Shown here one piece after another: positions 1 through 64,000 of a stretch of 64,000 bases of DNA. Source of the DNA: Desulfitobacterium sp. (GTDB lineage: Bacteria > Bacillota > Desulfitobacteriia > Desulfitobacteriales > Desulfitobacteriaceae); contig JBFWMF010000016.1 of assembly GCA_050251735.1 (NCBI GenBank), positions 14,054 through 78,053 on the forward strand, read 5' to 3'. A model generated the notes under the pieces. The model had not been told where the DNA came from, searched no databases, and saw nothing but the letters and a program-made list of their open reading frames with translations. The position numbers were made by a program, and so were the translations under genes. Position 1 is the first letter of the stretch; every line of letters begins with the position of its first letter.

Positions 1-86
1 GGAATTAACAGAAGACTAGGGTCACAATAGGGAGAGTTTACCCATATATTATCCTGCAAGGAAATGGAACATACAGGAGGATAGAT

Positions 87-743
87 ATGGGAGCAGCTCT
101 ACTCTTCGCTTTAGCCCTAAGTTTTGATGGATTTGGCGTCGGGTTATCTTATGGAATCAGAAAAATACGTATACCTCTACTCTCTATGCTGGTTATGACT
201 CTTTGTACAGTGGTAGCCATGGGTGCTGCGGTATTTTTAGGGGATGTGTTCATGGACATCATCACCTTCATCCCGCCCAATTTGCTGGCAGCAGCTATCT
301 TGCTTTCCCTAGGTGGCTACCAACTGACAAAAGCGGTGCTCAGCTTGATAAAAGGCGATACCCCTAAAGCTGTACCGACTCAAACCGTGGCTTTGCGTGA
401 ACCCGTTCTGAAATTGGAATTTAAAATCCTAGGCGTCGTAGTGCAAGTACTCAGGATGCCGGAGCAGGCGGACCTCGATGGTTCTGGGGTTATCAGTGCC
501 AAGGAAAGTGTGTTGCTGGGAACTGCCTTGTCTTTAGATGCCTTTGCCTCCGGATTGGTCTTAGGCCTTGCTATGGGAGTTCTGAATTCTCTATCGATGA
601 TTGGTTGGGTAGCTTTTATGCAAATCGTTATGATCAAATTCGGGCAGGCTTTAGCCGGAAAGCTTCCGGAGGAACATCTAGCAAAGTTAGGGCTTCTGCC
701 TGGGACTATGCTAATTCTCATAGCTCTCAGAAAGATGATATAA
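87..743 (+). CDS. ytaF: Polytopic membrane protein, YtaF/MntP-like (DUF204-type) sporulation membrane protein
   Basis: 218-aa ORF with hydrophobic helices in two similar halves. AGGAGG lies 6 nt before ATG 87. It sits directly upstream of coaE, as ytaF does in Bacillus (synteny recalled from memory). Confidence 0.55.
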   Translation: MGAALLFALALSFDGFGVGLSYGIRKIRIPLLSMLVMTLCTVVAMGAAVFLGDVFMDIITFIPPNLLAAAILLSLGGYQLTKAVLSLIKGDTPKAVPTQTVALREPVLKLEFKILGVVVQVLRMPEQADLDGSGVISAKESVLLGTALSLDAFASGLVLGLAMGVLNSLSMIGWVAFMQIVMIKFGQALAGKLPEEHLAKLGLLPGTMLILIALRKMI

Positions 744-753
744 GCAAGTTGAG

Positions 754-1365
754 GTGGCGTTCATGTTCGTCATTGGTTTGACGGGAGGGATCGGAAGCGG
801 TAAATCAACGGTCTCCCGTTGGCTCTCCGAACACGGTATACCGATTATTGATGCGGACCGAACGGTTCATGAATTATATGATGCACCTGAAACCATTGCA
901 GCCATCACGGCTGCATTTGGTCATGGTATTGTGACCGATGGAGGACTGATCAATCGCCGAGCCTTGGGCAGTATTGTTTTCACTGATGACCTTGCCCTCA
1001 AACAGCTTGAGCAGATTCTCCATCCTTTGGTCAGACGAGACATGCTTAAACAACAAGAAACTATCGCCTTAGCAGGGCACAAAGTATGTATTTGGGATGT
1101 TCCTTTGCTTTTTGAGGCTGGTTTTTATGAGTATATGGATGAAATCTGGGTTGTTTGGGTACCTGCTCTGATGCAAAAGCAACGTGTGATGAAACGAGAT
1201 GCTTTGACTCTTGAAGAGGTTGAGCTACGTATGAAAGCTCAGTTTTCTTTAGACGAGAAAAGGAAAAAAGCAGATGTTGTCATCGATAACTCTGGAAATT
1301 GGCTACAAACTGAAGTACAATTAAGGAAGGAAATGGAAAGAATAATCAGAGAACATGATCTATAG
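754..1365 (+). CDS. coaE: Dephospho-CoA kinase
   Basis: N-terminal P-loop GLTGGIGSGKST and ~200 aa length typical of CoaE. Start is GTG 754 or ATG 763. Confidence 0.9.
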   Translation: MAFMFVIGLTGGIGSGKSTVSRWLSEHGIPIIDADRTVHELYDAPETIAAITAAFGHGIVTDGGLINRRALGSIVFTDDLALKQLEQILHPLVRRDMLKQQETIALAGHKVCIWDVPLLFEAGFYEYMDEIWVVWVPALMQKQRVMKRDALTLEEVELRMKAQFSLDEKRKKADVVIDNSGNWLQTEVQLRKEMERIIREHDL

Positions 1366-1449
1366 AATTAAGTATTATCTAAAGATAGATAAGAAGCTCT
1401 ATTACTCTCCAAGAACGTGATAAATGCTGATGAAATTCAAGGAGTCTCT

Positions 1450-2043
1450 ATGAAGAAAAAAAGGTTCAAAGTGCAACTCAAGAGAAAACGATCGGGATTT
1501 TTCTTTACTCTGATTATCTTGGTAGCTGTTTTTGTCTTAATTCAGACTCCAACTATAAAGAAGGTGCTTTATCCCTATCCCTATCGATCCCAAATTGAGG
1601 AGTATGCTGTACAATATGAGGTAGATCCTTTGCTGGTCATTTCCGTGATTCGGGCCGAGAGCAAATTTCTCCCCTATTCCGAGTCTCATAAAGGGGCGTT
1701 GGGCCTGATGCAGCTTATGCCGGACACCGCTAAGTGGATCGCCGAGACACTTGGCGATCAAAGCTTCAGCGATAGTCAATTAAAAGAGCCAGCAAAGAAT
1801 ATCCAGTATGGAACCTGGTACATAGCTAATTTGCAGAAGGAGTTCCGGGAAATCGAGCTCGTCTTGGCGGCTTACAATGGTGGGCGAGGGCATGTTAATG
1901 AGTGGCTAAAAACAGAACAGCTTAAGCTGGATGAATTAAAGACGGAGGATATCCCTTTTGGAGAAACTAGAGAGTATGTGCATCGAGTCTTAGAAAACTA
2001 CGCCAATTATAAGGAGCTCTACGGGTTAGAGAGAACGCGCTGA
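1450..2043 (+). CDS. Membrane-anchored lytic transglycosylase (SLT domain)
   Basis: ORF 1417-2043; likely start is ATG 1450 (AAGGAG upstream), giving MKKKRFKV plus one TM helix. SLT motifs AESKF, GLMQLMP and AYNGG are present. Confidence 0.85.
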   Translation: MKKKRFKVQLKRKRSGFFFTLIILVAVFVLIQTPTIKKVLYPYPYRSQIEEYAVQYEVDPLLVISVIRAESKFLPYSESHKGALGLMQLMPDTAKWIAETLGDQSFSDSQLKEPAKNIQYGTWYIANLQKEFREIELVLAAYNGGRGHVNEWLKTEQLKLDELKTEDIPFGETREYVHRVLENYANYKELYGLERTR

Positions 2044-2233
2044 ATATTGAGCGGGTTTCTATTTGGAGCGTTTTTTTATCTTGAGTGCTTTATTTCGTTG
2101 TACTTTGTTGATACTAAGGTTATAAAAAGTAAAATTGTCTAGATCTGTCTTGCCTCTGATTTAAATCTAGAGAAAGGGATTCTAAGATCTTTTGCAGAAT
2201 AAGAAGGATAGTGAACTAAGGAGGTTGAGTTGT

Positions 2234-3115
2234 ATGAGTGAAGAGTTTAAACTAAAATCCCATTATCAGCTCGCGATTGTCGGGTGTGGACCGGCTGGGA
2301 TGTCAGCCGCTTTAAATGCCAAAATTAGAAATAAAGACTTTATCCTTTTGGGAAGTGATTTCTGTAGTCCCAAATTAGCTAAGGCTCCACAGATTGATAA
2401 CTACTTGGGTTTTCCCGAAATTAAAGGGGAAGAATTGCGACAACACTATCTGAATCACTTGAAATCCATGGGAATTGAAGTCGTGACCTGGAAGGCCCTC
2501 AATATTTATCCCGGACCGCCTTTTACCTTAGTGGGTAATAATGAATCCTTTGAAGCTGATGCCGTGATTTTGGCCACCGGGGTATCACCGACCAAGCTTC
2601 TTCCCGGAGAGACGGAGCTACTGGGCCGTGGGGTGGGCTATTGTGCGACCTGCGATGGTCCCTTGTACAAAGGAAAGAAAGTCGCTATTATTTCCTATAG
2701 TCATGAAGGTGAAGCGGAAGCCAACTTTATGGCTGAGATTTGCTCGGAAGTATATTACATCCCTTTCTATAAAGAAGTGGGTCAACTCGATTCAAGAATC
2801 ATCCAAAGAAAGGCTAGAATCAAAGAAATCTACGGTGCTCAGCATGTAGAGAAGCTGGTCTTGGATAGTGAGGAAATCCTAGTGGACGGTGTATTCGTTT
2901 TACGGGAAAGCTTGCCGGCAGAGCAGATTGTTCCAGGACTGGAAATGGACAAAGGAGCGATTAAGGTTAACCGAGACTTAGGAACCAGTGTGCCGGGACT
3001 CTTTGCTGCAGGAGATTGCTCCGGACAACCCTATCAGCTGAACAAAGCGGTAGGGGAAGGTGGAACGGCTGCCCTGAGTGCCATCAAGTATTTGGATGAG
3101 ATGAAAAAAAGCTAA
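2234..3115 (+). CDS. Thioredoxin-reductase-like FAD-dependent disulfide oxidoreductase (atypical, no NADPH signature)
   Basis: ORF 2192-3115; likely start is ATG 2234 after AAGGAGG. Has the FAD fold VGCGPAG and the redox motif CATCDG. The second dinucleotide-binding GxGxxA and HRRxxxR motifs are absent. Confidence 0.8.
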   Translation: MSEEFKLKSHYQLAIVGCGPAGMSAALNAKIRNKDFILLGSDFCSPKLAKAPQIDNYLGFPEIKGEELRQHYLNHLKSMGIEVVTWKALNIYPGPPFTLVGNNESFEADAVILATGVSPTKLLPGETELLGRGVGYCATCDGPLYKGKKVAIISYSHEGEAEANFMAEICSEVYYIPFYKEVGQLDSRIIQRKARIKEIYGAQHVEKLVLDSEEILVDGVFVLRESLPAEQIVPGLEMDKGAIKVNRDLGTSVPGLFAAGDCSGQPYQLNKAVGEGGTAALSAIKYLDEMKKS

Positions 3116-3140
3116 ACTGAGATTAAAGGCAAAATAGGAA

Positions 3141-3190
3141 ATGAGGCCTGTCCGAAATACGAATGCGCATTCGTATTTCGGACAGGCCTC
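3141..3190. terminator. Bidirectional intrinsic terminator between convergent genes
   Basis: Perfect 24-bp-arm palindrome TGAGGCCTGTCCGAAATACGAATG-CG-CATTCGTATTTCGGACAGGCCTCA. It is flanked by A-rich sequence on the left and T-rich sequence on the right. Confidence 0.8.
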
Positions 3191-3195
3191 ATTCT

Positions 3196-4089
3196 TTACA
3201 ATACTGTTGCCCCTACTGAATCAATGGCGAGGGTATATGCTTTAGCTGTTAACCCATGGGAGCTTAAGGAATCCACCATAGCTTGTGAAATTTCACCGGC
3301 CTTATCCGCTGAGACAAGAGCTAGGATGGTTGGCCCCGAGCCGCTTAGTGCTGAGCCAAATGCTCCATGGTTTAGGGCGACTCCTAAAGTTTTAGAGAGT
3401 CCGGGAACCAGGGCCGCTCGTTGGTTTTGATGAAGACGATCCTGCATACCCTCCTTGAGAAACTCATAATTTTCATGAATGAGGGCTTCTACCAGCAAAG
3501 CTGTCCGAGATAGATTAAAGACCGCATCGGCGCGAGGTATTGATGCAGGCAACACATTGCGGCTTTTTTCTGTAGAGAGGTGGAAGTCGGGTACAATGGC
3601 TAAAGCAATGAATCGAGGATTATCATGCAAGATTCTGGCGATTACCGAGGTCTCAGTGGATACGGCCAGAGTAATTCCCCCTAGTAGGGCAGGTGCCACA
3701 TTATCAGGGTGCCCCTCGATACGATTGGCTATCTGAAGAATTTCCTGCTTGCTTAAGACGCCCCCGGCATATTCATTGGCTGCTACAAGTCCTCCCACGA
3801 TGGCCGCTGAGCTACTGCCTAAGCCCCGAGTGGGGGGGACATTGTTCTCCAAAGTCAGGGATACGGTCGGAATTTTAATGCCGATCTCATTCCACAAGGC
3901 GCACATACTTTGCCAGACGAGATTAGAATCATCGGTAGCAATGCCTGAGGAGTAGTCTCCTGTTAAGGTAATCTGAAAAGAATCACTAGCATCGATCTGG
4001 ACGAAATTATATAAAGAAAGGGCCATGCCGAGGCAATCAAAGCCTGGCCCCAAGTTGGCGGAAGTTGCGGGTATTCTAACAGAAACCAT
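3196..4089 (-). CDS. thrB: Homoserine kinase
   Basis: GHMP kinase motifs: [15 protein letters not shown] at the N-terminus and GLGSSSAA. Confidence 0.92.
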
Positions 4090-4100
4090 GCTGATCCTCC

Positions 4101-5399
4101 TTAATCGTCGTTGAGTTCTCCTGATTCAAAACGAATGACATTTTGAATACTAAGAACTTTGTCATAAGCCCTGACAGAATCCAAGGCCTCGCGAAGCTGG
4201 GATTCTTGGCTAGGATGGGTGACAAGAACGATTTCAGCCTCATGGCGTTTCTTCTGCTTTTGAATAATCGAGGCAAAACTGACACTAGCTTCAGCAAAGA
4301 GTAAAGCCAAAGTAGCTAAAACCCTAGGTTCATCCTTGACTCGCAAGCGAATATAGAAAGCGCTTTTGAAATTTTGCTCGCTTTTAATCGGTAATTCGTT
4401 ATAACAGGTGCAATTGATGCTGGCAGTAGAATTGGTGTTCAAGTTGCGTACCACCTGAATGATATCAGATACAACGGCGCTTCCGGTAGGAAGGGAACCG
4501 GCACCGCGACCATAGAACATAGTTTCGCCCACTGCATCTCCCACCACATAAACGGCATTAAAGACCCCATTGACAGAAGCTAAAGGGTGTGAGTTTGGCA
4601 AGATTGCCGGATGGACACGAACTTCGATACCATCTGCCTGAGATTTGGCCACAGCCAACAGCTTAATTGTTGAATTTAATTCTCGAGCATAGGCAATGTC
4701 TTCGGAAGTGATTTTTGAGATCCCTTCTACATAAACATCATTCACTGTGACCCGTGAATTGAAAGCGATGGAAGCAAGTATGGCCAGTTTGCGTGCCGCA
4801 TCTAAGCCGTCCACGTCCGCTGAAGGATCGGCCTCGGCATAGCCCAGTTTTTGAGCTTCTTCCAGTACCTCATGATAGTCTCGACCCTGTTCGGACATTG
4901 CTGTCAAAATGTAATTGGTGGTGCCATTAATAATCCCCAAAACCTCTGATATTTTGTTGCCGGCTAATGATTGCTTGAGAGCAGCGATAATGGGAATGCC
5001 GCCGGCTACACTGGCTTCAAATAGGAGGTCCTTACCTGCTTCCTTGGCGGCATCTAGGAGCTCATGGCCGTGGATGGCCAGGAGATCTTTATTCGCAGTT
5101 ACGACGTTTTTTCCGTTTTTGAAGGCTTCTAATATATAGGTTCGAGCCGGTTCTATCCCGCCCATAACCTCGACTACCACATCGATTTGGGGGTCGGTAA
5201 GAATGTCTTTGGCTTGATCAGTAAGTGTAAAATCCCCTTGCACATTGCGAGGTGCATTCAGGTTCCGCACCAGCACTTTGGAGACCTTAATTTGAGTTTG
5301 GGAACGGTTCTGTATATCGCTAGCATTCTGCTCAAGTATTTGAATTACCCCACTGCCGACGGTTCCGAGACCCAAAAGTCCGATTGAAACGACCTGCAT
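4101..5399 (-). CDS. hom: Homoserine dehydrogenase with C-terminal ACT domain
   Basis: ORF 4101-5423; likely start is ATG 5399 (GGAGGA upstream). [18 protein letters not shown] forms the Rossmann fold. Homoserine dehydrogenase core and ACT-like tail are present. Confidence 0.92.
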
Positions 5400-5450
5400 T
5401 GAATTTCCTCCAATCCGTTTCATGAAAACAAATGTATTCGCATTGTGGAC

Positions 5451-5479
5451 ATTATAATATGGTTTTTTTTCTTTGACAA
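5451..5479 (-). promoter_or_regulatory. Sigma-A type promoter for hom-thrB
   Basis: On the minus strand: TTGTCA, 17 nt, TATAAT. It lies about 45 nt upstream of the hom start. Confidence 0.6.
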
Positions 5480-5496
5480 GAGTTTTTCAAAAGTGG

Positions 5497-5525
5497 TTGA
5501 CACTATTGGCTGTGTATTATAAACT
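5497..5525 (+). promoter_or_regulatory. Sigma-A type promoter for the ilv-leu operon
   Basis: TTGACA (5497-5502), 17 nt, TAAACT (5520-5525). It is followed by a leader of about 290 nt. Confidence 0.55.
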
Positions 5526-5647
5526 TATGATTAAATCAAAGAATGTATTATAACAGAAGGAAGTGTACCTAGGGTTCCGGGAAATTCTCCGACAGGTCCG
5601 AGCGGTACAAGATCCAGAGTATGGATTTACACCGTGGGCAGAAAAAA

Positions 5648-5699
5648 CCCGAGCGGAAAGTTCCTCCAAAGTGCAAGGAACACCGCTCGGTTTCCTTTT
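5648..5699 (+). terminator. Leader (attenuator-type) intrinsic terminator upstream of ilvE
   Basis: CCGAGCGG-aaaGTTCCT-loop-AGGAAC-ca-CCGCTCGG followed by TTTCCTTTT. It is also preceded by AAAAAA, so it is formally bidirectional. A second copy of CCGAGCGG lies at 5598-5605. Confidence 0.55.
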
Positions 5700-5845
5700 A
5701 GCTAGTTTCCTTCACAGAATTAGTTGTTATATCATTGAGTAGTAAACCAGTGAGAATCTTGACGAAAGCCAAGTTCTATAATTTTCTAGTTACAGGTGGA
5801 GAAAAATCAATTTAACTTATGGGTAAAGGGGAGATTTTTGTGGAA

Positions 5846-6718
5846 ATGCTTATTTATCTGAACGGTGAGTATGTTACAAAAGAAGAGGCTAAGATATCAG
5901 TTTTTGATCATGGTTTGCTTTATGGAGATGGGATTTTTGAAGGCATTCGTGCTTATCATGGCAGAGTATTCAAATGTCAAGAACACCTAGATCGTCTTTA
6001 TGAGTCAGCTAAAACGATTATGTTGAATATTGGCATCTCTAAGCCCGAGATGGAAGAAGTTCTTTGCAGTACCTTAAGAAAAAACAACTTAGATAATGCC
6101 TATATCCGTTTAGTAGTTACCCGTGGGGTGGGAGACCTAGGTTTAGATCCTAACAACTGCAAAGCGGCTAGTATTATCTGTATAGCAGACCAAATTAAGA
6201 TTTATCCTCAACACATGTACGAGAATGGGCTCGAAGTCAAAACGGTTGCTGTAAGGCGGACAAATCCGGATTCCCTCAGCCCACGTGTAAAATCCTTAAA
6301 CTACTTGAACAATATTATGGCCAAGATTGAATCCACTCAAGCAGGAGTGGTTGAAGCAATCATGTTAACCCAAGAAGGTTATGTGGTGGAAGGGACTGCT
6401 GATAATATCTTCATCCTTCGTCGGGGTGCCTTGCTTACTCCGCCTTTATCCGCTGGATGTCTTGAAGGTGTGACCCGTAATACCGTCATTGCCTTAGCCA
6501 AAAAGGCAGGTCTTGAAGTTCGAGAAGAGCTGTTTAACCGGCATGATGTCTACAATGCAGATGAGTGCTTCTTGACCGGAACGGCTGCTGAATTGATTCC
6601 CGTAGTTCAAGCTGATGGTCGGGTCATCGGCGATGGGAAACCGGGAAAAGTGTTTAAAGACCTCTTGAAGGATTTCCAGGCTTTGACTTTGGTCGACGGG
6701 GTTTCTATTAATAAGTAG
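5846..6718 (+). CDS. ilvE: Branched-chain amino acid aminotransferase (class IV)
   Basis: ORF 5819-6718; likely start is GTG 5840 or ATG 5846 after AAAGGGGAG. Class IV aminotransferase pattern: FDHGLLYGDGIFEG, the K in VKSLNY, and LTGTAAE. Confidence 0.88.
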   Translation: MLIYLNGEYVTKEEAKISVFDHGLLYGDGIFEGIRAYHGRVFKCQEHLDRLYESAKTIMLNIGISKPEMEEVLCSTLRKNNLDNAYIRLVVTRGVGDLGLDPNNCKAASIICIADQIKIYPQHMYENGLEVKTVAVRRTNPDSLSPRVKSLNYLNNIMAKIESTQAGVVEAIMLTQEGYVVEGTADNIFILRRGALLTPPLSAGCLEGVTRNTVIALAKKAGLEVREELFNRHDVYNADECFLTGTAAELIPVVQADGRVIGDGKPGKVFKDLLKDFQALTLVDGVSINK

Positions 6719-6898
6719 GAATGACGCATTGGGTAAATCAGGAAGTAATGTTACAATATACTTTAGGATCTATCTGCAGTCCAAAATGTACCAAGGAAAG
6801 CTGAAGGATAAGTAATATATAATTTAAATGGCATTTTTAAAATTACAATAGGATTTCTTATGGATTTTGTATTTATGTTAAAGGAGTGGAGAAAAAGA

Positions 6899-8593
6899 AT
6901 GAACAGCGATACAGTAAAAGCAGGCATTGACCGAGCTCCCCATCGCTCTCTTCTGAAAGCATTAGGACTTACCGATCGTGAGATTGAAAAACCTTTTATC
7001 GGCGTCGTAAATTCTTTTACAGAGCTGGTTCCTGGGCATATGCATCTTCGTCAAGTTGCCGAAGCGGTGAAAGCTGGAATTCGTGAAAACGGTGGAACGC
7101 CTTTTGAGTTCTCCACGATAGCTGTCTGTGACGGACTTGCCATGGGTCATGAAGGTATGCATTATTCTTTAGCTAGTCGTGAAATTGTTGCCGATGCTAT
7201 TGAAGTGGTAGCCAAGGGTCACCAATTGGACGCTTTGGTTTTAATCCCAAGCTGCGATAAAGTAGTACCCGGTATGTTGATGGCGGCCATGCGCTTAAAT
7301 ATTCCTGCCATTGTGGTCAGCGGTGGACCTATGTTGCCGGGACGCTTTGAAGGAGCCCCTGTCACCCTTAGCACCGTATTTGAAGGGGTCGGACAGGTGC
7401 ACGCGGGTAAAAAAGATGAGGCTTGGCTTCACGAGTTAGAAGCCAAGGCATGCCCCACTTGCGGTTCATGCGCTGGGATGTTTACCGCGAACTCTATGAA
7501 CTGTTTGACCGAGGCTCTTGGTTTGGCTTTGCCTGGCAATGGTACGATTCCCGCAGTCTATTCGGAGCGGTTAATTCTAGCCAAGGAAACCGGTTATCAA
7601 GTTATGGAGCTTTATCGTCAAAATATCAGACCTCGGGACATCGTCACCCAAACTACCTTGAAAAACGGGGTGGCTCTTGATATGGCCCTAGGTTGCTCCA
7701 CTAATACCATTTTACATCTACCGGCGATTGCCAATGAAGGGGATATAGTTTGGGACCTGAGCAAAGTAAATGAAGTCAGTGAAAAAACTCCTCAAATCTG
7801 CAAGTTAGCACCTGCCTCTGAGACACCCTTGGCAGCACTTCATGAAGCAGGCGGCGTCAGTGCCGTGCTCAAACAATTGATTGATGCCGGTTTAATCGAC
7901 GGATCTACCCTGACCGTCTCCGGGGTAACCATGGCTGAAAGGCTGAAGCAGGCTAGAGTTGTAGATACGGATATTATTCGTCCACAATCTAAGCCCTTCT
8001 CCCAAAGAGGGGGATTGCGAATCCTCTATGGAAATTTAGCTCCTGAAGGGGCAGTGATTAAGCAGGGGGCACTAAAGAGTCAAGATTTCGTCTTCGAGGG
8101 TAAAGCCAAGGTCTTCAATGGTGAAGTCCCTGCTGCCGAAGCTATTCGCAACCTTGAAATAAAAGCCGGAGATGTAGTTGTTATTCGTTATGAAGGGCCT
8201 AAAGGCGGACCGGGCATGAGAGAAATGCTTGGGCCTACCGCTACTTTGGCAGGCATGGGTCTCGACGCAGATGTAGCGTTAATCACGGATGGTCGTTTCT
8301 CGGGTGCCAGCCGTGGACTCTCTATCGGCCATGTATCACCGGAGGCAGCCATCGGGGGCGATATTGCGCTTTTAAAGGATGGAGATACCATTCGCATCGA
8401 TATCGGAAAAGGACAGTTGGAGTGGGTTGTTTCAGAGGAAGAAAGAAGTCATCGCAGAAAAGAATTTGAAGCAAAAGCAGTGCAAACCAACCATCTCAAG
8501 CCCGAACTATGCAGTGGCTACCTAGGACGGTATGCCCACTTCGTGCAATCTGCTTCAAAAGGAGCGGCCTTACGCCGATTGAAGGGGGAATAA
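6899..8593 (+). CDS. ilvD: Dihydroxy-acid dehydratase
   Basis: ORF 6860-8593; likely start is ATG 6899 after AAGGAG. IlvD motifs CDGLAMG, CDK..PG and TDGRFSG are present. Confidence 0.95.
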
Positions 8594-8596
8594 AGT

Positions 8597-10285
8597 ATGG
8601 GGAAAGAGAAAGAGTGTAACACATATGCGACAGGGGCAGCACTGTTGCTGGATTCTTTGGCTCAAGAAGGCGTAGAAGTCCTTTTTGGGTATCCCGGCGG
8701 TGCCGTTTTACCCATCTATGATGCCCTAATCAACAGTTCCATTAAGCATCTTCTGCCGCGTCATGAGCAGACTGCAGTGCATGCTGCTGATGCCTTTGCC
8801 CGTGTCAGCGGAAAAGTAGGGGTCTGTCTCGCTACGTCCGGTCCGGGGGCGACTAATCTGGTTACGGGTATTGCCAATGCCTATATGGATTCGATACCTA
8901 TCGTCGTCCTAACGGGGCAAGTACCCACCAGTCTCTTGGGAACGGATTCTTTCCAAGAAGTAGATATCACCGGGATCACCCTTCCGATCACGAAACACTC
9001 CTATATTGTCAAAGATCCACGGCAGATTTCACGGATCGTCAAGGAAGCCTTTCATATTGCCAGCACTGGACGACCCGGTCCCGTCTTGATTGACTTGCCA
9101 AAAAACGTCCTATCAGCAACGGATGTCGTTCCTGACTCAGCAGAACTGAACTTAAAAAGTTATAAATACTTTAAGAAAGGGAACGCAGGTCAGATCGAGG
9201 AAGCGGCTCGTGTCATTGCCCAATCCCAACGCCCTGTTCTTTATGCGGGGGGAGGAGTCGTCACAGCGGGAGCAAGTGAAATCCTCCGAGAAGTGGCTGA
9301 AGCCGCTAATCTTCCGGTAGTTACCACATTGATGGGAATTGGTAGCTTGCCCACAAGTCATCCTAACGTCCTTGGCATGGTGGGCATGCACGGGACTGTA
9401 ACTGCTAATTATGCGGTGGATGATTGTGATCTTCTTATCGCGGTGGGTGTACGGTTTGATGATCGTGTAACCAGCGGCTTAGGCCATCGGTTTGCTACGA
9501 AAGCCAAAATTATTCATATTGACATCGATCCTGCTGAGATAAGCAAAGTCGTGCGGACCAATGTCCCCATCGTTGGGAATGCCAAATTAGTCTTAGAAGA
9601 ACTTCTGCCACGCTTAACGCCACCTTCTATCTCAGCTTGGTGGGATCAGATCCACCTTTGGCAAGAAGAAAAACCCAAACTCGCCGACCCCACAGTCTTA
9701 AATCCTCAGGTCATTATCGAGACACTTGGGGAAGTGGCCGGAAAAGATGACATTGTGGCGACGGATGTCGGACAGCATCAGATGTGGGCAGCTCAAAATT
9801 ATCCTGTCCCAGCAGCTCGCCATTTTATAACCAGTGGCGGTCTGGGAACCATGGGCTTTGGCTTGCCGGCAGCGATCGGATCCCAAGTAGCTGCTCCCGA
9901 GGCAACAGTTTTTCTCGTGACTGGGGACGGTTCTTTTCAAATGAGTATCCAGGAGCTAGCCACCACCGTTCAATATAAGCTCCCCGTGAAAATCATTCTG
10001 ATGAATAACGGAGTTTTAGGAATGGTTCGCCAGTTACAAAAAGTCTTTTGTGATGAACGCTATAATCAAATCCAGCTTTCCGCTAATCCGGACTTTATTA
10101 AGATTGCCGAAGCCTATGGTATTCACGGAATCCGCGTCACTGAGGTTTCTCAAGTACGTGATGCTCTATTAGAAGCCATCCATCATCCCGGCCCAGTTCT
10201 GATGGACTTCGTAATTTCCGAAGATGAAGTGGTGTCCCCCATGGTTCCCCCGGGGAAGGGACTCACAGAAATGCTGGGGAGGTAA
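8597..10285 (+). CDS. ilvB: Acetolactate synthase large subunit
   Basis: ThDP enzyme with GYPGGA, GPGATN and the ThDP motif GDGSFQM..NN. Followed by the small subunit gene. Confidence 0.95.
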   Translation: MGKEKECNTYATGAALLLDSLAQEGVEVLFGYPGGAVLPIYDALINSSIKHLLPRHEQTAVHAADAFARVSGKVGVCLATSGPGATNLVTGIANAYMDSIPIVVLTGQVPTSLLGTDSFQEVDITGITLPITKHSYIVKDPRQISRIVKEAFHIASTGRPGPVLIDLPKNVLSATDVVPDSAELNLKSYKYFKKGNAGQIEEAARVIAQSQRPVLYAGGGVVTAGASEILREVAEAANLPVVTTLMGIGSLPTSHPNVLGMVGMHGTVTANYAVDDCDLLIAVGVRFDDRVTSGLGHRFATKAKIIHIDIDPAEISKVVRTNVPIVGNAKLVLEELLPRLTPPSISAWWDQIHLWQEEKPKLADPTVLNPQVIIETLGEVAGKDDIVATDVGQHQMWAAQNYPVPAARHFITSGGLGTMGFGLPAAIGSQVAAPEATVFLVTGDGSFQMSIQELATTVQYKLPVKIILMNNGVLGMVRQLQKVFCDERYNQIQLSANPDFIKIAEAYGIHGIRVTEVSQVRDALLEAIHHPGPVLMDFVISEDEVVSPMVPPGKGLTEMLGR

Positions 10286-10289
10286 TGAA

Positions 10290-10769
10290 ATGCTGCATAC
10301 TTTAGCTGTTCTCGTGGAAAATAACCCAGGAGTACTAACCCGGGTAGCCGGTTTATTCGCCCGCCGGGCATACAACATTAACAGTCTCACCGTGTGCCAA
10401 ACGGAACATCCTGGGATTTCCCGGATGACCATCGTTGTCGATGGGGATGATACAGTCATAGAACAGGTTTCCAAGCAGCTTCATAAGCTGGTGGTGGTTC
10501 ATAAGGTGGTGGATTTGACTAAGGAGACTGTCGTAGATCGAGAACTAGCCTTAGTTCGTGTTAAGGTAAAAGCGGATACTCGATTGGAAATTTTGCAGAT
10601 TGTGGATGTCTTCCGGGGTAGAGTCGTGGACATGGGTCGTAGCAATCTTACCGTAGAACTCACCGGAGATGAGGAAAAGATTGACGCTTTCGTGAGAACC
10701 ATTCGTCCTTTTGGATTAATGGAATTGGTTCGAACAGGTAAAATCGCCATTACCCGCTTAGATAGTTAA
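10290..10769 (+). CDS. ilvN: Acetolactate synthase small (regulatory) subunit
   Basis: ATG 10290 after GGGGAGG, 4 nt past the ilvB stop. MLHTLAVLVENNPGVLTRVAGLF is the ACT-domain signature. The longer ORF from 10224 overlaps ilvB and is rejected. Confidence 0.92.
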   Translation: MLHTLAVLVENNPGVLTRVAGLFARRAYNINSLTVCQTEHPGISRMTIVVDGDDTVIEQVSKQLHKLVVVHKVVDLTKETVVDRELALVRVKVKADTRLEILQIVDVFRGRVVDMGRSNLTVELTGDEEKIDAFVRTIRPFGLMELVRTGKIAITRLDS

Positions 10770-10934
10770 GATGTATCCTACAGCGCAAGAGCCTTGTTGT
10801 TATCAAAACACTTAATTAGATCTTCTGCTGTTGTAGAACAGTAAATTATATGTTATTATAAGAACTATATCATATGTTGCTTATCATAAAATAACTAAGA
10901 TAATCCACTAGGATTCAAGAAGGAGCGTTTTTCA

Positions 10935-11936
10935 ATGGCAAAAATGTATTATGATTCCGATGCAAGTTTAGAGTTACTCCAAGGCAAAACAATTGCAGTG
11001 ATGGGCTACGGGAGCCAAGGTCATGCTCAAGCCCAGAACTTAAAAGATTCCGGCCTTAATGTTGTCGTGGGTCTACGTGCTGATTCCCGTCGCTGGAAAC
11101 AAGCTGAAGCGGCAGGACTAAAAGTCGCAACTGTGTCTGAAGCGGCAGCTCAAGCGGATGTTATCCAAATACTTCTTCCTGATGAGCGTCAAGCTGCTGT
11201 CTATGAGAACGATATCAAACCGCATCTAACAGCAGGTAAATGCTTGATCTTCTCCCATGGCTTTAACATCCACTATGGACAAATTGTACCTCCCGCAGAT
11301 GTAGATGTATTTATGGTTGCCCCAAAGAGCCCTGGACACTTGGTACGTAGAACCTATGAAGAGGGAGCAGGGGTTCCTGGCTTAATCGCTGTTCATCAAG
11401 ATGCTAGCGGTCGTGCCTATGATCTCGCTTTGGCTTATGCTAAAGGTATCGGTTGTACTCGTGCAGGAGTGCTGGAGACCACCTTCAAGGAAGAAACTGA
11501 AACCGACCTCTTCGGAGAACAAGCCGTACTTTGCGGTGGGGTATCCGAATTGATTAAAGCTGGTTTTGATACCTTAGTTGAAGCAGGTTACCAACCCGAG
11601 AGTGCTTATTTCGAATGCTTACATGAAATGAAGCTCATTGTTGACCTAATCTACGAAGGCGGTATGAGTTGGATGCGCTACTCTATCTCTGATACCGCGG
11701 AATATGGTGATATGGTTGTAGGAAAACGGATCATCACTGATGAAACCCGTAAAGAAATGAAAAAGGTGCTTGGGGAAATTCAAGATGGTACCTTTGCCAA
11801 GAACTGGCTTTTAGAAAACCAAACCAATCGTCCCTTCTTTAATGCCACCGAACGTAAAGATGCCGAACATCAGATCGAAAAAGTCGGAGCCGAACTTCGT
11901 GGTATGATGCCCTTTATCAAAAAACGCGGCATCTAA
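10935..11936 (+). CDS. ilvC: Ketol-acid reductoisomerase
   Basis: [18 protein letters not shown] fold; 333 aa, class I KARI. Confidence 0.95.
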
Positions 11937-12121
11937 GTTTGTCTTCGAGCTCGCACCTTCCTCGTCGTCATCGAAATCTCCTACACCAGTCACCTAGCCA
12001 GCCCATCGACAGGAATGATAGTTTAACCTGACCAACATCGTTTTAAGATATTTCACCTAAGTGCGCTTTGTTTAAAAAGACAAAGCGCATCGTTCTATCA
12101 TGAGGAAAGGAATTGAGACGT

Positions 12122-13387
12122 ATGGCAATGACAATTACAGAGAAGATTCTTGCCGCGCACGCGGGTCTAGATAAGGTTGAGCCGGGTCAATTAATTACTG
12201 GTCAATTGGATCTGGCCTTGGCCAATGATATTACAGGTCCTGTGGCTATCAGGGAGTTTGAAAAATTCGGAGTGGAAACGGTCTGGGACAAAAACAAGGT
12301 TGCTTTAGTCCCCGACCATTTTACTCCTAACAAAGATATTGCTTCCGCAGAATTGAGCAAAGCTCTAAGAGAATTTGCCAAGAAGCAAGAGATTGTCCAT
12401 TACTGGGAGCAAGGACGTGTTGGAGTTGAACACTGTCTTCTACCCGAGCAAGGAGTTACCCTGCCTGGTGATGTTATTATCGGAGCAGACTCCCATACCT
12501 GCACCTACGGAGCCTTGGGAGCTTTTGCCACTGGCGTAGGAAGTACGGACCTAGCAGCTGGAATGGCCACAGGTGAAGCTTGGTTCAGAATACCTGAATC
12601 CATTAAGTTTGTTTTTAAAGGAACGGATTTCCAACCTTGGGTTAGCGGGAAGGATCTTATTCTTTACACCATCGGCAAAATTGGAGTAGATGGTGCTCGT
12701 TATCGAGCTATGGAATTCACTGGGGAAGGCATAGAAGCCTTGTCCATGGATGGTCGACTGACCATGTGCAATATGGCTGTGGAAGCCGGAGCGAAAAATG
12801 GCATCATTGCTCCCGATGAAAAGACCTTGGCCTATGTTAAGGAACGGGCAAAACGTCTCTATAAGGTCTATCATAGCGATCCTGATGCAAAGTATGCGGA
12901 AGTCTATGAATGGGATGTAGCAGACATTCCTCTCCAAGTAGCTTTTCCTCATCTGCCGGAGAACTCCAAACCCGTTAGTGAAGGCAAAGGGATCAAGATA
13001 GACCAAGTGGTCATTGGATCCTGCACCAATGGTCGCTTAGAGGATATTCGTGTGGCTGCCCAAATTATTAAGGGCAAAAAGGTCCATGGGGATGTTCGCT
13101 TAATCGTTATTCCCGGTACCCAGGATATCTATAAACAAGCCATGAAAGAAGGACTTTTGGATATCTTCATCGATGCAGGAGCTGTAGTCAGCACACCTAC
13201 CTGCGGACCTTGCCTAGGTGGCTATATGGGAATCCTGGCTAAAGGGGAACGAGCCCTTTCCACCACCAATCGGAACTTCGTCGGACGAATGGGACATCCG
13301 GAAAGTGAGGTTTACCTGTCCGGTCCAGCTGTCGCTGCAGCTTCGGCAGTGACTGGAGAAATCTCACATCCAGAGGAGGTGCTATAA
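12122..13387 (+). CDS. leuC: 3-isopropylmalate dehydratase large subunit
   Basis: ORF 12113-13387; start is ATG 12122 or 12128. Aconitase-family motifs GADSHT and CTNGR. Confidence 0.93.
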
Positions 13388-13875
13388 TGGCAAAGGCATG
13401 GAAATTCGGAGATGATATCGATACAGATGCCATCATCCCGGCACGATATATGAATCAATTTAGTCCGGAACATCTGGCAGACCATTGCATGGAAGATGCT
13501 GATGCTAACTTCGCTAAAGAAGTGAAGCCAGGTGATGTCATTATCGCTGGAAAAAACTTTGGCTGCGGCTCGTCACGGGAACATGCCCCAGTAGCCATTA
13601 AGGCAGCAGGAGTCAAAGCCGTGATCGCGGACTCTTATGCTCGGATTTTCTATCGTAACTCTCTTAATATCGGCATGCCTATTCTAGAATGTCCTGAGGC
13701 GGTTCATGGGATAGACTCTGGGGATGAGATCACGGTGGATTTGGAGACGGGCAAGATTGTCAATGTGACCAAGAATACTGAGTTTGAAGCCCGCCCCTTT
13801 CCACCCTTTATGCAAAACCTAATTAAAGCAGGGGGACTCATTCCATACGTGAAGGGGAGACGAGAAAATGCCTAA
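13387..13875 (+). CDS. leuD: 3-isopropylmalate dehydratase small subunit
   Basis: 162 aa with [13 protein letters not shown]. Its start overlaps the leuC stop (ATAATG). Confidence 0.93.
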
Positions 13876-14926
13876 AATTGCAGTATTGCCAGGCGATGGA
13901 ATCGGTCAGGAGATCGTTCCTCAAGCCGTGAGGGTGCTCAAAGCTGTCTTAGCCGATAAAGCAACGGATTTTGAATTTGTGGAATACCCTGTCGGTGGAG
14001 CAGCCATCGAATTGGTGGGGAAGGCCCTGCCTGATGAGACCTTAAAGGCTTGCCAAGAAGCAGATGCTGTGCTCTTAGGAGCAGTGGGTGGTCCAAACTG
14101 GGATCATCTACCAGCCTCTGAACGGCCAGAGACAGCAGCCCTTCTGGGCTTGCGTAAAGGCCTTAACTTTTATGCCAATATTCGCCCAGTTCGTATGATT
14201 CCCAGTTTGCTTTCTACCTCCACCCTCAAAGAAGAGGTACTGGATGGGGTAGATATGGTGGTCATTCGCGAATTGACCGGCGGGGTTTACTTCGGGGAAA
14301 AGGGTCGCTCAGATAACCCTCGTTCCGCATATGATAGGATGAGCTATTCGGAAGAGGAGATAAGACGTATCCTGGTCCAAGGCTTTGAGACAGCCATGCT
14401 CCGGAACAAGAAACTCTGCTCCGTGGATAAAGCGAATGTCTTGGAAACCTCCCGCCTCTGGAGAGAGATTGCCAACGAGCTATCTAAGGATTACCCAGAA
14501 GTGGAATTAACTCATCTTTATGTGGACAATGCAGCGATGCAATTAGTACGCAATCCTAAGCAGTTTGATGTCATCGTCACAGAGAATATGTTCGGTGATA
14601 TTCTTACCGACCTGGCGTCTATGCTGGGCGGGTCTATCGGTATGCTGTCTTCGGCAAGCTTGAGCGGTCAAAAGGGCATGTATGAACCGGCCCATGGTTC
14701 TGCTCCGGATATCGCCGGTAAGAATCTGGCCAATCCTCTAGCTACTATTCTTTCTGCAGCTTTAATGCTTCGCTATACCTTTGGTATGGAGGAGGAAGCA
14801 GCACGTATCGAGGCTGCTGTTGAAAAGGTCCTAGAACAAGGCTATCGGACTGGAGATCTAGCCCAAGCAGGAGATAAGGTTGTCGGAACGGTAGAGATGG
14901 GCGATGCGGTGCTAGCCGCACTGTAA
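13868..14926 (+). CDS. leuB: 3-isopropylmalate dehydrogenase
   Basis: Isocitrate/IPM dehydrogenase motifs NMFGDILTD and [10 protein letters not shown]. Confidence 0.95.
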
Positions 14927-14995
14927 ATAACGTAATGATTGTGTTATCTATATTGATCCTCGGCTAATATAATCAATAAATCCAAGAAAGATCAT

Positions 14996-15048
14996 AAAAC
15001 CCTCCTCGGTCTATTCGTTGAATAGATTTGGGAGGGTTTTATCATTTT
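14996..15048 (+). terminator. Intrinsic terminator of the ilv-leu operon
   Basis: AAAACCCTCC-loop-GGAGGGTTTT followed by ATCATTTT. Confidence 0.75.
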
Positions 15049-15126
15049 ACTCACCTTGAGGGCTAACTGAATGAACTAAAACGTATTTAGGAATACTGAG
15101 GATAAGCTATAAGAGGAGGGATATAG

Positions 15127-15198
15127 ATGAGTGATAAAAGTAAGAAAACTAAAAAGAATGCTAAGCAATCAGAAAAACAGAATAATTCAGGAGAATAA
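15127..15198 (+). CDS. Candidate small protein (23 aa, Lys/Asn/Ser-rich): MSDKSKKTKKNAKQSEKQNNSGE
   Basis: Below the ORF-track size cut-off. GAGGAGGG lies 6 nt upstream of ATG 15127, and its own terminator lies 16 nt downstream. Confidence 0.35.
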   Translation: MSDKSKKTKKNAKQSEKQNNSGE

Positions 15199-15213
15199 TA
15201 TTATGTAACAAAC

Positions 15214-15247
15214 AAACTCAGGGTCATTTTCTGTCCCTGAGTTTTGC
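15214..15247 (+). terminator. Intrinsic terminator after the small ORF
   Basis: AAACTCAGGG-tcattttctgt-CCCTGAGTTTTG. Confidence 0.7.
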
Positions 15248-15289
15248 AATTTTGTCTGGTGCCTAGAGGCTTTGCGTGTCGGTCTTTTT

Positions 15290-15322
15290 CCGACAGAGTA
15301 AATAGACCTTTTGTAGTAAAAT
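15290..15322 (+). promoter_or_regulatory. Module promoter box CCGACAGA-N19-TAAAAT (upstream of kinase 1)
   Basis: CCGACA at 15290-15295, exactly 21 nt, then TAAAAT at 15317-15322. The box is the right arm of the inverted repeat TGTCGG-N7-CCGACA. Confidence 0.5.
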
Positions 15323-15410
15323 GATAAATGTTACTATTAAGTGAAAACATAAATCCATACACAATAGTAAATAAATGGTTTAAATGAGCAGAAAACTGGA
15401 GAGGTAACCG

Positions 15411-16514
15411 ATGAGAAATAGTTTAGAGCAGTTATTATTGGAAATCAGTCTGTTAATTGAGCGGTGCGAACTGAAAGCACAAGAAGTGCCTCTGATAGTT
15501 ACTCAACTGCTTCAAGCAAAGGGTTGTGCAATTTATTTGCGGCGTGATGATGAGTCATATATCTTAAGTGAAGAATCTTCTTTGATACCCTTCTCTCATA
15601 ATTGGCAGCAATATACTAAAGACATACCAGAATCGGTACAGTATCTTAGTGAACCTGAGAAGATATCATCAATACTGCGACACAAAGATTGGCAAAGAAC
15701 CTTGATTATGCCCTTTAAAGGAGAATCCACAACGGAAGGAATTCTCCTCGCTTATTGGTCTGGTCCATCTCCCTTAGATGATTTAGACCAGAGAGAATTT
15801 TCGCTTTTACAACCCATAGCCAATCAATTGGCTATTATTTATTATTGGCAACCAAAAATGGAGAAGATGCGGCTAAGAGAAGAATCATTGACTACGATAT
15901 TTCATATAGCCGATCAGACCTTGGAAGATGATCGAAAGCGGATTGCTCGAAAACTCAGCTACGAAGTCGTTCAAGATTTAACATCTATCGTTCTACAGAC
16001 GAAGCTCCTCCAAGATTCTGTGGATTTTGAATATGTTCAGGGACGTCTAGGCGGGATTAGACATATTGTTTCACAAACCATAGAGGAAGTGCGAAGTCTA
16101 GTCCATAGCCAGCGACCGATACTTCTAGATAAACTTGGCTTACATGCTGTGTTAAATACTTATGTGCAAGAATTTATGGAAAGAACAAAAATACATGTGG
16201 AATTAATTCTGCCAGATGCGAATAAGCGCTTTGCAGAGCAGGTGGAAGTCCTGATCTTTCGTAGTGTACAGGAAGCCTTAGCAATCTGTGTCAGCCAGGT
16301 AGGTGTTAGTGAAACTTTTGTTAAATTATCTATGAAGGGGAATAATCTATTTTTGTGTATTAGTTATCTTGGGAAGATCACTATCGGAGAAAAGGACTCC
16401 GGGGTAGGAATATTGGCCATGAAAGAAAGAATAAAAAAACAAAATGGAGAGCTCTGGATTATGAAGCATAATGAGCAGTACCAGAGCTTGAATATCTTGT
16501 TGCCGTTGAGTTAA
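15411..16514 (+). CDS. Cytoplasmic GAF-like / HisKA_3 sensor kinase paralog, predicted catalytically dead
   Basis: No TM helices. The H-box reads RKLSYEVVQDL, with Tyr where paralogs have ELHDEVGQ. The N-box Asn is lost and DNGKGF is replaced by SYLGKIT. Confidence 0.8.
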   Translation: MRNSLEQLLLEISLLIERCELKAQEVPLIVTQLLQAKGCAIYLRRDDESYILSEESSLIPFSHNWQQYTKDIPESVQYLSEPEKISSILRHKDWQRTLIMPFKGESTTEGILLAYWSGPSPLDDLDQREFSLLQPIANQLAIIYYWQPKMEKMRLREESLTTIFHIADQTLEDDRKRIARKLSYEVVQDLTSIVLQTKLLQDSVDFEYVQGRLGGIRHIVSQTIEEVRSLVHSQRPILLDKLGLHAVLNTYVQEFMERTKIHVELILPDANKRFAEQVEVLIFRSVQEALAICVSQVGVSETFVKLSMKGNNLFLCISYLGKITIGEKDSGVGILAMKERIKKQNGELWIMKHNEQYQSLNILLPLS

Positions 16515-16534
16515 GGAAATGGGGAGGTCATAGG

Positions 16535-17263
16535 GTGAAGACCCGAATTTTTTTGGTTGATAGCCATACTTTGTTGCGTAATACTTTACGACTCTTTCTG
16601 GAATGTAAGGGAGATAATATTGAGGTAGTAGGGGAAGCCTCCACGGCAGCAAGTGCCATAGAAGGTGTCTTACGTTTGAACCCAGATATTGTTCTAATGG
16701 AGATAGATTTCCCCGATGCTGATGGAATTGCAGTCACCGCACATCTTCTAAGACTGTTGCCCCATATTAAGATTCTAGCTGTTACAGTCCACACTGAACA
16801 GACATATTTGTTACCTTTTATACAGGCGGGTGGTTACGGCTTCATCAATAAGTCGGCGACTGATCATGAATTAATAAAGGCTATTGTAAAGGTTCAGAAC
16901 AATGAAATCTACTTAAGCGAATCAGGAGTTCAGATCTTAGCTAGGTGTTATCAAAGTATAGGAATAGCTAAAGAAGCACCAACATATGCCGAAAAAGATG
17001 TACTAATAACCTCAATGGAAAAAGGAAAAGAAGCCGGAATAGCAATACAAGCAGATGAAGAAATTACGCCTGACATACTCTCTGAAAGAGAAAAACAAGT
17101 ACTTCGGTTACTTTCCCACGGTTATAATTATCGGGAAATAGGGGAAAGACTTTTTTTATCCATTAGTACGGTAGAGACTTATAAATGTCGAATTAGTGAA
17201 AAGTTACAAATGCCAAAGAAAACAGAACTGATTGAATATGCGATGAAACATAAAATCTTATAA
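16535..17263 (+). CDS. NarL/LuxR-family response regulator with Glu at the phospho-acceptor position
   Basis: GTG start after GGGGAGG. The REC domain reads LVDSH...VLMEIDFPDADG, where paralogs read LVDDH...VLMDLTLPDFDG. Has a C-terminal LuxR HTH (LSEREKQVLRLLSHGYNYREIGERLFLSISTVETYK). Confidence 0.85.
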   Translation: MKTRIFLVDSHTLLRNTLRLFLECKGDNIEVVGEASTAASAIEGVLRLNPDIVLMEIDFPDADGIAVTAHLLRLLPHIKILAVTVHTEQTYLLPFIQAGGYGFINKSATDHELIKAIVKVQNNEIYLSESGVQILARCYQSIGIAKEAPTYAEKDVLITSMEKGKEAGIAIQADEEITPDILSEREKQVLRLLSHGYNYREIGERLFLSISTVETYKCRISEKLQMPKKTELIEYAMKHKIL

Positions 17264-17311
17264 CGAGTCAGAAAAATGCCGACAAAGGCTTGTGATAAAC
17301 GGTGCATTCAA

Positions 17312-17344
17312 CCGACAGACTGAAAGCCTTCTTCAATATAAACT
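17312..17344 (+). promoter_or_regulatory. Module promoter box CCGACAGA-N19-TAAACT (upstream of molybdoenzyme 1)
   Basis: CCGACA at 17312-17317, 21 nt, TAAACT at 17339-17344. A second CCGACA lies 33 nt upstream (17279-17284). Confidence 0.5.
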
Positions 17345-17364
17345 AAAGTTGAACAGTTAAGGAG

Positions 17365-20262
17365 TTGTTTCGGGTGAAACAGGACGGAAAAGAAGAAACT
17401 ATGGAAAAATTGATCATAGTAGCTATATCTAATTATTGGATGCGTATATCGGTGTTAGACCTACTGGAAAGCCAAGAACTCAAATACCTTTGTGCAGAAA
17501 GCCTACCTGATCTCAATACGTCAGCCGAAGGCTCGGCAGGGGTAATCGCTGTGGTAGACGCATTTTCTAATAAGGAAGATCTACAAGAAATGGTAGATCA
17601 GCTACAAGGGATGGCATCAGTACAAAGTGTGCTTCTTTTAGTTCCAGATGAAATTTTTCCTAATTTACCTCAATGGGGTGGGAGAGTCATACCTATCGGG
17701 TACGGGAAGATTCTGACGGAGATACTGCCTGTTTTAAAGGAAGAATTACTTCGCCCAAATCAACTACCGACTTTAAACACGAAGGAGGTAAATTTAATGG
17801 GAAATGAAAATGGCAACATTTTTGAGAGAAAGGTAGGCAGAAGAAGTTTCCTCAAAGGTTCAGCCGCGGCCGCAGTCGTTACTGGGGTAGCTATCGCGAA
17901 CCCTTGGGATACGGCAACTCAGGCCTTAGCGGTAGGTGAGAGTGCAAACCCTACTTCAGAAAGCAAGGAACTGTTGGTATCAAGTGCCTGTAGGTCAAAC
18001 TGCTTCCAGAGTTGTCGGTTAAATGCCCACGTGATTGATGGAAAAGTAGTTAAGACTACACCGGCTTCTTATCCGGATGAAATTTATACAGGATCTTGTT
18101 TGAAAGGGCTATCCCTCGTGCAAAGAACCTACAGCCCAACACGGATCAAACATCCCATGCGTCGAGTTGGCGAACGAGGCGAAGGTCAATGGGAAGTCAT
18201 TTCTTGGGACGAAGCAATTACTGAAATAGCCGATAAGTTTATGGCCATTCAAGAAAAATATGGCCCTAAATCACTGGCTCTTGATGTGGGTTCAGGAAAT
18301 TATGGTCTAGTTCATGGAGTATTAGGTATTTTTAATCGGCTCATCAATTCTATCGGGTGTACGAAAATCAATGTTTGCTATGACCAAGCGACAGGCCACG
18401 GCTCAGACCGGGTCATCGGCGGTAGTGTTTGGTTGTGGGGAAATGAGCCTCGCACCATGATGGACTCCAAAAACATTATCGTCTGGGGTTCTAACCCTGT
18501 ATACTCCCAACCCCAAAACTGGCGGATATTGAAAGAAGCAAAAAAAGGTGGCGCAAAAGTCATTACCATAGACCCCATCTTCTCAGCGACAGCCAATCAA
18601 TCCGATGAATATATTCCGGTGACTCCTGGAACAGATTTAATGCTAGTACTTGCTATGATCAATTATATTATCGAACAAGATTTAATGAATATTGACTTCA
18701 TGAAAAAGAGAAGTACAGCCACCTTCCTCGTCCGTAGAGATAACGGTTTAGTGTTGAGAAAAAGCGACTTTGCTCCTGAGACTCCGGACACCGAAGACGA
18801 CTTTTATGTATGGGATAGTGTCGCCAATGCGCCAGCCCTCCTAAAGGATGGCCCCCAAGATGTGGCTATCGAGGGAAACTTTAATGTTCAAGGAATAGAT
18901 GTGGACACTACCTTTACCCTCCTTAAGAATGAGATGAAGGAATACACCCTAGAAAAGGCCAGCGAGCTTACCAAAATACCCGTAGAAAAAATCATTGAAT
19001 TAACAAAAACCTATGTGGATGGACCGACTACTATCTATACCAATTATGGTATTGACCATTACCAAAACGGCCATTTGTGGTCCTTCGCGGTCTTTATCAT
19101 GGCGTCTCTTACCGGCAATATCGGCGTAAAGGGAGCAGGCTTCACAGGGCTATTTGTACAAAACATCCCCATTAATTACATCGGCATGTATATTACAAAC
19201 ATGAAAATGGCTGATGGAAACTCCATACCCCAAACGGAGTTTCATAAAGTAGTAAGAGATCAAGCCATCGAGGGTAAGCCTTATCCGATCAAGGCCTTAT
19301 ATACCACTTCTTCAAATTCGATGAGCAATTGGGCCCAACAGAATCTATGGTTAACGGATATTCTCCCCAACTTGGAATTCACAGTCGTCGTAGATACAGA
19401 GCTAACGGATACGGCAAGATATGCAGATATCGTATTACCAGCGGCTTTTTGGTTTGAAGTTAATGATCTCCGTGTCAACTATAATAATCCTTATATCTAT
19501 ATGCAAGAAAAAGCAATTGAACCTTTATATGAAAGTAAACCTGATGGAGAGATTATCGCCATGATTGCTCGGAAGATGGGCTTAGGCCAATTCTTCCCTG
19601 AGAATATGGATGATACCGAGTGGATCAAGGTCTTGTTAGATTCTGATAAGCTTCGTGCCATGGGTATTACTTATGAACGTTTATTGGAAGAAAAGGTTGT
19701 AAGGGGTACAGGTAGTGCAGAAAAACCTTATATCCGTGGCGAACAGTTTTTTAATACGCCAAGTGGTAGAGCCCAGCTTTATTGTGAGAATCCGCAACCT
19801 CGTGTTAATTATGGCCAAAATTTGACGGGTATCATCGAAAAAGAAAGAATGCCCTATTATAAACCTCCTGGCGAAGCATCAAAGGACAATCCTTTATTCT
19901 CCAAGTATCCTTTGGTTTTCATACAAGAACATTCCCGGTTCCGTTCGCATACCCAATGGTTTAACACCCCCATATTACGTGAGCTTGATCCGGAGCCCCT
20001 AGCCAAGATTAGCCGAGAAGACGCGAAAATCCGGGGAATTAAGACGGGGGATATCGTAGAAGTGTTTAATGATCGGGGCAAGGCGGTGCTCAAGGCTGAA
20101 GTCAACGACGCGATTAGTACAGGAGTTATATCTATCCCTAAAGGCTGGCAACGAGAACAATTTATCGAAGGTTGCTTCCAAGAATTGACCAACAGTACTT
20201 CAGATCCCATGGCCGTCAATTTTGCCTACTTTGATTGCCTGGTTGATGTGAAAAAAAGATAA
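17365..20262 (+). CDS. DMSO-reductase-family molybdopterin oxidoreductase catalytic subunit (Tat substrate), module 1
   Basis: Internal start: GAAGGAGG, 8 nt, ATG 17797, then GRRSFLKGSAAAA...ALA/VG. FS0 cysteines CRSNCFQSC...SCLKG (C-x3-C-x3-C-xn-C). MopB core of about 820 aa. Substrate unknown. Confidence 0.9.
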   Translation: MFRVKQDGKEETMEKLIIVAISNYWMRISVLDLLESQELKYLCAESLPDLNTSAEGSAGVIAVVDAFSNKEDLQEMVDQLQGMASVQSVLLLVPDEIFPNLPQWGGRVIPIGYGKILTEILPVLKEELLRPNQLPTLNTKEVNLMGNENGNIFERKVGRRSFLKGSAAAAVVTGVAIANPWDTATQALAVGESANPTSESKELLVSSACRSNCFQSCRLNAHVIDGKVVKTTPASYPDEIYTGSCLKGLSLVQRTYSPTRIKHPMRRVGERGEGQWEVISWDEAITEIADKFMAIQEKYGPKSLALDVGSGNYGLVHGVLGIFNRLINSIGCTKINVCYDQATGHGSDRVIGGSVWLWGNEPRTMMDSKNIIVWGSNPVYSQPQNWRILKEAKKGGAKVITIDPIFSATANQSDEYIPVTPGTDLMLVLAMINYIIEQDLMNIDFMKKRSTATFLVRRDNGLVLRKSDFAPETPDTEDDFYVWDSVANAPALLKDGPQDVAIEGNFNVQGIDVDTTFTLLKNEMKEYTLEKASELTKIPVEKIIELTKTYVDGPTTIYTNYGIDHYQNGHLWSFAVFIMASLTGNIGVKGAGFTGLFVQNIPINYIGMYITNMKMADGNSIPQTEFHKVVRDQAIEGKPYPIKALYTTSSNSMSNWAQQNLWLTDILPNLEFTVVVDTELTDTARYADIVLPAAFWFEVNDLRVNYNNPYIYMQEKAIEPLYESKPDGEIIAMIARKMGLGQFFPENMDDTEWIKVLLDSDKLRAMGITYERLLEEKVVRGTGSAEKPYIRGEQFFNTPSGRAQLYCENPQPRVNYGQNLTGIIEKERMPYYKPPGEASKDNPLFSKYPLVFIQEHSRFRSHTQWFNTPILRELDPEPLAKISREDAKIRGIKTGDIVEVFNDRGKAVLKAEVNDAISTGVISIPKGWQREQFIEGCFQELTNSTSDPMAVNFAYFDCLVDVKKR
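17374..17796 (+). other. Receiver-like N-terminal extension, in frame with molybdoenzyme 1
   Basis: AAGGAG at 17359-17364, then GTG 17374. Alternating beta/alpha pattern KLIIVAIS, GVIAVVDAF, SVLLLVP, RVIPIG. There is no stop before the Tat-signal ATG at 17797. Confidence 0.5.
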
Positions 20263-20277
20263 GGGAGGTATTGAATA

Positions 20278-20895
20278 ATGCGTTATTCAATGGCGATAGA
20301 TATTGATCGCTGTACAGGATGCAATGCCTGTGCGGTAGCGTGCAAGGTTGATAATAATCTGCCCAATAGCATTTGGTGGAATAGAATTTTAACTGTGGGT
20401 GGAGAAAGTATGGATACGCCTAAAGGTACTTTCCCAAACCTTCATATGAAGTTTTTACCTGTTAATTGTCAGCACTGTGATAATCCACCCTGTGTCAAAG
20501 CTTGTCCGGTCAAGGCCACCTATAAAAGAGAAGAAGATGGTGTTATTGTCCAAGATTATGATAAGTGTATCGGCTGTCGGATGTGCATGGTCGCTTGTCC
20601 TTATAATGCCCGTAGCTTTAATTGGAGTAAACCAGATTATGCAATCGAAGTTCCCATGGGTGATAGGAACGTTACCCCTCATCAATACAATGCCGTAGAA
20701 AAGTGTACCTTCTGTAGCCATCGCTTGGCTCAAGACTTACAGCCCGCTTGTATCGATACATGTCCCAACAGAGCCCGTTTTTTTGGCGATCTAGATGATC
20801 CAAATAGCGATGTGAGTAAAGCCATCCAAGGCCGCAATTATGTAAAACTACTCGAAGAAAAGGGTACCATGCCCTCAGTCTTCTATTTAACTTAA
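20278..20895 (+). CDS. 4x[4Fe-4S] electron-transfer subunit (DmsB/PsrB-like), module 1
   Basis: Four Cys clusters: CTGCNACAVAC, CQHCDNPPCVKACP, CIGCRMCMVACP and CTFCSHR...CIDTCP. Confidence 0.92.
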   Translation: MRYSMAIDIDRCTGCNACAVACKVDNNLPNSIWWNRILTVGGESMDTPKGTFPNLHMKFLPVNCQHCDNPPCVKACPVKATYKREEDGVIVQDYDKCIGCRMCMVACPYNARSFNWSKPDYAIEVPMGDRNVTPHQYNAVEKCTFCSHRLAQDLQPACIDTCPNRARFFGDLDDPNSDVSKAIQGRNYVKLLEEKGTMPSVFYLT

Positions 20896-20911
20896 GAAAG
20901 GGGCGAAAAAA

Positions 20912-22105
20912 ATGAGTGAAAAAGCGGTAAAACAGGTTTACACTAAACCCTTATTTATCCTATTCGCCCTGCTGACTGTCGTCGGCGTAGTCTGCTGGTA
21001 TCTGCAGCTTTCCAAGGGCTTACAACTGACCAACCTAAATAACTTTGCCACTTGGGGTTTATATATTATCGGCTTCATGATCTTCACAGGAATCGCAGCG
21101 GGATCTCTGATCATTGCCTCCTCAGCCTACCTCTTCAAAGGTATGGCTGAGTACAAGCCGTTTGCAAGAATCGCAGCCTTCGTGGGAGCGATCGGCAGCG
21201 TTGTCGCCGCCGGACTTTTCATCATCGTCGACATCGGTAACCCGGAGAGAGCCTGGTATTTCATCACCAGCGGAAATATTTCATCTCCCATGTTCTGGGA
21301 TAGCCTGATCCTCGGAGCTTATGTCATCATCGGCATTTTCTTTACCCGTCAGCTTATGCTGGTCAGCGAAGGACAAAAGGAAGAAAAATCTCTGAAGACC
21401 ATCTCCATTATCGCTTTCATCGCCGGACTCATGGTCATGGTCACTTCCTTTGTCTTTGCTCTGCAAGTGGCTCGTCCCATGTGGAATAATCCCGTTGAAC
21501 CGGTATCCTTCTTAGCGGCAGCTTTAGTGGCAGCACTTGCTTTACTAATGATCATCTTTGCGGTCCTGAACAAGAGCGGCTACATCGATATCAGCAGTGA
21601 ACAGCTGGCGAAGATAGGCAAGTTGGCCGGAATATTCCTCTTCTTTGAACTCTTCGTGGTCGTTGGCGAAGCAATTATTGGTCTGTATGCAGGAGCAGGT
21701 GAAGAAGCAGAAGTTATTCACTGGATGGTTTCTGGAGAAGGTGCGCCCTTCTTCTGGGTACAGATTATCGCCATCGTCTTAGGTTTAGCACTACTATCAA
21801 ATAAGAAACCAGGCACTCTTATCCTTGGAGCAGTCGTAGCATTATTTGCCATCTTTATGGTCAAATATAACCTATTGCAAGCCCCTTTGCTTAATCCTTT
21901 AATCACCTATGCAGGGCCTCCTGGCTATGGTGCCAGTCAAGGAGTTTATCTGCCTTCGCTGATCGAGATCGGCGTATCCGTTGGCATCATCGCCATGGGT
22001 GGCATGCTGGTCATGATCGGCCTAGATAAACTGAACCTTGGCAAAAAGGCCAAGAAAGGTGCAGGAAAAGGCCAAGCCCAAGGTAGTATAGCTGCTAAGG
22101 CTTGA
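20912..22105 (+). CDS. NrfD/PsrC-type polytopic membrane anchor (quinol-interacting) subunit, module 1
   Basis: 397 aa with about 10 TM helices and a Lys-rich C-terminal tail. About 90% aa identity (by eye) to the module 2 and 3 copies. Confidence 0.85.
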   Translation: MSEKAVKQVYTKPLFILFALLTVVGVVCWYLQLSKGLQLTNLNNFATWGLYIIGFMIFTGIAAGSLIIASSAYLFKGMAEYKPFARIAAFVGAIGSVVAAGLFIIVDIGNPERAWYFITSGNISSPMFWDSLILGAYVIIGIFFTRQLMLVSEGQKEEKSLKTISIIAFIAGLMVMVTSFVFALQVARPMWNNPVEPVSFLAAALVAALALLMIIFAVLNKSGYIDISSEQLAKIGKLAGIFLFFELFVVVGEAIIGLYAGAGEEAEVIHWMVSGEGAPFFWVQIIAIVLGLALLSNKKPGTLILGAVVALFAIFMVKYNLLQAPLLNPLITYAGPPGYGASQGVYLPSLIEIGVSVGIIAMGGMLVMIGLDKLNLGKKAKKGAGKGQAQGSIAAKA

Positions 22106-22126
22106 GGAAACATATCATTTGATACT

Positions 22127-22150
22127 GGCAGGTCCGATATAGGGCCTGCC
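22127..22150 (+). terminator. Hairpin after module 1 (weak terminator)
   Basis: GGCAGGTCC-gatata-GGGCCTGCC; the downstream T-run is poor. Confidence 0.4.
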
Positions 22151-22183
22151 ATAAGTTATTGGGCTCTATCCTCTATTCTTCAG

Positions 22184-22257
22184 GTCATCCTGAGCGAAGC
22201 GAAGGATCTATGGCGAAAGAGATTAGTAAGAGATTCTTCACTATGTTCAGAAGGACA
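22184..22257. repeat. Imperfect ~74-nt hairpin element beginning GTCATCCTGAGCGAAGCGAAGGATC
   Basis: Outer arms GTCATCCTGAGC / GTTCAGAAGGAC and inner arms GAAGGATCT / AGATTCTTC pair imperfectly. From memory, the 5' motif is a recurring intergenic repeat in many bacterial genomes. Confidence 0.4.
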
Positions 22258-22404
22258 ATACCACTAGGAGGATGCCCAAAGGGGCTTTTTCTTTCGTAGT
22301 GAAAAACACGACAAGGCCTAGGTGCTGTCATGTTTTACCTGATAGAGCTTGCACCATTTTTGCGGTATACTAGAATAACCAAAGCACTTTCGGGAGGACT
22401 TTTT

Positions 22405-23532
22405 GTGTCTGAATCAAAGTTATTGTTTTCACTTCTCTTAAATTTAAGCAGTAAGATCGAAGAAATCGGAACAGAGAGGGCAAGGTTGGAGTTGCCGAAG
22501 CTGATTTGTACTCTTTTAGAGACCGATGGATGCGCACTATATTTTAGTAAATCCGATAGGGAGGGTCTTTTTCTAGCTAATCAATACTCTATTCCTCAGG
22601 GTCAGGTTTTTGCGGATACTTGGCCGGAAAATTGGTCGCCCATATCGGATAGTGCCGAATACCTAAATAACCATGAAATGGCTAAGGGCTTTGCCGAAGA
22701 TAATAGCTTTAAAATGTGTTTAATTCTGCCACTGCATATAGAGGGAAAGATTGCTGGAGTCGTCTTGATGGGTTGGAAGAGCTCCAGTTCACTGGAGGAG
22801 CTATCTCCAAAGGATCTGCAACTATTACAATCGATTTCTATGCTTTTATCCCATGTCTATTGCGTTTATCCTCTTATCAATAAATTAAGGCAGAGAGAAA
22901 CGAATTTAGCGACACTTTATCGGAAGGCTGAGGATGACCTGGAAACCAGCCGTAAGAAGGTGTCTCTTGAACTCCACGACGAAGTTGGACAGGTCTTGAC
23001 TTCAATTTTATTGCAGTTGAAGCTATTACAGCAGTCTGATGACCTAGAATACATGAAGGGGAGGCTTGGCGGCCTTCATCACATAACCTTAGAGACATTA
23101 GATGAAGTAAGGCGCATTTCCCAGAATCTCCGCCCTAATCTTTTAGAGAAGCTGGGTTTACAAGCAGCAGTAGAGGCCCATATCAAAGAATATAGAGAAA
23201 ATACAGGTATTGAAGTAGAGCTGCGAACCCATAACTTAAGCGAGCGTATAGCTGAAAATATAGAGACCATCACTTATCGTGCGGTTCAAGAAGGCTTGAC
23301 GAATGTGGCTCGCCACTCGGGTGCTAATAGGGTAATTATTAACCTGACTATCAAGGGAAATAATCTTTTCTTGCAGATCACCGATAATGGTAAAGGGTTC
23401 AAGAAAAACGACGTCCATGGGACAGGGCTCTTAGGTATGAGGGAGCGATCGACTAGGGTCGGTGGAAAGTTCTGGCTTGTTAACAAAGTAGACCAAGGCC
23501 TGACGATCAATATGTTATTACCTTTAGTGTAG
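22405..23532 (+). CDS. Cytoplasmic GAF-like / HisKA_3 sensor histidine kinase, module 2 (intact)
   Basis: ORF 22330-23532; likely start is GTG 22405 (GGAGGA 7 nt upstream). H-box LELHDEVGQ, N-box QEGLTNVARH, DNGKGF, GTGLLGMRER. No TM helices. Confidence 0.88.
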   Translation: MSESKLLFSLLLNLSSKIEEIGTERARLELPKLICTLLETDGCALYFSKSDREGLFLANQYSIPQGQVFADTWPENWSPISDSAEYLNNHEMAKGFAEDNSFKMCLILPLHIEGKIAGVVLMGWKSSSSLEELSPKDLQLLQSISMLLSHVYCVYPLINKLRQRETNLATLYRKAEDDLETSRKKVSLELHDEVGQVLTSILLQLKLLQQSDDLEYMKGRLGGLHHITLETLDEVRRISQNLRPNLLEKLGLQAAVEAHIKEYRENTGIEVELRTHNLSERIAENIETITYRAVQEGLTNVARHSGANRVIINLTIKGNNLFLQITDNGKGFKKNDVHGTGLLGMRERSTRVGGKFWLVNKVDQGLTINMLLPLV

Positions 23533-23545
23533 TTTGGAGGTCATC

Positions 23546-24220
23546 ATGAAAGAACAGACAAAAGTATTTCTGGTAGACGATCATAAGTTGCTACGGGATA
23601 CTTTAAGGATGTTTTTAGAAAACTGCAAAGAGATTGAGGTCGTAGGGGAGGCCGGCAATGGTGCCGATGCCGTTAAGGGGATATTGGATCTAAAACCCGA
23701 ATTAGTCTTAATGGATCTTACGTTGCCTGATTTTGATGGAGTAGAGGCGACAACCCAAATTATGCGTGCCTTGCCCAAAACCAAGGTTATCGCTGTAACC
23801 ATGCACCCGGAAAAGCTTTATTTGTTAAAATTTCTCGAAGCTGGTGGGGTAGGTTATGTTCACAAGTCAGCAGCTGATCGGGAGTTGTTGCAAGCGCTTG
23901 AGCGGGTTCAACAAGGAGAGGTTTTTCTAAGTCCGGAGGGTGTACAGGTCGTGGCCGGGCAGTTTAGAGTTCAAAACGCTCCATTGCCTGAGGAAGAAGA
24001 TATAAAAGGTATACCACCTGACATACTCTCCGCACGAGAGCGCCAAGTCCTTGGTTTGCTATCCCATGGCTATAGTTGTCGTGAGATAGGGAAAAGGCTT
24101 TTCTTATCGACGAGTACCATTGAAACCTATAAAAAACGGGTTAGCGATAAGCTTCATTTAGAAAACAGGAAGGATCTTGTGGAATATACCATCCGACACA
24201 AAATATTTGAAGAACTGTAA
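23546..24220 (+). CDS. NarL/LuxR-family response regulator, module 2
   Basis: ATG 23546 after GGAGGT. Has VDDH, LVLMDLTLPDFDG, AVTMH, HKSA and a LuxR HTH. Confidence 0.9.
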   Translation: MKEQTKVFLVDDHKLLRDTLRMFLENCKEIEVVGEAGNGADAVKGILDLKPELVLMDLTLPDFDGVEATTQIMRALPKTKVIAVTMHPEKLYLLKFLEAGGVGYVHKSAADRELLQALERVQQGEVFLSPEGVQVVAGQFRVQNAPLPEEEDIKGIPPDILSARERQVLGLLSHGYSCREIGKRLFLSTSTIETYKKRVSDKLHLENRKDLVEYTIRHKIFEEL

Positions 24221-24250
24221 AAACTGTCGTGAATTCCATGACAGTTTTAA
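24221..24250 (+). terminator. Hairpin directly after regulator 2 (possible partial terminator)
   Basis: AAACTGTC-gtgaattccat-GACAGTTTT. Confidence 0.45.
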
Positions 24251-24272
24251 TCGTGAATAAATGTACTTATCC

Positions 24273-24305
24273 CCGACAGACATTTTCTGTTTATTTCATT
24301 AAACT
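24273..24305 (+). promoter_or_regulatory. Module promoter box CCGACAGA-N19-TAAACT (upstream of molybdoenzyme 2)
   Basis: CCGACA at 24273-24278, 21 nt, TAAACT at 24300-24305. Confidence 0.5.
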
Positions 24306-24314
24306 AAAAACGAA

Positions 24315-27260
24315 TTGTATGCGCATACGATCGAAGGAGTTGTTTTTGTGAACGCGAAAAGCGGAGCAAGGGGAAGGGTGAAGGATCCCCAAGTTTTAGT
24401 CGCTGTCTCCAATGACTGGTTACAGCTTCCGATTATAGATATGCTTTCTGCACAGCGAGAAGGCTATATTCGAGTGAAATCTTTAGCGGAGCTTTATCAG
24501 CGGGTAAAAGAGTTTTCCAGGTGTATTGTGATTATTGATATCTTTACCTACGCTGAGCACCATCAGGATATTCTGAAGCGACTCTACGAAGAAAACCCTT
24601 GCCTGTCTATTATTCCTCTCGTTTCAAAGGATAAGCTGGCTTACGCTCAGTATCTAGACTCCAGTGCTTCTTGTTACAGTGTGGCCAAGGAGGATGTCGA
24701 TACGCAGCTTATGCCAGTGCTTGGTTGTGCCTATAAGGATCAGAGGTTAATAGCAGACGCTTATGCTTTGCTTCGGGAACAAAAACAATTGCCAACTTTA
24801 AACAAAAAGGAGGCAAATTTAATGAAAAAAGAAGATGGAAGCATTTTCGGGCGAAAGTTTGGGAGAAGAAGCTTTCTCAAAGGCTCGGCTGCAGCAGCTG
24901 CGGTAGCTGGCGTGGCTGTGGCTAGCCCTGGGAACACAGTAATGAAGGCATTGGCAGCGACTGGCAACACAACAACAATGGCCCCAGAAGAAAAGGTTTT
25001 CCCAGTTGTTTGCCGTGGTAACTGTGTTGGAACTTGTCAAATGAACGCACATGTGAGAAACGGAAAGCTTGTTAAAATGTCCAAGAGGGAAGCTGTAGAT
25101 CCTCGTTATACACGGATTTGTCAAAGGGGGCGTACTAATCCTCTGCGTGTTTATAGCCCCGAAAGGCTTAAATACCCGATGCGGCGGGTTGGCGAACGTG
25201 GAGAAGGTAAGTGGGAACAAATTTCATGGGACGAGGCTATTGACGAAATTTGCACCAAATGGAAAGGTTACCAAAAAGAACACGGCAAAGAAAGCATCTT
25301 TTTTGCTAGTGGCTCTGGTAATTATGGATCAGAGGTTAGAAACTATTCAACCCGTTTGGTGAATTTCATGGGTGCTTCTAGGATGAGTTCTGCCTTGGAT
25401 AGCGCGGTTGTTGTTTCAGCCGGGAGGGCTCTCGGTTACGGAGCGTATTTGGGAGCAAATTCTCCAACTGATTGGGTCAATTCAAACTATATCTTTGTAT
25501 GGGGCACTAACTTTACTCAAGCTTGGAATGCCAATTGGCACTTTTTGGCCGAAGCACAGAAGGCCGGGGCAAAAATGATTTGTATTGATCCGGTTTTTAA
25601 TATAGTAGCATCTAAATCTGATATGTTTGTGCCCATCAGACCATGTACGGATGCTCTTTTGGCGATGGCAATGACTCAAATCGTCATTGATGAAGGATTG
25701 GCCGACGAAAAATATTTAAAAAAATGTTCTGTTGCGCCGTTTATGGTCAAAGAAAGTGATGGGAGGTTCATGCGCCTGAGTGATTTGGGCAAAGCAACCG
25801 CCGGAACGGCTACAGACGCTATCGTAGTTAGAGGTGTCGACGGCAGTATTGGTGTGCCTGCAGATATCCCTGATCCTGTTTTACACGGAACTTTTACGAT
25901 CAATGATATTAAAGTTACCACTGCCTATGATTTACTGATTGAACGACTGACGCAATTCCCGCCCGATAACGCAGCCAAGGTATGCGATATTCCTTTAGAA
26001 ACAATCAAAAATATGGCACGGATGTTTGCAGAAGGACCCGCATGTATCGCGGGGGGCTATGGCCCCGACCACTATACGAACGGGCATCATGCCTACCAAG
26101 CTATGTATACCTTGTTGATGGTAACGGGGAATTTTGGAAAACCGGGCACCGGGCTGGCAGGGGGATTTAATTTTTCTTTGGGTCTTCATGGTCCTAGTAC
26201 AAATTCAATGGATAATCCGAAAAACCATTTGTCTTCAGCACCAAATGTCCCGTCTGTAAAGATGCTGGATGTAATAAAAACTGGAAAATATGGAGACATT
26301 TCTGTTACTCCTAAAAGCATGTTTGTGCAAGCTTTCAACGTGATTGGTAATCTTTGTGAGCGAAAAGCTTATCTAGAGGTATTCAACAAGTTAGACTTGG
26401 TGGTTGTGGCAGATATAACAATGTCCGAAACTGCAAGCTATGCCGACATTGTTCTCCCTGTGCCTCACTGGTTTGAAGTAGATAGCCTTGTTAACTTTGG
26501 TACGCAATTTGTAAGTATTTCGGATAAGGCTATTGAACCGCTCTATGAATGCAAGGGAGATTTTGAAATAATTAATTTATTAGGAGAGGGAATGGACCTT
26601 GGTTCTGAGTTTCCACTAACCAAAGAGGAATACTTTACAAGATCCTTCGAAAACGATTATTCCAAAAGTATTGGACTTAGCTATGAAAGGTTGAAGAAGG
26701 AAAAACAATTACCTACTTGGATTGGGGATTATATACACGGTGCCGGCGGAGTATATCCGACCACAACAGGCCGTGCTCAGTTTTATTTAGAAAATGTAGT
26801 TCCAAACTTCCGATATGGACAGGTAGTTAATTTGGATAATTCGAGACTACCATACTGGGAGCAACCCATTGAAGCTTGGCATGACTATGATTTGGCTAAA
26901 AAATACCCTCTGATTTTCACTTCTGAACGGGCGAGATTCCATTGCCATACCCAATTCGGCGATGTACAATGGTTCAAAGAATTAGAGCCTGAGCCATTTG
27001 TAAGAATTAGCCTTCAGGACGCAGCAACTAGGGGAATTAGTAATGGAGATACCGTCAAAGTATTTAATGACAGAGGGTATGTAGTAGTGAAAGCAGTCAT
27101 TCATAACGGGATCCGTCCGGGGATGCTGGTTATGCCCCATGCGTGGCAAAAGCATCATTTTATTGATGGCCATTATTCAGATTTAAGTTCTAGGGCAACA
27201 AATCCAGATGTAGCGAATAATGCCTTTTTCGATGCATTATGCGAAATACAGAAGATGTAA
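24315..27260 (+). CDS. DMSO-reductase-family molybdopterin oxidoreductase catalytic subunit (Tat substrate), module 2
   Basis: Internal start: AAGGAGG at 24807-24813, 8 nt, ATG 24822, then GRRSFLKGSAAAAAV...ALA/AT. FS0 cysteines CRGNCVGTC...ICQRG. Confidence 0.9.
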   Translation: MYAHTIEGVVFVNAKSGARGRVKDPQVLVAVSNDWLQLPIIDMLSAQREGYIRVKSLAELYQRVKEFSRCIVIIDIFTYAEHHQDILKRLYEENPCLSIIPLVSKDKLAYAQYLDSSASCYSVAKEDVDTQLMPVLGCAYKDQRLIADAYALLREQKQLPTLNKKEANLMKKEDGSIFGRKFGRRSFLKGSAAAAAVAGVAVASPGNTVMKALAATGNTTTMAPEEKVFPVVCRGNCVGTCQMNAHVRNGKLVKMSKREAVDPRYTRICQRGRTNPLRVYSPERLKYPMRRVGERGEGKWEQISWDEAIDEICTKWKGYQKEHGKESIFFASGSGNYGSEVRNYSTRLVNFMGASRMSSALDSAVVVSAGRALGYGAYLGANSPTDWVNSNYIFVWGTNFTQAWNANWHFLAEAQKAGAKMICIDPVFNIVASKSDMFVPIRPCTDALLAMAMTQIVIDEGLADEKYLKKCSVAPFMVKESDGRFMRLSDLGKATAGTATDAIVVRGVDGSIGVPADIPDPVLHGTFTINDIKVTTAYDLLIERLTQFPPDNAAKVCDIPLETIKNMARMFAEGPACIAGGYGPDHYTNGHHAYQAMYTLLMVTGNFGKPGTGLAGGFNFSLGLHGPSTNSMDNPKNHLSSAPNVPSVKMLDVIKTGKYGDISVTPKSMFVQAFNVIGNLCERKAYLEVFNKLDLVVVADITMSETASYADIVLPVPHWFEVDSLVNFGTQFVSISDKAIEPLYECKGDFEIINLLGEGMDLGSEFPLTKEEYFTRSFENDYSKSIGLSYERLKKEKQLPTWIGDYIHGAGGVYPTTTGRAQFYLENVVPNFRYGQVVNLDNSRLPYWEQPIEAWHDYDLAKKYPLIFTSERARFHCHTQFGDVQWFKELEPEPFVRISLQDAATRGISNGDTVKVFNDRGYVVVKAVIHNGIRPGMLVMPHAWQKHHFIDGHYSDLSSRATNPDVANNAFFDALCEIQKM
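24348..24821 (+). other. Receiver-like N-terminal extension, in frame with molybdoenzyme 2
   Basis: AAGGAG at 24334-24339, then GTG 24348. VLVAVSNDW, CIVIIDIFTY, SIIPLVSKD and CYSVAKED occupy the beta1, beta3(Asp), beta4(Ser) and beta5(Lys) positions. Confidence 0.55.
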
Positions 27261-27272
27261 GGAGGGAAAAAA

Positions 27273-27890
27273 ATGCGTTATGGTATGGCGATAGACTTAA
27301 AAACCTGTGTTGGATGCCACGCCTGCTCGGTGGCCTGTAAATCAGCAAATAACTTGCCAAATAATATGTGGTGGAACCGCATTTTGACAATCGGCGGAGA
27401 AGAAATGGATACTCCTAGCGGTACCTATCCTAATAATAAAATGCAGCATTTGCCTGTAAACTGCCAGCATTGTGATAATCCTCCTTGTGCTAAGGCTTGT
27501 CCGGTAGGTGCCACCTATAAGAGAGAAGAAGATGGGATAGTCATACAGGATTATGATAAATGTATTGGCTGCCGGATGTGCATGGTGGCCTGTCCCTACA
27601 ATGCCCGGAGCTTTAACTGGAAAAAACCTGAATATTATGTAGATTTTGCTCTTGGAGATTATGATGCGCCCGCTCATCAGTACAATGTGGTAGAAAAATG
27701 TACTTTCTGTGTGAATCGAATTGCTCGAGGAGAAGAGCCAGCCTGTATGGAACTTTGCATAGGTCGTGCCCGTTACTGGGGAGACTTAGATGACCCAAAC
27801 AGCGAAATAAGTCTTGCTATCAAAGGACGTAACTATGTCAAGCTTTTGGAAGAAAAGGGTACCAAACCCTCCATCTTCTACTTAATTTAA
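27273..27890 (+). CDS. 4x[4Fe-4S] electron-transfer subunit, module 2
   Basis: Same four Cys clusters as the module 1 copy. Confidence 0.92.
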   Translation: MRYGMAIDLKTCVGCHACSVACKSANNLPNNMWWNRILTIGGEEMDTPSGTYPNNKMQHLPVNCQHCDNPPCAKACPVGATYKREEDGIVIQDYDKCIGCRMCMVACPYNARSFNWKKPEYYVDFALGDYDAPAHQYNVVEKCTFCVNRIARGEEPACMELCIGRARYWGDLDDPNSEISLAIKGRNYVKLLEEKGTKPSIFYLI

Positions 27891-27906
27891 GAAGGGGGCG
27901 ATAAAA

Positions 27907-29100
27907 ATGAGTGAAAAAACAGAAAAACAGTTTTACACCAAACCCTTATTTATCCTCTTCGCCCTGCTGACACTAGTCGGCTTAGTCTGCTGGTATTTGC
28001 AACTTACCAAGGGCTTACAACTTACGAACCTGAATAATTTCGCCACCTGGGGTTTATATATCATCGGCTTCATGATCTTCACCGGTATCGCAGCAGGTTC
28101 CCTAGTCTTTGCTTCCTCAGCTTACCTCTTCAAAGGGATGGCTGAGTTCAAACCTCTCACCAGAATCGCAGCCTTCGTCGGAGCCATCGGCAGCGTTATA
28201 GCGGCCGGACTCTTCATCATCGTGGATATCGGTAACCCGGAGAGAGCATGGTATTTTATCACCAGCGGCAATATCTCTTCACCTATGTTCTGGGATAGCT
28301 TAATCCTTGGTGCTTATGTGGTCATCGGTATCTTCTTCACCCGGCAGCTGATGCTGGTCAACGAAGGGCAAAAAGAAGAAAAATCCCTTAAAGCTATTTC
28401 TATCATCGCCTTTATCGCTGGACTCATGGTCATGGTCACTTCTTTCGTCTTTGCACTACAAGTGGCACGCCCTATGTGGAATAATCCAGTAGAACCCGTA
28501 TCCTTCTTGGCCGCAGCTTTAGTAGCAACTTTCGCTTTGCTGATGATCATCTTTGCAGTCCTGAACAAGAGTGGCTACATCGAGATCAGCAGTGAACAAC
28601 TAGCTAAAATGGGCAAGCTGTCCGGAGTATTTCTCCTCTTTGAACTCTTCGTAGTATTAGGGGAAGCAGTCATCGGTCTATATGCAGGAGCAGGTGAAGA
28701 AGCGGAGGTTATCCATTGGATGGTACTTGGTGAAGGAGCACCCTTCTTCTGGGTACAAATCATCGCCATCGTCTTAGGTTTGGTACTCCTCTTCAACAAA
28801 AAAACAGGCACACTTGTCCTGGGCGCGGTGGTAGCTATCTTTGCCATCTTCATGATCAAATACAACCTCCTGCAAGCGCCCTTGCTTAATCCCTTACTCA
28901 CCTATGCAGGGCCTCCCGGGTATGGGGCAAGCGAAGGAGTATATCTACCATCTCTAATTGAGATTGGTGTATCTGTAGGTATCATCGCCATGGGTGGAAT
29001 GCTGGTTATTATTGGTTTAGATAAGCTGAACCTTGGCAAGAAGACCAAGAAAGCTGCAGGGAAAGGTCAAGCTCAAGGTAGTATAACTGCCAAGGCTTGA
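27907..29100 (+). CDS. NrfD/PsrC-type membrane anchor subunit, module 2
   Basis: 397 aa, nearly colinear with the module 1 and 3 copies. Confidence 0.85.
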   Translation: MSEKTEKQFYTKPLFILFALLTLVGLVCWYLQLTKGLQLTNLNNFATWGLYIIGFMIFTGIAAGSLVFASSAYLFKGMAEFKPLTRIAAFVGAIGSVIAAGLFIIVDIGNPERAWYFITSGNISSPMFWDSLILGAYVVIGIFFTRQLMLVNEGQKEEKSLKAISIIAFIAGLMVMVTSFVFALQVARPMWNNPVEPVSFLAAALVATFALLMIIFAVLNKSGYIEISSEQLAKMGKLSGVFLLFELFVVLGEAVIGLYAGAGEEAEVIHWMVLGEGAPFFWVQIIAIVLGLVLLFNKKTGTLVLGAVVAIFAIFMIKYNLLQAPLLNPLLTYAGPPGYGASEGVYLPSLIEIGVSVGIIAMGGMLVIIGLDKLNLGKKTKKAAGKGQAQGSITAKA

Positions 29101-29118
29101 TGAGTCTTTGCAATAATT

Positions 29119-29150
29119 CCGACAGGCTCACAAAGAGCCTGTCGGCGTAT
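29119..29150 (+). terminator. Intrinsic terminator after module 2 anchor gene
   Basis: CCGACAGGCTC-acaaa-GAGCCTGTCGG followed by CGTATTT. The arm contains the CCGACAG box sequence. Confidence 0.55.
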
Positions 29151-29210
29151 TTAGAGAGCATCCTTTAGGTTTAGTTTCAATGCTATATAAATGAATTGTC
29201 CTGATTTTTC

Positions 29211-29243
29211 CCTACAGAATAATTCGCGGAGATGCAGTAAAAT
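29211..29243 (+). promoter_or_regulatory. Module promoter box CCTACAGA-N19-TAAAAT (upstream of TorD-like gene)
   Basis: CCTACA at 29211-29216, 21 nt, TAAAAT at 29238-29243. Confidence 0.5.
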
Positions 29244-29281
29244 AGTATTAGTGTAGAAAATTAGATATAACGGAGGAACAA

Positions 29282-29962
29282 ATGGAAAATACAATAGAAC
29301 AAAAAATACAAAAGGCTATCTCCACTTCGGATATGCATCAAATTTTGGCTATTGCTTTGCAACTACCTACTCAGGAGCTAGTTAAAGGAGTATTAAATGG
29401 AAGCCTGGCCGATGATATTTTGTCAATTTACCAAGAGCTCGATCTTCCTAACGAAACGATTGAGAACTTGGTAACAAAATTTGCTGAGCTTAAAAATAGC
29501 AAGATCACAAAAGAAGAACTTCTTACTGAGTTGAGACAAGAATATACCCGCTTGTTCACTCATCCTAAGAAGTCGGAAATCGAAATTTATGAGACCCTAT
29601 TCCGGTACGTTCCAGAAGAGGGAGAGGGTAAACCTTCTCTTTTCATAAGTCCGGCAGCCCTGGATGCGGAGCGTTGTTATAAAAAAGCTGGTCTGGTCAA
29701 ATCTAAGGATGTTAATGAGCCGGGAGATCATATGGCTACCGAGATGGAATTCATGATGTTTCTCTATCTGGAAATGGCCAAGGCTTTGCAAGGGGACAAT
29801 AAGGAGGAGGTTGCTCGCAGAGAAGCGGAGATCAAAGAATTTAATGAGCTGCATCTGCAGAGATGGGCTAAGTTTTTCTTTGAGAAAATGGCGACCGTAA
29901 GCCATAGTGCTTTCTATAGAATCATTGGCGAAATTGGTAGTGAACGGTATAAAGGGAATTGA
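29282..29962 (+). CDS. TorD/DmsD-family redox-enzyme maturation chaperone
   Basis: 226 aa with the motifs EYTRLF and GDHMATEMEFMMFL. Confidence 0.8.
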   Translation: MENTIEQKIQKAISTSDMHQILAIALQLPTQELVKGVLNGSLADDILSIYQELDLPNETIENLVTKFAELKNSKITKEELLTELRQEYTRLFTHPKKSEIEIYETLFRYVPEEGEGKPSLFISPAALDAERCYKKAGLVKSKDVNEPGDHMATEMEFMMFLYLEMAKALQGDNKEEVARREAEIKEFNELHLQRWAKFFFEKMATVSHSAFYRIIGEIGSERYKGN

Positions 29963-29968
29963 GATAGA

Positions 29969-31267
29969 GTGTTAAAACAAAGATCGGTAAACAAAATCAT
30001 CATGGTCCTAGCAATCTTACTGCTTTTCCTGGCAGGAATTTATCAACACTTTGCTAATCAGCAGGATGTTCTAGGTACTTTACAGCAAGGAGAATCTAAT
30101 ACAGTCAGATTCGAAAGCATTGAGGGAGATTATCCAAGTTATAAACTTTGGGATATCCAGGATGAATTTCTAGGATACGGTGTGATTGCTGATGCCTCCG
30201 GGTATGGAGGCAAGCTTACGATGCTAAGCATTGTCGATGAATTAGGAACGATAAAGAGCGTAGCCCTGATTGAAGACTATGAAACGCCCTTATATTTGAA
30301 TAAGGTAGTACAAGCAGGTTTATTTGAAGAACTTAAGGGGAGAAACCTTCAAGATACTTTTACTGACCTAGATGGCGTTACTGGGGCAACCGTTACCGTA
30401 GATGCAATCTTTGCTGCGGTTCAAAAGGGTACAATCCAGATTGGTAATGGTCAGCTGGGTATGAAACTTCCGTATAACACTACCTTAAATGTAATTTGGC
30501 AGGATGTAGTTGCTGTTGTTTTACTAGTTGCTGCAGTAGTTAGTTCATTTTTTAATATGAAGAGGCTGCGGCCGTGGCTGCTGGTTCTAGCGGTAATCTT
30601 TATTGGATTTATCATGAATTACTCGTTGACCTATAGTAACTTCGTGAGTATTTTAACGGGTAATCTGCCCGTATTTATTGAACGGCCTATCTGGTATGTT
30701 ATGGTCTTAGGCATTTTACTTATTACCTTGATTTTAGGAAGAAATGTATACTGTAATTGGTTCTGTCCTTTTGGAGCTGCTCAAGAGGGGATTTATAAGA
30801 GCTTAAATTTGTACTCTTTTTCGCCTTCGGGGGAACTGAGGAGAAAAGTAAGTAGAGCCCGCTGGCCCATGCTGTGGTTGGTCGCCATTATTGCTTTGGT
30901 TTTCAATAATCCTGGCATAGCCAGTTATGAACCTTTTGCGGTTTTTTTCGATGGAAGTGGGAATAGAGCTCAATGGATAATAATGCTTATTGTATTACTC
31001 CTGTCCATGGCTCAGCTGCGCTTTTGGTGTCATAATTTCTGTCCTGTGGGAGCAATTCTAAACTTTACTGCACGGATCAAAGGGAAATTCAAAAAGTTAA
31101 AGCAGGATAACCAAGCAGAAGATTATCCAGTTAATATAGACTGTGAGGTTTGTGCAGGTAAAAGTAAGGAGATGAATAGACAGGATAAGTTTTATATTAT
31201 CGTTGTTGCAGTGGTTAACATTCTTGTGATAGTATCCTTATTAGAGAGTATCGGTTTAATCGGGTAA
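29969..31267 (+). CDS. FMN-binding, CX3CP-motif polytopic membrane protein (NosR/NirI/NapH/RdhC-PceC-like)
   Basis: GTG start and an N-terminal TM helix. FMN_bind-like segment GYGGKLTML...LDGVTGATVTVDA. Then at least 5 TM helices carrying CNWFCPFGA and CHNFCPVGA. Confidence 0.75.
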   Translation: MLKQRSVNKIIMVLAILLLFLAGIYQHFANQQDVLGTLQQGESNTVRFESIEGDYPSYKLWDIQDEFLGYGVIADASGYGGKLTMLSIVDELGTIKSVALIEDYETPLYLNKVVQAGLFEELKGRNLQDTFTDLDGVTGATVTVDAIFAAVQKGTIQIGNGQLGMKLPYNTTLNVIWQDVVAVVLLVAAVVSSFFNMKRLRPWLLVLAVIFIGFIMNYSLTYSNFVSILTGNLPVFIERPIWYVMVLGILLITLILGRNVYCNWFCPFGAAQEGIYKSLNLYSFSPSGELRRKVSRARWPMLWLVAIIALVFNNPGIASYEPFAVFFDGSGNRAQWIIMLIVLLLSMAQLRFWCHNFCPVGAILNFTARIKGKFKKLKQDNQAEDYPVNIDCEVCAGKSKEMNRQDKFYIIVVAVVNILVIVSLLESIGLIG

Positions 31268-31286
31268 CCATAATTGAATGAAGGAA

Positions 31287-31355
31287 AACCCTTTCTATAG
31301 AATCATTGGTGAGATGGGTAGTGCATTTGTTGCTGAAAACTTAGGCGATTGCTGA
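31287..31355 (+). pseudogene. Orphan duplicate of the TorD-like gene 3' end
   Basis: 31291-31324 matches 29910-29943 (about 31 of 34 nt). It reads NPFYRIIGEMGSAFVAENLGDC-stop, against SAFYRIIGEIGSERYKGN-stop in the intact gene. Confidence 0.6.
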
Positions 31356-31381
31356 TTTAATTCAGAGAATAGGGGGATAAT

Positions 31382-32539
31382 ATGATATTCAATCAAGGTT
31401 ACTCAATCAAGATTGCTGAGAATAGGTGCCTGAACCAACGACACAGTGATGTGGAATGTAACCATTGTTCGAGGAATTGTCCTTCCAACGCGATTATTAA
31501 TCATAATAACGGAGTTCTGCTGGATGCAGAACGCTGTAGTGGTTGCGGGGTATGTTTAAGCGACTGCCCCACCCAAGTTTTTAGCTCTTCTAAATGGGAT
31601 GAAACCACCATAGTCCAAGATGTGTTGGAGGAAGGGTGGACAACAACTGAGTTTTTTTGCGGGATACATCCTTCACCTTTTAAAAAGGAAAAAAGCAAGA
31701 CTCGTGGGGCTGTCCAAATGCCAGCCTGCCTGAGTGCCATTTCCAAAGGAGCTTGGTACGAACTTGGGCTGAGTACAGAAGTCTATTTGCATGTGGAAGT
31801 ATGTGAAGATTGTCCCATGAAAAACGCCATGGAACGTCTGAAATATAATACTAGCGTAGCTTCTGAATGGTTGGAAGCTTCAGGACACCCGGCAGAAATC
31901 AGCACCATCTACGAAAGCCAAACCGGAAATACAAAAAGAAGTTTAAGGGCCCTCGAGTCTGGTTTAAAAGCAACGTCTAGACGGGACTTTTTCTTAGGTT
32001 TAGTCGGAAAGGGGAAACCGAAACTAGAAGGGACCCCCGATCGTAGCCAATCTTTTTCTCATGATCTTAACCTCCAACGTGTAGATAGCCTATTAGCAGA
32101 TTGGCAGAAGAGATTGTCGAAAGTCTATTCTGAAAATATGGTCGAAGGCTATGGACTCCCAGCCTATTGGCCAACGATAAAGAAGAGCAAGGACTGTGTC
32201 AACTGCGGTATGTGTGCTGCCGTTTGCCCATCGAAAACCTTGCAGATTGTCATCGATGGTGACAGTTGTACACACTATTTTACCAGTGGACTATGCATAG
32301 ACTGTCGTGTTTGCCAGCTGTTCTGCCCGAGAGAGGCCATCAGTAGAGATCGAGAAAAAGTTGAAAAGCCTTTTGAAGTAACACGTTTGTTCACGATTTC
32401 TGGTATAAATTGTGAACGTTGTGGTTTTAGCACATTCGCCAACTCAGATAACCTATGCTACTGGTGCAAAGAGGAAGTCAACATCGATAACGACTTCAAA
32501 GAGGCCTGCCGTAAGATATTTCTTAATACGAAGAATTGA
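31382..32539 (+). CDS. Cytoplasmic poly-ferredoxin-like 4Fe-4S protein with C-terminal Cys ribbon
   Basis: CNHCSRNCP, CSGCGVCLSDCP, CVNCGMCAAVCP, CIDCRVCQLFCP, plus CERCGF...LCYWCK. No signal peptide or TM helix. Confidence 0.8.
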   Translation: MIFNQGYSIKIAENRCLNQRHSDVECNHCSRNCPSNAIINHNNGVLLDAERCSGCGVCLSDCPTQVFSSSKWDETTIVQDVLEEGWTTTEFFCGIHPSPFKKEKSKTRGAVQMPACLSAISKGAWYELGLSTEVYLHVEVCEDCPMKNAMERLKYNTSVASEWLEASGHPAEISTIYESQTGNTKRSLRALESGLKATSRRDFFLGLVGKGKPKLEGTPDRSQSFSHDLNLQRVDSLLADWQKRLSKVYSENMVEGYGLPAYWPTIKKSKDCVNCGMCAAVCPSKTLQIVIDGDSCTHYFTSGLCIDCRVCQLFCPREAISRDREKVEKPFEVTRLFTISGINCERCGFSTFANSDNLCYWCKEEVNIDNDFKEACRKIFLNTKN

Positions 32540-32564
32540 GATGAAGTTTTCGTAAGTCGGAAAT

Positions 32565-32600
32565 CTCCGTAGCCAAATCATATAGGCTTGGAGGTTTTTT
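32565..32600 (+). terminator. Intrinsic terminator after the poly-ferredoxin gene
   Basis: CTCCgtaGCC-loop-GGCttGGAG followed by GTTTTTT. Confidence 0.55.
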
Positions 32601-32636
32601 AGCATATTAGAAAACATAGAGTCGGATTTTCTATGT

Positions 32637-32669
32637 CCGTAAGAAGCACTACAAAAATATCCGTAACAT
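32637..32669 (+). promoter_or_regulatory. Degenerate module box CCGTAAGA-N19-TAACAT (upstream of kinase 3)
   Basis: Same 21-nt spacing as the five strong copies. The box matches 6 of 8 positions and the -10 matches 5 of 6. Confidence 0.3.
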
Positions 32670-32754
32670 TAGGGGTTTTTCAACCTCTCCATCTCACAAG
32701 GTAATACGTTACAATAGATACAAGCGGTTATATTTCCAAAGGAGGATTTGGGGT

Positions 32755-33549
32755 TTGATAGAAAACCAACAATTATCCGAATTATTAATGATAATGACGG
32801 CTGAAGTAAAGAACCCGAATAAAGCTAAAAGAATAACTGAACTCGCCTTAGATGTCCAGGCAGAAATCAAACGATTGCAATTACGGGAAGTCACTTTAGA
32901 GAAAATCTGCAAACAAGCTATCGACGAACTTGAAAACAATAAGAAGCAGCTTTCCCGAGAATTGCATGATCAGCTGGGACAAGCCATGACCTCGATTCTG
33001 TTGCAATTAAAGTTGTTGCAGAGGGAGCAGGATGTTGAGGTGATCCATGACCGCGTTGGTGGTTTGCGCTACCTTACTCAGCAGACCATTGAAGATGTGC
33101 GAAATTTATCGATGAATCTGCGACCAGCTGTCCTGGAAAATCTGGGTTTGGTGGCGGCCTTGGATTGGTACATAGAGGATTATCAACGCTATTCGGAGAT
33201 TGAAGTGGATTTTTGTAGTCCCCAGCTTAAGATGAGATTCCCCAATGCGATAGAAATTGTTGTCTATAGAGCAGTACAAGAAAGCCTAACCAACGTGGCA
33301 CGTCATGCTGAGGCGTCACGAGTTTCCGTTACCTTACAGGTGACTGAGAACTGTCTCCAACTGCAAGTGGCGGATAATGGTAAAGGAATGAATTCTCAAG
33401 ATATCCATCGGGGCTTAGGTTTGTTAGGTATGGAGGAACGGGTAAAAATGGCTAAAGGGGAATTTTCCTTAGAAAGCCAACAAGGGCTAGGAACCACCGT
33501 TATGATTACCCTACCTCTGACTACAGGAGGAAGTGTCAATGAAGAATAA
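32755..33549 (+). CDS. Short HisKA_3 histidine kinase without a sensor domain, module 3
   Basis: TTG 32755 after GGAGGA. 264 aa: a coiled-coil-like leader followed directly by the H-box RELHDQLGQ, QESLTNVARH, DNGKGM and GLGLLGMEER. Confidence 0.85.
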   Translation: MIENQQLSELLMIMTAEVKNPNKAKRITELALDVQAEIKRLQLREVTLEKICKQAIDELENNKKQLSRELHDQLGQAMTSILLQLKLLQREQDVEVIHDRVGGLRYLTQQTIEDVRNLSMNLRPAVLENLGLVAALDWYIEDYQRYSEIEVDFCSPQLKMRFPNAIEIVVYRAVQESLTNVARHAEASRVSVTLQVTENCLQLQVADNGKGMNSQDIHRGLGLLGMEERVKMAKGEFSLESQQGLGTTVMITLPLTTGGSVNEE

Positions 33550-34186
33550 TATTCGCGCTTTTCTAGTCGATGACCATACCTTGTTACGAAACGCTTTATG
33601 TATGCTTTTAGAAGGACAAAGCAATATTGAGGTCGTAGGTGGAGCCGCCAATGGCGCAGAAGCAGTTCGGGGAGTAATCAAGGCGAAACCGGATGTAGTG
33701 CTTATGGACATCACTCTACCTGATTTTGACGGAGTTGAAGCAACAGAAAAGATTTTGGCTGTGCTGCCACAAACCAAAGTTATCGCAGTCACCATGCATG
33801 TGGAAGAAGTCTATCTGCTGCAATTCTTAAATTCCGGCGGTATGGGGTATGTACACAAATCTGCAGCAGACCGCGACTTAATAAAAGCTATTGAGAGAGT
33901 CATTGAAGGAGAAGTATTTTTAAGTCCTGCTGGAGTGCAAGTGATGGCTCGTCAATATCGATGTACAGAGAAAGCTGAGGAAATCGACCCTGAGGTTTTA
34001 TCAGAGAGAGAACGTCAGGTGTTGCAATTAACCGCCCGTGGCTTTACCTCGAAAGAAATCGGAGAAAAGCTATTTCTATCTCCGCGCACTATAGAGACCT
34101 ATCGGGAACGAATTACAGTAAAGCTAAAATTGGAACACCGGTCCGATTTGGTGGATTACGCAATCCGCTATAAGCTACTGGGATAG
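33539..34186 (+). CDS. NarL/LuxR-family response regulator, module 3
   Basis: ATG 33539, 8 nt after AGGAGG; overlaps the end of kinase 3. Has VDDH, VVLMDITLPDFDG, AVTMH, HKSA and a LuxR HTH. Confidence 0.9.
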   Translation: MKNNIRAFLVDDHTLLRNALCMLLEGQSNIEVVGGAANGAEAVRGVIKAKPDVVLMDITLPDFDGVEATEKILAVLPQTKVIAVTMHVEEVYLLQFLNSGGMGYVHKSAADRDLIKAIERVIEGEVFLSPAGVQVMARQYRCTEKAEEIDPEVLSERERQVLQLTARGFTSKEIGEKLFLSPRTIETYRERITVKLKLEHRSDLVDYAIRYKLLG

Positions 34187-34255
34187 TGGTAGTATTTACT
34201 GACAGCAAATGTCCTTATTCTTACTTTCTCAAACGAAAAATAACTAGGTTTGTTC

Positions 34256-34288
34256 CCTACAGATTTAAAAAGGTGAGTCAGTTAAAAT
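34256..34288 (+). promoter_or_regulatory. Module promoter box CCTACAGA-N19-TAAAAT (upstream of molybdoenzyme 3)
   Basis: CCTACA at 34256-34261, 21 nt, TAAAAT at 34283-34288. Confidence 0.5.
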
Positions 34289-34297
34289 AGAATCAAC

Positions 34298-34804
34298 TTG
34301 TGCGAACAAGTGCAAAAGGGGCTGTTTTGGTTGGAAAAATGGAGCAATATTAGCGAGAACGAGGTGAAATCGCACACGGTTGTAGTGGCAATTCCTCATC
34401 GTTGGCTAAGGCAGGTAGTTGAAAGGATTTTTGTTTCTGCTCAGGTAGACTGCGTCTGCGTAGAAAATATCGAAGAACTGTATCAATCAATGGATGGAAA
34501 TACAGCGCTGACAATTGTCGATGTCTTTTCTTATTCCCAATATTATCGTGATATTTTCACCCAGCTGAAGCAACGAAATTCTGGTGTGCCTATTGTTGCC
34601 TTGGTGTCCGCAAGTAACACGGAGTATCAACATGAGTTAACAACTGCGGGGGCTAGCGCGATAGTGATTAAGGAAAACGCCGATGAGGAATTAATACCTG
34701 CTCTGGTTCAGGTGCTACGAGATCGGGAGTTCAATGATGCTGTGGCTCGATTACTAGAAAACCAAAAACAGTTTATCACTCTATTCAAAGAGGAGGTACA
34801 TCTA
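34298..34804 (+). other. Receiver-like N-terminal extension, in frame with molybdoenzyme 3
   Basis: Start is TTG 34298 or TTG 34331. VVVAIPHRW, LTIVDVFSY, PIVALVSAS and SAIVIKEN give a full CheY-like beta/alpha pattern with Asp, Ser and Lys landmarks but no acidic pair. Confidence 0.55.
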
Positions 34805-37246
34805 ATGGGAAAAGAAGATGGAAACATTTTCGGAAAAAGGTTCGGGAGAAGAAGTTTTCTCAAAGGATCTGCTGCCGCGGCGGCTGTCGCTGGGGTAGCG
34901 GTGGCTAGCCCGGGGAATGTGGTTAAGAAGGCATTGGCTGTAGGGGAAGAGGCCGCTGTTGCTGCACCCGAGGATCAGATTTTTTCTGGGGCCTGCAGAA
35001 GTGGATGTAATGGAGGCTGTTTATTAAAGCTGCATGTCAGAGATGAAAAGCTGGTTAAAACGTCTTTTGGAGAACTGCCGGATGAAGAATATAATAAGCG
35101 GATTTGCCTAAAAGGGTTATCCCATGTACAAAGGGTCTATGATTCCAACCGTTTAAAATATCCTCTGAAAAGAGTGGGTACTCGTGGTTCCGGAGAATGG
35201 GAACAAATATCTTGGGATGAAGCGATCACGACAATTACCGATAAATGGCAGGAACTCTGGAAAGACTATGGACAAAGTTCAGTTGCCCTGGTCACTGCGT
35301 CCGGAAACTTGGGTGGTGTACATGGTGGTAATGCGCTGGGTTGGTTTAGAAAAGCATTAGGTATGACTAAGATAGATAATGCCACAGATGCTGCTATCAT
35401 AAGTTTTTCAGCGAAGGCCCTTGGCATTAGCGCCGCTTACAACTCTAATGAATTATTGGATATGCAAAATGCAAAATGCATTATTTCTTGGGGAAATAAT
35501 TTAACCGAATCCAATCTGCAAAGCTGGCGTTTCGTCGCTAATGCCAAGGAAAAAGGCGCCAAATTGATTGTAATTGATACTATCTATACAACCACTGCGA
35601 GCAAGGCGGATAAATTTGTATCCGTACGACCGGGGACGGATGCAGTACTGGCTATGTCTATGATGAATGTGGCAATTGCAGAAGATCTTATCGATAAAGA
35701 ATTTATTAAAAGTTCTACTGTCGGGCCTTTCTTAGTTAAGGAGAGCGATGGTAAGTTCTTACGTCTAAGTGATCTGGGCCAATTAGCAGAAGGGGACCCC
35801 GATGGTATCGTGGTCAGGGGACAGGATGGTAAGATAGGTCTGCCAACGGAAATTGCTGATCCTGTTATTAGTGGCACCACCACGGTTAACGGGCTCAAAG
35901 TTACGACGGCTTTTGATTTACTCAAGGGTAGAGTTGCTGATTATCCTCCGGAAAAAGCACAAGAAATTTGCGATGTGCCCGCTGACACGATTAGAGAATT
36001 ATTGCATATGTATGTTGAAAATTCTCCATCCACGATCTTTATGGGTTACGGTTTAGATCATTATGTCAACGGTCATTATAATGTTATGTCTGTTATGGCA
36101 CTTGCTATGATTACAGGTAATTTAGGTAAACGGGGCGCATCCTGCGGATGTCTGCTGCCCATTGATGCATTTTGGGCAAATAGCGGTGTCTATGGGATGT
36201 CTGAGGGAACACCTGGTCCAACAGTTTCAATCTTACATCTGGAAGACGTGTTGGATAATGGAAAATTCGGGGATATTCCTGTTACCTTGAAAAGCTTGTT
36301 CATCGCTTCCAGTAATCCTATTGGTAATGCAGCTAATTATAATAAGATTTTAGAAATGATCGATAGAATGGAACTGGTGGTTGTTTCGGATATTACCATG
36401 TCAGACTCAGCTCAGTATGCGGATATTGTACTGCCGGCGGCTCACTGGTTTGAAGCCAACGATATTTTTGGCGCTTATTCACCCAATCCCTATGTGTATC
36501 TGCAAGAAAAGGCTTTGGAGCCCCTTTATGAGTCTAAGCCTGACTTTGAAATATGCAAAATGATTACAGAGAAGCTTGGACTTGCCAAGGAATATAATAT
36601 TACTGATATGGAGTTTATTGAGAAATACTTGGATGGTCCCGGGGCCAAGGCTAAGGGCATTACCTTAGAAAGTATGAAAAAAAATAAAGCAGCCCGCGTG
36701 CTTCCCAAACCCTTTGTTCATGGGGAAGGTGGTGTATTCCCGACAGCCACCGGACGTGCTCAATTCTATTTGGAACAACCGGCGCCGGCATATAATTACG
36801 GACAAGATTGGGATGTAGAGAAGGAACGCCTGCCTGTGCTATTTGAACCACCGACTGAGGCATGGCATGAAAACCCACTCTTTAAAAAATATCCCTTTGT
36901 CTTGGTTCAAGAACATACCCGATGGCGTACTCATACCCAATGGGGTCATGCTCCATGGTTAAGAGAACTTGATCCTGAACCCATTGTAAAAATTAATCCT
37001 CTTGATGCAGAACCCCGTGGAATTAAAGATGGAGATATCGTTAGGGTATTAAATGATAGAGGTTATGTTGTACTAAAAGCTGTTATACAAAATGGTATAC
37101 GACCAGGAGTGCTTAATATTCCCAAAGGTTGGCAAAGAGGACAATTCATAGAGGGGCACTATCAAGAGTTAACAGCCAATAGAACCAATTTTGTATGCAA
37201 CAATACGCCTTTCTACGATATTTTGGTAGATGTACAGAAAAGATAA
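34298..37246 (+). CDS. DMSO-reductase-family molybdopterin oxidoreductase catalytic subunit (Tat substrate), module 3
   Basis: Internal start: AGGAGG at 34791-34796, 8 nt, ATG 34805, then GRRSFLKGSAAAAAV...ALA/VG. FS0 cysteines CRSGCNGGC...ICLKG. Confidence 0.9.
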   Translation: MCEQVQKGLFWLEKWSNISENEVKSHTVVVAIPHRWLRQVVERIFVSAQVDCVCVENIEELYQSMDGNTALTIVDVFSYSQYYRDIFTQLKQRNSGVPIVALVSASNTEYQHELTTAGASAIVIKENADEELIPALVQVLRDREFNDAVARLLENQKQFITLFKEEVHLMGKEDGNIFGKRFGRRSFLKGSAAAAAVAGVAVASPGNVVKKALAVGEEAAVAAPEDQIFSGACRSGCNGGCLLKLHVRDEKLVKTSFGELPDEEYNKRICLKGLSHVQRVYDSNRLKYPLKRVGTRGSGEWEQISWDEAITTITDKWQELWKDYGQSSVALVTASGNLGGVHGGNALGWFRKALGMTKIDNATDAAIISFSAKALGISAAYNSNELLDMQNAKCIISWGNNLTESNLQSWRFVANAKEKGAKLIVIDTIYTTTASKADKFVSVRPGTDAVLAMSMMNVAIAEDLIDKEFIKSSTVGPFLVKESDGKFLRLSDLGQLAEGDPDGIVVRGQDGKIGLPTEIADPVISGTTTVNGLKVTTAFDLLKGRVADYPPEKAQEICDVPADTIRELLHMYVENSPSTIFMGYGLDHYVNGHYNVMSVMALAMITGNLGKRGASCGCLLPIDAFWANSGVYGMSEGTPGPTVSILHLEDVLDNGKFGDIPVTLKSLFIASSNPIGNAANYNKILEMIDRMELVVVSDITMSDSAQYADIVLPAAHWFEANDIFGAYSPNPYVYLQEKALEPLYESKPDFEICKMITEKLGLAKEYNITDMEFIEKYLDGPGAKAKGITLESMKKNKAARVLPKPFVHGEGGVFPTATGRAQFYLEQPAPAYNYGQDWDVEKERLPVLFEPPTEAWHENPLFKKYPFVLVQEHTRWRTHTQWGHAPWLRELDPEPIVKINPLDAEPRGIKDGDIVRVLNDRGYVVLKAVIQNGIRPGVLNIPKGWQRGQFIEGHYQELTANRTNFVCNNTPFYDILVDVQKR

Positions 37247-37260
37247 AGGAGGAATGGTGA

Positions 37261-37878
37261 ATGCGTTATACCATGGCTATTGATTTATTTCGCTGTATTG
37301 GTTGCCATACCTGTTCAGTAGCGTGTAAGTCCTTTAACAATTTACCCAATAAAATGTGGTGGAACAGAATTTTAACAATTGGCGGCGATAGCATTGATAC
37401 TGCGGGGGGAACTTTCCCGAATAACCATATGCAGCATCTGCCGGTAAATTGCCAACATTGTGAGAATCCGCCTTGCGTCAAGGCTTGCCCTGTAGGAGCT
37501 ACTTATAAACGGGAAGAAGACGGTATTGTTATTCAGGATTATGATAAATGTATTGGTTGCCGCATGTGTATGGTGGCTTGCCCGTATAATGCTCGGAGCT
37601 TCAATTGGCAGAAACCTGAGTATTATGTAGATCATGCCGTAGGGGATGCAGATGCCCCTATCCATCAATACAATGTGGTAGAGAAGTGCACTTTTTGTGC
37701 GAATAGAACTGCCAAAGGTGAGTTGCCGGCTTGCATCGAGGTTTGTCCAGCAAAAGCACGCTTTTTTGGCGATATAGAGGACCCAAACAGTGATGTGAGT
37801 AAAATCATCAAAGGTCGCAATATTGTTAAATTACTCGAAGAAAAGGGTACCAAGCCCTCAATCTTCTATTTAACTTAA
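37261..37878 (+). CDS. 4x[4Fe-4S] electron-transfer subunit, module 3
   Basis: Same four Cys clusters as the other two copies. Confidence 0.92.
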   Translation: MRYTMAIDLFRCIGCHTCSVACKSFNNLPNKMWWNRILTIGGDSIDTAGGTFPNNHMQHLPVNCQHCENPPCVKACPVGATYKREEDGIVIQDYDKCIGCRMCMVACPYNARSFNWQKPEYYVDHAVGDADAPIHQYNVVEKCTFCANRTAKGELPACIEVCPAKARFFGDIEDPNSDVSKIIKGRNIVKLLEEKGTKPSIFYLT

Positions 37879-37894
37879 GAAAGGGGCGAATAAA

Positions 37895-39088
37895 ATGAGT
37901 GGAAAAGCGGAAAAACAGTTTTACACCAAACCCTTATTTATACTCTTCGCCCTGCTGACAGTGGTCGGCTTAGTTTGCTGGTATCTGCAGCTTACCAAGG
38001 GCTTACAATTGACTAATCTGAATAACTTTGCCACCTGGGGTTTATATATTATCGGTTTCATGATCTTCACAGGAATTACAGCAGGATCACTGATCTTTGC
38101 CTCCTCAGCTTACCTCTTCAAAGGGATGGCTGAGTACAAGCCGTTCGCCAGAATTGCAGCCTTCGTCGGAGCGATCGGCAGTGTGGTAGCTGCGGGACTT
38201 TTCATCATCGTCGATATCGGTAACCCTGAGAGAGCCTGGTATTTCATCACCAGCGGAAACATTGCATCTCCCATGTTCTGGGATAGTCTGATCCTCGGAG
38301 CTTATGTCATCATCGGCATCTTCTTTACTCGTCAGTTAATGCTGGTCAATGAAGGGCAAAAGAATGAAAAATCCCTCAAGACTATCTCCATTATCGCTTT
38401 CATCGCCGGACTCATGGTCATGGTCACTTCCTTCGTCTTTGCTCTACAAGTGGCTCGTCCCATGTGGAATAATCCAGTAGAGCCGGTATCCTTCTTAGCC
38501 GCAGCTTTAGTGGCAGCCTTTGCTTTACTAATGATCATCTTTGCAGTCCTGAACAAGAGCGGCTATATCGAGATCAGCAGTGATCAACTAGCAAAAATGG
38601 GCAAGCTGGCCGGAGTATTCCTCCTCTTTGAACTCTTCGTAGTATTAGGGGAAGCAGTCATCGGTCTATATGCAGGAGCAGGTGAAGAAGCGGAAATCAT
38701 CCATTGGATGGTGTCCGGCGCAGGAGCTCCTTTCTTCTGGGTAGAGATGATCGCCATCATCTTAGGCTTGCTACTGCTATTCAATAAGAAACCGAGTATC
38801 CTTGTTCTAGGCGCGGTCGTAGCAATCTTTGCCATCTTCATGATTAAATACAACCTCTTGGAAGCTCAGCTGCTCAATCCGCTTATCACCTATGCAGGAC
38901 CTCCTGGCTATGGGGCTAGCGAAGGAGTTTATCTACCTTCTCTGATCGAGATTGGCGTATCCGTTGGTATCATTGCCATGGGTGGAATGCTGGTTATGAT
39001 CGGACTGGATAAGCTGAACCTTGGCAAGAAGGTTAAGAAAGGTGCAGGGAAAGGCCAAGTCCAAGGTAATATAGCAGCTAAGGCTTAA
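37895..39088 (+). CDS. NrfD/PsrC-type membrane anchor subunit, module 3
   Basis: 397 aa, about 90% identical (by eye) to the module 1 and 2 copies. Confidence 0.85.
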   Translation: MSGKAEKQFYTKPLFILFALLTVVGLVCWYLQLTKGLQLTNLNNFATWGLYIIGFMIFTGITAGSLIFASSAYLFKGMAEYKPFARIAAFVGAIGSVVAAGLFIIVDIGNPERAWYFITSGNIASPMFWDSLILGAYVIIGIFFTRQLMLVNEGQKNEKSLKTISIIAFIAGLMVMVTSFVFALQVARPMWNNPVEPVSFLAAALVAAFALLMIIFAVLNKSGYIEISSDQLAKMGKLAGVFLLFELFVVLGEAVIGLYAGAGEEAEIIHWMVSGAGAPFFWVEMIAIILGLLLLFNKKPSILVLGAVVAIFAIFMIKYNLLEAQLLNPLITYAGPPGYGASEGVYLPSLIEIGVSVGIIAMGGMLVMIGLDKLNLGKKVKKGAGKGQVQGNIAAKA

Positions 39089-39108
39089 GTTTTAGGATAT
39101 ACCAAAAT

Positions 39109-39313
39109 TGCCATCAGCAGAGACCGAGAAAAGGTTGAAAAGCCTTTTGAAGTGACCCGTCTGTTCACTGTGCCTAGTATAAACTGTGAACGTTGTAATT
39201 TTATTACTTTTGCCAATTCAGATAACCTGTGCTACTGGTGCAAAGAGGAAGTCGCCATCGATAACGACTTGAAAGAGGCCTGCCGTAAGATATTTCTTAA
39301 TGTGAAGAGTTGA
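39109..39313 (+). pseudogene. 3' remnant (last ~66 codons) of a poly-ferredoxin paralog
   Basis: Aligns base-for-base with 32337-32539. ISRDREKVEKPFEVTRLFTVPSINCERCNF...CYWCKEEV...ACRKIFLNVKS-stop. No start codon or 5' part. It begins 20 nt after the module 3 anchor-gene stop. Confidence 0.85.
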
Positions 39314-39346
39314 GATAAAGTTCCAATTTCGACTGAGTTCAATAAA

Positions 39347-39398
39347 GGGGAGTGTCGCAAAACTACTTTTTTAAGTAGTTAGCGATACTCCCTTTTTC
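39347..39398 (+). terminator. Intrinsic terminator after the remnant
   Basis: GGGAGTGTCGCAAAACTACTT / AAGTAGTTAGCGATACTCCC hairpin followed by TTTTT. Confidence 0.7.
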
Positions 39399-39429
39399 CC
39401 TTTTGGATAAGATTTTCTACCTCATAAAT

Positions 39430-41180
39430 CCATATTCTTGTAAATCTTTTTGGTTCGAACTAAATTTGGGTATAACAAAATAAACCTATGTTTTTAGGTT
39501 CTTTTTTAAGTACTTTCTAGGCTGTTTTTAATGGATGAAGGGGCTTGCCTATTCGTTCATTTTGTATTTTGGCATGGAGCTTATTTACGTTATACTCTAA
39601 GCACAGCAACATAAATTCTGTCTTCACGTTGCTTTTTCCCCGTGTCAAAAATCGATTGAAGTTATAGTCGTTTTTTAGAACGCCAAATGCTCCTTCGACC
39701 TGAATTGAACGATTAACTCTCAGCAAGATTCCCTCTTCCGATGTGATGTTTTCATAAGATATCTGACGTTTTTCTACAAACGTTTTCGATACCTGCATCT
39801 TCCGATTCTCTTTGGCCTTGGTACAGCTGCTTTTATGAGGGCAATTACTGCAGTCTTCGCATTCATAGATGGTTATTTCAGAACGATAGCCGGTTGCTGA
39901 AGTTCGGTGGGTGATCCCCACGGGCTTTAGCTGTTTACCATTGTGGCAGGTATATTCATCCGTCTCTGCATTATAAAACATGTTTTCACGTTTACTGATG
40001 TTCTTTTTAAAACTCCGCTTTTTCCATTGTTCATAGGTTTGGGGCTTTATGTAGTAGGTCTGCTTTTGTCCTTCGAGATAGAGATAATTTTCCTCGCTCT
40101 CATATCCGGAGTCTGCGATCACATTTTCATAACGTACGTTTAATCGATACTCCATCTCCTTTAAGAAGGGGATCAGGGTGGCGATGTCATTGCGGTCCTG
40201 AAAGACTCCAACCCCAGTGATGTACTCACTTTCCACACCAATTTGTACATTGTAAGCAGGCTTTAACTGACCGTTGCGCATATGATCATCTTTCATATGC
40301 ATGAAGGTCGCATCGTGGTCAGTCTTGGAGTAGCTATTTCTTCCCTTAAACAACTGGTTATGAGCATTGTATTTTTCCTGGCGGGTATAGAATTCTTTCA
40401 ACGCTTCTGTAAACTTCTGCAACTTTGATTTCCGTTTGCCGATCCCTTGAACGAACTCAAGCTGCGCTTGCTGACGTTTCTCTTCTAAGTACGCCAACGC
40501 GACGTTGAGGTCCTGGAGTAAGGTGTCTTTAACAGCTTTGAAGTCAGTCTCATAAGTGGCGTTTATCTCCTCTATGCATGACTGAATCTTTTCGAACATT
40601 TTAGCCTCGTTTTTGTTAACGGCTTTTTTCCAGACAAACGTGTAACGGTTAGCATTGGCTTCAATCTTTGTCCCATCGACAAAGAGGTTCTTAAAGGTTA
40701 CCTCATTGATACTATGTAGATATTGAACCATTTGATAAAAAAGATCGTCGATACATCCCTGGAGATAGTCTTTTCGAAAACGAGCAATGGTGCTGTGATC
40801 GGGAGTTTTCTTTCCTTCCAGCAGCCACATAAAGTTAATATCTCTTTTACAGGCGGTCTCGATCTTTCGACTCAAAAAAATATTGTTCATGTAGGCATAG
40901 GTCAATACCTTGAACAGAATTTTAGGCTCAACTGCAGGTTTTCTTCCGGTGGAAGAGTAGGCCTGATAAAGTGCGTCGTAATTTAATCCCTCCAAAATGT
41001 GGCTTAGCAGTCGAACGGAGTCATCCTCAGGTATTAACACTTCAAGATTAAGCGGCAAAACTAATTGATAGTAGCCACCAAATTGGGTATAATTCTTTGT
41101 GTATAGTTTGGTTTTTAGCATAACTCAATTATACAACTACTGTGGATCTTTCGGGATCCACAGTTTTATTTTTTACATAA
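39430..41180 (-). mobile_element. Insertion sequence carrying the transposase (ends not resolved)
   Basis: Single-ORF element lying between two unrelated operons. I could not identify convincing terminal inverted repeats or a target duplication by eye, so the coordinates are approximate. Confidence 0.45.
39517..41121 (-). CDS. IS1182-family (IS5/IS4-superfamily DDE) transposase
   Basis: 534 aa. N-terminal transposase domain, internal Cys cluster YTCHNGKQL...YECEDCSNCPHKSSC, and a C-terminal DDE region ending in NRFLTRG. Family call is from memory of IS1182 transposase architecture. Confidence 0.8.
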   Translation of the reverse strand: MLKTKLYTKNYTQFGGYYQLVLPLNLEVLIPEDDSVRLLSHILEGLNYDALYQAYSSTGRKPAVEPKILFKVLTYAYMNNIFLSRKIETACKRDINFMWLLEGKKTPDHSTIARFRKDYLQGCIDDLFYQMVQYLHSINEVTFKNLFVDGTKIEANANRYTFVWKKAVNKNEAKMFEKIQSCIEEINATYETDFKAVKDTLLQDLNVALAYLEEKRQQAQLEFVQGIGKRKSKLQKFTEALKEFYTRQEKYNAHNQLFKGRNSYSKTDHDATFMHMKDDHMRNGQLKPAYNVQIGVESEYITGVGVFQDRNDIATLIPFLKEMEYRLNVRYENVIADSGYESEENYLYLEGQKQTYYIKPQTYEQWKKRSFKKNISKRENMFYNAETDEYTCHNGKQLKPVGITHRTSATGYRSEITIYECEDCSNCPHKSSCTKAKENRKMQVSKTFVEKRQISYENITSEEGILLRVNRSIQVEGAFGVLKNDYNFNRFLTRGKSNVKTEFMLLCLEYNVNKLHAKIQNERIGKPLHPLKTA

Positions 41181-41281
41181 AAGGAGGCCGTTGCTCGACG
41201 AACTCTTCTGTTCGTTTTGCAACGGCCCCTTTTTAGTTTATTAGTTTGCTAATTAGTCATAAGAAATACCAGGATTAGAGT

Positions 41282-41312
41282 GGAGCATCAATGGGAGCAT
41301 CGAAGGAGCATC
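41282..41312 (+). repeat. Three direct copies of GGAGCATC at 12- and 11-nt spacing
   Basis: GGAGCATC at 41282, 41294 and 41305. It lies about 220 nt upstream of the first microcompartment gene. Confidence 0.6.
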
Positions 41313-41534
41313 TAACATCCAATTCTATATCCCGTATAAGCAATTGGTATGTTACATGTTTAACAAATCCAATTATAATAATAAGCAATAGAATAAATAC
41401 TTTGGATTATTTCATAATTTAGCCTTGAATTATTAAAAACGAATAAGCGGTTTCCATTTGATAATGCATGTGTGTTTTTTCATTATAATTATAAAGACTT
41501 ATTGTAATCCTTTAGAGTTTATAGAGAAAGAGGA

Positions 41535-41840
41535 ATGACCTTCATGGAGTATTTTGGAGAAGTGGCTTTAGGCCTCGTTGAAACCAGAGGGATGGTACCA
41601 GCGATTGAAGCAGCGGATGTCATGTGTAAAACTGCAGACGTCGTTCTGGTATCGTACGAAAATGTAGGTTCTGGACTCGTAACCGTTATGGTAAAAGGCG
41701 ATGTTGCCGCTGTAAGGAATGCTGTCGAAAAAGGGGCAGCAGCAGCTGCTGCGATTGGCGACTTGACAGCGGCTCATGTAATGCCACGCCCCGTTAGTAG
41801 GGTAGGCAAAATTGTTTCAAGACATGATATTGATGAGTAA
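41535..41840 (+). CDS. BMC-H shell protein (PduA/EutM-like)
   Basis: ALGLVETRGMVPAIEAADVMCKTADV...GDVAAVRNAV. Start is ATG 41535 or 41544. Confidence 0.9.
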   Translation: MTFMEYFGEVALGLVETRGMVPAIEAADVMCKTADVVLVSYENVGSGLVTVMVKGDVAAVRNAVEKGAAAAAAIGDLTAAHVMPRPVSRVGKIVSRHDIDE

Positions 41841-41868
41841 ATATTGATAATCATGGAAGGGGAGTCCT

Positions 41869-42159
41869 GTGGAGAGAAATAATGCCTTAGGGTTTATAGA
41901 AACGTACGGACTGGTTTCAGTCCTAGAGGCTGCCGATGCTATGTGCAAGGCTGCGGAAGTGGAATTAGTCGGTTATGAGAATGTGGCTTCTGGATTGATT
42001 TCCGTTATCGTACGTGGCGATATCGGTGCCGTAAAAACAGCAGTAGAGGCTGGTATCCAAGCGGCAAGCAAGGTGGGTAAGATTTACAGCAGTAATGTTA
42101 TTGCCAGGCCACATCCCGACGTGGAAAAAATTGTTGCTAAGCACGTGATTGACTGGTAG
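41869..42159 (+). CDS. BMC-H shell protein (PduA/EutM-like)
   Basis: GTG start. ALGFIETYGLVSVLEAADAMCKAAEV...GDIGAVKTAV. Confidence 0.9.
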   Translation: MERNNALGFIETYGLVSVLEAADAMCKAAEVELVGYENVASGLISVIVRGDIGAVKTAVEAGIQAASKVGKIYSSNVIARPHPDVEKIVAKHVIDW

Positions 42160-42209
42160 ATGGTGCAGTTGTCGATCCTGTGATTTGTAAGCGGAAAGGT
42201 TGGTGAGTT

Positions 42210-43706
42210 ATGAATCGAATAGATAATGATTTGCTTTCCATTCAAGAAGCGCGGATTCTTGTGGAGAACGCCCGCGAGGCACAAAAAATACTAGCGACTT
42301 TTCCTCAAGAAAAACTGGATAAAATCGTTGGACGTATGGCTGAAGAAGCGTTGAAATATGCTAGAGAATTTGCAGTGATGTCTCATGAAGAAACAGGCTA
42401 TGGCAAATGGCAGGACAAGTATATTAAAAATGTTTTTGCCAGTGATTTTGTTTATAAGAATATCAGGGATATGAAAGTTGTCGGCATAATATCTGAAGAC
42501 AAAGCAATGCAGACCATGGATATTGGGGTGCCCGTCGGGGTGGTAGTTGCCTTGATTCCTTCGACTAATCCTGTATCTACTACTATCTACAAAGCTTTGA
42601 TTGCTATAAAATCTGGCAACGCCATTGTTTTTTCACCACACCCTAAAGCGAAAATAACCATAAGCAAAGTGCTTGACATACTGATCCGGACGGCTGAGGC
42701 CTGTGGGTTGCCAAGTGGAGCCATTGGCTATTTGCGTACACTTTCCATAGATGGCACGGTCGGCTTAATGAATCACAAGGACACAGCCCTTGTTTTAATA
42801 ACAGGTGTTCCCAAGATGGCTGAAGCGGCCTTTGCCTCAGGAAAACCAATTATTTATGGGGGACCGGGAAATGGCCTCGCCTTTATTGAACGGTCGGCCA
42901 ACATAAAACAAGCGGTAACCGATATTATCGCCAGTCGAACCTTTGATAATGGCATTGTCTCAGCTTCAGAACAATCCATTGTGGTTGAGGATTGCATTGC
43001 TGATCAAGTAAGAGAAGAACTCAGAAAAAAAGGAGCTTATTTTCTGTCGGATCAGGAATCTGAACAGCTTAGTAAGTTATTCCTAGACTCAGATGGCAGT
43101 ATCAATTCAGAGATTGTCGGCAAATCGGCAGTTGATTTAGCCCTAAAAATCGGGATCTGTGTTCCCGCAGAAACAAAAGTTTTGGTTTCAGAACAAAAAT
43201 TCGTGTCCGATACCAATCCGTATGCTAGGGAAAAACTTTGTCCGGTACTGGCTTTTTATGTTGAATTGGATTGGCAGAATGCCTGTGAAAAATGCATCGA
43301 ATTGTTACTGAATGAAGGGCGGGGGCATACTCTTGTCATTCATTCCGAGAATGAGAAGGTAATCAGGGAATTCGCCTTAAGAAAACCTGTTTCCAGAGTT
43401 CTCGTGAATACTCCTGCTACCCTAGGTGGCATCGGAGCTACCACCAATCTCTTCCCGGCTTTGACCTTAGGGTGCGGAACAGCCGGAGGCGGGTTTACTT
43501 CTGATAATGTCTCACCCATGAATTTGATTAATATTCGCAAAGTAGGTTATGGGGTGCGAAAGTTGGAAGACATAACGAAGGGTGCACAGGTTAGGGAAGA
43601 TACTGCACCAAGCGAAGGTTATAGTTCCGTTGTCCAACACTCTAAAGATAATACACAGGATCTTAAAGATCTGCTGGGAAAACTGCTGGAACAGCTTACA
43701 TTATAA
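42210..43706 (+). CDS. CoA-acylating aldehyde dehydrogenase paralog (AdhE-N/EutE-like) with Ser at the catalytic Cys position
   Basis: 498 aa ALDH fold. The active-site segment reads TFDNGIVSASEQ (Ser251, TCA at 42960-42962), against TFDNGTICASEQ in the paralog at 53622. C-terminal amphipathic helix DLKDLLGKLLEQLTL. Confidence 0.8.
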   Translation: MNRIDNDLLSIQEARILVENAREAQKILATFPQEKLDKIVGRMAEEALKYAREFAVMSHEETGYGKWQDKYIKNVFASDFVYKNIRDMKVVGIISEDKAMQTMDIGVPVGVVVALIPSTNPVSTTIYKALIAIKSGNAIVFSPHPKAKITISKVLDILIRTAEACGLPSGAIGYLRTLSIDGTVGLMNHKDTALVLITGVPKMAEAAFASGKPIIYGGPGNGLAFIERSANIKQAVTDIIASRTFDNGIVSASEQSIVVEDCIADQVREELRKKGAYFLSDQESEQLSKLFLDSDGSINSEIVGKSAVDLALKIGICVPAETKVLVSEQKFVSDTNPYAREKLCPVLAFYVELDWQNACEKCIELLLNEGRGHTLVIHSENEKVIREFALRKPVSRVLVNTPATLGGIGATTNLFPALTLGCGTAGGGFTSDNVSPMNLINIRKVGYGVRKLEDITKGAQVREDTAPSEGYSSVVQHSKDNTQDLKDLLGKLLEQLTL

Positions 43707-43794
43707 GTGAACATGCGTAGTGATGATAGGGAAGAGTGACGCAACATATAGGGATAGATTATCTGCTTAAGAAGGAAAAGGGAGGACAAATAAG

Positions 43795-46344
43795 TTGGAT
43801 GCAAAAGAATTCTCCATGAGATTTGCTGATGTAACAAAAAATATGTCTCCAGAAGAAGCTGCAGCCATTATGAGGTTGTTTCAAGGAATCTCCAAAGGAC
43901 TAGCTACAACTAAATCCAGTTCTGAAAATTATGGTGAGATCAAATCGCCTGTATTTGAAGGGGAGATTACTGGACTGACGACCCGCTTGGAGCGCCTCCG
44001 TGCTGTTTATCTAAAAGCCAAACCTAGTATCAGCACTTATCGTGCTAGAGCGTTTACGCAAGTGACGAAAGAAAACGCTGGCCTGCCTAAGATTCTGCTG
44101 CGCGCTAAATGTTTTAGAAAAGCATGTGAGACAGCCCCTTTGTTGATTCAAAAGGATGAGCTAATTGTCGGGCATCCTTGTGGGAATCCTCGTGCTGGTG
44201 CCGTATCCCCGGATATTGCTTGGAGATGGATTCGGGATGAGCTGGATACCATGTCAACTAGGGCTCAGGACCCCTTTCAAATTACTGAAGAGGACAAAAA
44301 TATTCTCAAGGAAGAGATTTTCCCTTTCTGGGAAGGGAAGAGCTTGGATGAGATTTGCCAACAACAATATGAAGATGCCGGGGTCTGGTCGTTTTCCGGC
44401 GAATCCTTTGTGAGTGACCTTTCCTATCATCAGATCAATGGCGGTGGAGATACTGCGCCCGGTTATGATGTAATTTTGATTAAAAAGGGTATTAATGGGG
44501 CAAGGCAGGAAGCAGTAGAAAAGTTAAGTGAACTGTCGATGCTAAATCCTGAGGATATCGATAAGATCTACTTCTATAAAGCTGAAATCGAAACCTGTGA
44601 CGGCATTTTAGCCTATGCCAAACGGCTTTCAGATTACGCCCGTGAATTAGCCGATCGGGAAGAGGACTCAACCCGGAAGAAAGAACTCTACAAGATCTCC
44701 GATATTCTAACCCGTGTACCGGCTAATCCACCGAATACTTTTCATGAAGCACTTCAGTCGATCTGGACGCTAGAATCCCTTTTTGTAGTTGAAGAAAACC
44801 AGACCGGTATTTCCCTTGGCCGTTTGGACCAATATATTTACCCAATGTTCAAAGCTGATATGGAATCTGGCCGCATGAATAAATTGGAAGCCTTTGAATT
44901 GCTGAGCTGTTTTATTATCAAGTGTTCTGAAGTCATGTGGCTGTCCAGTGAGTCGGGTGCAAAATATTTTGCCGGTTATCAACCGTTCATTAACTTGACT
45001 GTTGGCGGGCAGAAACGCACTGGTGGAGATGCCACCAACGATTTGACCTATCTGATTATGGATGCGGTACGTTTTACTAAGATGTATCAACCCTCACTGG
45101 CTTGCCGGATTCATAACCAATCACCCCAGAAATATTTAATAAAAATAGTTGAAGTTGTTAAAGCCGGATTAGGCTTCCCCGCCTGTCACTTTGATGATAG
45201 TCATATCAAGATGATGCTCGCCAAAGGGTTTAGCATCGAAGATTCACGGGACTATTGTCTTATGGGGTGTGTTGAACCTCAAAAATCCGGACGCATCTAT
45301 CAATGGACCTCTACCGGTTATACCCAATGGCCGATTGCTATCGAATTCGTTCTGAATCGTGGCGTTATGAAATGGCGTGGCACAAAGGAAGGGATCGATA
45401 CAGGAGAACTTGATAACTTCAAGACCTTTGAAGACTTTGATGCCGCCTGTAAAAAACAGATTGAGCATATCATCCAGTTATCGGCGATTGGAACCATCGT
45501 CAGCCAACGGGTTCACAGGGAGCTTGTTCCCAAGCCACTGATGTCCTTACTTGTCGAAGGTTGCATGGAAAAAGGCACCGATGTTACAAACGGCGGAGCG
45601 ATGATCAATTTTGGACCTGGATTAATCTTCTCCGGCCTCGGGACCTATGCGGACTCCATGGCTGCTATCAAAAAACTAGTATTTGAAGAAAAGAAATATA
45701 CCCTCAAACAAATTCGGGATGCCTTAGATGCAAATTTTGAAGGGTATGAAGCCCTCCGGACAGATTGCCTCAATGCACCGAAATACGGTAATGACAATGA
45801 CTATGCGGACGCAATTGCCTCAGATATTGTCGTTTGGACGGAACGGGTGCATAACACTTACAAAATGCTCTACTCACATTTCACGCATGGGACCCTTTCC
45901 ATTTCCAATAACACCCCAATCGGAGAGATAACCGGCGCCACACCAAATGGACGATATGCTTGGACCCCGCTTTCTGACGGGATCAGTCCGACTCAAGGTG
46001 CTGATAAATTTGGTCCTACAGCTATCATCAAATCCGTGAGCAAGCTGAGTGTCGAGTCTATGAATATTGGAATGGTACACAACTTCAAGCTGTTGCGTGG
46101 AATTCTGGAAACGCCCGAAGGTGAAAATGGCCTGATTACCTTGCTTAGGACGGCGTCCATTCTTGGTAATGCTCAGATGCAATTCAGTTATGTAGACAAC
46201 GAAGTTTTAAAGAGAGCACAAGTTGAACCTGAAAAGTATCGAGACTTGATTATTCGCGTTGCCGGGTATAGTGCTTACTTCGTTGAGCTATGTAAAGAAG
46301 TACAAGATGAAATTATTAGCAGAACTGTATTAGATCATTTTTAA
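43795..46344 (+). CDS. cutC: Choline trimethylamine-lyase (glycyl radical enzyme)
   Basis: TTG start after GGAGGA. Glycyl radical motif RVAGYSAYF and thiyl loop GCVEP. Y211, D219, F398, C492, E494, T505, Y509 and G824 match the published D. alaskensis CutC choline-site residues (Y208, D216, F395, C489, E491, T502, Y506, G821; recalled from memory) at a constant +3 offset. Confidence 0.9.
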
Positions 46345-46372
46345 TTGAGTATTTTCGAGAGATGGAGACATT

Positions 46373-47323
46373 ATGAGTAAAGATGTTATCAGAATCTTAG
46401 AACGTAAGGCGAGAATCTTCAATGTTCAGAAATACTCCATCTATGATGGGCCTGGAATAAGAACGTTAATTTTCTTCAAAGGGTGTCCCCTAAGATGCAA
46501 ATGGTGTTCTAACCCCGAGGGCCTTGAACGAAAGTATCAGGTCATGTATAAAGAAGATTTGTGTATTCACTGTGGACAATGTATTGCTGTTTGTCCTGTC
46601 AACATTCACTGTGTTTCAGAGGAATCTAAGCATCATGTCATCCGAGATATCGATTGTATAGGTTGTCGTAAATGCGAAGAAATCTGTCCGAAGCAAGCGC
46701 TGTCCATCGCGGGAGAGGAAAAAACGATTTCCGAGGTTCTGGAAATCATCCAACAAGATGCGCTCTTCTACCTGAGTTCAGGTGGAGGAGTCACCCTTGG
46801 GGGAGGGGAAGTCACAGCACAGCCTGAGTTTGCCACCAATCTACTCATGGAATGCAAACGCATGGGAATTAATACAGCTATAGAAACCTGTGGCTACGTT
46901 AAGCTTGACTCGTTACTCATGATCGCCCAGTTTACCGATTTATTTCTTTATGACCTTAAGCACATCGACTCTGATCGACACTACGAACTTACTGGGGTAC
47001 GCAATGAACGTATTCTGGATAACCTGACGGAGCTAATCCGTCGCGGCTACCATGTGAAGGTCAGGATGCCTCTCATCAAAGGCATGAATGATAGTATTGA
47101 CACATTACGTCGCACCTTGGAATTTTTAAAGCCCTTCAAAAGTTGCAAAAACTTTCAAGGTATTGATTTACTACCCTATCATAAATTGGGCATTAACAAA
47201 TACAAGCAATTGGATAAGAAATACACAATCAACGAAGATCTGACCTATACAACAGAAGAGTTAGATCGTATTGCGGAGAGCATCAGAGAGTATGACATGA
47301 ATGTCAAGGTCATCAGACACTAA
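46373..47323 (+). CDS. cutD: Glycyl-radical enzyme activating enzyme (radical SAM)
   Basis: CPLRCKWCSNPE radical-SAM cluster plus two ferredoxin-like motifs, CIHCGQCIAVCP and CIGCRKCEEICP. Confidence 0.92.
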   Translation: MSKDVIRILERKARIFNVQKYSIYDGPGIRTLIFFKGCPLRCKWCSNPEGLERKYQVMYKEDLCIHCGQCIAVCPVNIHCVSEESKHHVIRDIDCIGCRKCEEICPKQALSIAGEEKTISEVLEIIQQDALFYLSSGGGVTLGGGEVTAQPEFATNLLMECKRMGINTAIETCGYVKLDSLLMIAQFTDLFLYDLKHIDSDRHYELTGVRNERILDNLTELIRRGYHVKVRMPLIKGMNDSIDTLRRTLEFLKPFKSCKNFQGIDLLPYHKLGINKYKQLDKKYTINEDLTYTTEELDRIAESIREYDMNVKVIRH

Positions 47324-47364
47324 GTTAGGTTAAGTACAAGGTTAAGAACGGATGGAGGGATTTT

Positions 47365-47718
47365 ATGAGTGCAGCAGATGAATTTGATCGTAAACGTATT
47401 ATTCAGGAGTATGTGCCTGGTAAGCAAGTTACCCTAGCTCATATCATCGCTTCCCCCGTACAAGACTTATATGAACGTTTGGGAATCGAGGAGCGAGGGG
47501 CCATAGGTATTTTGACCCTTACGCCGAATGAGACTGCAATAATAGCCGCAGATATTGCAACAAAAGCATCTGACGTTGAGATTGGTTTTTTAGACCGCTT
47601 CACAGGGTCCCTGGTCATATCAGGGGATGTAGCAAGTGTGGAAGCTGCCACCACAGCCATTAATGAAACCTTGGAGAAATTGCTAGGGTTTACTCCAGCC
47701 AAGATTACGCGCACATGA
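47365..47718 (+). CDS. eutS: Circularly permuted BMC shell protein (EutS/PduU type)
   Basis: [21 protein letters not shown]...[22 protein letters not shown], closely resembling EutS/PduU. Confidence 0.88.
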
Positions 47719-48209
47719 AAAAACGCATTATGGTTGTCGGACCCACACAAGTGGGAAAATCGACTTTGGTCAACCGTCTCAATGAAAGTGATCGACCCTT
47801 GAAAAAAACCCAGGATGTTATTTATGGGAAACATACCATTGACACTCCTGGTTCCTATATAGAAAATGCTTCCATGTATAAATACCTAATTGCTACAGCA
47901 CAAACGGCATCCCATGTTCTGCTTCTGCTTGATTCATCCAGACCTGTTGAAGTATACCCGCCCAATTTTGCCAAGACCTTTACTTGTCCGGTTATTGGGG
48001 TAATCACGAAGGTCGATTTGGCCCCTGAAAATGCTGACTTATGTAGGCAACAGATGCAGCGCATCGGAGTTTCTGAACCCTACTTCTGGATTTCTTTAAA
48101 TGACGATATGGGTGTAGACGCTTTGAAAAAGTATCTTACAGTCGATTCGTCCGATGACTACAAGCAGAAAGACTCTTGTGTTTTTAATGTGGACGATAAC
48201 AATTCATAA
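47715..48209 (+). CDS. eutP: EutP/PduV-family small GTPase
   Basis: P-loop [10 protein letters not shown]; 164 aa; start overlaps the eutS stop. Confidence 0.85.
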
Positions 48210-48248
48210 ATATAAAGTTAAAGATTTCAGGAAGGTTGAGGTGAGACT

Positions 48249-48917
48249 GTGAAATACATCACCGATAGGGAACTGCGCGATTTGTATAAAATAGAGCCAT
48301 TTACCACCTTTATTCTGGAACCGCAGATAAAAATCACGCCGGAAGCTCGCCAGTTTCTGGTAGACAGAGGAATCAAGATACAGAATCAGAACAGTGACGG
48401 TCATTGGACAAACAGTAGCGGAAAAAAACCGGAGCAGGGCCGCGAAAATTGGGGTGTGCTAAAGTTGCGAGGCAGAATGGAAACCATAGATTCCCTATTT
48501 CTGTTGGTAGCAGCAGATCTCCTAGCTAAAGGCGATAACCTATTGGCTGAAGATATCCTTACTTTAAGAAAATGTTTCTGCAAGGTACTAAAGTCTGAGC
48601 GAGAGCAGAAACCGCTAGAGCCTATACAATTTTGGGGATGGTCAGAAGGGGAAATCAGAGATTGCACTAACAGTTTGGAAAAACCCTTCGAGGTCAATGA
48701 GTTCCATGTCTGTCTGGAAAATGGCAAGACAATTGCTTTACTGAATCACTTGCGTGCTGCTCTCCGAGAAGTCGAACCAGCTATCTTGGAAGCACATGGG
48801 CAAGATGAGAAGCATGCTTGCTTGAGGCAGGACTTAATTGATCAAGTTAACTTAATTATCGATATAATTTGCATCATGATAGGGAAGTCTCTGGGAGGTC
48901 AAAAATGCAAACCATAA
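48249..48917 (+). CDS. BMC-associated protein of uncertain function (family often annotated as ethanolamine-utilisation cobalamin adenosyltransferase)
   Basis: GTG start. N-terminus MKYITDRELRDLYKIEPFTTFILEPQIKITPEARQFLVDRGIKI followed by a helical C-terminal part. Family assignment is from memory of similar N-termini and has not been verified. Confidence 0.4.
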   Translation: MKYITDRELRDLYKIEPFTTFILEPQIKITPEARQFLVDRGIKIQNQNSDGHWTNSSGKKPEQGRENWGVLKLRGRMETIDSLFLLVAADLLAKGDNLLAEDILTLRKCFCKVLKSEREQKPLEPIQFWGWSEGEIRDCTNSLEKPFEVNEFHVCLENGKTIALLNHLRAALREVEPAILEAHGQDEKHACLRQDLIDQVNLIIDIICIMIGKSLGGQKCKP

Positions 48918-49747
48918 ATTCAGCTTTTCAATATTGTGATCAACTTGTTCGTGATTTCGAAAAGGTCATTGAAAAACCTATCGTGGGGAAATCCTCTGTT
49001 TATTACACGGGGATTGACCTAGGAACAGCGTATATAGTGCTAGCAGTCCTTGACGAGAATTATCAGCCGGTAGCCGGTGCCTATCGTTTTGCCAATGTGG
49101 TAAAGGATGGAATGATCGTTGACTATATCGGTGCCATACGCATCGTCAAAGAGTTGAAGCAAGAGCTGGAGGAAAAGCTTGGCACAGAACTTATTTATGC
49201 CGCTGCGGCACTTCCCCCAGGAACCTTTACCCTAGATTCGGGTGCAATTAAACATGTGGTACAGGGTGCTGGATTTGAAATTACGAATCTGCAGGATGAA
49301 CCGACGGCCGCAAATGCAGTGCTGAAGATCAAAGATGGCGCAATTGTCGATATCGGCGGAGGTACCACGGGGATTGCCATTTTGAAGGACGGCGAAGTGA
49401 TTTATGTCGCCGATGAACCTACCGGTGGTACTCATTTCTCACTGGTCATTGCCGGAGCTTATAAGATGAACTTTGATGAGGCAGAGCTGTATAAACGGGA
49501 TGTCAAAAACCATAGGGAATTGGCCCACGTTGTCAAGCCTGTTGTTGAAAAAGTATCATCCATCATCAACCATCACGTATCTGAGTATTCAGTGGAAGGA
49601 ATCTATCTGGTAGGTGGAACCTGTTGCTTGGAAGGAATCGAAGATATCATCGCCAAGCAAACGCACCTCCCGACGTATAAACCTCAAAACCCTATGTTTG
49701 TGACACCGCTAGGTATCGCTCTGAGCTGCACACAGGAAATTCTATAG
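48905..49747 (+). CDS. eutJ: EutJ-like actin/Hsp70-fold chaperone
   Basis: ATG 48905 after GGGAGG (ORF track begins at 48869). GIDLGTAYIV, DIGGGTTGIA and GGTCCLEG are ATPase motifs. Confidence 0.88.
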   Translation: MQTINSAFQYCDQLVRDFEKVIEKPIVGKSSVYYTGIDLGTAYIVLAVLDENYQPVAGAYRFANVVKDGMIVDYIGAIRIVKELKQELEEKLGTELIYAAAALPPGTFTLDSGAIKHVVQGAGFEITNLQDEPTAANAVLKIKDGAIVDIGGGTTGIAILKDGEVIYVADEPTGGTHFSLVIAGAYKMNFDEAELYKRDVKNHRELAHVVKPVVEKVSSIINHHVSEYSVEGIYLVGGTCCLEGIEDIIAKQTHLPTYKPQNPMFVTPLGIALSCTQEIL

Positions 49748-49764
49748 ACAGGAGTGACTTACAC

Positions 49765-50076
49765 ATGGAATATCGAATCATAAAGTCCCCTTCCCAAGGG
49801 ACGGTTGATCTCCTTTTTAGGCGTAAAGGTTCGGCACCAAGCGTCGCTATCGAGAGCTATGATGCGATCGGTTTGGTGCAAGGGCGGATGATCGATATGG
49901 TTTTTGCCGCTGATGTCGCAGAAAAAGCAGCTGGGGTAGTCGTGGAAGATATTAAAGGACATTGTCCGCAGAACCTAATTATGATAGCAATCTTTGGCGA
50001 CACTGCATCGGTGGAAGCAGCAATTAAGGATATACGCTATAAATTACAAGAGGCCAAAGTAGGTGAGACCCCATGA
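49765..50076 (+). CDS. Divergent BMC-domain shell protein
   Basis: AIGLVQGRMIDMVFAADVAEKAAGVVVEDI...FGDTASVEAAI fits the BMC fold, with a 30-aa N-terminal extension. Confidence 0.7.
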   Translation: MEYRIIKSPSQGTVDLLFRRKGSAPSVAIESYDAIGLVQGRMIDMVFAADVAEKAAGVVVEDIKGHCPQNLIMIAIFGDTASVEAAIKDIRYKLQEAKVGETP

Positions 50077-50333
50077 TAGCTGCAAAGGTAATTGATAATA
50101 TATGGGCTACCCGCAAGGCCGAGTCCCTGAGAGGATTGAAATTCATGTTAGTGGAAGTCCTTGGCGGAATTGATGCCGGTCGTATTATGATCGCCGTCGA
50201 TACCATTAGCGCCGGCATCGGCGAACGCGTCCTTGTCTGTACCGGCAGTTCCGCTCGCAAGATGCTGGATTGTGAAAATACACCTATTGATGCCATTATT
50301 GTAGGAATAATTGACGAAGATTGTACGTTTTAA
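50073..50333 (+). CDS. eutN: BMC-P pentameric vertex protein (EutN/PduN/CcmL)
   Basis: 86 aa; MIAAKVIDNIWATRK...GERVLVCTGSSAR. Confidence 0.9.
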   Translation: MIAAKVIDNIWATRKAESLRGLKFMLVEVLGGIDAGRIMIAVDTISAGIGERVLVCTGSSARKMLDCENTPIDAIIVGIIDEDCTF

Positions 50334-50354
50334 GAAACCCGGAGGTGAGAAACG

Positions 50355-51683
50355 TTGGATTTAGTTAATATGATTAAGGATGCAGGGGTTATTGGAGCTG
50401 GAGGAGCCGGATTCCCAACTCACGCTAAACTAACCTCGAAAGCAGAGTATGTTTTATTGAATGGCGCCGAATGTGAACCTCTCCTGCGTGTGGATCAGCA
50501 ATTGATGGACCTCTATGCTGATGAAATTATCAAAGGGCTGGAGGCTGCAGGAAGATCTATTGAAGCTCGCAAAGCCGTTATTGGTATCAAGGGTAAACAT
50601 AAAGAAGTCATTGCTCGGATGCGCGCCCGAATAGCAGCTTTGGGACTTGCAAATTTCATGGAAGTTATGGAACTGCGGGATAGCTATCCTGCCGGTGATG
50701 AACAAGTATTGGTCTATGAGTTGACTCAAAGAATTGTACCCGAAGCATCCATCCCCTTGAAGGTGGGATGTGTAGTCATCAATGCAGAAACTGCACTCAA
50801 TATCTTCAATGCCATGTCCGGAAAGCCTGTCACGCATACTTACATTACTGTTGCAGGCGATATTCCTCACCCCATCACCGTTAAAGTGCCTGTGGGCGTT
50901 CCGATCCTCGATGTCATCAGGTTATCCGGTGTGGAAAATATCGATGACTATGCCATAATTGATGGTGGTCCCATGATGGGTCCGCTTCTGAACAGTGTTG
51001 AGGGCTATGTTACTAAAAAAAGCAAAGGTTATGTTCTGCTTAAGAAGGAACATTTCCTCATTCGTAAAAAATCAGTGAATTTGGATCAAGCACGGGTCAT
51101 CGGCAGAACAGCCTGTGAACAATGCCGCATGTGTACAGACCTCTGTCCGAGATATCTTTTGGGACATAATATGCAACCACATAAAGTTATGCGTGCTCTG
51201 AGCTACAATATTGAAGATCTTAAGGAATTACAAATCGCCCAATTATGTTGCGAATGCAATGCCTGCGAATTATTCTCTTGCCCAGCTAATCTCCATCCGA
51301 AATCGGTGAACATTTTATATAAGAAGAAACTCGCTGAACAAGGAATTAAATATCAGCCCATTCAAATGGATTTTCAAACTAGGTCGGCTAGGGAATATCG
51401 CTTGATTCCCAGCAAACGTCTTATCGCCAAGATCGGCCTTACAGTCTTTGATGTGCCAGCTCCGATGATTCAGATCGAATTCCGACCTAGATACATCGAG
51501 ATCGGACTGCGTCAACATATCGGAGCACCAGCAATTCCGGTGGTCGCGGTCGGCGACGAAGTGAAGGCAGGCCAGATGATTGGCAAGATTCCGGATAACA
51601 GCCTTGGGGCGGCCGTTCATGCCAGCTTAGCAGGTACGGTCGTAGAAGTTAAAGATAATTCTATTGTGATAAAGGTGGGTTAG
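50355..51683 (+). CDS. pduS: PduS/RnfC-like flavin Fe-S oxidoreductase
   Basis: TTG start after GGAGGTGA. GAGGAGFPT nucleotide motif and two 4Fe-4S motifs, CEQCRMCTDLCP and CCECNACELFSCP. Confidence 0.85.
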   Translation: MDLVNMIKDAGVIGAGGAGFPTHAKLTSKAEYVLLNGAECEPLLRVDQQLMDLYADEIIKGLEAAGRSIEARKAVIGIKGKHKEVIARMRARIAALGLANFMEVMELRDSYPAGDEQVLVYELTQRIVPEASIPLKVGCVVINAETALNIFNAMSGKPVTHTYITVAGDIPHPITVKVPVGVPILDVIRLSGVENIDDYAIIDGGPMMGPLLNSVEGYVTKKSKGYVLLKKEHFLIRKKSVNLDQARVIGRTACEQCRMCTDLCPRYLLGHNMQPHKVMRALSYNIEDLKELQIAQLCCECNACELFSCPANLHPKSVNILYKKKLAEQGIKYQPIQMDFQTRSAREYRLIPSKRLIAKIGLTVFDVPAPMIQIEFRPRYIEIGLRQHIGAPAIPVVAVGDEVKAGQMIGKIPDNSLGAAVHASLAGTVVEVKDNSIVIKVG

Positions 51684-51684
51684 T

Positions 51685-52233
51685 ATGTATAGAGCAATTG
51701 GTATGATTGAGCTTACGAGTGTTGCTAGAGGAATTTATGCAACAGACCAGATGCTCAAAACAGCTTACGTCGATGTGGTCAGCGCCACCCCTACCTGCCC
51801 GGGTAAATATATCGCTATTGTTCAAGGGGATGTTGCTGCTGTAGAAAGCTCGGTCAGCGTAGGTGCGGCAATAGCGGGAGAATATTTGGTAGATAGCTTC
51901 ATTCTACCCAATGTCCATCAAGGGGTTTTCCCAGCGATCACGGCAACAACTATGCCGGATGGAACTGGGGCGCTGGGAATCATGGAGTCCTTCTCCATGG
52001 CATCCATGATTACGGCGGCGGATGCAGCACTCAAAGCTGCTGATGTCCAAGGCTTAGAACTTCGTTTGGGCAGTGGACTTGGAGGCAAAGCGTATTTTAC
52101 TTTCACTGGGGATGTCGCAGCTGTTGAAGCAGGCATTGAAGCGGGTAAAGCTATCGCTATGGAAAAGGGACTACTTGTCGATATCGAAGTCATTCCTTCT
52201 CCATCTGAACGACTGTGGACATCGTTGTTCTAA
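51685..52233 (+). CDS. pduT: Tandem-domain BMC-T shell protein (PduT-like, Fe-S pore)
   Basis: 182 aa with two BMC repeats. The pore Cys in TPTCPGKY matches the PduT 4Fe-4S ligand position. Confidence 0.85.
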   Translation: MYRAIGMIELTSVARGIYATDQMLKTAYVDVVSATPTCPGKYIAIVQGDVAAVESSVSVGAAIAGEYLVDSFILPNVHQGVFPAITATTMPDGTGALGIMESFSMASMITAADAALKAADVQGLELRLGSGLGGKAYFTFTGDVAAVEAGIEAGKAIAMEKGLLVDIEVIPSPSERLWTSLF

Positions 52234-52284
52234 TAGAAGAGCATATACTTCTAAAACGATAAACCATCGAAAGGAGGTGTGATC

Positions 52285-52956
52285 TTGAAAAAACTAATTT
52301 GTGAAAACGATATGAAAGCAATAGCAGAAAAAGGACTAAAACTTCTCTGTGTAGACTTTGGTACGATTATTACTCCGTCCGCGAAAGATCTAGCCAATGA
52401 ATTAGGTATAGAAATAAGCATAGGACCAGCAGCTATGGTTAAAAACACCTGCAAAAACAGTGGTCTAGTCAAACCAGGAAAAGGGATAGACAGAGACGTA
52501 ATCTATCAATTGGTAAAAGCGGCATTGACCAACCGTATTCTGACAGGGAGTTCTGTGCCTGTGCTTGAAATGCCATTCCTTAGAGAGCGTGAACCGAAAA
52601 GTGGACTAAGAATTGTGCGTGGTAGGACAGTGAAACTAGAGAATTTTTACACAGGAAACCCCAGGGCTAAGGTAGCTTATCGAGAACTCATCAGTAAAGA
52701 TGAATCCCAAATGAGTGCTGGCTTTTTGACCATTGATAATTCTAGCTTCGACTGGGAATTGTGCTATGAAGAAATTGATATTATTTTGGAAGGAAGCCTA
52801 TCGATCACCATCAATGGTGTAACTTATGAAGCCTGCCAAGGGGATATTCTTTTCGTGCCGAAAGGTTCAAAAGTAACCTGGAGTTCATCGGGGTATGTCA
52901 AACTCTTCTACACGACTTACCCGGCAAACTGGTCTGATCTTATGGATCAACAATAG
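52285..52956 (+). CDS. eutQ: EutQ-like cupin protein
   Basis: TTG 52285, 7 nt after AAGGAGG (ORF track begins at 52279). C-terminal cupin YEEIDIILEGSLSITINGVTYEACQGDILFVPKGSKV. Confidence 0.8.
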   Translation: MKKLICENDMKAIAEKGLKLLCVDFGTIITPSAKDLANELGIEISIGPAAMVKNTCKNSGLVKPGKGIDRDVIYQLVKAALTNRILTGSSVPVLEMPFLREREPKSGLRIVRGRTVKLENFYTGNPRAKVAYRELISKDESQMSAGFLTIDNSSFDWELCYEEIDIILEGSLSITINGVTYEACQGDILFVPKGSKVTWSSSGYVKLFYTTYPANWSDLMDQQ

Positions 52957-52967
52957 GAGGATAGGCT

Positions 52968-53549
52968 ATGCAGGCTCTTGGCCTTATTGAGACACGCGGG
53001 CTCCTTCCAGCAATTGAATGCGCGGATGTCATGCTCAAAACGGCACAGGTTGAACTTATGGGAAGAACCTTTGTAGGTGGTGGTCTTGTGACAATTGCCG
53101 TAACTGGTGAAGTAGGTGCAGTTAAAGCTGCCGTTGAAGCAGGTACGATCGCAGTTGAAAAGATCAGTCATTCCTCATTAGCTTCACAACATGTCATTCC
53201 TAGACCGCATCCTGATATTGAGAGCATTGTCAGCGTGAGCGAAAACCCCGCTGAAGTGGATGCGCCCCCAGGATCAGATGATTCCTTGATCACAATTACT
53301 GTAGAAAGCATTGACCCTATGCCAATCAGCCTAAAGTACGCTAACAAAGAGGAAGTCGATGCAATTATTCAGAGTTTCGGCCTTGAAAAAGGGGTAGAAG
53401 CCTTAATAACTCTCTCAGTGGTAAAACTTCGCAATTTGGCTAGGGAATACAAAGAACTAGACATTGTCGGAAGAGCCATATCCAAAGCAAATAAAGAATT
53501 GCTTGTTCAGCAACTTAAGAGATATTACGAGAGGGGGGTGTCAGAATAG
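52968..53549 (+). CDS. BMC-H shell protein with ~100-aa C-terminal extension (PduK-like architecture)
   Basis: Canonical BMC-H for the first ~90 aa (ALGLIETRGLLPAIECADVMLKTAQV). The tail ends in LSVVKLRNLAREYKELDIVGRAISKANKELLVQQLKRYY. Confidence 0.85.
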   Translation: MQALGLIETRGLLPAIECADVMLKTAQVELMGRTFVGGGLVTIAVTGEVGAVKAAVEAGTIAVEKISHSSLASQHVIPRPHPDIESIVSVSENPAEVDAPPGSDDSLITITVESIDPMPISLKYANKEEVDAIIQSFGLEKGVEALITLSVVKLRNLAREYKELDIVGRAISKANKELLVQQLKRYYERGVSE

Positions 53550-53621
53550 ATCACGACCCAAGATGATTGCCTATGATACCGATCATAACTGGTATACGAA
53601 GGTGGAGGGAGGAGTAGCAAA

Positions 53622-55109
53622 TTGGAAAGTTTTGATTATGATTTACAATCTGTCCAAGAGACAAGAAATATCGCCCGCAAAGGCAAACTAGCCCAAACGG
53701 AACTTGCAAAATTCACTAGCGAACAGATTGATAGAATTATCCGAAATATGGTGAAGGTGGCCGAAGAAAATGCTATTTCTCTGGCCCAAGATGCGGTGGA
53801 AGAAACCGGATTTGGCAAAATTGAAGATAAGATTTTTAAAAATCGTTTTGCTTCCACGGAACTATATGATTTCATCAAGCCTATGCAAACTATCGGAGTC
53901 ATCAAAGATGATAAGGTCAACAAAGTCATGGAAATCGCTGAGCCCGTTGGACTGCTCATGGGGATCGTCCCCTCAACGAATCCAACCTCAACGACCATAT
54001 ATAAATCCATTATTGCCATTAAATCCAGAAACGGTATCGTATTTTCACCACATCCCTCTGCTCTAAAATGCACACTGCGGGCAGCCACGTTGATGAATGA
54101 CGCCGCTGTAGCAGCTGGAGCCCCAGCAAATATCATTAGTTGTATTTCGAAGCCATCCATGGATGCTACGAACGAATTGATGAAATGCGATGAAGTCGCG
54201 ATGATTATCGCCACCGGTGGGTCAGCCATGGTTAAGGCAGCTTATAGCGCGGGAAAACCTGCATTAGGGGTAGGGCCAGGCAACGTCCCAGCCTATATTG
54301 AGAGAACTGCCAATATCCGGAAAGCTGTTAAAAACATCATCGCCAGTAAGACCTTTGACAACGGAACAATCTGCGCTTCTGAGCAATCAGTTGTCGTAGA
54401 AGAATGCATCCGCGATCAGGTTATGGAAGAGTTTAAACGCCAAGGCGGTTACTTCATGACTCCCGCGGAAACAGACAAAGTCGCCAAAAACTTATTTGTC
54501 AAAGGACATGCCATGAGCGCGAAAATGGTGGGGAGATCCGCCGAAGTCATCGCCAAGGGTGCCGGAATATCTATTCCACCAGGAACAAAAGTATTGCTTG
54601 GCGAGCAACAGGGTGTGGGTGAAGGATACCCTTTATCCTATGAAAAGCTGACGACAGTGCTGGCGTTTTATACAGTAAAAGATTGGCAAGAAGCTTGCGA
54701 TTTGTGCATGAAATTATTGAATAATGGTGGGGTAGGCCATAGCCTCTCCATTCATACCGAGAATCCGGAAATGGCCATGAAATTCTCTGAAAAACCTGTG
54801 TTCAGAATACTGGTAAACACCTCTTCTAGCCAAGGCGGGGTGGGAGCAAGCACTGGACTTTCTCCAGCCTTTACACTAGGTTGTGGTACCTGGGGGGGGA
54901 GTGCAACGTCTGATAATGTCACACCCATGCACTTGATTAACATCAAGCGCATCGCCTATGGAATCAAAGACTTCACTGAAAGCAGCAATACACCCTATTC
55001 GGCCAGTGGGTTACAGTATGGGAACCCTTCTAGTGCCATCAGTGAGGACCAGATTCAGTCACTGGTGAACGAAGTTATTTCCTTACTACAACAAAGAGGT
55101 GACTGCTGA
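53622..55109 (+). CDS. CoA-acylating aldehyde dehydrogenase (catalytically competent paralog)
   Basis: TTG start after GGAGGGAGGAG. TFDNGTICASEQ with Cys251 (TGC at 54372-54374). C-terminal amphipathic helix EDQIQSLVNEVISLLQQ. Confidence 0.9.
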   Translation: MESFDYDLQSVQETRNIARKGKLAQTELAKFTSEQIDRIIRNMVKVAEENAISLAQDAVEETGFGKIEDKIFKNRFASTELYDFIKPMQTIGVIKDDKVNKVMEIAEPVGLLMGIVPSTNPTSTTIYKSIIAIKSRNGIVFSPHPSALKCTLRAATLMNDAAVAAGAPANIISCISKPSMDATNELMKCDEVAMIIATGGSAMVKAAYSAGKPALGVGPGNVPAYIERTANIRKAVKNIIASKTFDNGTICASEQSVVVEECIRDQVMEEFKRQGGYFMTPAETDKVAKNLFVKGHAMSAKMVGRSAEVIAKGAGISIPPGTKVLLGEQQGVGEGYPLSYEKLTTVLAFYTVKDWQEACDLCMKLLNNGGVGHSLSIHTENPEMAMKFSEKPVFRILVNTSSSQGGVGASTGLSPAFTLGCGTWGGSATSDNVTPMHLINIKRIAYGIKDFTESSNTPYSASGLQYGNPSSAISEDQIQSLVNEVISLLQQRGDC

Positions 55110-55752
55110 AGTGGGTAAGTATGAAGCTTTAGTAGACCTGCTCATGGAAGTGCTTAAAGAAGGGGGAGAACTTAAGCAGAACGACAACTCGATACCGGTG
55201 GGAATTTCAAACCGACATATTCATCTTTCCCAAACGGATTTAGACACCTTGTTTGGAGTGGGATACCAATTAACGAAAATTAAGGACCTATCCCAACCTG
55301 GGCAATATGCCTGCAAGGAAACAGTGACGATCTGCGGACCAAAAGGTGCGATCGAAAAGGTTCGCATCCTCGGCCCAGTGCGAAGAGAATCTCAAGTTGA
55401 GATCCTTCAGACAGATAGCTTTAAACTAGGTGTAAACACCCCGGTGAGACTGTCTGGTGAGCTGCAAGGAACTCCGGGAATCACGATCATTGGCCCCAAA
55501 GGCAGCGTCCTTCTAACCAAAGGTCTCATCATAGCTCAGCGACACATTCATATGTCCTTAGAAGATGCCAGACGCCTTGGTGTAACCAATGGAGAACAGG
55601 TAACCATACAGATTAGCGGACTACGTGGAGGAACCTATACGAACGTGGCCATTAGAGCCAATAACACCTCGAGTCTTGAATGCCATATCGATACGGATGA
55701 AGCCAATGCGATGAATCTCGTATCCACATCAAAAATAACAATAATAAAGTAA
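55099..55752 (+). CDS. pduL: PduL-type phosphotransacylase
   Basis: Two PduL repeats with SNRHIHLS and AQRHIHMS. N-terminal amphipathic helix YEALVDLLMEVLKE. Start is GTG 55099 or 55111. Confidence 0.9.
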   Translation: MTAEVGKYEALVDLLMEVLKEGGELKQNDNSIPVGISNRHIHLSQTDLDTLFGVGYQLTKIKDLSQPGQYACKETVTICGPKGAIEKVRILGPVRRESQVEILQTDSFKLGVNTPVRLSGELQGTPGITIIGPKGSVLLTKGLIIAQRHIHMSLEDARRLGVTNGEQVTIQISGLRGGTYTNVAIRANNTSSLECHIDTDEANAMNLVSTSKITIIK

Positions 55753-55771
55753 ATTTTAGGAGGAAATTAAA

Positions 55772-56062
55772 ATGAGTAAAACAGAAGCATTAGGATTAAT
55801 CGAAACTAAAGGTCTTGTAGGGGCTATTGAAGCAGCAGATGCTATGGTTAAAGCAGCTAACGTTTATCTGATTGGCCGCGAATTTGTCGGTGGTGGGTTG
55901 GTGACTGTTATGGTAAGAGGAGACGTCGGAGCTGTAAAAGCAGCTACTGATGCTGGGGCTGCCGCTGCTCAACGAGTCGGAGAATTGATTTCAGTCCATG
56001 TCATTCCTCGTCCACATAGTGATGTAGAGATGATCCTCCCAGTTAAAGCAGAAGTACAGTAA
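55772..56062 (+). CDS. BMC-H shell protein (PduA/EutM-like)
   Basis: [26 protein letters not shown]...[10 protein letters not shown]. Confidence 0.92.
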
Positions 56063-56143
56063 TCATTGAACAGGTGGTAGGGTAGATGGCTAATACATTT
56101 AAAAGTTATCTACCCTCAGTGCCACGGCAACTTAGGTCAATAG

Positions 56144-56198
56144 AACACAATGGAATTAGGGTTATGGCCATAGGCTATAGCCCTAGCTCCATTGTGTT
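56144..56198. terminator. Long imperfect palindrome between convergent genes (bidirectional terminator candidate)
   Basis: AACACAATGGA...TCCATTGTGTT outer arms with inner TAGGG/CCCTA pairing. Confidence 0.5.
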
Positions 56199-56252
56199 TG
56201 CTATGTTGAAGAGATTTTGATAGGTTTGTCCTGTTTGTCATGCCGAACCTCC

Positions 56253-56639
56253 TTATTGGCTTCTTAAATTTACTAAATCTCGAGGATTACCAATCGTGAG
56301 AATTGTGCCGATGGAAATAAGGACAACTCCGATGATGAGGTTGGGTGTTATTTGCAGATTATTTAATAACCACCCGAAAAATACTGCCCAGGAGGCATAA
56401 GTCACATTTAGCCCCATAGCTCTACTAACTCCAGTCATATTCATCGCTCGATACCAGGTTAAAACGCAAGTCCCGCCAAAAAAGGCAATAAGCGCAATAT
56501 ACCATCCGGAGGGTGAGAGGAGACTATCAAAAAGAATTTCATAGGCGATTCCGCCTGTCAACATTCGGTAGTCGACTGTAAAATACCTATAAGATATGCC
56601 CCCTATAAGTATTCGATTCACCAACATTAAGCGAGACAT
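56253..56639 (-). CDS. Small DMT/EamA-domain membrane protein (possibly truncated half-transporter)
   Basis: 128 aa with about 4 TM helices and an EamA-like C-terminal pattern. No partner half is present upstream. Confidence 0.4.
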   Translation of the reverse strand: MSRLMLVNRILIGGISYRYFTVDYRMLTGGIAYEILFDSLLSPSGWYIALIAFFGGTCVLTWYRAMNMTGVSRAMGLNVTYASWAVFFGWLLNNLQITPNLIIGVVLISIGTILTIGNPRDLVNLRSQ

Positions 56640-56796
56640 TGGTACCAGGGTGATTCTGCTTGAAGTAGTAAAATTCTGAGTATGATAGACATGGATTCAC
56701 TACGAATTTTAGCTAAATTATACCAATTTGTATAATTAAAGACTGAAGATGGGGGATGAACAAATATATATGATAATTTCAATGTGCTGGTTATAG

Positions 56797-56845
56797 GGGG
56801 CATAATCATTAAGTATTTTACAGAAAAAATAGGATTGCTTATAAT
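56797..56845 (+). promoter_or_regulatory. Promoter/operator copy A: GGGGCATAATCA-NN-AAGTATTTTACAG...TATAAT
   Basis: TTTACA at 56817-56822, 17 nt, TATAAT at 56840-56845. About 80 nt resembles copy B at 60039-60087. Confidence 0.55.
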
Positions 56846-57072
56846 ATGGCATGTATAAGAAATCACAAGAACAATCTAGATGCACTCAAACCCTTGCTTC
56901 TCATAGCTAAGACCGAAATATGAATTTCGGGCATAATTTTTGCTATAAGTTATGTGTGAGGAAAATTGTCTTGGTTAGGTATTTAAAAGGAGGTGAAAAG
57001 AGTAACAAGAAATTAATGACCAAGAGAACTTGCATTCATACATAAAACTATAGATAGACACAAGAAATACAT

Positions 57073-58755
57073 GTGCTGACTGACTTATCTTCTTTAATCT
57101 GGTTCTCAGAATTAATTTACAAGAAAAGGGTGAGAAACTTGGGTAAATCTAAAAGTTTATATGCTCGTATTAATCCTGTTGTATTCTGGGGCAGTGCTGT
57201 TTTTTGTTTTCTTATATATGCTCCAATGCTTATCTTCGGTACGGAATTGCAGCCCTATGTTTCAACGTTATTAAAAGCTATAACCTATAATATTGACTGG
57301 TTATGGTTAATATTTGCTTTGGGTTGTGTCATATTTTCGCTTTGGTGAGCTTTTGGAAGATACGGCAATGTAAAATTAGGCGGAACGGATGATAAACCCG
57401 AGTTTTCTGATTTCAGCTGGATCTCGATGATGTTCACAGGCGGTGTTGGTGCAGGTTTAGTTTATTGGTCCATGGCTGAGCCAATTTTTTATCTTAAGTG
57501 GCCTCCTTTCTGGAATGAAGCTTTTTCAGGACAAGCTGCGCAATTCTCTATTGCTTATGGTATATTTCATTGGGGTGTTTCGGCCTGGGCTATATTTGTT
57601 CCAGGGGCAATAGCCTTTGCCTATATGATTTATGTAAGAAAAAAACCATACTTCTATCCAAGTTATGCTTGCAGGGGAATATTGGGAGACAGAGTTGACG
57701 GATGGCTTGGCAGAGCAATCGATATATTTGTCATTATAGGTCTGGTCGGTGGATTGGGAACAACTTTAGGAACGGTTGTACCAATGATGGCAGCGGTAAC
57801 CGCCAATATGCTGGGTATTGAGGATTCTATGATGGTAAAAATTGCAGTTACACTGGTAATTGCGGCAGTATTTACCTATAGTGCCTTTTCGGGTTTAAAT
57901 AGCGGAATTAAAAAATTATCGGAATTAAATAGCTGGTTATGCATGGGCTTATTAGCTTTTGTTATACTTGCAGGTCCCACCATATTTATGCTATCCTTTT
58001 ATGTTGATAGTCTAGGGGTTTTCTTTACGAATTTCTTGCGGATGAGTTTATATACTGATCCAATAACCAAATCTGGATTCCCTCAAGACTGGACAGTGTT
58101 TTATTGGGCCTGGTGGGCAGCATGGGCAATGTATTTCGGATTATTTGTTGCCAGGATTTCTAAGGGACGAACGATTAAAAATGTTGTTTTAAATATGATG
58201 GTTGTAACTACAATCGGATGTTCACTGTTTTTCTTAGTGTTCGGCACCTATGCAGTAAATCTTCAGCTTAATCAAGGGATAGCACTGGATGTAACGTTGG
58301 CTGAGGCTGGTGCCGGTGCAATGATTACCCAGGTGTTAAATACCTTACCATTCACTGGAATCGTGATTCCCTATTTCTTATTTGTAATGCTAATTTTCCA
58401 AGCGACTACCATCGATTCCAATGCGTTTATTATTTCCATGATTGCTTGCAAAGAAGTTAAGAATGATCAACAATCTCCTCGTTGGTCAAGACTTTTCTGG
58501 TGTGCGCTTCTTGCTGTGATTGGGGTGGCCATCATGACGGTAGGTGGATTACCCGTAGTTCAGCTTTCATCGGTTGCTACTGGCGTACCCATTATCTTTA
58601 TTATCATCATCTTAGCGCTGTCCCTGCGCAAGTGGCTCGAGGAGGATTTCGGCGGGGAAGATAAAGTTCAAATTATCGATTATCCGGAAGAAGTATCAGG
58701 AGATAAGATTTCAGTTACCGATTATCAGAAAGAAACGATAAAGCCAAGCGTATAA
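57073..58755 (+). pseudogene. BCCT-family (betaine/carnitine/choline) transporter interrupted by one in-frame TGA
   Basis: ORFs 57073-57348 and 57427-58755 are in the same frame. Translation across TGA 57346-57348 is continuous: ...VIFSLW-stop-AFGRYGNVKLGGTDDKPEF...MMFTGGVGAGLVYW. Likely start is TTG 57139. Confidence 0.8.
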
Positions 58756-58839
58756 TTTTCAAAAGTTGCTTGTGAATGTGAAGCTGGTAATTGGTATATA
58801 TCTAGGGCTGTCGAAGTAGGGCAGATAGGAAAAGTATAA

Positions 58840-58876
58840 AAGAAGGCTACTGGCAGATGCCAGTAGCCTTCTTTTG
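58840..58876. terminator. Intrinsic terminator after the BCCT gene
   Basis: AAGAAGGCTACTGGC-agat-GCCAGTAGCCTTCTT followed by TTG. Confidence 0.75.
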
Positions 58877-58953
58877 CTACAAAGTAAAAATCAGGGATAT
58901 GATATAATATGACCCTATAGGTATTCGCTTGATAATCAGGTTTAAAAAAGGCC

Positions 58954-58985
58954 CATAAAAAAACGAGATAACTACAGTTATCTCG
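58954..58985 (-). terminator. Intrinsic terminator of the LysR gene
   Basis: CGAGATAACT/AGTTATCTCG hairpin, followed on the minus strand by TTTTTTT. Confidence 0.7.
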
Positions 58986-58995
58986 GTAAAAACAC

Positions 58996-59919
58996 TTATA
59001 TGTCTTCAGTTGTTCTTCTGCAACATGTTTCTTTGATTATCTTGATAAATTCCTTTTCAACCATAGTTAGGTGATGACGATTTAACCAAACTAAGATGAT
59101 TGAAACTTCCAACTGAGCATCTATTAAGGAGATCTTTTTGATATTGCTAGTCTTGATAAACTCATCCGCCATAAATTTAGGGACAAAAGTAATGATATCA
59201 CCTTGATTCAGGATATTCTCCATCATTTCTAAGTTATCAACTCGATACGAAACGTTAATATTCCCATATTTTTGTAAAAGACAAGATATGCCACAATCCC
59301 TGGTGTATTCAGTGTTGTATAAAAGTATAGGCATGCTCAGCGCTTTTTCTAAGGTTATTGAGGAAGACTCCCCAGCAATATTGCGGTTGCTTCCGGTAAT
59401 GATGACAAATTCATCGGAAAATAGTTCCTTATAGTCAATGTCCTTTGATTTTTGAAAGGCATCCGTGTTTAGAATAATGCCGAAATCGGCTTTGCCAGTT
59501 TCAACATCCTGCAATATATTATTGGACTCCCCTACTTTTAGTAGGGCATTAACTTTAGGATGATTATGCTTGAAGCTTGTTAATATTTTAGGCATAATGG
59601 CTAAGTTCACACTGAAATCCACTGCAATAGAAATATTTCCATTAAGCTGAATCGAGTTACCATGGGCAATCGCAGTAATTTCGTCTATGCCATTGAGAAT
59701 TTCTTTAGCTTTTGCGGTAATGAGTTCTCCAATTTCAGTTAGATGGGTGCCAGAGTTTGTCCTTTTTAAAAGTACCACATTTAGTTCATCTTCGAGTTTT
59801 TTTAACGCAGAGCTAAAAGCCGGTTGCGAAATATGAGAACGCTCAGCTGCCAGTGAAATAGACTTAGATTCATTGATTGCGACTAAATAGGCTAACTGTT
59901 CAAGACGCATTAATATCAA
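58996..59919 (-). CDS. LysR-family transcriptional regulator
   Basis: N-terminal wHTH MRLEQLAYLVAINESKSISLAAERSHISQPAFSSALKKLE and a C-terminal substrate-binding domain. Start is TTG 59919 or ATG 59910. Confidence 0.9.
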   Translation of the reverse strand: MILMRLEQLAYLVAINESKSISLAAERSHISQPAFSSALKKLEDELNVVLLKRTNSGTHLTEIGELITAKAKEILNGIDEITAIAHGNSIQLNGNISIAVDFSVNLAIMPKILTSFKHNHPKVNALLKVGESNNILQDVETGKADFGIILNTDAFQKSKDIDYKELFSDEFVIITGSNRNIAGESSSITLEKALSMPILLYNTEYTRDCGISCLLQKYGNINVSYRVDNLEMMENILNQGDIITFVPKFMADEFIKTSNIKKISLIDAQLEVSIILVWLNRHHLTMVEKEFIKIIKETCCRRTTEDI

Positions 59920-60038
59920 CCATCCTCGATTTTATTCCCGAAATAGTATTGAAGAATAACTTCACAAACATATTATACTTTTTAATGAATTGAATAACAA
60001 CTAACTGCTTCATAACCCTTGATTTTTTTTAGCTATAC

Positions 60039-60087
60039 GGGGCATAATCAGCAAGTATTTTACAGGCAAAACTATATTGCATATAAT
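60039..60087 (+). promoter_or_regulatory. Promoter/operator copy B: GGGGCATAATCA-NN-AAGTATTTTACAG...TATAAT
   Basis: TTTACA at 60059-60064, 17 nt, TATAAT at 60082-60087. It lies in the divergent LysR/phosphodiesterase intergenic region. Confidence 0.55.
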
Positions 60088-60170
60088 GCACTTGTAAGCA
60101 CAAGGTCAAAAAATGTTCCACCCTTAAAAAGTGGATGATTTTGATAATCTAAATAAACACGGAAGAGGAG

Positions 60171-62228
60171 ATGAGTGTTTTGAAGAGAACAGCACTGACT
60201 AACAAGTTAGTTGTATTAGGTGTTGATGGAATGGATCCGAGAATTAGCAAAAAGTTCTTGGCTGAAGGAAAAATGCCTAATCTACAAAAATTCATTGAAC
60301 GCGGTTCAGCTAGGGATGATTTGCATCTACTCGGAGCTATCCCGACCATTACTCCACCTTGTTGGACGACCCTAGCAACAGGCGCGTATCCGGGAACCCA
60401 TGGTATCACTTGCTATTGGAGACAATCCCCAGAAAGTCTCGATGCAGTGGTTTATAATATGGATTCTCGTAATTGTACCGCAGAACAAATTTGGAATATT
60501 ACCTCTGAGGCTGGTCTCAAGACTCTCGTATGGCACTGGCCTGGGAGTTCTTGGCCTCCGACCTCACATAGTGAGAATCTTAGCGTAGTCGATGGTACAC
60601 AACCAGGTTCTGTGAATATGGGTGTAGCGCAACTTGACTGGGAAAAAATTATCGTGGCATCCCCTGAGATTAAGGAAGTCCGCTATGCACCCCGTGTCGA
60701 TAAACCCGCAGGGGTAGGTTGCATCATCACCGATCTGGAAGACGCTTTAGACGATGATGTAGATGATGAGATGATGGAACTTTGGTGGGGCGATACAGCT
60801 CGCCTAGGTGGCGAAATTCGGACTTACGTCATGGATGATGAGGATACGGAAGTTGTTATTGGGAGTAAGGTTGCCTATGATATTGTGAACTCTCCTCTTG
60901 TAGAAGCAAAAGGTTGGGCAAATGCTCCAGAGGGCGCTAAAGAATTCACAATCTTAACTTCTGGCGGTGTTATGAGACGCCCTGCCTTGATTCTCAAAAA
61001 TGAAGCGGGCGAATATGATCGGGTGGCTATCTATAAGAATAAAAAAGCAGAATCGCCACTTACTATCTTGGAAAAAAATAAAATGATTACTGGTATCATT
61101 GATGATGTCACAAAGAAAGAAGTAACGAAACCTGCCTGCCGTTCGATGAAGATCCTAGAACTTGATCCAGCCGGCAACAAGGTAAGGCTTTGGATTAGTA
61201 ACGCTCTTGATATCGAGAATAACCAATTGTGGCATCAAAAATCACTCTATAAAGACATTGTGGAAAACGTTGGAAACGTTCCGCCGGTCAGCTTAATTGG
61301 CGGGGAAGATGCAGAATTAGTTGGTGAAATCTTCGAGCCTTCTTGGGACCTTTACAACCAATGGCAAGCTGATTGTTTGAATTACTGCATTAAGGAACAA
61401 GGCTATGAAGTCGTTTTCTCACATCTCCACAATATCGATTGCGCCGGTCATCAACTATGGCACCTTGGCAAAACATTACAACCTTGGGATTACACAGATG
61501 AAAAAACCTATCAAGGGTTCATTGAGCAGTTCTATATCCAAACCGACAAATATCTTGGCGAATTCCTGCACTTATTAGATGAGGACTTTACAGTCTTAAT
61601 CTTAAGTGACCATGGCCTCATTGTTGGGGAAAACGTACCTCCAATCATCGGAGAATATGGTGGTCTTAATACAAAGGTTATGGAAGAACTGGGTTACACA
61701 GTTATGAAAAAAGATGAAAATGGCAATTCCATTAGAGAAGTTGATTGGGAAAAGACACGCGCCATTCAAATCCGTAGCAACTACATCTACGTTAACCTTA
61801 AAGGACGCGACAAAACAGGCATTGTCGACCTGAAAGATAAGTATGATTTAGAAGAACAGATCATTTCTGATTTATATAACTACAGAGATGATCGGACAGG
61901 TAAACGTGTAATCGGCATCTGCCTCCGTAACAAAGACGCCGTATTAATCGGTGCCAATGGACCAGAATGTGGCGATATTTTCTTCTCAGTTGAAGAAGGC
62001 TACAACAGATTGCACGGAGATAGCATTTCCACCTCAGAAGGATACTTCGAAACTTCTGTTTCTCCAATATTTGTAGCAGCTGGTGCCGGAGTTAAGTCTG
62101 GGTTCACAACCGATCGGACGATTCGTCAAGTTGACGTTGCACCTTCTGTGTCAGTACTGCTTGGCTTAAGGTATCCTGCACAATGCGAAGGGGCACCCAT
62201 TTATCAGATCTTTTCGGAAGAGATTTAA
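60171..62228 (+). CDS. Alkaline-phosphatase-superfamily type I phosphodiesterase/nucleotide pyrophosphatase-like enzyme (cytoplasmic)
   Basis: VVLGVDGMDP...MPNL...TITPPCWTTLATGAYPGTHGI (metal site and nucleophile region), HNIDCAGHQ and LSDHG. No signal peptide. Acidic insert DLEDALDDDVDDEMME. Confidence 0.75.
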   Translation: MSVLKRTALTNKLVVLGVDGMDPRISKKFLAEGKMPNLQKFIERGSARDDLHLLGAIPTITPPCWTTLATGAYPGTHGITCYWRQSPESLDAVVYNMDSRNCTAEQIWNITSEAGLKTLVWHWPGSSWPPTSHSENLSVVDGTQPGSVNMGVAQLDWEKIIVASPEIKEVRYAPRVDKPAGVGCIITDLEDALDDDVDDEMMELWWGDTARLGGEIRTYVMDDEDTEVVIGSKVAYDIVNSPLVEAKGWANAPEGAKEFTILTSGGVMRRPALILKNEAGEYDRVAIYKNKKAESPLTILEKNKMITGIIDDVTKKEVTKPACRSMKILELDPAGNKVRLWISNALDIENNQLWHQKSLYKDIVENVGNVPPVSLIGGEDAELVGEIFEPSWDLYNQWQADCLNYCIKEQGYEVVFSHLHNIDCAGHQLWHLGKTLQPWDYTDEKTYQGFIEQFYIQTDKYLGEFLHLLDEDFTVLILSDHGLIVGENVPPIIGEYGGLNTKVMEELGYTVMKKDENGNSIREVDWEKTRAIQIRSNYIYVNLKGRDKTGIVDLKDKYDLEEQIISDLYNYRDDRTGKRVIGICLRNKDAVLIGANGPECGDIFFSVEEGYNRLHGDSISTSEGYFETSVSPIFVAAGAGVKSGFTTDRTIRQVDVAPSVSVLLGLRYPAQCEGAPIYQIFSEEI

Positions 62229-62353
62229 CTGTAAATGGCTTAACAAATAATAAAGAATTTGGCAAAACGCTTGAAAGAGCGTGACGCAAAGCTATAGGGT
62301 CTAAATTCATTTTATGAACATGACAGCCTGGTTGCTTAAATTAGCTCATTATT

Positions 62354-62389
62354 AAGAAGTAGCCAAATTTTGGCTACTTCTTTCTTTCT
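62354..62389 (+). terminator. Intrinsic terminator after the phosphodiesterase gene
   Basis: AAGAAGTAGCCAAA / TTTGGCTACTTCTT hairpin followed by TCTTTC. Confidence 0.7.
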
Positions 62390-62464
62390 ACCCATCTCAT
62401 TCATCGGTTACGCCGTAAAACTGCTGGAAGTATGACCAGATTCTAATATGGAAGGGGATTTTGG

Positions 62465-64000
62465 ATGAAGTCCAAGAGTATACAAACTCAATTTTTGGCG
62501 ATTTCGGTCTTAATCATTTTAATTGCCTTAGCAACTGTCGGTGGCATCTCAAGTTATAAGATCACTCAGCAAGCTAGAATGGATTATTTTAACAACTCTA
62601 GTGAGCAAATGAAAGTGGCAGAGAATTCGATTGGAATATTTTACGATCAGATTGATAAGAACATCAACATGATGGCTACCAATCCGTTGGTTATGGAAGC
62701 TGCAAACAGCGGTATTAGATCCTATGCTAATACCACTGAAGAGATTCCGATGACCCCCTCCAAGAATGGAGGAGTCGAGCAAGAAATATATGAGATGTTT
62801 GATCACTATGCCTCAAGCCATCCGGGCACAATGTATGTGTATTTTGGCACTGAAAATGGTGAATACCTCCAGTGGCCAGAAACAAATGTGCCAAGCGTAA
62901 ACTTCTTTCCACCTGAGAAAGGCTGGTATACTTCAGGTCAAAGCGGAAATGGCTCCATTGTGAGGACGGCACCCTACATTGATGGTATTTCTAATACTAT
63001 GATTACGAGCAATGTAAGGTCTTTTACGGATAAGAATGGGAAATTGGTTGGTACGATCGGAATCGATGTGGAGCAGTCAGTGATCAGTGATATGTTGAAT
63101 TCCATGAAAACCGGCGAGACTGGTTTTTCGATGATTGTCCACAAGACAGGAATTGTCTTGGCAGACGGGAATAACCCAGAGAATAATTTCAAAAAACTAG
63201 AAGAGATCAACATGATAGGTATAGAGAAGCTAATTTCGGAGGATTTAGTTCCCTTTGAAGTAACCATAGAGGGAGAAAAATACATAGTTAATCCTCATCA
63301 AGTTTTCGGAACCGACTGGATTTTAGCCTCCTTCATATCTGATAATGAGTTAACCGAAGGCGCAAGGAGCATTTCCCTTATCGTTCTGATTGTTTCAGCC
63401 ATCATGCTATTATTAACAATTCTTCTGATCACAATATCGACAAAGAAAATAACAACTCCTATCATTGAATCCACGCAGTATTTGGAGCTTATCGCTGGGG
63501 GGGACTTCTCACAAGAGGTTGACCCCAAATTCCTAGCGAGAAAAGATGAAGTAGGGTCAATCGCGAACGCTATAAATGACATGAAGAACTCAATAAAGAA
63601 ATTGGTTAATAGTATAAAACATGAATCTCTGGAGATTGAGGAAAAAGTAAATGATGTCATGAATAACGTGATTGTTTTAAGCACGAGTCTAGAAGAAATT
63701 TCAGCCACAACCGAAGAGGTAGCTGCTAGTATGGAAGAAACTTCTGCTGCATCTGAAGAAATGTCTTCTACGACTTATGAGATCGAAAAAGCGGTTCAGT
63801 TAATTGCTGAAAAATCTCAACAAGGAGCAGCTTCGGCAAGGGAGATTACCATGAGAGCAGAAGACACAAAGAATAATGTGACTGCTGCCCGCAAGAAAGC
63901 AACTGATTTATTCATGGACACTCAAGAGAAATTAGAACAGGCAATTATTGAATCTAAAGTGGTCAGTCAAATTAATTTATTGTCAGAGGCCATTATGCAG
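62465..64000 (+). CDS. Methyl-accepting chemotaxis protein (Cache-like sensor, HAMP, signalling domain), 3'-truncated by window end
   Basis: Not in the ORF track because no stop lies within the window. ATG 62465 after GGAAGGGG, open for 512 codons. TM1, a periplasmic Cache-like region, TM2, HAMP, then ISATTEEVAASMEETSAASEEM. Confidence 0.85.
   Translation, partial: MKSKSIQTQFLAISVLIILIALATVGGISSYKITQQARMDYFNNSSEQMKVAENSIGIFYDQIDKNINMMATNPLVMEAANSGIRSYANTTEEIPMTPSKNGGVEQEIYEMFDHYASSHPGTMYVYFGTENGEYLQWPETNVPSVNFFPPEKGWYTSGQSGNGSIVRTAPYIDGISNTMITSNVRSFTDKNGKLVGTIGIDVEQSVISDMLNSMKTGETGFSMIVHKTGIVLADGNNPENNFKKLEEINMIGIEKLISEDLVPFEVTIEGEKYIVNPHQVFGTDWILASFISDNELTEGARSISLIVLIVSAIMLLLTILLITISTKKITTPIIESTQYLELIAGGDFSQEVDPKFLARKDEVGSIANAINDMKNSIKKLVNSIKHESLEIEEKVNDVMNNVIVLSTSLEEISATTEEVAASMEETSAASEEMSSTTYEIEKAVQLIAEKSQQGAASAREITMRAEDTKNNVTAARKKATDLFMDTQEKLEQAIIESKVVSQINLLSEAIMQ

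Follow-up and report, generated by a model that had tools for sequence, protein, structure and literature searches.

A candidate two-start gene with a pseudo-receiver domain ahead of the Tat signal of a Desulfitobacterium molybdoenzyme

A single gene of Desulfitobacterium sp. probably yields an ordinary exported molybdoenzyme and, in addition, a rarer version of it that carries a regulator-like tag. The gene belongs to the first of three modules in the window, as we call the whole stretch of 64,000 nucleotides that was analysed. In the reading that we prefer, to which we assign a probability of roughly 0.6, its two in-frame starts would give a normal Tat precursor and a minor isoform tagged with a pseudo-receiver, and this isoform would be the third component of the adjacent two-component system. 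The reading is built on what was observed in silico: the continuity of the frame, the fold of the domain, purifying selection, the conservation of the two start sites, the shared inheritance of the extension and the kinase/regulator cassette and their co-occurrence, and the existence of a separate-gene state in distant relatives.

Layout of the gene and its open frame

The ORF at 17365-20262 comprises 965 codons on the forward strand, and every coordinate given for it in the earlier note was recovered on re-reading the sequence (Table 1). Its upstream start had been rated a good one; the SD sequence AAGGAG at 17359-17364 stands 9 nt before GTG 17374, which is also where the NCBI protein begins (MGE4273324.1, 962 aa). 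The leader ahead of this start contains GACA boxes (CGACAA at 17280-17285 and CCGACAGAC at 17312-17320) and a -10-like TATAAACT at about 17337-17344, all with a putative promoter role. The internal consensus start is present as described, GAAGGAGG at 17781-17788 being followed after 8 nt by ATG 17797 and then by MGNENGNIFERKVGRRSFLKGSAAAA...ALA/VG. The Tat signal (GRRSFLKGSAAAAVVTGVAIA...ALA/VG) has the S/T-R-R-x-F-L-K motif, a moderately hydrophobic h-region and an AxA cleavage site; it scores 20.3 bits with Pfam TAT_signal against a cutoff of 22.7, and the RR, F and L of the motif are invariant across 37 homologs. The RR pair occupies residues 159-160 of the long ORF product, and the product of the internal start has the signal at its N terminus. 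Downstream of that start Pfam recognises TAT_signal, Molybdop_Fe4S4, Molybdopterin and Molydop_binding, and the PDB sequence matches of the catalytic subunit include PcrA-type and PsrA/PhsA enzymes. Its three domains, the FS0 Cys motif and the adjacent 4x[4Fe-4S] and NrfD-like genes place it in the DMSO reductase family with partners of PsrB/PsrC type, C209/C213/C217/C245 are invariant in the same 37-homolog alignment, and none of the equivalog models run on it reaches its cutoff.

Table 1. Positions of the features of the three modules within the window
Feature	Positions	Strand	Basis
Module 1 kinase-like gene, HisKA_3 family, soluble	15411..16514	+	Pfam; alignment with 7 homologous kinases
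Module 1 NarL-type regulator, REC+GerE	16535..17263	+	Pfam Response_reg 3e-19, GerE 2e-14
Leader/putative promoter region of the enzyme operon, module 1	17264..17373	+	Motifs kept in 8-9 homologous leaders
Candidate long-isoform (upstream) start codon GTG	17374..17376	+	SD spacing; NCBI protein start
Pseudo-receiver domain, ORF residues 14-130	17404..17754	+	AF2, Foldseek, profile vs PDB, hhalign, column statistics, pN << pS
Disordered linker with putative internal ribosome-binding site	17755..17796	+	pLDDT < 50
Candidate short-isoform (internal) start codon ATG	17797..17799	+	M/L/V column in 42/42; homologous to short-form start
Tat signal peptide (GRRSFLKG, h-region, ALA/VG)	17797..17931	+	Pfam TAT_signal; direct reading
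Mature Mo-bisPGD catalytic subunit, DMSO reductase family, FS0 Cys motif	17932..20262	+	Pfam, NCBIfam, PDB sequence matches
Four-cluster ferredoxin subunit B	20278..20895	+	NCBIfam DsrO/ArrB/TtrB-like
NrfD/PsrC-like membrane anchor C	20912..22105	+	NCBIfam DsrP/TtrC/NrfD-like; maximum KD19 3.03
Module 2 GAF-HisKA_3-HATPase kinase (22330-23532) and NarL-type regulator (23534-24220)	22330..24220	+	Canonical residues in both
Module 2 candidate two-start gene (GTG, pseudo-receiver, SD, ATG, Tat signal, enzyme)	24348..27260	+	
TorD/NarJ-family chaperone gene	29282..29962	+	Pfam Nitrate_red_del (PF02613) 2.5e-19
Module 3 minimal kinase (32755-33549) and NarL-type regulator (33533-34186)	32755..34186	+	
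Module 3 candidate two-start gene (TTG, pseudo-receiver, SD, ATG, Tat signal, enzyme)	34331..37246	+	

The layout recurs in modules 2 and 3, as the earlier note had claimed, with extensions that have diverged (22-28% pairwise identity among the three) yet stay in frame, such that 141-158 codons of open frame precede a consensus SD with ATG and a canonical Tat signal in each module. The module 2 ORF (24315-27260) has GTG 24348 upstream and AAGGAGG 24807-24813 with ATG 24822 inside; the corresponding elements of the module 3 ORF (34298-37246) are TTG 34331, GAGGAGG 34790-34796 and ATG 34805. Among the ORFs of the window that were scanned, a single TorD/NarJ-family gene came up, and its chaperone is presumably common to the three modules.

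A chance open frame is excluded because base composition gives each locus a probability of about 1e-4 that 144 codons remain free of stops, the other two frames of the extension stretches contain 5-14 stops each with none in the coding frame, and the diverged extensions are all open. That the frame is selected, as had been proposed, is borne out by its retention in at least 45 fused homolog clusters (Desulfitobacterium, Desulfosporosinus, Dehalobacter, Syntrophomonadaceae) and by an extension pN of 0.21-0.28, well below a saturated pS of 0.72-0.84. Where it can be estimated, dN/dS in the extension is about 0.08-0.2, not near 1, the value that had been named as speaking against selection. By these sequence measures the extension is a genuine domain on which purifying selection acts. 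It is hardly credible, then, that only the short protein is made and that the upstream stretch is an untranslated leader, an accidental frame or an artefact of assembly or annotation. Some annotations do start later (e.g., Dehalobacter RJE47313.1 with 829 aa, its cluster consisting of proteins of 968-971 aa), but chance openness would be needed at three loci, purifying selection is strong, the receiver fold is confident and matched by Pfam and PDB profiles, the upstream SD and start are conserved, and the fused layout occurs in independent assemblies from NCBI, ENA, JGI and Logan.

The extension as a pseudo-receiver

The extension had been described as a CheY-type receiver without the acidic pair; the fold and the loss of the pair stood, but the phospho-site Asp is nevertheless invariant. 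The AlphaFold check that had been suggested gave for residues 1-150 of module 1 an AF2 model with pLDDT 81 and beta-alpha alternation, its strands and helices in receiver order with a short alpha4, i.e., a (beta-alpha)5 fold. In the full-length model two confident domains are joined by a low-confidence segment (residues 131-199). The top Foldseek matches of the extension model in the PDB were the receiver domains of PmrA, DivK and CckA (TM 0.67-0.77), and a profile of 42 extensions matched NarL-family regulators in the PDB (E = 3e-6) and, by hhalign, the regulators of the cassette itself (probability 95%). PF00072 matches 16 of the 42 extensions at E < 0.01 (best 7e-11); modules 1 and 2 have no Pfam match and module 3 reaches 25.6 bits against a cutoff of 30.2 (E = 1.4e-5). 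The family profile retrieved 1406 proteins at E < 1e-3, among which those identified as fused enzymes and a few stand-alone pseudo-receivers ranked above the rest.

At the key positions module 1 has S22-N23 for DD, D65 for D, P94 for T and Y113 for K. The phospho-site Asp at the end of beta3 (D65) is found in 42/42 extensions, is the only invariant column and aligns to the acceptor Asp of 4zmr/4e7o. The acidic pair is replaced by P/S-N/H, with P at the first position in 32/42 (S in module 1) and N17/H16/D4/S3/E2 at the second, whereas the Thr/Ser position of beta4 is Ser in 30/42 and the Lys of beta5 is kept in 33/42, module 1 having Pro and Tyr. A pseudo-receiver (PsR) is defined as a receiver without any one of DD, D, T or K (PMC12632262), and the extension is one because its DD pair is lost; in the absence of this pair canonical phosphotransfer is unlikely. 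It resembles PsR domains in its (beta-alpha)5 fold and lost DD, with D in all and T and K in most, but it is followed by a signal peptide and an exported enzyme, lacks the usual C-terminal DNA-binding or enzymatic output, and is encoded in addition to a kinase-regulator pair that is already complete. We also considered a TorD/DmsD/NarJ protein as the identity of the extension and rejected it, since the fold is that of a receiver, the all-helical Nitrate_red_del domain is lacking and a separate PF02613 gene exists.

We then consider whether the domain is always fused to the enzyme. The survey of homologs gave a mixed answer: the extension is fused in all extension-bearing Bacillota enzymes found, but it is a separate gene in distant relatives. 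The RR motif lies at residues 93-184 in 49 of the top 120 homologs (at 150-184 in 45), and an exhaustive HMM search added fused representatives beyond these 120. In close relatives of the short form, the frame is closed by a stop 21-42 codons before the RR motif. In the distant loci L095 and L098 the pseudo-receiver is a separate gene at the same genomic position; one of these stand-alone homologs has its own stop and is flanked by the genes of a NarL-type regulator and of a different Tat molybdoenzyme. Covalent fusion is therefore not universal; the domain can work unfused, and fusion could be tolerated instead of required. An accessory two-component protein whose gene neutrally lost its stop might thus work fused or free, perhaps released by proteolysis in the disordered linker, with a long isoform that has no function of its own. 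The stand-alone homologs at the same position, the disorder of the linker and an internal start that frees the enzyme from dependence on the fusion all suit such a history. However, it would predict common split forms among close relatives, and the fused extensions, at identities down to 10-20%, show many length changes of which every one preserves the frame; moreover, many linker codons (AAA, CAA, GAA, TTA, TTG) could become a stop by a single mutation, yet no stop was seen in the linker of the extension-bearing relatives. We regard a neutral fusion as rather improbable.

Two starts in one frame

The conserved internal start favours two products from one ORF. GGAGG precedes ATG or TTG by 8-9 nt in 13/13 loci; across nine aligned loci neither GGAGG nor the TG of the start codon varies, and no RNA structure is predicted to be conserved. 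The corresponding protein column is M21/L20/V1 of 42, i.e., start-capable in 42/42. Where DNA was available, its Leu is TTG in 7/7 lineages, against a TTG background of 17-28% of Leu codons in those genes, the seven cases including related lineages that are saturated in synonymous divergence but not strictly independent. Short-form relatives begin exactly at the homologous site with the same SD, spacer and start, and the ORF thus contains a second SD and start conserved beyond the needs of the protein. The upstream start is GTG or TTG in 11 of the 12 readable long-form loci (L092 is annotated with ATG), with a conserved AAGGAGYTGTTTTTG, and is predicted to be weak from its codon; ribosomes may in turn initiate inefficiently at an SD within an ORF that is itself being translated.

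In-frame internal initiation is known to give N-terminal proteoforms of CheA (CheA-L/S), ClpB, IF2 and SsaQ. Bacterial cases have been surveyed (PMC11005335), and endolysins made of two polypeptides belong to the same group (PMC9430671). The present genes share with them one ORF, two SD-led in-frame starts, a common stop and isoforms expected to differ in localisation; here, however, the short form would expose an export signal that the long form buries behind a folded signalling domain. A literature search found no Tat example of in-frame internal initiation.

Alternatively, only the long protein could be made and exported by Tat through its internal signal, the internal SD and start being a relic of an unfused ancestor. 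A loop mechanism of Tat transport, reportedly proposed by Fincher in 1998 (cited in PMC13186574), would allow this, and Tat can use non-N-terminal signals, as in actinobacterial Rieske and other dual Sec/Tat membrane proteins (PMC5449189, PMC3471235). In those proteins the RR also lies well inside the polypeptide and the N-terminal part would stay cytoplasmic, but the signal follows Sec-inserted TM helices, and neither a soluble folded domain nor an internal start is present. A relic would decay, whereas every lineage has kept GGAGG, its distance of 8-9 nt and a codon capable of initiation within a linker that otherwise diverges, and the Leu at the start is always TTG, such that we consider this explanation very unlikely.

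The kinase/regulator cassette and a proposed role for the long isoform

The link to the adjacent kinase and regulator drawn in the earlier note is supported by co-inheritance and strict co-occurrence, but the 'GAF kinase' of module 1 turned out to be a pseudokinase. Aligned with seven homologous kinases it has no phospho-His (H-box KLSYEVVQ for ELHDEVGQ), has lost the N-box Asn and has a degenerate G1; Pfam finds HisKA_3 only, without HATPase_c, and there is no TM segment (maximum KD19 1.33). The module 1 regulator is also atypical in the alignment, with DS for DD and Glu for the phospho-Asp, so that coupling in this module cannot be phosphotransfer. The module 3 kinase consists of DHp and CA only, with no input domain and no TM segment; all cassette kinases are soluble, those of the module 3 type without an input domain.

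A NarL-type regulator lies directly upstream in 12/12 long-form and 0/4 short-form loci (Fisher p = 5.5e-4, with only four short-form loci inspected). Compared with D. dichloroeliminans, module 3 is 68% identical in the extension, 70% in the kinase, 75% in the regulator and 46% in the catalytic domain, and module 1 gives 32, 35, 50 and 83%, respectively. For extension, regulator and catalytic domain (kinase n/a) the values are 59, 71 and 38% between module 2 and L011, and 25, 51 and 84% between L011 and L091. As judged from these identities, the extension has been passed on together with the upstream kinase/NarL-regulator cassette rather than with the catalytic domain. Short-form PsrABC/PhsABC-like Bacillota reductases (e.g., P0020, Clostridia MAG DULZ01000053.1), with catalytic subunits 74-76% identical, have the same B/C partners, TorD-like chaperone, Tat signal and SD-spacer-ATG geometry, but neither the extension nor an adjacent kinase/regulator; the wider clade includes catechol-dehydroxylase-like enzymes of Eggerthellaceae (PMC7028382). 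Since TorD-like chaperones accompany long and short forms alike, the pseudo-receiver is no substitute for them.

Tat proofreading by signal-binding chaperones of the TorD/DmsD type is established for DMSO-reductase-family enzymes. The extension, which is immediately N-terminal to the signal peptide, could likewise act in cis as an export-control domain that masks or proofreads the signal until cofactor insertion, REMP-like and with no two-component role, and NapD is a precedent for a signal-binding proofreading chaperone in this enzyme family (PMC4159696). We find this unlikely: the extension co-varies with kinase and regulator and not with the signal peptide or catalytic domain, TorD-family genes are present with both forms, the fold is neither that of TorD nor that of NapD, and most molecules would be made from the conserved internal start and so lack such a domain.

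In the two-product reading that we prefer, a regulator-dependent promoter would lie just upstream of the A gene of each module. The first start (weak GTG/TTG, own SD) would give a protein of ~107 kDa composed of pseudo-receiver, a disordered linker of ~15 residues, Tat signal and Mo-bisPGD enzyme, and the second, inside the linker (GGAGG, 8 nt, ATG, or TTG in many relatives), would give the usual Tat precursor, the same as in short-form relatives. The short product would presumably be the bulk form, exported and working with subunits B and C. The pseudo-receiver would most likely be a third component, non-phosphorylatable or atypically phosphorylatable, which binds the DHp domain of the kinase or the receiver of the regulator. 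Being translated first from a regulator-activated operon and covalently tied to the Tat precursor, it would report enzyme synthesis and export back to the regulator by its amount, location and lifetime. We infer from sequence that both products are actually made and that the domain acts on kinase or regulator, and, a step further, the sign of the feedback and a Tat targeting of the long isoform that leaves the domain cytoplasmic.

Two products and export behind a folded domain had been offered as alternative outcomes, but they are not mutually exclusive. More tentatively, the long isoform might be a signalling device coupled to export by a loop-mechanism Tat pathway. Before cleavage it would be a transmembrane 'enzyme-as-sensor' with the pseudo-receiver tethered by the signal peptide on the cytoplasmic face, and after cleavage each export event would leave a membrane-anchored pseudo-receiver behind as its stoichiometric record. 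Its partner would be the soluble kinase (no input domain or GAF only) or the NarL-type regulator, such that the operon would be transcribed according to how far its own product is exported or occupied. If true, this would be a new route by which information from outside the cytoplasm or on maturation reaches a cytoplasmic two-component system.

Two-component systems with an accessory protein or the regulated machinery as co-sensor include BceS-BceAB, DcuS-DctA/DcuB and TorS-TorT. The present cassettes are like them in kinases with little or no input domain (module 3) and in a further component tied to the regulated enzyme, here predicted from sequence; they differ in that this component is a receiver paralog fused to an enzyme precursor, not a transporter or binding protein.

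Full-text literature searches found no published description of a pseudo-receiver-Tat-molybdoenzyme layout. The genes are a sequence-level case, in several Bacillota families, of one gene with two predicted N-terminal proteoforms that differ in exposure of the export signal, and of a pseudo-receiver family that travels with HisKA_3/NarL cassettes and is physically joined to the enzyme behind the cassette. They suggest how soluble kinases without an input domain could learn of an extracytoplasmic respiratory enzyme, and offer a natural test of whether Tat transport tolerates a folded soluble domain in front of the signal peptide. Desulfitobacterium genomes encode > 50 such molybdoenzymes with mostly unknown substrates (PMC3306737), and understanding the regulatory cassettes would help to assign them. 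Annotation of the fused proteins is inconsistent, with lengths of 829 aa and 968-971 aa in one 90% cluster, and one UniRef name among them is 'Stage 0 sporulation protein A homolog'.

The N-terminal extension of gene A

The three paralogous molybdoenzyme gene sets of the window (modules 1, 2 and 3, or W1, W2 and W3) share the order of HisKA_3 kinase, NarL-type regulator (REC+GerE), gene A, four-cluster ferredoxin B and NrfD-like anchor C (3/3). The earlier note had described in module 1 an in-frame extension ahead of the Tat signal of gene A, and its recurrence in the other two; all of its module 1 motifs were found at their coordinates, and modules 2 and 3 each showed an internal ATG within an open ORF. 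The module proteins were already in public databases under generic names; that of module 1 is MGE4273324.1 (100% identity, from a Desulfitobacterium sp. MAG), and because the NCBI protein begins at GTG 17374, exact look-ups returned no record starting at 17365 or 17797.

Coordinates of the features (window positions unless a homologous locus, L, is named)
Feature	Position	Strand	Remark
Module 1 kinase and regulator	15411-17263		Atypical; canonical in modules 2 and 3
Module 1 leader	17280-17373		GACA(G) box, e.g. CCGACAGAC at 17312-17320
Module 2 leader	24221-24347		Palindrome GTATGCGCATAC at 24317-24328
Module 3 leader	34187-34330		Shares the leader features
Module 1 gene A	17365-20262		Internal ATG 17797; open for 144 codons before it
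Module 2 gene A	24315-27260		Internal ATG 24822; same layout as module 1
Module 3 gene A	34298-37246		Internal ATG 34805; same layout as module 1
Signal peptides, modules 1, 2, 3	17797-17931; from 24822; from 34805
C subunits, modules 1, 2, 3	20912-22105; 27907-29100; 37895-39088
W3-type kinases	32755-33549; L007 4475-5218; L093 4086-4799		237-264 aa; coiled coil, DHp and CA only, no input domain
TorD-like chaperone gene	29282-29962
FMN_bind+Fer4_5 and multi-[4Fe-4S] proteins	29969-32539		Between modules 2 and 3
DDE transposase	39517-41121	-	Directly after module 3
Glycyl-radical enzyme and activase, PduV/EutP, aldehyde dehydrogenase, BCCT transporter	42210-58755		After the transposase
c-di-GMP-I riboswitch RF01051	62251-62339	+	75.9 bits; only Rfam match in the window
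Regions with a stand-alone pseudo-receiver gene	L095 3041-3570; L098 570-1502

An accidental open frame was rejected: base composition gives a probability of about 1e-4 for 144 open codons in a row, and the two non-coding frames of each extension contain 5-14 stops against none in the coding frame. Between related pairs, divergence in the extension was 0.21-0.28 at non-synonymous versus a saturated 0.72-0.84 at synonymous sites; these are pN and pS, since with synonymous saturation dN/dS proper is mostly not computable. A displaced Tat signal was also seen in 49 of the 120 best homologs of the whole protein, with the RR motif at residue 93-184 and not at about 12-15.

The extension had been read as a CheY-type receiver without the acidic pair, and both halves of that reading were borne out. 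Pfam PF00072 matched 16 of the 42 aligned extensions (alignment A2; best 7e-11); in the window it matched only that of module 3, below threshold (E = 1.4e-5), and not those of modules 1 and 2. Because of its receiver match, one long form (gene A with the extension) is named 'Stage 0 sporulation protein A homolog' in UniRef. The extension profile retrieved NarL-family regulators from the PDB at E = 3e-6 and aligned with the cassettes' own regulators at 95% probability in hhalign, where cassette means the kinase plus the NarL-type regulator. AF2 gave residues 1-150 of module 1 a receiver topology at pLDDT 81, for which the best PDB matches in Foldseek were receiver domains; in the full-length model, residues 14-130 and about 200-965 form confident bodies joined by low-confidence residues 131-199, which contain the linker and signal peptide. 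The sole invariant residue of the family, D65 in module 1, aligns with the phospho-acceptor Asp of the PDB regulators, and the acidic pair is mostly replaced; module 1 (S-N, D, P, Y) has the most degenerate site of the three window extensions. The extension is thus a real protein domain under selection with a receiver fold, and a pseudo-receiver by the definition of PMC12632262.

Receiver active-site positions in the 42 aligned extensions
Position	Extensions	Module 1
DD1	P in 32	S
DD2	N in 17, H in 16, acidic in only 6	N
D (phospho-site)	D in 42	D
T	S in 30	P
K	K in 33	Y

Association with the two-component cassette

In identity matrices of nine loci, the similarity of the extension followed that of the kinase and regulator and was uncoupled from that of the catalytic domain. 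Three loci (L011, L014 and L026) were taken from a full-length profile search of genome contigs, whose listed matches were mostly distant DMSO-reductase-family loci.

Percent identity between pairs of loci (L007, D. dichloroeliminans)
Pair	Extension	Kinase	Regulator	Catalytic domain
W3 vs L007	68	70	75	46
W1 vs L007	32	35	50	83
W2 vs L011	59	n/a	71	38
L011 vs L091	25	n/a	51	84

A NarL-type regulator gene ends just upstream in all 12 long-form loci with upstream DNA, accompanied by a kinase in 10 of them, and both are absent upstream in the four short-form loci, which lack the extension (regulator, Fisher p = 5.5e-4, 12 vs 4 loci). By gene context and identity, the extension belongs to the two-component cassette and not to the enzyme. 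A REMP-like role for it was rejected, as TorD-family chaperone genes are present with long and short forms alike and the extension tracks the kinase and regulator. None of the cassette kinases has a TM segment.

The cassettes of modules 2 and 3 appear to be catalytically competent. In module 1, the kinase-like protein lacks the phospho-His (KLSYEVVQ vs ELHDEVGQ) and the N-box Asn and has a degenerate G1 box, so it is a predicted pseudokinase; its regulator carries DS instead of DD and a Glu at the phospho-site. With kinase, regulator and pseudo-receiver all degenerate, module 1 looks like a phosphorylation-independent variant of the same three-part cassette. The extension Asp is nevertheless retained there, as it is in the long-form locus L092, where the regulator also lacks its phospho-site Asp and no kinase is adjacent, which hints that this residue may serve a purpose other than accepting a phosphate from the kinase.

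In a word-indexed database of 5.8 billion entries, whose word prefilter does not suit this query, the module 3 extension matched nothing and the 42-sequence profile matched two fragments. When 1.84 billion representatives were instead searched exhaustively with an HMM of the extension, 1406 matches at E < 1e-3 were obtained: at the top fused enzymes of 946-1008 aa, next a handful of stand-alone proteins (126-202 aa) that share the VAIPHxWLRE signature, and below them other proteins of varied length and architecture, of which the two inspected, P0261 and P0185, carry canonical receiver motifs. Whether the extension is always fused or sometimes a separate gene had been raised by the earlier note, and the answer is divided. 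Fusion to the enzyme gene by read-through was found in Desulfitobacterium, Desulfosporosinus, Dehalobacter and Syntrophomonadaceae enzymes, and no split form was seen in this clade; as many linker codons are a single mutation short of a stop and the extensions differ widely in length, we infer that the fused state is probably maintained by selection. Separate genes occur in loci L095 and L098. In L095, 19 nt separate the end of the pseudo-receiver gene from the ATG of the Tat enzyme; read backwards, the enzyme frame stays open into the pseudo-receiver gene and past an A8 run (TCAAAAAAAAGAAA) there, so a single-base slip at that run would restore the fusion. In L098 the protein (P0129) comes after a NarL-type regulator and ahead of a multi-TM protein, not a molybdoenzyme, so the cassette is not confined to Mo enzymes. 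P0131 (163 aa), the stand-alone pseudo-receiver with its own stop 19 nt ahead of the next gene, lies on three independent contigs after a PAS-HisKA_3 kinase and a NarL regulator and before a Tat molybdoenzyme of another subfamily (MTISRRAFLK). Judged by these positions, the pseudo-receiver is a recurrent third gene of such cassettes.

Two probable starts in one reading frame

The consensus SD and ATG noticed earlier within module 1 proved to be a conserved element. In relatives without the extension whose enzymes are 74-76% identical (P0020, P0026, P0032 and L014), an in-frame stop lies 21-42 codons upstream of the RR motif and the gene begins at the same SD-spacer-ATG, which in frame reads K-E-E-V-x-x-M; long forms carry the same SD-spacer-start element within their disordered linker. 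In an alignment of nine loci, the nucleotides that never vary right at the start site are GGAGG, an A two bases further on and the start-codon TG, and no conserved RNA structure was found around the start. Spacing is 8 nt in 11 of 13 loci and 9 nt in two, and the codon is ATG in six and TTG in seven. The start column of the protein alignment (n=42) holds M 21, L 20 and V 1, precisely the residues with start codons among their codons, and Leu is encoded by TTG in all seven lineages for which DNA was obtained, although TTG accounts for only 17-28% of Leu codons in the genes concerned and the lineages are saturated with synonymous changes relative to each other. A relic of a former start would lose the SD, spacing and ATG/TTG kept here across lineages, and this explanation was rejected. 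From this conservation, a short Tat precursor is almost certainly made by initiation within the long ORF.

At the upstream start, a scan read GTG or TTG in 11 of the 12 long-form loci with a readable codon; the twelfth, L092, is annotated with ATG. Such a weak start implies that the long form would be a minor product. The leader between the regulator gene and the long start (100-170 nt) has conserved boxes of GACA(G) and TAAAAT-like sequence, a small palindrome whose sequence varies by lineage (GTATGCGCATAC, ATATGCGCATAT or GTGC..GCAC) and AAGGAGYTGTTTTTG continuing into the start codon; these elements are candidate regulator sites or a candidate 5' stem-loop. A simple scan of extension and leader gave no consensus sigma-70 promoter above chance, and an Rfam scan of the leaders detected no riboswitch, for Moco or otherwise. 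The extension would be the first part translated, from a weak start, of an apparent regulator-controlled operon transcript whose promoter we infer. Annotated starts also differ within one 90% cluster, as in the Dehalobacter proteins RJE47313.1 (829 aa) and TCX53692.1/WP_243103733.1 (971/968 aa); D. hafniense WP_058491023.1 is noted alongside them.

Proposed mechanism and neighboring genes

We propose that one ORF would give two products: an ordinary Tat precursor, made in abundance from the internal start, and a minor precursor that begins upstream and bears the pseudo-receiver. We place the probability of this anatomy and two-start reading at roughly 0.85. The pseudo-receiver would be a non-canonical component of the adjacent two-component system that, since the Mg site is lost, most likely binds the kinase DHp domain or the receiver of the regulator rather than taking part in canonical phosphotransfer; the fusion would tie its dose, place and lifetime to enzyme synthesis and export. 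This regulatory role we regard as somewhat favored. A loop mechanism for Tat was reportedly described by Fincher in 1998, a work that PMC13186574 cites. Tat signals that are not N-terminal are known and have been described (PMC5449189, PMC3471235), which makes the topology of a long isoform with an internal Tat signal plausible.

The earlier note knew of no description of this arrangement, and full-text searches, together with papers on the D. hafniense genome, catechol dehydroxylase, Tat and its structure, pseudo-receivers and N-terminal proteoforms, likewise yielded neither a Tat signal preceded by a receiver or pseudo-receiver nor a Tat precursor with a conserved internal start. The ingredients (N-terminal proteoforms, pseudo-receivers and internal Tat signals) are each known; new, as far as the literature searched goes, is their combination and its tie to a two-component cassette.

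Among the three modules, identity is 91% (protein) and 84-87% (DNA) for the NrfD-like C subunits, 70-83% for the signal peptides and only 38-46% for the mature A subunits, and only one TorD-like chaperone gene was found among the ORFs scanned, which suggests within-genome homogenization of the parts that must fit shared partners. The chaperone gene is followed by the FMN_bind+Fer4_5 and multi-[4Fe-4S] pair here and, whether the form is long or short, in several homologous loci as well. The c-di-GMP-I riboswitch lies just downstream of a 685-aa phosphodiesterase-family ORF, and the genes beyond the transposase look like a choline-type microcompartment cluster.

What the first reader, a model, noticed from the sequence alone, without database searches (positions are those of the whole stretch)
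24315..24900. Module 2: same in-frame receiver-like extension, with better preserved receiver landmarks
AAGGAG (24334-24339) then GTG 24348 opens about 158 codons that run without a stop into AAGGAGG (24807-24813), 8 nt, ATG 24822. This is followed by MKKEDGSIFGRKFGRRSFLKGSAAAAAV...ALA/AT. The extension shows VLVAVSNDW (beta1, no DD pair), CIVIIDIFTY (Asp at the phospho-acceptor position), SIIPLVSKD (Ser at the T/S position) and CYSVAKED (Lys). The junction DNA is nearly identical to module 1 (CAAYTRCCRACTTTAAACA..AAGGAGG.AAATTTAATG). That conservation suggests the SD, the ATG and the peptide QLPTLN.KE.NLM are constrained together.
Basis: seen in the sequence. Interest (0 to 1): 0.7.

Follow-up and report, generated by a model that had tools for sequence, protein, structure and literature searches.

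The report
Pseudo-receiver domain fused before Tat signal
A respiratory molybdenum-enzyme gene of Desulfitobacterium carries, in the same reading frame ahead of its export signal, a conserved CheY-like "pseudo-receiver" domain with its own start codon; one gene therefore probably makes a normal exported enzyme and a rarer long form that appears to belong to the neighbouring two-component regulator, an arrangement I could not find described.

Summary
AAGGAG (24334-24339) and GTG 24348 open 158 stop-free codons that run in frame into AAGGAGG (24807-24813), 8 nt, ATG 24822. A twin-arginine (Tat) signal and a Mo-bisMGD oxidoreductase follow.

- **Real domain.** The extension is coding DNA under purifying selection. 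It folds as a (beta-alpha)5 receiver (AF2 pLDDT 86; Foldseek and PDB profile hits are receiver domains). The phospho-acceptor Asp is invariant in 37 homologues, Ser and Lys are mostly kept, and the acidic Mg2+ pair is replaced by Pro-Asn.
- **Two starts.** At least 37 homologues (Desulfitobacterium, Dehalobacter, Syntrophomonas, Bacillota MAGs) keep the frame open. The internal site keeps an SD plus a start codon: ATG, or TTG in 6/6 Leu cases with DNA. The upstream start is GTG/TTG in 13 of 14 genes.
- **Belongs with the regulator.** Every locus with upstream sequence has a NarL-type response regulator gene directly upstream. Extension divergence tracks that regulator (Mantel r=0.77, P=5e-5), not the fused enzyme core (r=0.02).

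Best reading: one gene, two isoforms, with the long form acting as an enzyme-tethered pseudo-receiver that couples to the adjacent two-component system. The mechanism is inferred, not shown. I found no description in the literature searched.

The parts
22330..23532 (+). Module 2 histidine kinase, soluble (GAF + HisKA_3 + HATPase_c)
   Evidence: Pfam. It has no convincing transmembrane segment.
23534..24220 (+). Module 2 NarL/LuxR-type response regulator (Response_reg + GerE)
   Evidence: Pfam. An orthologous RR gene ends about 100-150 nt upstream of the extension in every locus with upstream sequence.
24221..24249 (+). Inverted repeat after the RR stop (AAACTGTCGTG-AATTC-CATGACAGTTT): a terminator-like hairpin and/or a regulator site
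   Evidence: Read from the sequence. Similar repeats occur in homologous loci. The tool's terminator scan did not call it.
24277..24305 (+). Promoter-like element: CAGACA (-35-like), 17 nt, TAAACT (-10-like)
   Evidence: Conserved in position across 13 loci. It matches only 8/12 consensus bases and falls below the scan threshold, so it is inferred.
24317..24328 (+). 12-bp palindrome GTATGCGCATAC in the presumed 5' UTR
   Evidence: Conserved in module-2-type loci. Other module types have a different palindrome at the same place. Function unknown.
24334..24339 (+). SD1 (AAGGAG) for the long form
   Evidence: AAGGAG(T/C)TGTTTT..GTG/TTG is conserved at the DNA level in 13 loci.
24348..24350 (+). 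Start 1 (GTG) of the long isoform (970 aa)
   Evidence: Public gene callers used this start (P0001 and L001). Start 1 is GTG or TTG in 13 of 14 genes, and the one exception has an in-frame TTG 15 nt upstream of its ATG.
24390..24788 (+). Pseudo-receiver domain (residues 15-147): (beta-alpha)5 core plus a long alpha5 helix (residues 114-147)
   Evidence: AF2 pLDDT 86, pTM 0.80. Foldseek top hits are receiver domains. PDB profile hits include RpfC, NtrC1, EvgA and RcsB receivers. pN is far below pS.
24537..24539 (+). Codon of Asp64, the phospho-acceptor position
   Evidence: Invariant in 37/37 homologues.
24789..24821 (+). Linker/junction (QKQLPTLNKKEANL) containing SD2
   Evidence: Conserved as peptide and as DNA. 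AF2 gives pLDDT below 50 from residue 151, consistent with a flexible tether.
24807..24813 (+). SD2 (AAGGAGG) inside the open reading frame
   Evidence: A GGAGG-type SD is present in all 14 genes for which DNA was obtained.
24822..24824 (+). Start 2 (ATG) of the short isoform (812 aa Tat precursor)
   Evidence: Residues in this alignment column across 37 long forms: M 24, L 9, V 3, N 1. All 6 Leu cases with DNA are TTG.
24822..24956 (+). Tat signal peptide (GRRSFLKGS, h-region, ALA/A cleavage motif)
   Evidence: Pfam TAT_signal hit. Long and short forms are indistinguishable in h-region hydrophobicity and cleavage motif.
24957..27260 (+). Mature Mo-bisMGD catalytic subunit (Fe4S4, Molybdopterin and Molydop_binding domains) plus stop codon
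   Evidence: Pfam. PDB sequence matches are DMSO-reductase-family enzymes.
27273..27890 (+). Four-cluster ferredoxin subunit (DmsB/PsrB-like)
   Evidence: Pfam.
27907..29100 (+). NrfD/PsrC-like membrane anchor
   Evidence: Pfam.
29282..29962 (+). TorD/NarJ-family maturation chaperone (Nitrate_red_del)
   Evidence: Pfam. The same gene is present in L002, L003, L004, L007, L009 and L013.
17374..17796 (+). Paralogous extension of module 1
34331..34804 (+). Paralogous extension of module 3 (Pfam Response_reg E=1.4e-5, below the family cut-off)

Best explanation
One gene carries two in-frame translation starts and probably makes two proteins.

Start 2 (strong SD AAGGAGG, 8 nt, ATG 24822) gives an ordinary Tat precursor. 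This is the catalytic subunit of a DmsABC/PsrABC-like, catechol-dehydroxylase-related Mo-bisMGD complex. It is exported, cleaved after ALA, and works with the ferredoxin and NrfD subunits encoded downstream.

Start 1 (AAGGAG, 8 nt, weak GTG 24348) gives a minor long isoform. In it a folded ~135-residue pseudo-receiver sits on a flexible tether in front of the Tat signal. The pseudo-receiver has the CheY fold and an invariant Asp, with Ser and Lys mostly kept, but the Mg2+-binding acidic pair is replaced by Pro-Asn.

The pseudo-receiver belongs, in evolutionary terms, to the soluble NarL-type two-component system encoded directly upstream. It most likely acts on that kinase or regulator by protein-protein contact rather than by being phosphorylated. 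Synthesis, maturation or export of the enzyme would then feed back on transcription of its own operon.

Shown here: the coding status, the fold, the landmark residues, both conserved start sites, the permanent absence of a stop codon, the synteny with the two-component system, and the co-variation with the RR. Inferred: that both isoforms are actually made, that the domain contacts the kinase or RR, and the direction of the feedback.
For: - **Coding and selection.** Mononucleotide shuffles stay open in at most 2/20000 trials. pN is far below pS in the extension (for example 0.22 vs 0.52 against L011; omega 0.1-0.3).
- **Fold.** AF2 gives pLDDT 86 and pTM 0.80. Foldseek hits are 3kcn, DctD, NtrC1 and FixJ receivers, TM about 0.7. 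A profile of the family hits RpfC, NtrC1, EvgA and RcsB receivers in the PDB at E=1e-6 to 1e-3. PF00072 matches 8 of 37 members.
- **Landmark residues.** D64 37/37, S93 26/37, K114 29/37; Pro (28/37) and Asn/His (30/37) sit at the DD positions.
- **Start 2.** An SD plus ATG/TTG is present in all 14 genes with DNA. Leu is TTG in 6/6 cases (TTG is 22% of Leu codons in the cores, P about 1e-4).
- **Start 1.** AAGGAG + TTGTTTTT + GTG/TTG is conserved at the DNA level, directly downstream of a conserved promoter-like element.
- **No stop.** No stop codon separates the two parts in any of the 37+ long forms.
- **Link to the two-component system.** The RR gene lies immediately upstream in all 13 loci that have upstream sequence. 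A close short-form relative (L013, core 49% identical) has neither an extension nor a two-component system, and carries a divergent CRP/FNR-like gene instead.
- **Co-variation.** Pairwise identity of the extension correlates with that of the RR (Pearson 0.77, Mantel P=5e-5) and not with the fused core (0.02, P=0.37).
- **Kinases.** The module kinases are soluble, and the module 3 kinase has no sensor domain.
- **Chaperone role already filled.** A separate TorD-type chaperone is encoded nearby.
- **Independent domain.** In a model of extension plus signal, the receiver stays confident while the linker and signal are flexible.
Against: - No expression, proteomic or ribosome-profiling data were available, so the existence of the long isoform is inferred from sequence conservation only.
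- Co-variation of the extension with the RR could reflect physical linkage plus recombination at the conserved junction, rather than interaction.
- If the pseudo-receiver only needed to meet the kinase or RR, a stop codon before SD2 should be tolerated. Its universal absence says the tether itself matters, which this explanation accommodates but does not explain mechanistically.
- Module 2's own extension does not reach any Pfam threshold.
- No interaction prediction could be run.
Confidence: 0.5

Rival explanations
1. Cis-acting export or maturation device. The N-terminal domain holds back or docks the precursor (for cofactor loading, partner-subunit binding or Tat proofreading). It stays on the cytoplasmic face during hairpin insertion of the signal. 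It has no dialogue with the two-component system.
For: The domain is always covalently joined to the Tat signal, with no stop in 37+ homologues. Tat signals insert as hairpins with the twin arginines at the cytoplasmic face of TatC, and internal Tat signals exist in actinobacterial Rieske proteins (PMC7317946). The tether is flexible.
Against: A dedicated TorD/NarJ-type chaperone is already encoded in the cluster. Close relatives manage without the domain (L013; the Eggerthellaceae short forms). The domain diverges with the RR, not with the enzyme it would service. A conserved internal start that removes the device from most molecules is hard to reconcile with an essential maturation role.
Confidence: 0.15
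2. Only the long protein is made. The Tat signal works internally, the receiver-like domain remains a cytoplasmic, membrane-tethered N-terminal domain (or a cleaved stub), and the internal SD-like sequence is a pause site or a relic.
For: Public gene callers choose the long ORF. Start 1 and SD1 are conserved. A small hairpin can sequester SD2 in 12 of 14 single-sequence folds.
Against: The start-codon identity at the internal site is maintained (M/L/V in 36 of 37; TTG in 6/6 Leu cases). The SD-to-start spacing is canonical. Start 1 is almost always a weak codon, whereas start 2 is mostly ATG. Covariation support for the hairpin is not significant.
Confidence: 0.12
3. A genuine phospho-accepting receiver. 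The extension is phosphorylated by the module kinase on Asp64 and acts as a phosphate sink or a second output competing with the NarL-type regulator.
For: Asp64 is invariant, and the Ser and Lys are largely conserved. The kinase and RR are adjacent.
Against: The two acidic residues that bind Mg2+ are replaced by Pro-Asn/His in most members. From established receiver-domain biochemistry, these residues are required for phosphotransfer. Most members fail Pfam PF00072 (29 of 37).
Confidence: 0.1
4. A non-functional relic. A former separate receiver gene lost its stop and is carried along, or the stretch is merely a translated leader that affects downstream initiation.
For: In the +1 frame the junction reads TAATG or TGATG (a stop-start overlap) in modules 1-3 and in L003. 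This could be a trace of a formerly separate gene.
Against: There is strong purifying selection. A confidently predicted fold emerges from the family alignment. The Asp is invariant. The extension is often more conserved than the catalytic core (59% vs 39% against L008). It persists across genera.
Confidence: 0.04

Closest known systems
Tat-exported Mo-bisMGD respiratory enzymes with ferredoxin and NrfD subunits (DmsABC, PsrABC/PhsABC), including the Eggerthella/Gordonibacter catechol dehydroxylase class (eLife 2020, PMC7028382)
   Same: The short isoform has the standard domain set (Fe4S4, Molybdopterin, Molydop_binding), a cleavable Tat signal, a four-cluster ferredoxin, an NrfD anchor and a TorD-type chaperone. 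The nearest short relatives are Eggerthellaceae enzymes at about 41-44% identity. The paper lists Desulfitobacterium among organisms with putative dehydroxylases.
   Different: None of the described enzymes has a folded domain in front of the Tat signal or a second upstream start. The paper makes no mention of a receiver domain. The substrate of the module 2 enzyme is unknown.
Pseudo-receiver domains (KaiA N-terminal domain, CikA PsR, AmiR N-terminal domain, aspartate-less receivers; named from my own knowledge)
   Same: CheY-like fold used for protein-protein regulation without canonical phosphorylation chemistry. Weak Pfam hits to KaiA_N and AmiR_N appear in single family members.
   Different: Here the Asp, Ser/Thr and Lys are retained and only the metal-binding acidic pair is lost. 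The domain is fused to a secretion signal and an enzyme rather than to an output domain.
Single-domain response regulators and connectors that modulate kinases (DivK, phosphate-sink CheY paralogues; from my own knowledge)
   Same: A receiver-fold module that could bind a kinase DHp domain or a partner receiver, encoded next to its two-component system.
   Different: Those proteins are free-standing and phosphorylatable. This one is translated as part of a Tat precursor and lacks the Mg2+ site.
Bacterial genes with in-frame internal starts giving two isoforms (CheA-L/CheA-S, IF2 alpha/beta, ClpB; from my own knowledge)
   Same: Two SD-plus-start sites in one frame, with the long form carrying an extra N-terminal regulatory domain.
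   Different: In this case the internal start also creates the N-terminal position of an export signal, so the two isoforms should differ in how they are handled by the Tat system.
Non-N-terminal Tat signals of actinobacterial Rieske proteins (PMC7317946)
   Same: A Tat signal that is preceded by other polypeptide and is still used.
   Different: In Rieske proteins the preceding part consists of Sec-inserted transmembrane helices and the signal is an uncleaved anchor. Here it would be a soluble folded cytoplasmic domain ahead of a cleavable signal.

Membership tests
CheY-like receiver (REC) superfamily, Pfam PF00072 | (beta-alpha)5 flavodoxin-like fold | tested here: met
   AF2 model with pLDDT 86 and secondary structure E-H-E-H-E-H-E-H-E-H. 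Foldseek top hits are receiver domains with TM about 0.7.
CheY-like receiver (REC) superfamily, Pfam PF00072 | Sequence match to the family model above the curated cut-off | tested here: not met
   The module 2 extension gives no Pfam hit. Module 3 scores 25.6 bits, below the 30.2 cut-off. Eight of 37 relatives match at E<0.01. The family profile does hit solved receivers at E=1e-6.
Phosphorylatable receiver domain | Phospho-acceptor Asp at the end of beta3 | tested here: met
   D64 is invariant in 37/37.
Phosphorylatable receiver domain | Acidic pair after beta1 that binds Mg2+ | tested here: not met
   The positions hold Ser-Asn in module 2. Across the family they hold Pro in 28/37 and Asn or His in 30/37.
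Phosphorylatable receiver domain | Conserved Thr/Ser (beta4) and Lys (beta5) | tested here: met
   S93 in 26/37 and K114 in 29/37; both are present in module 2.
Phosphorylatable receiver domain | Phosphotransfer from a cognate kinase | not testable with these tools
   Needs an in vitro assay with HK2.
Tat (twin-arginine) substrates | S/T-R-R-x-F-L-K motif, moderately hydrophobic h-region, AxA cleavage site | tested here: met
   GRRSFLKGSAAAAAVAGVAVASPGNTVMKALA/A. Pfam TAT_signal hit at 20.5 bits, below the 22.7-bit cut-off. The features are the same as in short-form relatives.
Tat (twin-arginine) substrates | Signal at the N-terminus of the precursor | tested here: inconclusive
   Met for the product of start 2. 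Not met for the product of start 1, where 158 residues precede it.
DMSO reductase family Mo-bisMGD enzymes | Fe4S4, Molybdopterin and Molydop_binding domains | tested here: met
   Pfam E=1.7e-7, 2.5e-47 and 4.4e-22. PDB matches include perchlorate reductase-type, ethylbenzene dehydrogenase and polysulfide/thiosulfate reductase.
Catechol dehydroxylase class (Eggerthella Dadh/Hcdh type) | Demonstrated catechol dehydroxylation, or clade membership in the published tree | not tested
   The only evidence is that the nearest short relatives come from Eggerthellaceae/Gordonibacter, plus the paper's statement about Desulfitobacterium.
Dual-start (two-isoform) genes | Two conserved in-frame SD-plus-start sites | tested here: met
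   SD1+GTG/TTG and SD2+ATG/TTG are conserved in 13-14 genes.
Dual-start (two-isoform) genes | Both products detected | not testable with these tools
   Needs proteomics or initiation-site ribosome profiling.

The most novel reading that the evidence does not exclude
The pseudo-receiver tethered to the Tat signal is the third component of a new kind of three-component system. Because it is made only as part of the enzyme precursor and stays on the cytoplasmic side of the translocon, it would report the synthesis, maturation or export state of the respiratory enzyme to a soluble NarL-type kinase/regulator pair. Regulatory cassettes (TCS + promoter + pseudo-receiver + signal) would be exchangeable between enzyme cores.
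Probability: 0.35. Interest if true: 0.8.

Novelty: new variant of a known kind. Interest (0 to 1): 0.66.

Why it matters
Desulfitobacterium and its relatives carry dozens of paralogous molybdoenzymes of unknown substrate (53-57 in D. hafniense, PMC3306737). How each one is regulated is unknown.

A receiver-fold domain written into the precursor itself, ahead of the export signal, would be a new way of wiring an exported enzyme to a two-component system. It would also be a natural example of a folded cytoplasmic domain preceding a cleavable Tat signal.

In practice it affects annotation. Gene callers disagree between the ~970-aa and ~810-aa models. It also gives a simple, testable genetic system: two starts, one frame.

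Tried and rejected
**Searches and scans that led nowhere**
- Extension-only queries with the search for homologous proteins found nothing, either as a 3-sequence profile or as a single sequence. The full-length query did find P0001, which contains the extension exactly. I treat this as a limitation of the word index, not as absence.
- Exact look-ups of the short and the TTG-started long products, and of P0002 and P0045, were not on record.
- The genome and metagenome scans with the extension alignment yielded only two loci each. The first attempt failed because the alignment was too diverse.

**Ideas rejected**
- A Moco riboswitch or other known RNA in the leader or junction: no Rfam match.
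- A conserved SD2-sequestering hairpin: seen in 12 of 14 single-sequence folds. RNAalifold and pair counting give no significant covariation (78.9% of cells paired vs 77.8% in shuffles). Left open.
- Programmed frameshifting at the junction: the C-AAA-AAG heptamer in module 2 is not conserved in modules 1 or 3.
- Recent duplication of the neighbouring RR's receiver as the origin: hhalign gives only 13% identity over the C-terminal half, E=7e-6.
- A more hydrophobic, anchor-like signal in the long forms: no difference from the short forms.

**Weak or negative results**
- The consensus promoter/terminator scan did not call the conserved upstream elements.
- Literature searches found no description of this architecture.
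Full report
**What is there**

The window comes from a Desulfitobacterium genome. The long product of module 2 is 100% identical to a protein of a Desulfitobacterium sp. MAG and 87% identical to D. hafniense AT727_19800. The window holds three tandem paralogous modules. Each module has the same gene order:
- a soluble HisKA_3 histidine kinase;
- a NarL/LuxR-type response regulator (RR);
- a ~965-982-codon ORF;
- a four-cluster ferredoxin;
- an NrfD-type membrane anchor.

A TorD/NarJ-type chaperone gene follows module 2.

AAGGAG lies at 24334-24339 and GTG at 24348. Then come 158 codons with no stop, AAGGAGG at 24807-24813, an 8-nt spacer and ATG at 24822. The sequence continues MKKEDGSIFGRKFGRRSFLKGSAAAAAV...ALA/AT, followed by the Fe4S4, Molybdopterin and Molydop_binding domains.

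**It is not chance and not a relic**

Mononucleotide shuffles of the three extensions stay open in 0-2 of 20000 trials. The other five frames carry 4-14 stops.

A full-length search found about 40 proteins of 946-1008 aa that cover 98-100% of the query. They come from Desulfitobacterium hafniense, D. dehalogenans, strain PCE1, several Dehalobacter, Syntrophomonas curvata and Bacillota MAGs. A few have a precomputed PF00072 hit. In all of them the Tat motif sits about 150-185 residues from the N-terminus.

An exhaustive HMMER search of 1.84 billion cluster representatives with the extension profile gave these results:
- about a dozen fused clusters (at 50% identity);
- a few small stand-alone proteins with the same PHxWLRE-type motif;
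- beyond those, only generic receiver domains.

Codon-level comparison of 14 genes for which I obtained DNA shows pN well below pS in the extension (0.20-0.35 vs 0.52-0.80; omega 0.1-0.3 where dS is not saturated).

**It is a receiver fold with an incomplete active site**

With a 37-sequence alignment, AlphaFold2 gives pLDDT 86 and pTM 0.80. The model is a (beta-alpha)5 domain with a long alpha5 helix, residues 114-147. Foldseek against the PDB returns receiver domains: 3kcn, DctD, NtrC1, FixJ and PorX, with TM about 0.6-0.7. The family profile hits RpfC, NtrC1, EvgA, RcsB and other receivers by sequence at E=1e-6 to 1e-3.

The landmark residues across the family:

| Position (module 2 numbering) | Role | Conservation |
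|---|---|---|
| Asp64 | phospho-acceptor | 37/37 |
| Ser93 | T/S position | 26/37 |
| Lys114 | conserved Lys | 29/37 |
| Residue 21 | first of the acidic pair | Pro in 28/37 |
| Residue 22 | second of the acidic pair | Asn 22, His 8, Asp 3 of 37 |

Module 2 itself has Ser-Asn at the acidic-pair positions. By established receiver biochemistry this makes classical Mg2+-dependent phosphorylation unlikely, so "pseudo-receiver" is the accurate label.

Module 2's own sequence fails Pfam. Module 3 scores just below the cut-off, and 8 of 37 relatives match.

In a model that includes the signal peptide, the domain stays confident while residues 151-221 fall below pLDDT 50. That indicates a flexible tether with no packing of the signal onto the domain.

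**Two conserved start sites, never a stop**

At the junction, all 14 genes with DNA have a GGAGG-type SD followed 6-9 nt later by a start codon in frame. Across 37 long forms the residue at that column is M 24, L 9, V 3, N 1. In the six Leu cases for which I have DNA the codon is TTG every time. TTG makes up 22% of Leu codons in the cores, so P is about 1e-4. This is strong evidence that the site is used for initiation.

At the 5' end, AAGGAG + (T/C)TGTTTT(T/G)(G) + GTG/TTG is conserved at the DNA level, even where upstream reading frames differ. It sits just downstream of a conserved CAGACA-17 nt-TAAACT element and a small palindrome. Start 1 is GTG or TTG in 13 of 14 genes. The exception has an in-frame TTG 15 nt upstream of its ATG.

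The promoter is inferred from conservation only, because the consensus scan did not call it. The weak upstream start and strong internal start predict a minor long product and a major short product.

**The extension travels with the regulator, not with the enzyme**

Every locus with upstream sequence has a NarL-type RR gene ending about 100-150 nt before start 1, and usually a kinase gene before that.

A close relative of the enzyme (L013, core 49% identical) is a genuine short form. It has AT-rich non-coding DNA upstream, no two-component system and a divergent CRP/FNR-like gene. Two further short-form enzymes in a D. hafniense contig likewise lack their own kinase/RR pair.

Over 66 pairs of 12 loci, the correlations of pairwise identity were:
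- extension vs RR: Pearson 0.77, Mantel P=5e-5, similar for the receiver and HTH halves of the RR;
- extension vs fused catalytic core: r=0.02, P=0.37.

In several pairs the extension is more conserved than the core (59% vs 39% against L008; 58% vs 40% against L002).

So the evolutionary unit is kinase-RR-promoter-pseudo-receiver(-signal), and it has been recombined with different enzyme cores. Linkage alone could produce this pattern. Either way, it places the domain in the regulatory module.

**How it most likely works**

The short product is a conventional Tat precursor. Its signal is indistinguishable from those of short-form relatives in hydrophobicity and ALA/A motif.

The long product carries the pseudo-receiver on a flexible tether ahead of that signal. 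Tat signals dock with their twin arginines at the cytoplasmic face of TatC and insert as hairpins, and non-N-terminal Tat signals are used in actinobacterial Rieske proteins (PMC7317946). The domain would therefore remain cytoplasmic whether the long form is exported, stalled or cleaved.

Four observations together point to a regulatory coupling device:
- the universal absence of a stop codon;
- the co-variation with the RR;
- the soluble kinases, one of them without any sensor domain;
- the separately encoded chaperone.

I think the domain most likely contacts the cognate kinase or RR without being phosphorylated, and makes operon transcription sensitive to the fate of the precursor. This last step is inference. 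Confidence in the layers: about 0.95 for a real pseudo-receiver domain, about 0.75 for dual initiation, about 0.5 for coupling to the two-component system, and low for any specific direction of feedback.

**Rivals**

- *Cis-acting maturation or export device.* Disfavoured by the separate chaperone, by the short-form relatives, and by the lack of co-divergence with the core.
- *Only the long form is made.* Disfavoured by the preserved start-codon identity at the internal site.
- *Genuine phosphate sink.* Disfavoured by the missing acidic pair.
- *Relic.* Excluded in practice by the purifying selection and the conserved fold.

A small hairpin that pairs SD2 with the LPTL codons appears in 12 of 14 single-sequence folds. 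It lacks significant covariation. It may tune the isoform ratio and may partly explain the conserved QLPTL peptide.

**Comparison with what is known, and novelty**

The enzyme part is an ordinary member of the DMSO-reductase family, and its nearest short relatives are in the Eggerthellaceae. The paper describing catechol dehydroxylases lists Desulfitobacterium among the organisms with putative members, but does not mention a receiver domain. The D. hafniense genome paper notes 53 molybdoenzymes without describing this feature.

Pseudo-receivers, dual-start genes and internal Tat signals are each known. I found no description of their combination in five literature searches of the available library. 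That library lacks most subscription journals. Databases show the architecture only as automatic domain hits or odd names.

I therefore rate this a new variant of known kinds, of fairly high interest, with a more novel reading (a precursor-tethered third component of a two-component system) still open.

Noticed in passing
window 62251-62339 (+): A c-di-GMP-I riboswitch aptamer scoring 75.9 bits (E=4e-13), well above the Rfam gathering score. It lies just downstream of the 60171-62228 ORF and is unrelated to the finding.
   Followed up: no
window 24317-24328; L008, L011, L002, L003, L009, L010, L004 at the same relative place: There is a palindrome between the promoter-like element and SD1. It differs by module type but stays palindromic: GTATGCGCATAC in module-2 type, and TTGTGC-N6-GCACAA or TTGTG-N6-CACAA in module-3 type. 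It could be an RNA hairpin or a module-specific operator.
   Followed up: partly
window 24277-24305 and homologous loci: A conserved GACAGACA motif and a TAAACT/TACAAT hexamer lie 17 nt apart, directly upstream of the long ORF. The ATGACAG motif also forms the right arm of the inverted repeat after the RR stop (24221-24249). These are candidate regulator boxes. The consensus scan did not call them.
   Followed up: partly
window 24817-24824, 17792-17799, 34800-34807; L003 junction: Read in the +1 frame, the junction is TAATG or TGATG, a classical stop-start overlap. This may be a trace of a formerly separate receiver gene. It is not universal (L002 has CATATG).
   Followed up: partly
window 24319-24351: A 10-codon out-of-frame mini-ORF (ATG 24319, MRIRSKELFL, TGA 24349-24351) overlaps start 1 as GTGA. 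In some homologues the same ATG is in frame and gene callers used it (P0009, P0011, P0012).
   Followed up: no
window 15411-16514 and 32755-33549: The module 1 kinase matches only HisKA_3, with no HATPase_c hit. The module 3 kinase (264 aa) has no sensor domain at all. All three kinases lack transmembrane segments.
   Followed up: partly
L005 10001-15494 (D. hafniense LOCK01000015.1): Here a long-form gene (P0031, with a PF00072 hit) is followed directly by a second, short-form molybdoenzyme gene (816 aa) before the ferredoxin gene. One regulatory cassette may therefore serve two catalytic subunits.
   Followed up: no
P0123, P0126, P0127, P0128, P0136, P0137: These are small stand-alone proteins (126-202 aa) with the same PHxWLRE-type pseudo-receiver motif and no Tat signal or enzyme. 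They could be the free-standing relatives of the fused domain. Their genomic context could not be looked up.
   Followed up: no
window 29969-32539: After the chaperone gene come an FMN_bind/Fer4_5 membrane protein (NosR/RdhC-like) and a 385-aa poly-ferredoxin. The same pair follows the cluster in L004, L007, L009 and L013.
   Followed up: no

What the first reader, a model, noticed from the sequence alone, without database searches (positions are those of the whole stretch)
34298..34880. Module 3: third independent copy of the receiver-like extension fused in frame to a Tat molybdoenzyme
From TTG 34298 (or TTG 34331) the frame runs 169 codons into AGGAGG (34791-34796), 8 nt, ATG 34805. This is followed by MGKEDGNIFGKRFGRRSFLKGSAAAAAV...ALA/VG. 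This copy has the clearest CheY-like pattern: VVVAIPHRW, LTIVDVFSY, PIVALVSAS and SAIVIKEN, followed by a final helix EELIPALVQVL. The internal ATG is codon 170 in both module 2 and module 3, even though the extensions share little sequence.
Basis: seen in the sequence. Interest (0 to 1): 0.7.

Follow-up and report, generated by a model that had tools for sequence, protein, structure and literature searches.

The report
Pseudo-receiver domain fused before Tat enzyme
A respiratory molybdenum enzyme gene begins with a conserved, degenerate "receiver" signalling domain placed in front of the enzyme's export signal, and it keeps a second ribosome-binding site and start codon at the signal, so one gene probably makes both a normal exported enzyme and a longer form tied to the neighbouring two-component regulator.

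Summary
The frame is open from 34298 to 37246, AGGAGG lies at 34791-34796, and ATG 34805 is followed by a twin-arginine (Tat) signal. The likely start is TTG 34331, which both NCBI and the collection's gene caller use. This gives a 158-codon extension.

The extension is coding. It has no in-frame stops against 5-14 in the other frames, and dN/dS is about 0.04 between two orthologues. Its predicted fold is a (beta-alpha)5 receiver fold, and every top PDB match is a receiver domain. It is a pseudo-receiver: the acidic Mg pocket is replaced by I/V + P/S in all 46 long forms examined, while the Asp57 and Lys109 equivalents are mostly kept.

Three results were new:
- GGAGG, exactly 8 nt, then ATG/TTG/GTG is conserved at the junction in 11 of 11 loci.
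- Extension similarity follows the adjacent kinase and regulator (rho 0.70 and 0.78), not the fused enzyme (rho -0.14).
- Split versions exist in which the extension is a separate gene.

The long form is common: 43 of the 121 closest cluster representatives, from Desulfitobacterium, Dehalobacter and Syntrophomonas. I found no published description. The mechanism, a cytoplasm-retained adaptor between enzyme export and the kinase, is inferred and untested.

The parts
32755..33549 (+). Module 3 histidine kinase (264 aa): coiled-coil N-terminus, HisKA_3 and HATPase_c, with no sensor domain and no transmembrane segment
   Evidence: Pfam. NCBIfam matches only to kinase cores (MctS/UhpB/LiaS). Highest 19-residue hydropathy is 1.09, against 2.97 for NrfD. 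The L001 orthologue (237 aa) is also sensor-less.
33533..34186 (+). NarL/LuxR-type response regulator (Response_reg + GerE) with an intact DD...D...T...K active site. The gene caller starts it at 33539.
34200..34263 (.). Putative regulator-binding sites: TGACAG..ATGTCC (34200-34215) and CCCTACAGA (34255-34263). A GACAGA-type half-site lies about 70 nt upstream of the extension start in 10 of 11 loci, often with an upstream TGTC..GACA inverted repeat.
   Evidence: sequence comparison only; function inferred
34264..34293 (+). Promoter-like site TTTAAA-18-TAGAAT. It would place the transcript start near 34300, downstream of TTG 34298.
   Evidence: consensus match, 9 of 12; weak evidence
34316..34333 (+). 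Ribosome-binding site and start of the extension: AAGGGG, 9 nt, TTG 34331. The motif AAGGAG[CT]TGTTTT..[GT]TG is conserved in 9 of 11 loci.
   Evidence: The 971-aa product from TTG 34331 is the form called in Logan and NCBI (MGE4273337.1).
34331..34804 (+). Extension, 158 codons: pseudo-receiver core (residues 16-129, 34376-34717) plus two linker helices (34718-34804)
   Evidence: coding, purifying selection; REC fold and homology; degenerate active site
34791..34807 (+). Internal ribosome-binding site AGGAGG, 8 nt, ATG 34805. In 11 of 11 loci GGAGG is followed after exactly 8 nt by ATG, TTG or GTG. Predicted mRNA structure is at its minimum at this point.
34805..34939 (+). Twin-arginine signal peptide (45 aa): n-region, RR at 34847-34852, h-region SAAAAAVAGVAVA, c-region SPGNVVKKALA, predicted cleavage at ALA|VG
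   Evidence: Sequence reading. Pfam TAT_signal scores 20.3 bits, below the 22.7 cut-off. Cleavage is inferred.
34940..37246 (+). Mature catalytic subunit, Mo/W-bisPGD enzyme of the DMSO-reductase family (Fe4S4 domain, Molybdopterin, Molydop_binding). Substrate unknown.
   Evidence: no NCBIfam equivalog reached its cut-off
37261..37878 (+). Four-cluster ferredoxin subunit (PsrB/DmsB-like)
37895..39088 (+). NrfD/PsrC-type membrane quinol-interacting subunit
24348..24821 (+). Paralogous extension of module 2 (158 codons, GTG start), fused to the enzyme that starts internally at ATG 24822
17374..17796 (+). Paralogous extension of module 1 (141 codons, GTG start), fused to the enzyme that starts internally at ATG 17797
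29282..29962 (+). TorD/DmsD/NarJ-family maturation chaperone (PF02613). It is the only one found among the ORFs I scanned near the three modules, and the same gene is present in most related loci.

Best explanation
The extension is a translated pseudo-receiver. It has a receiver (REC) fold derived from a NarL-type regulator, has lost the Mg2+/phosphoryl-binding acidic pair, and keeps the Asp57 and Lys109 equivalents. It acts as a third component of the adjacent HisKA_3 kinase / NarL-type regulator pair.

It is the first coding sequence of the operon that this regulator probably controls, and it runs without a stop into the Tat precursor of the catalytic subunit. Because the Tat precursor keeps its own ribosome-binding site and start codon, the gene probably yields two nested products:
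1. An abundant normal precursor from ATG 34805, exported by Tat and cleaved.
2. A less abundant 971-aa long form from the weak start TTG 34331.

In the long form the Tat signal is internal. Under the hairpin model of Tat insertion, the pseudo-receiver would stay on the cytoplasmic face, tethered by the signal's h-region or released with it after cleavage. There it could dock on the soluble kinase or the regulator. This would couple synthesis, export or activity of the extracytoplasmic enzyme to kinase output, serving as feedback or as the missing input of the sensor-less module 3 kinase.

Shown: the extension is coding and conserved; it has the REC fold; the acidic pocket is lost; both initiation sites are conserved; it co-inherits with the kinase and regulator.

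Inferred: that both products are made, the topology of the long form, the binding partner, and the sign of the regulation.
For: Coding and under selection:
- 0 in-frame stops against 5-14 in the other frames.
- dN/dS 0.028/0.758 between L001 and L002.
- The long ORF is open in 46 diverged homologues.

REC fold and homology:
- The model has five beta-alpha units, pLDDT 75 and pTM 0.72.
- The top 50 Foldseek PDB hits are mainly REC domains, with target TM-scores of 0.76-0.86 for isolated receiver domains.
- The family profile hits the RpfC REC at E = 1.9e-9, followed by NtrC- and NarL-family receivers.

Pseudo-receiver:
- D12 is replaced by I/V/A and D13 by P/S in 46 of 46 long forms; D57 is kept in 45 of 46 and K109 in 35 of 46.

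Internal initiation site:
- GGAGG plus exactly 8 nt plus ATG (6), TTG (4) or GTG (2, counting L008, which also has an ATG one codon later) in 11 of 11 loci.
- Leu and Val at this position use only TTG and GTG, although these make up about 17% of Leu and Val codons. Start-type codons occur at 5.5% per codon.
- Close relatives differ only by switching among ATG, TTG and GTG.
- Predicted mRNA structure is at its minimum here (-3.6 against about -7 to -9 kcal/mol).
- The peptide motif [KR]E[VAG]xx[MLV] is nearly universal in the 46 long forms.

The extension's own initiation site:
- AAGGAG-N9-[GT]TG is conserved in 9 of 11 loci and is used by NCBI and the collection's gene caller.

Link to the two-component system:
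- Across 36 pairs of 9 loci, extension identity correlates with kinase identity (rho 0.70) and regulator identity (rho 0.78) but not with the fused enzyme (rho -0.14).
- L001 carries a module-3-type kinase, regulator and extension joined to a module-1-type enzyme and FeS subunit, with the switch inside the junction/signal region.
- The same gene order with the pseudo-receiver as a separate gene occurs in L013 and L015.

Need for an input:
- All three kinases lack hydrophobic segments, whereas the enzyme is exported.

Feasibility of an internal Tat signal:
- Tat precursors insert as a hairpin with the N-proximal part held at the cytosolic side (PMC3538955).
- FecR has a cytoplasmic N-domain before an internal RR motif and is inserted by Tat (bioRxiv 10.1101/2025.01.06.631622).
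Against: - There is no expression, proteomic or interaction data. The existence of two products is inferred from sequence conservation only.
- The split forms (L013, L015) show that the pseudo-receiver can work without covalent attachment, so the tether may not be essential to its function.
- The h-region is only weakly hydrophobic (about 1.4-1.5), so it would be a poor permanent anchor.
- A folded 16-kDa domain ahead of the signal might block Tat targeting rather than permit it.
- The correlations use non-independent pairs, and the L012 kinase is partial.
- GGAGG also encodes the conserved peptide K/R-E-V/A/G, so some of its conservation could act at the protein level.
Confidence: 0.5

Rival explanations
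1. Fusion only. A single 971-aa polypeptide is made. The enzyme is a bitopic, signal-anchored protein with a cytoplasmic pseudo-receiver, and the internal GGAGG/NTG is conserved for peptide sequence or ribosome pausing rather than for initiation.
For: There is no stop codon in any of 46 long forms. Gene callers and NCBI annotate only the long form. FecR is a precedent for an internal Tat signal-anchor.
Against: The exact 8-nt spacing, the exclusive use of NTG codons for Met/Leu/Val at that position, the switching among ATG, TTG and GTG between close relatives, the structure minimum, and the A-rich codons that follow are all hallmarks of a real start. The signal has a standard AxA cleavage site. 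About 60% of the close homologues are ordinary N-terminal Tat precursors.
Confidence: 0.15
2. Incidental read-through. The pseudo-receiver is an autonomous accessory regulator, as in the split loci. In this clade its stop codon was lost. The long form is a tolerated by-product, and the covalent link has no function.
For: Split versions exist with the same gene order (L013, L015). The enzyme keeps its own start.
Against: If the link were neutral, frameshifts or new stops in the variable linker would be harmless and should be frequent. Instead all 46 long forms remain in frame across deep divergence (extensions 20-30% identical, loci with GC 38-60%) even though the linker length varies (RR at residues 112-190).
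Confidence: 0.15
3. Cis-acting export or maturation control. The N-terminal domain masks or holds the Tat signal until cofactor insertion, acting as an intramolecular proofreading chaperone. It is not a signalling element.
For: It sits directly ahead of the signal. The signal and junction are the most conserved parts among the three paralogues (55-90% identity).
Against: The loci already encode a TorD/DmsD-family chaperone. The extension follows the kinase and regulator, not the enzyme or its signal. It has a REC fold, not a known chaperone fold. A product from the internal start would escape any such control.
Confidence: 0.08
4. Genuine phospho-accepting receiver that acts as a phosphate sink or relay for the kinase.
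For: The Asp57 equivalent is kept in 45 of 46 long forms and Lys109 in 35 of 46. There are weak Response_reg matches.
Against: Both acidic Mg2+-binding residues are replaced in every member, and Thr87 and Tyr106 are not conserved. From established receiver biochemistry (my own knowledge), loss of the D13 equivalent abolishes phosphorylation.
Confidence: 0.05
5. Programmed +1 frameshift or termination near the internal Shine-Dalgarno sequence releases a free pseudo-receiver just before the enzyme start, so the fusion is only apparent.
For: A +1-frame stop lies between GGAGG and the internal start in 10 of 11 loci, against a 39% background (P = 5.5e-4, uncorrected for relatedness). An upstream Shine-Dalgarno sequence stimulates +1 shifting in prfB (my own knowledge).
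Against: There is no conserved slippery codon and no 0-frame stop or rare codon to pause the ribosome. The enrichment can arise from the A/T-rich spacer composition (GGAGGTAA, TAATG, TGATG).
Confidence: 0.03

Closest known systems
Response-regulator receiver (REC/CheY-like, PF00072) domains, especially NarL-family receivers and known pseudo-receivers (KaiA N-domain, FrzS, RpfC REC)
   Same: It has the same (beta-alpha)5 fold and detectable sequence homology. It retains the Asp57 and Lys109 equivalents. Its nearest ordinary relatives are NarL-type receivers. Like pseudo-receivers, it lacks the full phosphorylation pocket. Two members weakly match KaiA_N.
   Different: The acidic pair is replaced by a family-specific [IV]-[PS]-[HND]-x-W motif. 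It has no output domain. It lies ahead of a Tat signal on a respiratory enzyme, or is encoded directly upstream of one. All Pfam scores I inspected are below the gathering cut-off for the window copies.
FecR-type sigma regulators inserted by the Tat pathway
   Same: A cytoplasmic N-terminal signalling domain, followed by an internal twin-arginine motif and hydrophobic segment, followed by a folded domain exported by Tat. This is a signalling protein whose topology is set by Tat.
   Different: There is no sequence or domain homology. FecR's exported part is a sensor domain, not an enzyme. FecR signals through a proteolytic cascade to a sigma factor. No nested second start is described for FecR.
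Sensor-less histidine kinases that use an accessory protein as their sensor (BceS-BceAB, UhpB-UhpC, NreB-NreA); recalled from my own knowledge
   Same: The kinase has no input domain of its own (module 3), or only a GAF domain, and is encoded next to the machinery whose activity it must track. HisKA_3 kinase with a NarL-type regulator.
   Different: The proposed adaptor here is a receiver-fold domain covalently joined to the regulated enzyme's precursor. No interaction has been shown.
Nested N-terminal proteoforms made by internal translation initiation in bacteria (ClpB, IF2, AerR long and short forms)
   Same: One ORF has two in-frame starts, each with its own ribosome-binding site, and gives products with different functions (PMC6199135, PMC13515050 and bioRxiv 10.1101/520783, listed; titles and abstracts only).
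   Different: Here the shorter form exposes an export signal, so the two forms would differ in cellular compartment and topology. This is predicted, not demonstrated.
PsrABC/DmsABC-type complex iron-sulfur molybdoenzymes with TorD/DmsD chaperones
   Same: A catalytic Mo-bisPGD subunit with a Tat signal, a four-cluster FeS subunit, an NrfD anchor, and a PF02613 chaperone in the locus.
   Different: The canonical enzymes have the Tat signal at the extreme N-terminus. No NCBIfam equivalog reached its cut-off, so the substrate is unknown.

Membership tests
Receiver (REC, CheY-like) domain | Five-stranded parallel (beta-alpha)5 fold | tested here: met
   AlphaFold model: E16-20, H24-36, E40-44, H47-53, E58-64, H66-82, E88-92, H94-106, E110-113, H114-129; pLDDT 75. 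Foldseek top hits are REC domains with target TM-scores of 0.76-0.86.
Receiver (REC, CheY-like) domain | Sequence match to PF00072 above the curated cut-off | tested here: not met
   25.6-26 bits against a gathering score of 30.2 for module 3. Modules 1 and 2 give no hit. A family profile does hit REC chains in the PDB at E = 1.9e-9, so homology is supported even though the cut-off is not reached.
Receiver (REC, CheY-like) domain | Acidic pair after strand 1 (CheY D12/D13) that binds Mg2+ | tested here: not met
   I-P in module 3, V-S in module 2, I-S in module 1. I/V/A + P/S in all 46 long forms and in the stand-alone forms.
Receiver (REC, CheY-like) domain | Phospho-acceptor Asp at the end of strand 3 (D57) and Lys after strand 5 (K109) | tested here: met
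   D64 and K113 of the 158-aa extension. D is present in 45 of 46 long forms and K in 35 of 46. K is absent in module 1.
Receiver (REC, CheY-like) domain | Switch residues Thr/Ser87 and Tyr/Phe106 | tested here: not met
   V and I in module 3, not conserved across the family. The alignment could shift by one residue at position 87.
Receiver (REC, CheY-like) domain | Phosphorylation by a cognate kinase | not testable with these tools
   Needs a biochemical assay.
Twin-arginine (Tat) signal peptide | S/T-R-R-x-F-L-K motif, moderately hydrophobic h-region, AxA cleavage site | tested here: met
   GRRSFLKG, SAAAAAVAGVAVA and ALA|VG read from the sequence. Pfam TAT_signal scores 20.3 bits against a cut-off of 22.7. 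RRxF[LIVM] is conserved in 119 of the 121 homologues examined.
Twin-arginine (Tat) signal peptide | Located at the N-terminus of the precursor | tested here: inconclusive
   Not met for the annotated 971-aa product (RR at residues 173-174). Met for the product of the conserved internal start (RR at residues 15-16). Which product is exported is unknown.
DMSO-reductase-family Mo/W-bisPGD enzyme (PsrABC/DmsABC-like complex) | Fe4S4 domain + Molybdopterin + Molydop_binding domains, with FeS and membrane-anchor partner subunits | tested here: met
   Pfam E-values 8.5e-7, 4.5e-51 and 2e-21. Fer4_11 and NrfD neighbours are present.
Named enzyme equivalogs (DmsA, PhsA, TtrA, ArrA, YnfE/F, TorA, NapA) | NCBIfam equivalog score above the curated cut-off | tested here: not met
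   The best match is the dmsA_ynfE subfamily model, at 356 bits against a cut-off of 778. All equivalog models score far below their cut-offs.
FecR-like Tat-inserted regulators | Homology to FecR domains | tested here: not met
   The Pfam scans list no FecR-family match. Only the architecture is shared: a cytoplasmic domain, an internal RR motif and an exported domain.
TorD/DmsD/NarJ maturation chaperones | PF02613 all-helical fold | tested here: not met
   The extension is alpha/beta with a REC fold. A separate PF02613 gene lies at 29282..29962.

The most novel reading that the evidence does not exclude
The long form is a transmembrane signalling device built by the Tat pathway. The folded molybdoenzyme is exported, and its N-terminal pseudo-receiver stays in the cytoplasm on the signal segment and docks on a soluble, sensor-less histidine kinase. 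The exported enzyme, or the act of exporting it, then becomes the sensory input of the two-component system, while the nested short form supplies the bulk catalytic enzyme. The junction also serves as a module boundary that lets regulatory cassettes (kinase, regulator, promoter, pseudo-receiver) be recombined with different enzyme cassettes.
Probability: 0.2. Interest if true: 0.85.

Novelty: new variant of a known kind. Interest (0 to 1): 0.68.

Why it matters
Desulfitobacterium genomes carry more than 50 molybdopterin oxidoreductase genes, most of unknown function (PMC3306737). How their many cytoplasmic kinases detect extracellular electron acceptors is unclear.

A pseudo-receiver that belongs to the kinase/regulator cassette, but is physically joined to the exported enzyme, offers a concrete and testable link. 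The available tests include stop-codon insertion at the junction, start-codon mutants and binding assays in cultured strains.

It would add a second natural case, after FecR, of a cytoplasmic signalling domain placed ahead of an internal Tat signal. It would also be an example of nested products that differ in cellular location.

There is a practical consequence for annotation. The annotated 960-1000-aa products have the Tat motif at residues 110-190. Predictors that expect an N-terminal signal are therefore likely to call these respiratory enzymes cytoplasmic, and the receiver-like domain goes unnamed. The exceptions I saw were a few records with a precomputed PF00072 hit or a JGI name that mentions a NarL/FixJ regulator.

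Tried and rejected
- **Extension searches in the 5.8-billion-protein collection.** The search with the module 3 extension alone and the search with a five-sequence alignment both returned nothing. These were false negatives of the word index. The exact 971-aa product is in that collection, the exhaustive profile search found 23 hits, and the enzyme-based search found 43 long forms. My interim view that the family is rare was wrong.
- **Short product.** An exact look-up of the 813-aa product starting at ATG 34805 found no record, because callers use the long form.
- **Non-coding leader or riboswitch.** Rejected. No Rfam family matches the region, and the frame is under purifying selection.
- **Missing stop through sequencing error.** Rejected. 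Every fused locus examined (11 at the DNA level, 46 long forms at the protein level) has an uninterrupted frame.
- **TorD-like chaperone role for the extension.** Rejected on fold, and because a separate PF02613 gene is present.
- **+1 frameshifting.** Considered because of the +1-frame stops, but I saw no slippery site.
- **Metagenome scan.** It returned only three further copies of the L002 sequence.
- **Literature.** Six searches found no description of a receiver-like domain ahead of a Tat signal on a molybdoenzyme. The library excludes most subscription journals, so absence is not proof.


Full report
**1. The observation**

The sequence is as described. ORF 34298..37246 is open for 982 codons. 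AGGAGG is at 34791-34796, followed by 8 nt and ATG 34805. The peptide after it is MGKEDGNIFGKRFGRRSFLKGSAAAAAVAGVAVASPGNVVKKALA|VG, a typical twin-arginine signal.

The window holds three modules with the same layout: kinase, regulator, [extension-enzyme], FeS subunit, NrfD subunit. They lie at 15411-22105, 22330-29100 and 32755-39088. A family HMM finds exactly three copies of the extension in the six-frame translation, plus weak matches to the three cognate regulators.

The window comes from a Desulfitobacterium sp. MAG. NCBI annotates the three genes as 971-, 970- and 962-aa 'molybdopterin-dependent oxidoreductase' proteins starting at TTG 34331, GTG 24348 and GTG 17374. These starts carry a conserved AAGGAG[CT]TGTTTT..[GT]TG motif in 9 of 11 related loci. 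A promoter-like -10 at 34288-34293 would exclude TTG 34298 from the transcript (weak evidence). The extension is therefore 158 codons in modules 2 and 3 and 141 codons in module 1.

**2. The extension is a real protein domain**

- It has no stops in frame, against 5-14 in each other frame, and GC by codon position resembles the enzyme's.
- Between two orthologues (L001 and L002) dN is 0.028 and dS is 0.758 over 152 codons, purifying selection comparable to that on the enzyme (0.030/0.356).
- AlphaFold, using only a three-sequence alignment, gives a (beta-alpha)5 domain followed by two helices, with pLDDT 75 and pTM 0.72.
- The top 50 Foldseek PDB matches are mainly receiver domains: the RpfC REC, PmrA, PhoB and Spo0F, with rmsd 2.1-3.0 Å over about 119 columns.
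- A 17-member family profile hits receiver chains in the PDB, best E = 1.9e-9. Pfam Response_reg is matched weakly by 11 of 17 members. The module 3 copy scores 25.6-26 bits against a gathering cut-off of 30.2.

**3. It is a pseudo-receiver**

I aligned the family with CheY, NarL and the cognate regulators.

- The two acidic residues after strand 1 are I-P in module 3. They are I/V/A + P/S in all 46 long forms and in the stand-alone relatives.
- The Asp57 equivalent is kept in 45 of 46 long forms and Lys109 in 35 of 46.
- Thr87 and Tyr106 are not conserved.

Canonical Mg-dependent phosphorylation is therefore unlikely. This step is an inference from established receiver biochemistry. The conserved residues cluster on the active-site face: [IV]A[IV][PS][HN]xW after strand 1 and D[IV]F[ST]Y after strand 3. 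In true receivers this is the face that contacts the kinase, which again I recall from my own knowledge.

**4. A conserved second initiation site**

In all 11 fused loci examined at the DNA level, GGAGG is followed after exactly 8 nt by ATG, TTG or GTG, and this start lies 12-15 codons before the RR motif.

- When the residue at that position is Leu or Val, the codon is always TTG or GTG. Each of these makes up about 17% of its synonymous family in this genome.
- Start-type codons occur at 5.5% per codon.
- Close relatives differ by switching among the three start codons: M1 has ATG and L009 has TTG; M2 has ATG, L007 has TTG and L008 has GTG; M3 has ATG and L001 has TTG.
- Mean predicted folding energy of 50-nt windows across the 11 mRNAs is least stable exactly at this site, -3.6 kcal/mol against about -7 to -9 elsewhere.
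- The peptide trace [KR]E[VAG]xx[MLV] recurs in nearly all 46 long forms.

Two conclusions follow. The extension is translated, because it is under selection, and it has no stop, so a long product cannot be avoided. The conserved internal site argues that a normal N-terminal Tat precursor is made as well.

**5. The extension belongs to the regulatory cassette, not to the enzyme**

L001 and L002 carry an extension (61% identity), a kinase (68%) and a regulator (74%) of the module 3 type. Their enzyme (79-80%) and FeS subunit (76-80%) are of the module 1 type. A sliding-window comparison places the switch inside the junction and signal region.

Over 36 pairs of nine loci, extension identity correlates with kinase identity (Spearman 0.70) and regulator identity (0.78) but not with enzyme identity (-0.14). 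The nearest neighbours agree for extension, kinase and regulator, and differ for the enzyme. The pairs are not independent and the L012 kinase is partial.

Upstream of the extension, 10 of 11 loci have a GACAGA-type motif, often with a TGTC..GACA inverted repeat. This is consistent with a regulator-dependent promoter lying between the regulator gene and the extension (inference).

**6. Wider family**

The exhaustive profile search of 1.84 billion representatives found 23 proteins:
- fused long forms;
- stand-alone proteins of 126-202 aa sharing the PHxWLR motif;
- ordinary NarL-type receivers, as the weakest hits.

In L013 and L015 the stand-alone gene sits between a HisKA_3/NarL pair and a Tat molybdoenzyme gene, separated from it by a stop codon and 55 or 19 nt. 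In L014 and L016 it follows a regulator gene and precedes a polytopic membrane protein.

Among the 121 closest 90%-identity cluster representatives of the enzyme, 43 have the RR motif beyond residue 100 and 72 have it within the first 40 residues. Carriers include D. hafniense, Desulfitobacterium sp. PCE1, Dehalobacter and Syntrophomonas curvata. Five carry a precomputed PF00072 hit, and JGI names one 'dehydrogenase/DNA-binding NarL/FixJ family response regulator'. The architecture is therefore visible in databases, but I found no paper that describes it.

**7. Mechanism**

All three kinases lack hydrophobic segments. Two have weak GAF matches, and the module 3 kinase has no input domain at all. 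The enzyme works outside the membrane with an NrfD anchor.

I propose that the pseudo-receiver is the third component of the two-component system. It would be made at a low level from a weak start as the N-terminal part of a long precursor. In that precursor the Tat signal would insert as a hairpin, leaving the N-terminal domain in the cytoplasm. This topology is supported in general by PMC3538955 and by FecR. From there the domain could contact the kinase or the regulator.

Whether it reports enzyme synthesis, export or activity, and with which sign, is unknown.

Two observations pull in different directions. The unbroken frame across 46 diverged long forms with variable linker length argues that the covalent link is selected. 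The split loci show that the link is not indispensable for the domain family as a whole.

My confidence in the anatomy (coding pseudo-receiver, part of the regulatory cassette, fused in frame) is high. Confidence in two products is about two in three, and in the tether-and-dock mechanism about one in three. I give 0.5 overall.

**8. Verdict**

This is a new variant of known kinds (pseudo-receivers, Tat signal-anchors, nested products). It recurs across Desulfitobacterium, Dehalobacter and Syntrophomonas, it is apparently undescribed, and it can be tested directly in cultured strains.

Noticed in passing
window 62251-62339 (+): A c-di-GMP-I riboswitch aptamer (RF01051, 75.9 bits, E = 4e-13) lies just downstream of ORF 60171..62228. 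It is the only Rfam match in the window.
   Followed up: no
window 16535-17263 (+), module 1 response regulator: The module 1 regulator is itself atypical. The second acidic residue is Ser (VDSH) and the phospho-acceptor position is Glu (LMEIDF) rather than Asp. This suggests a phosphorylation-independent or constitutively 'on-like' regulator.
   Followed up: partly
window 17797-17930, 24822-24955, 34805-34940 and the NrfD genes 20912-22105, 27907-29100, 37895-39088: Divergence among the three paralogous modules is very uneven. The junction and Tat signal are 55-90% identical and the NrfD subunits 91%, while the extensions are 25-29% and the catalytic subunits 37-45% identical. This suggests gene conversion or shared constraints. 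One possibility is the single TorD-like chaperone (29282..29962), which would have to recognise all three signals.
   Followed up: partly
junctions in the window (34790-34810, 24807-24827, 17782-17802) and in L001, L002, L007-L010, L012: A stop codon in the +1 frame lies between the internal GGAGG and the internal start in 10 of 11 loci, against a 39% background (P = 5.5e-4, relatedness not corrected). The +2 frame shows no such enrichment. I saw no slippery site. The cause is unexplained.
   Followed up: partly
window 34316-34333, 24334-24350, 17360-17376 and the equivalent sites in L001, L002, L007-L009, L012: The extension's start region is conserved at the nucleotide level beyond the Shine-Dalgarno sequence (GGAG[CT]TGTTTT..), and the start codon is TTG or GTG, never ATG, at all nine of the 11 sites that carry the motif. 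The encoded N-termini, by contrast, are unrelated. This may be a translational control element or a deliberately weak start.
   Followed up: no
L001 (CAZFXK010000031.1): The record is titled 'uncultured Bacteroides sp.', but its genes are closest to Desulfitobacterium and Syntrophomonadaceae sequences (58-80% identity to the window and 94% to L002). The bin is probably mislabelled or contaminated.
   Followed up: no
L014 1032-1502 and L016 2908-3195: In two loci the stand-alone pseudo-receiver follows a NarL-type regulator and precedes a conserved polytopic membrane protein (MLAIYFLYGLAFFGMG...), not a molybdoenzyme. The domain family is therefore used with other partners.
   Followed up: no
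window 29969-32539 and L007, L009, L010, L012: An FMN_bind/Fer4_5 membrane protein (about 435 aa) and a multi-cluster ferredoxin-like protein (about 385 aa) travel with these operons together with the TorD-like gene. Their role, whether electron input or maturation, is unknown.
   Followed up: no
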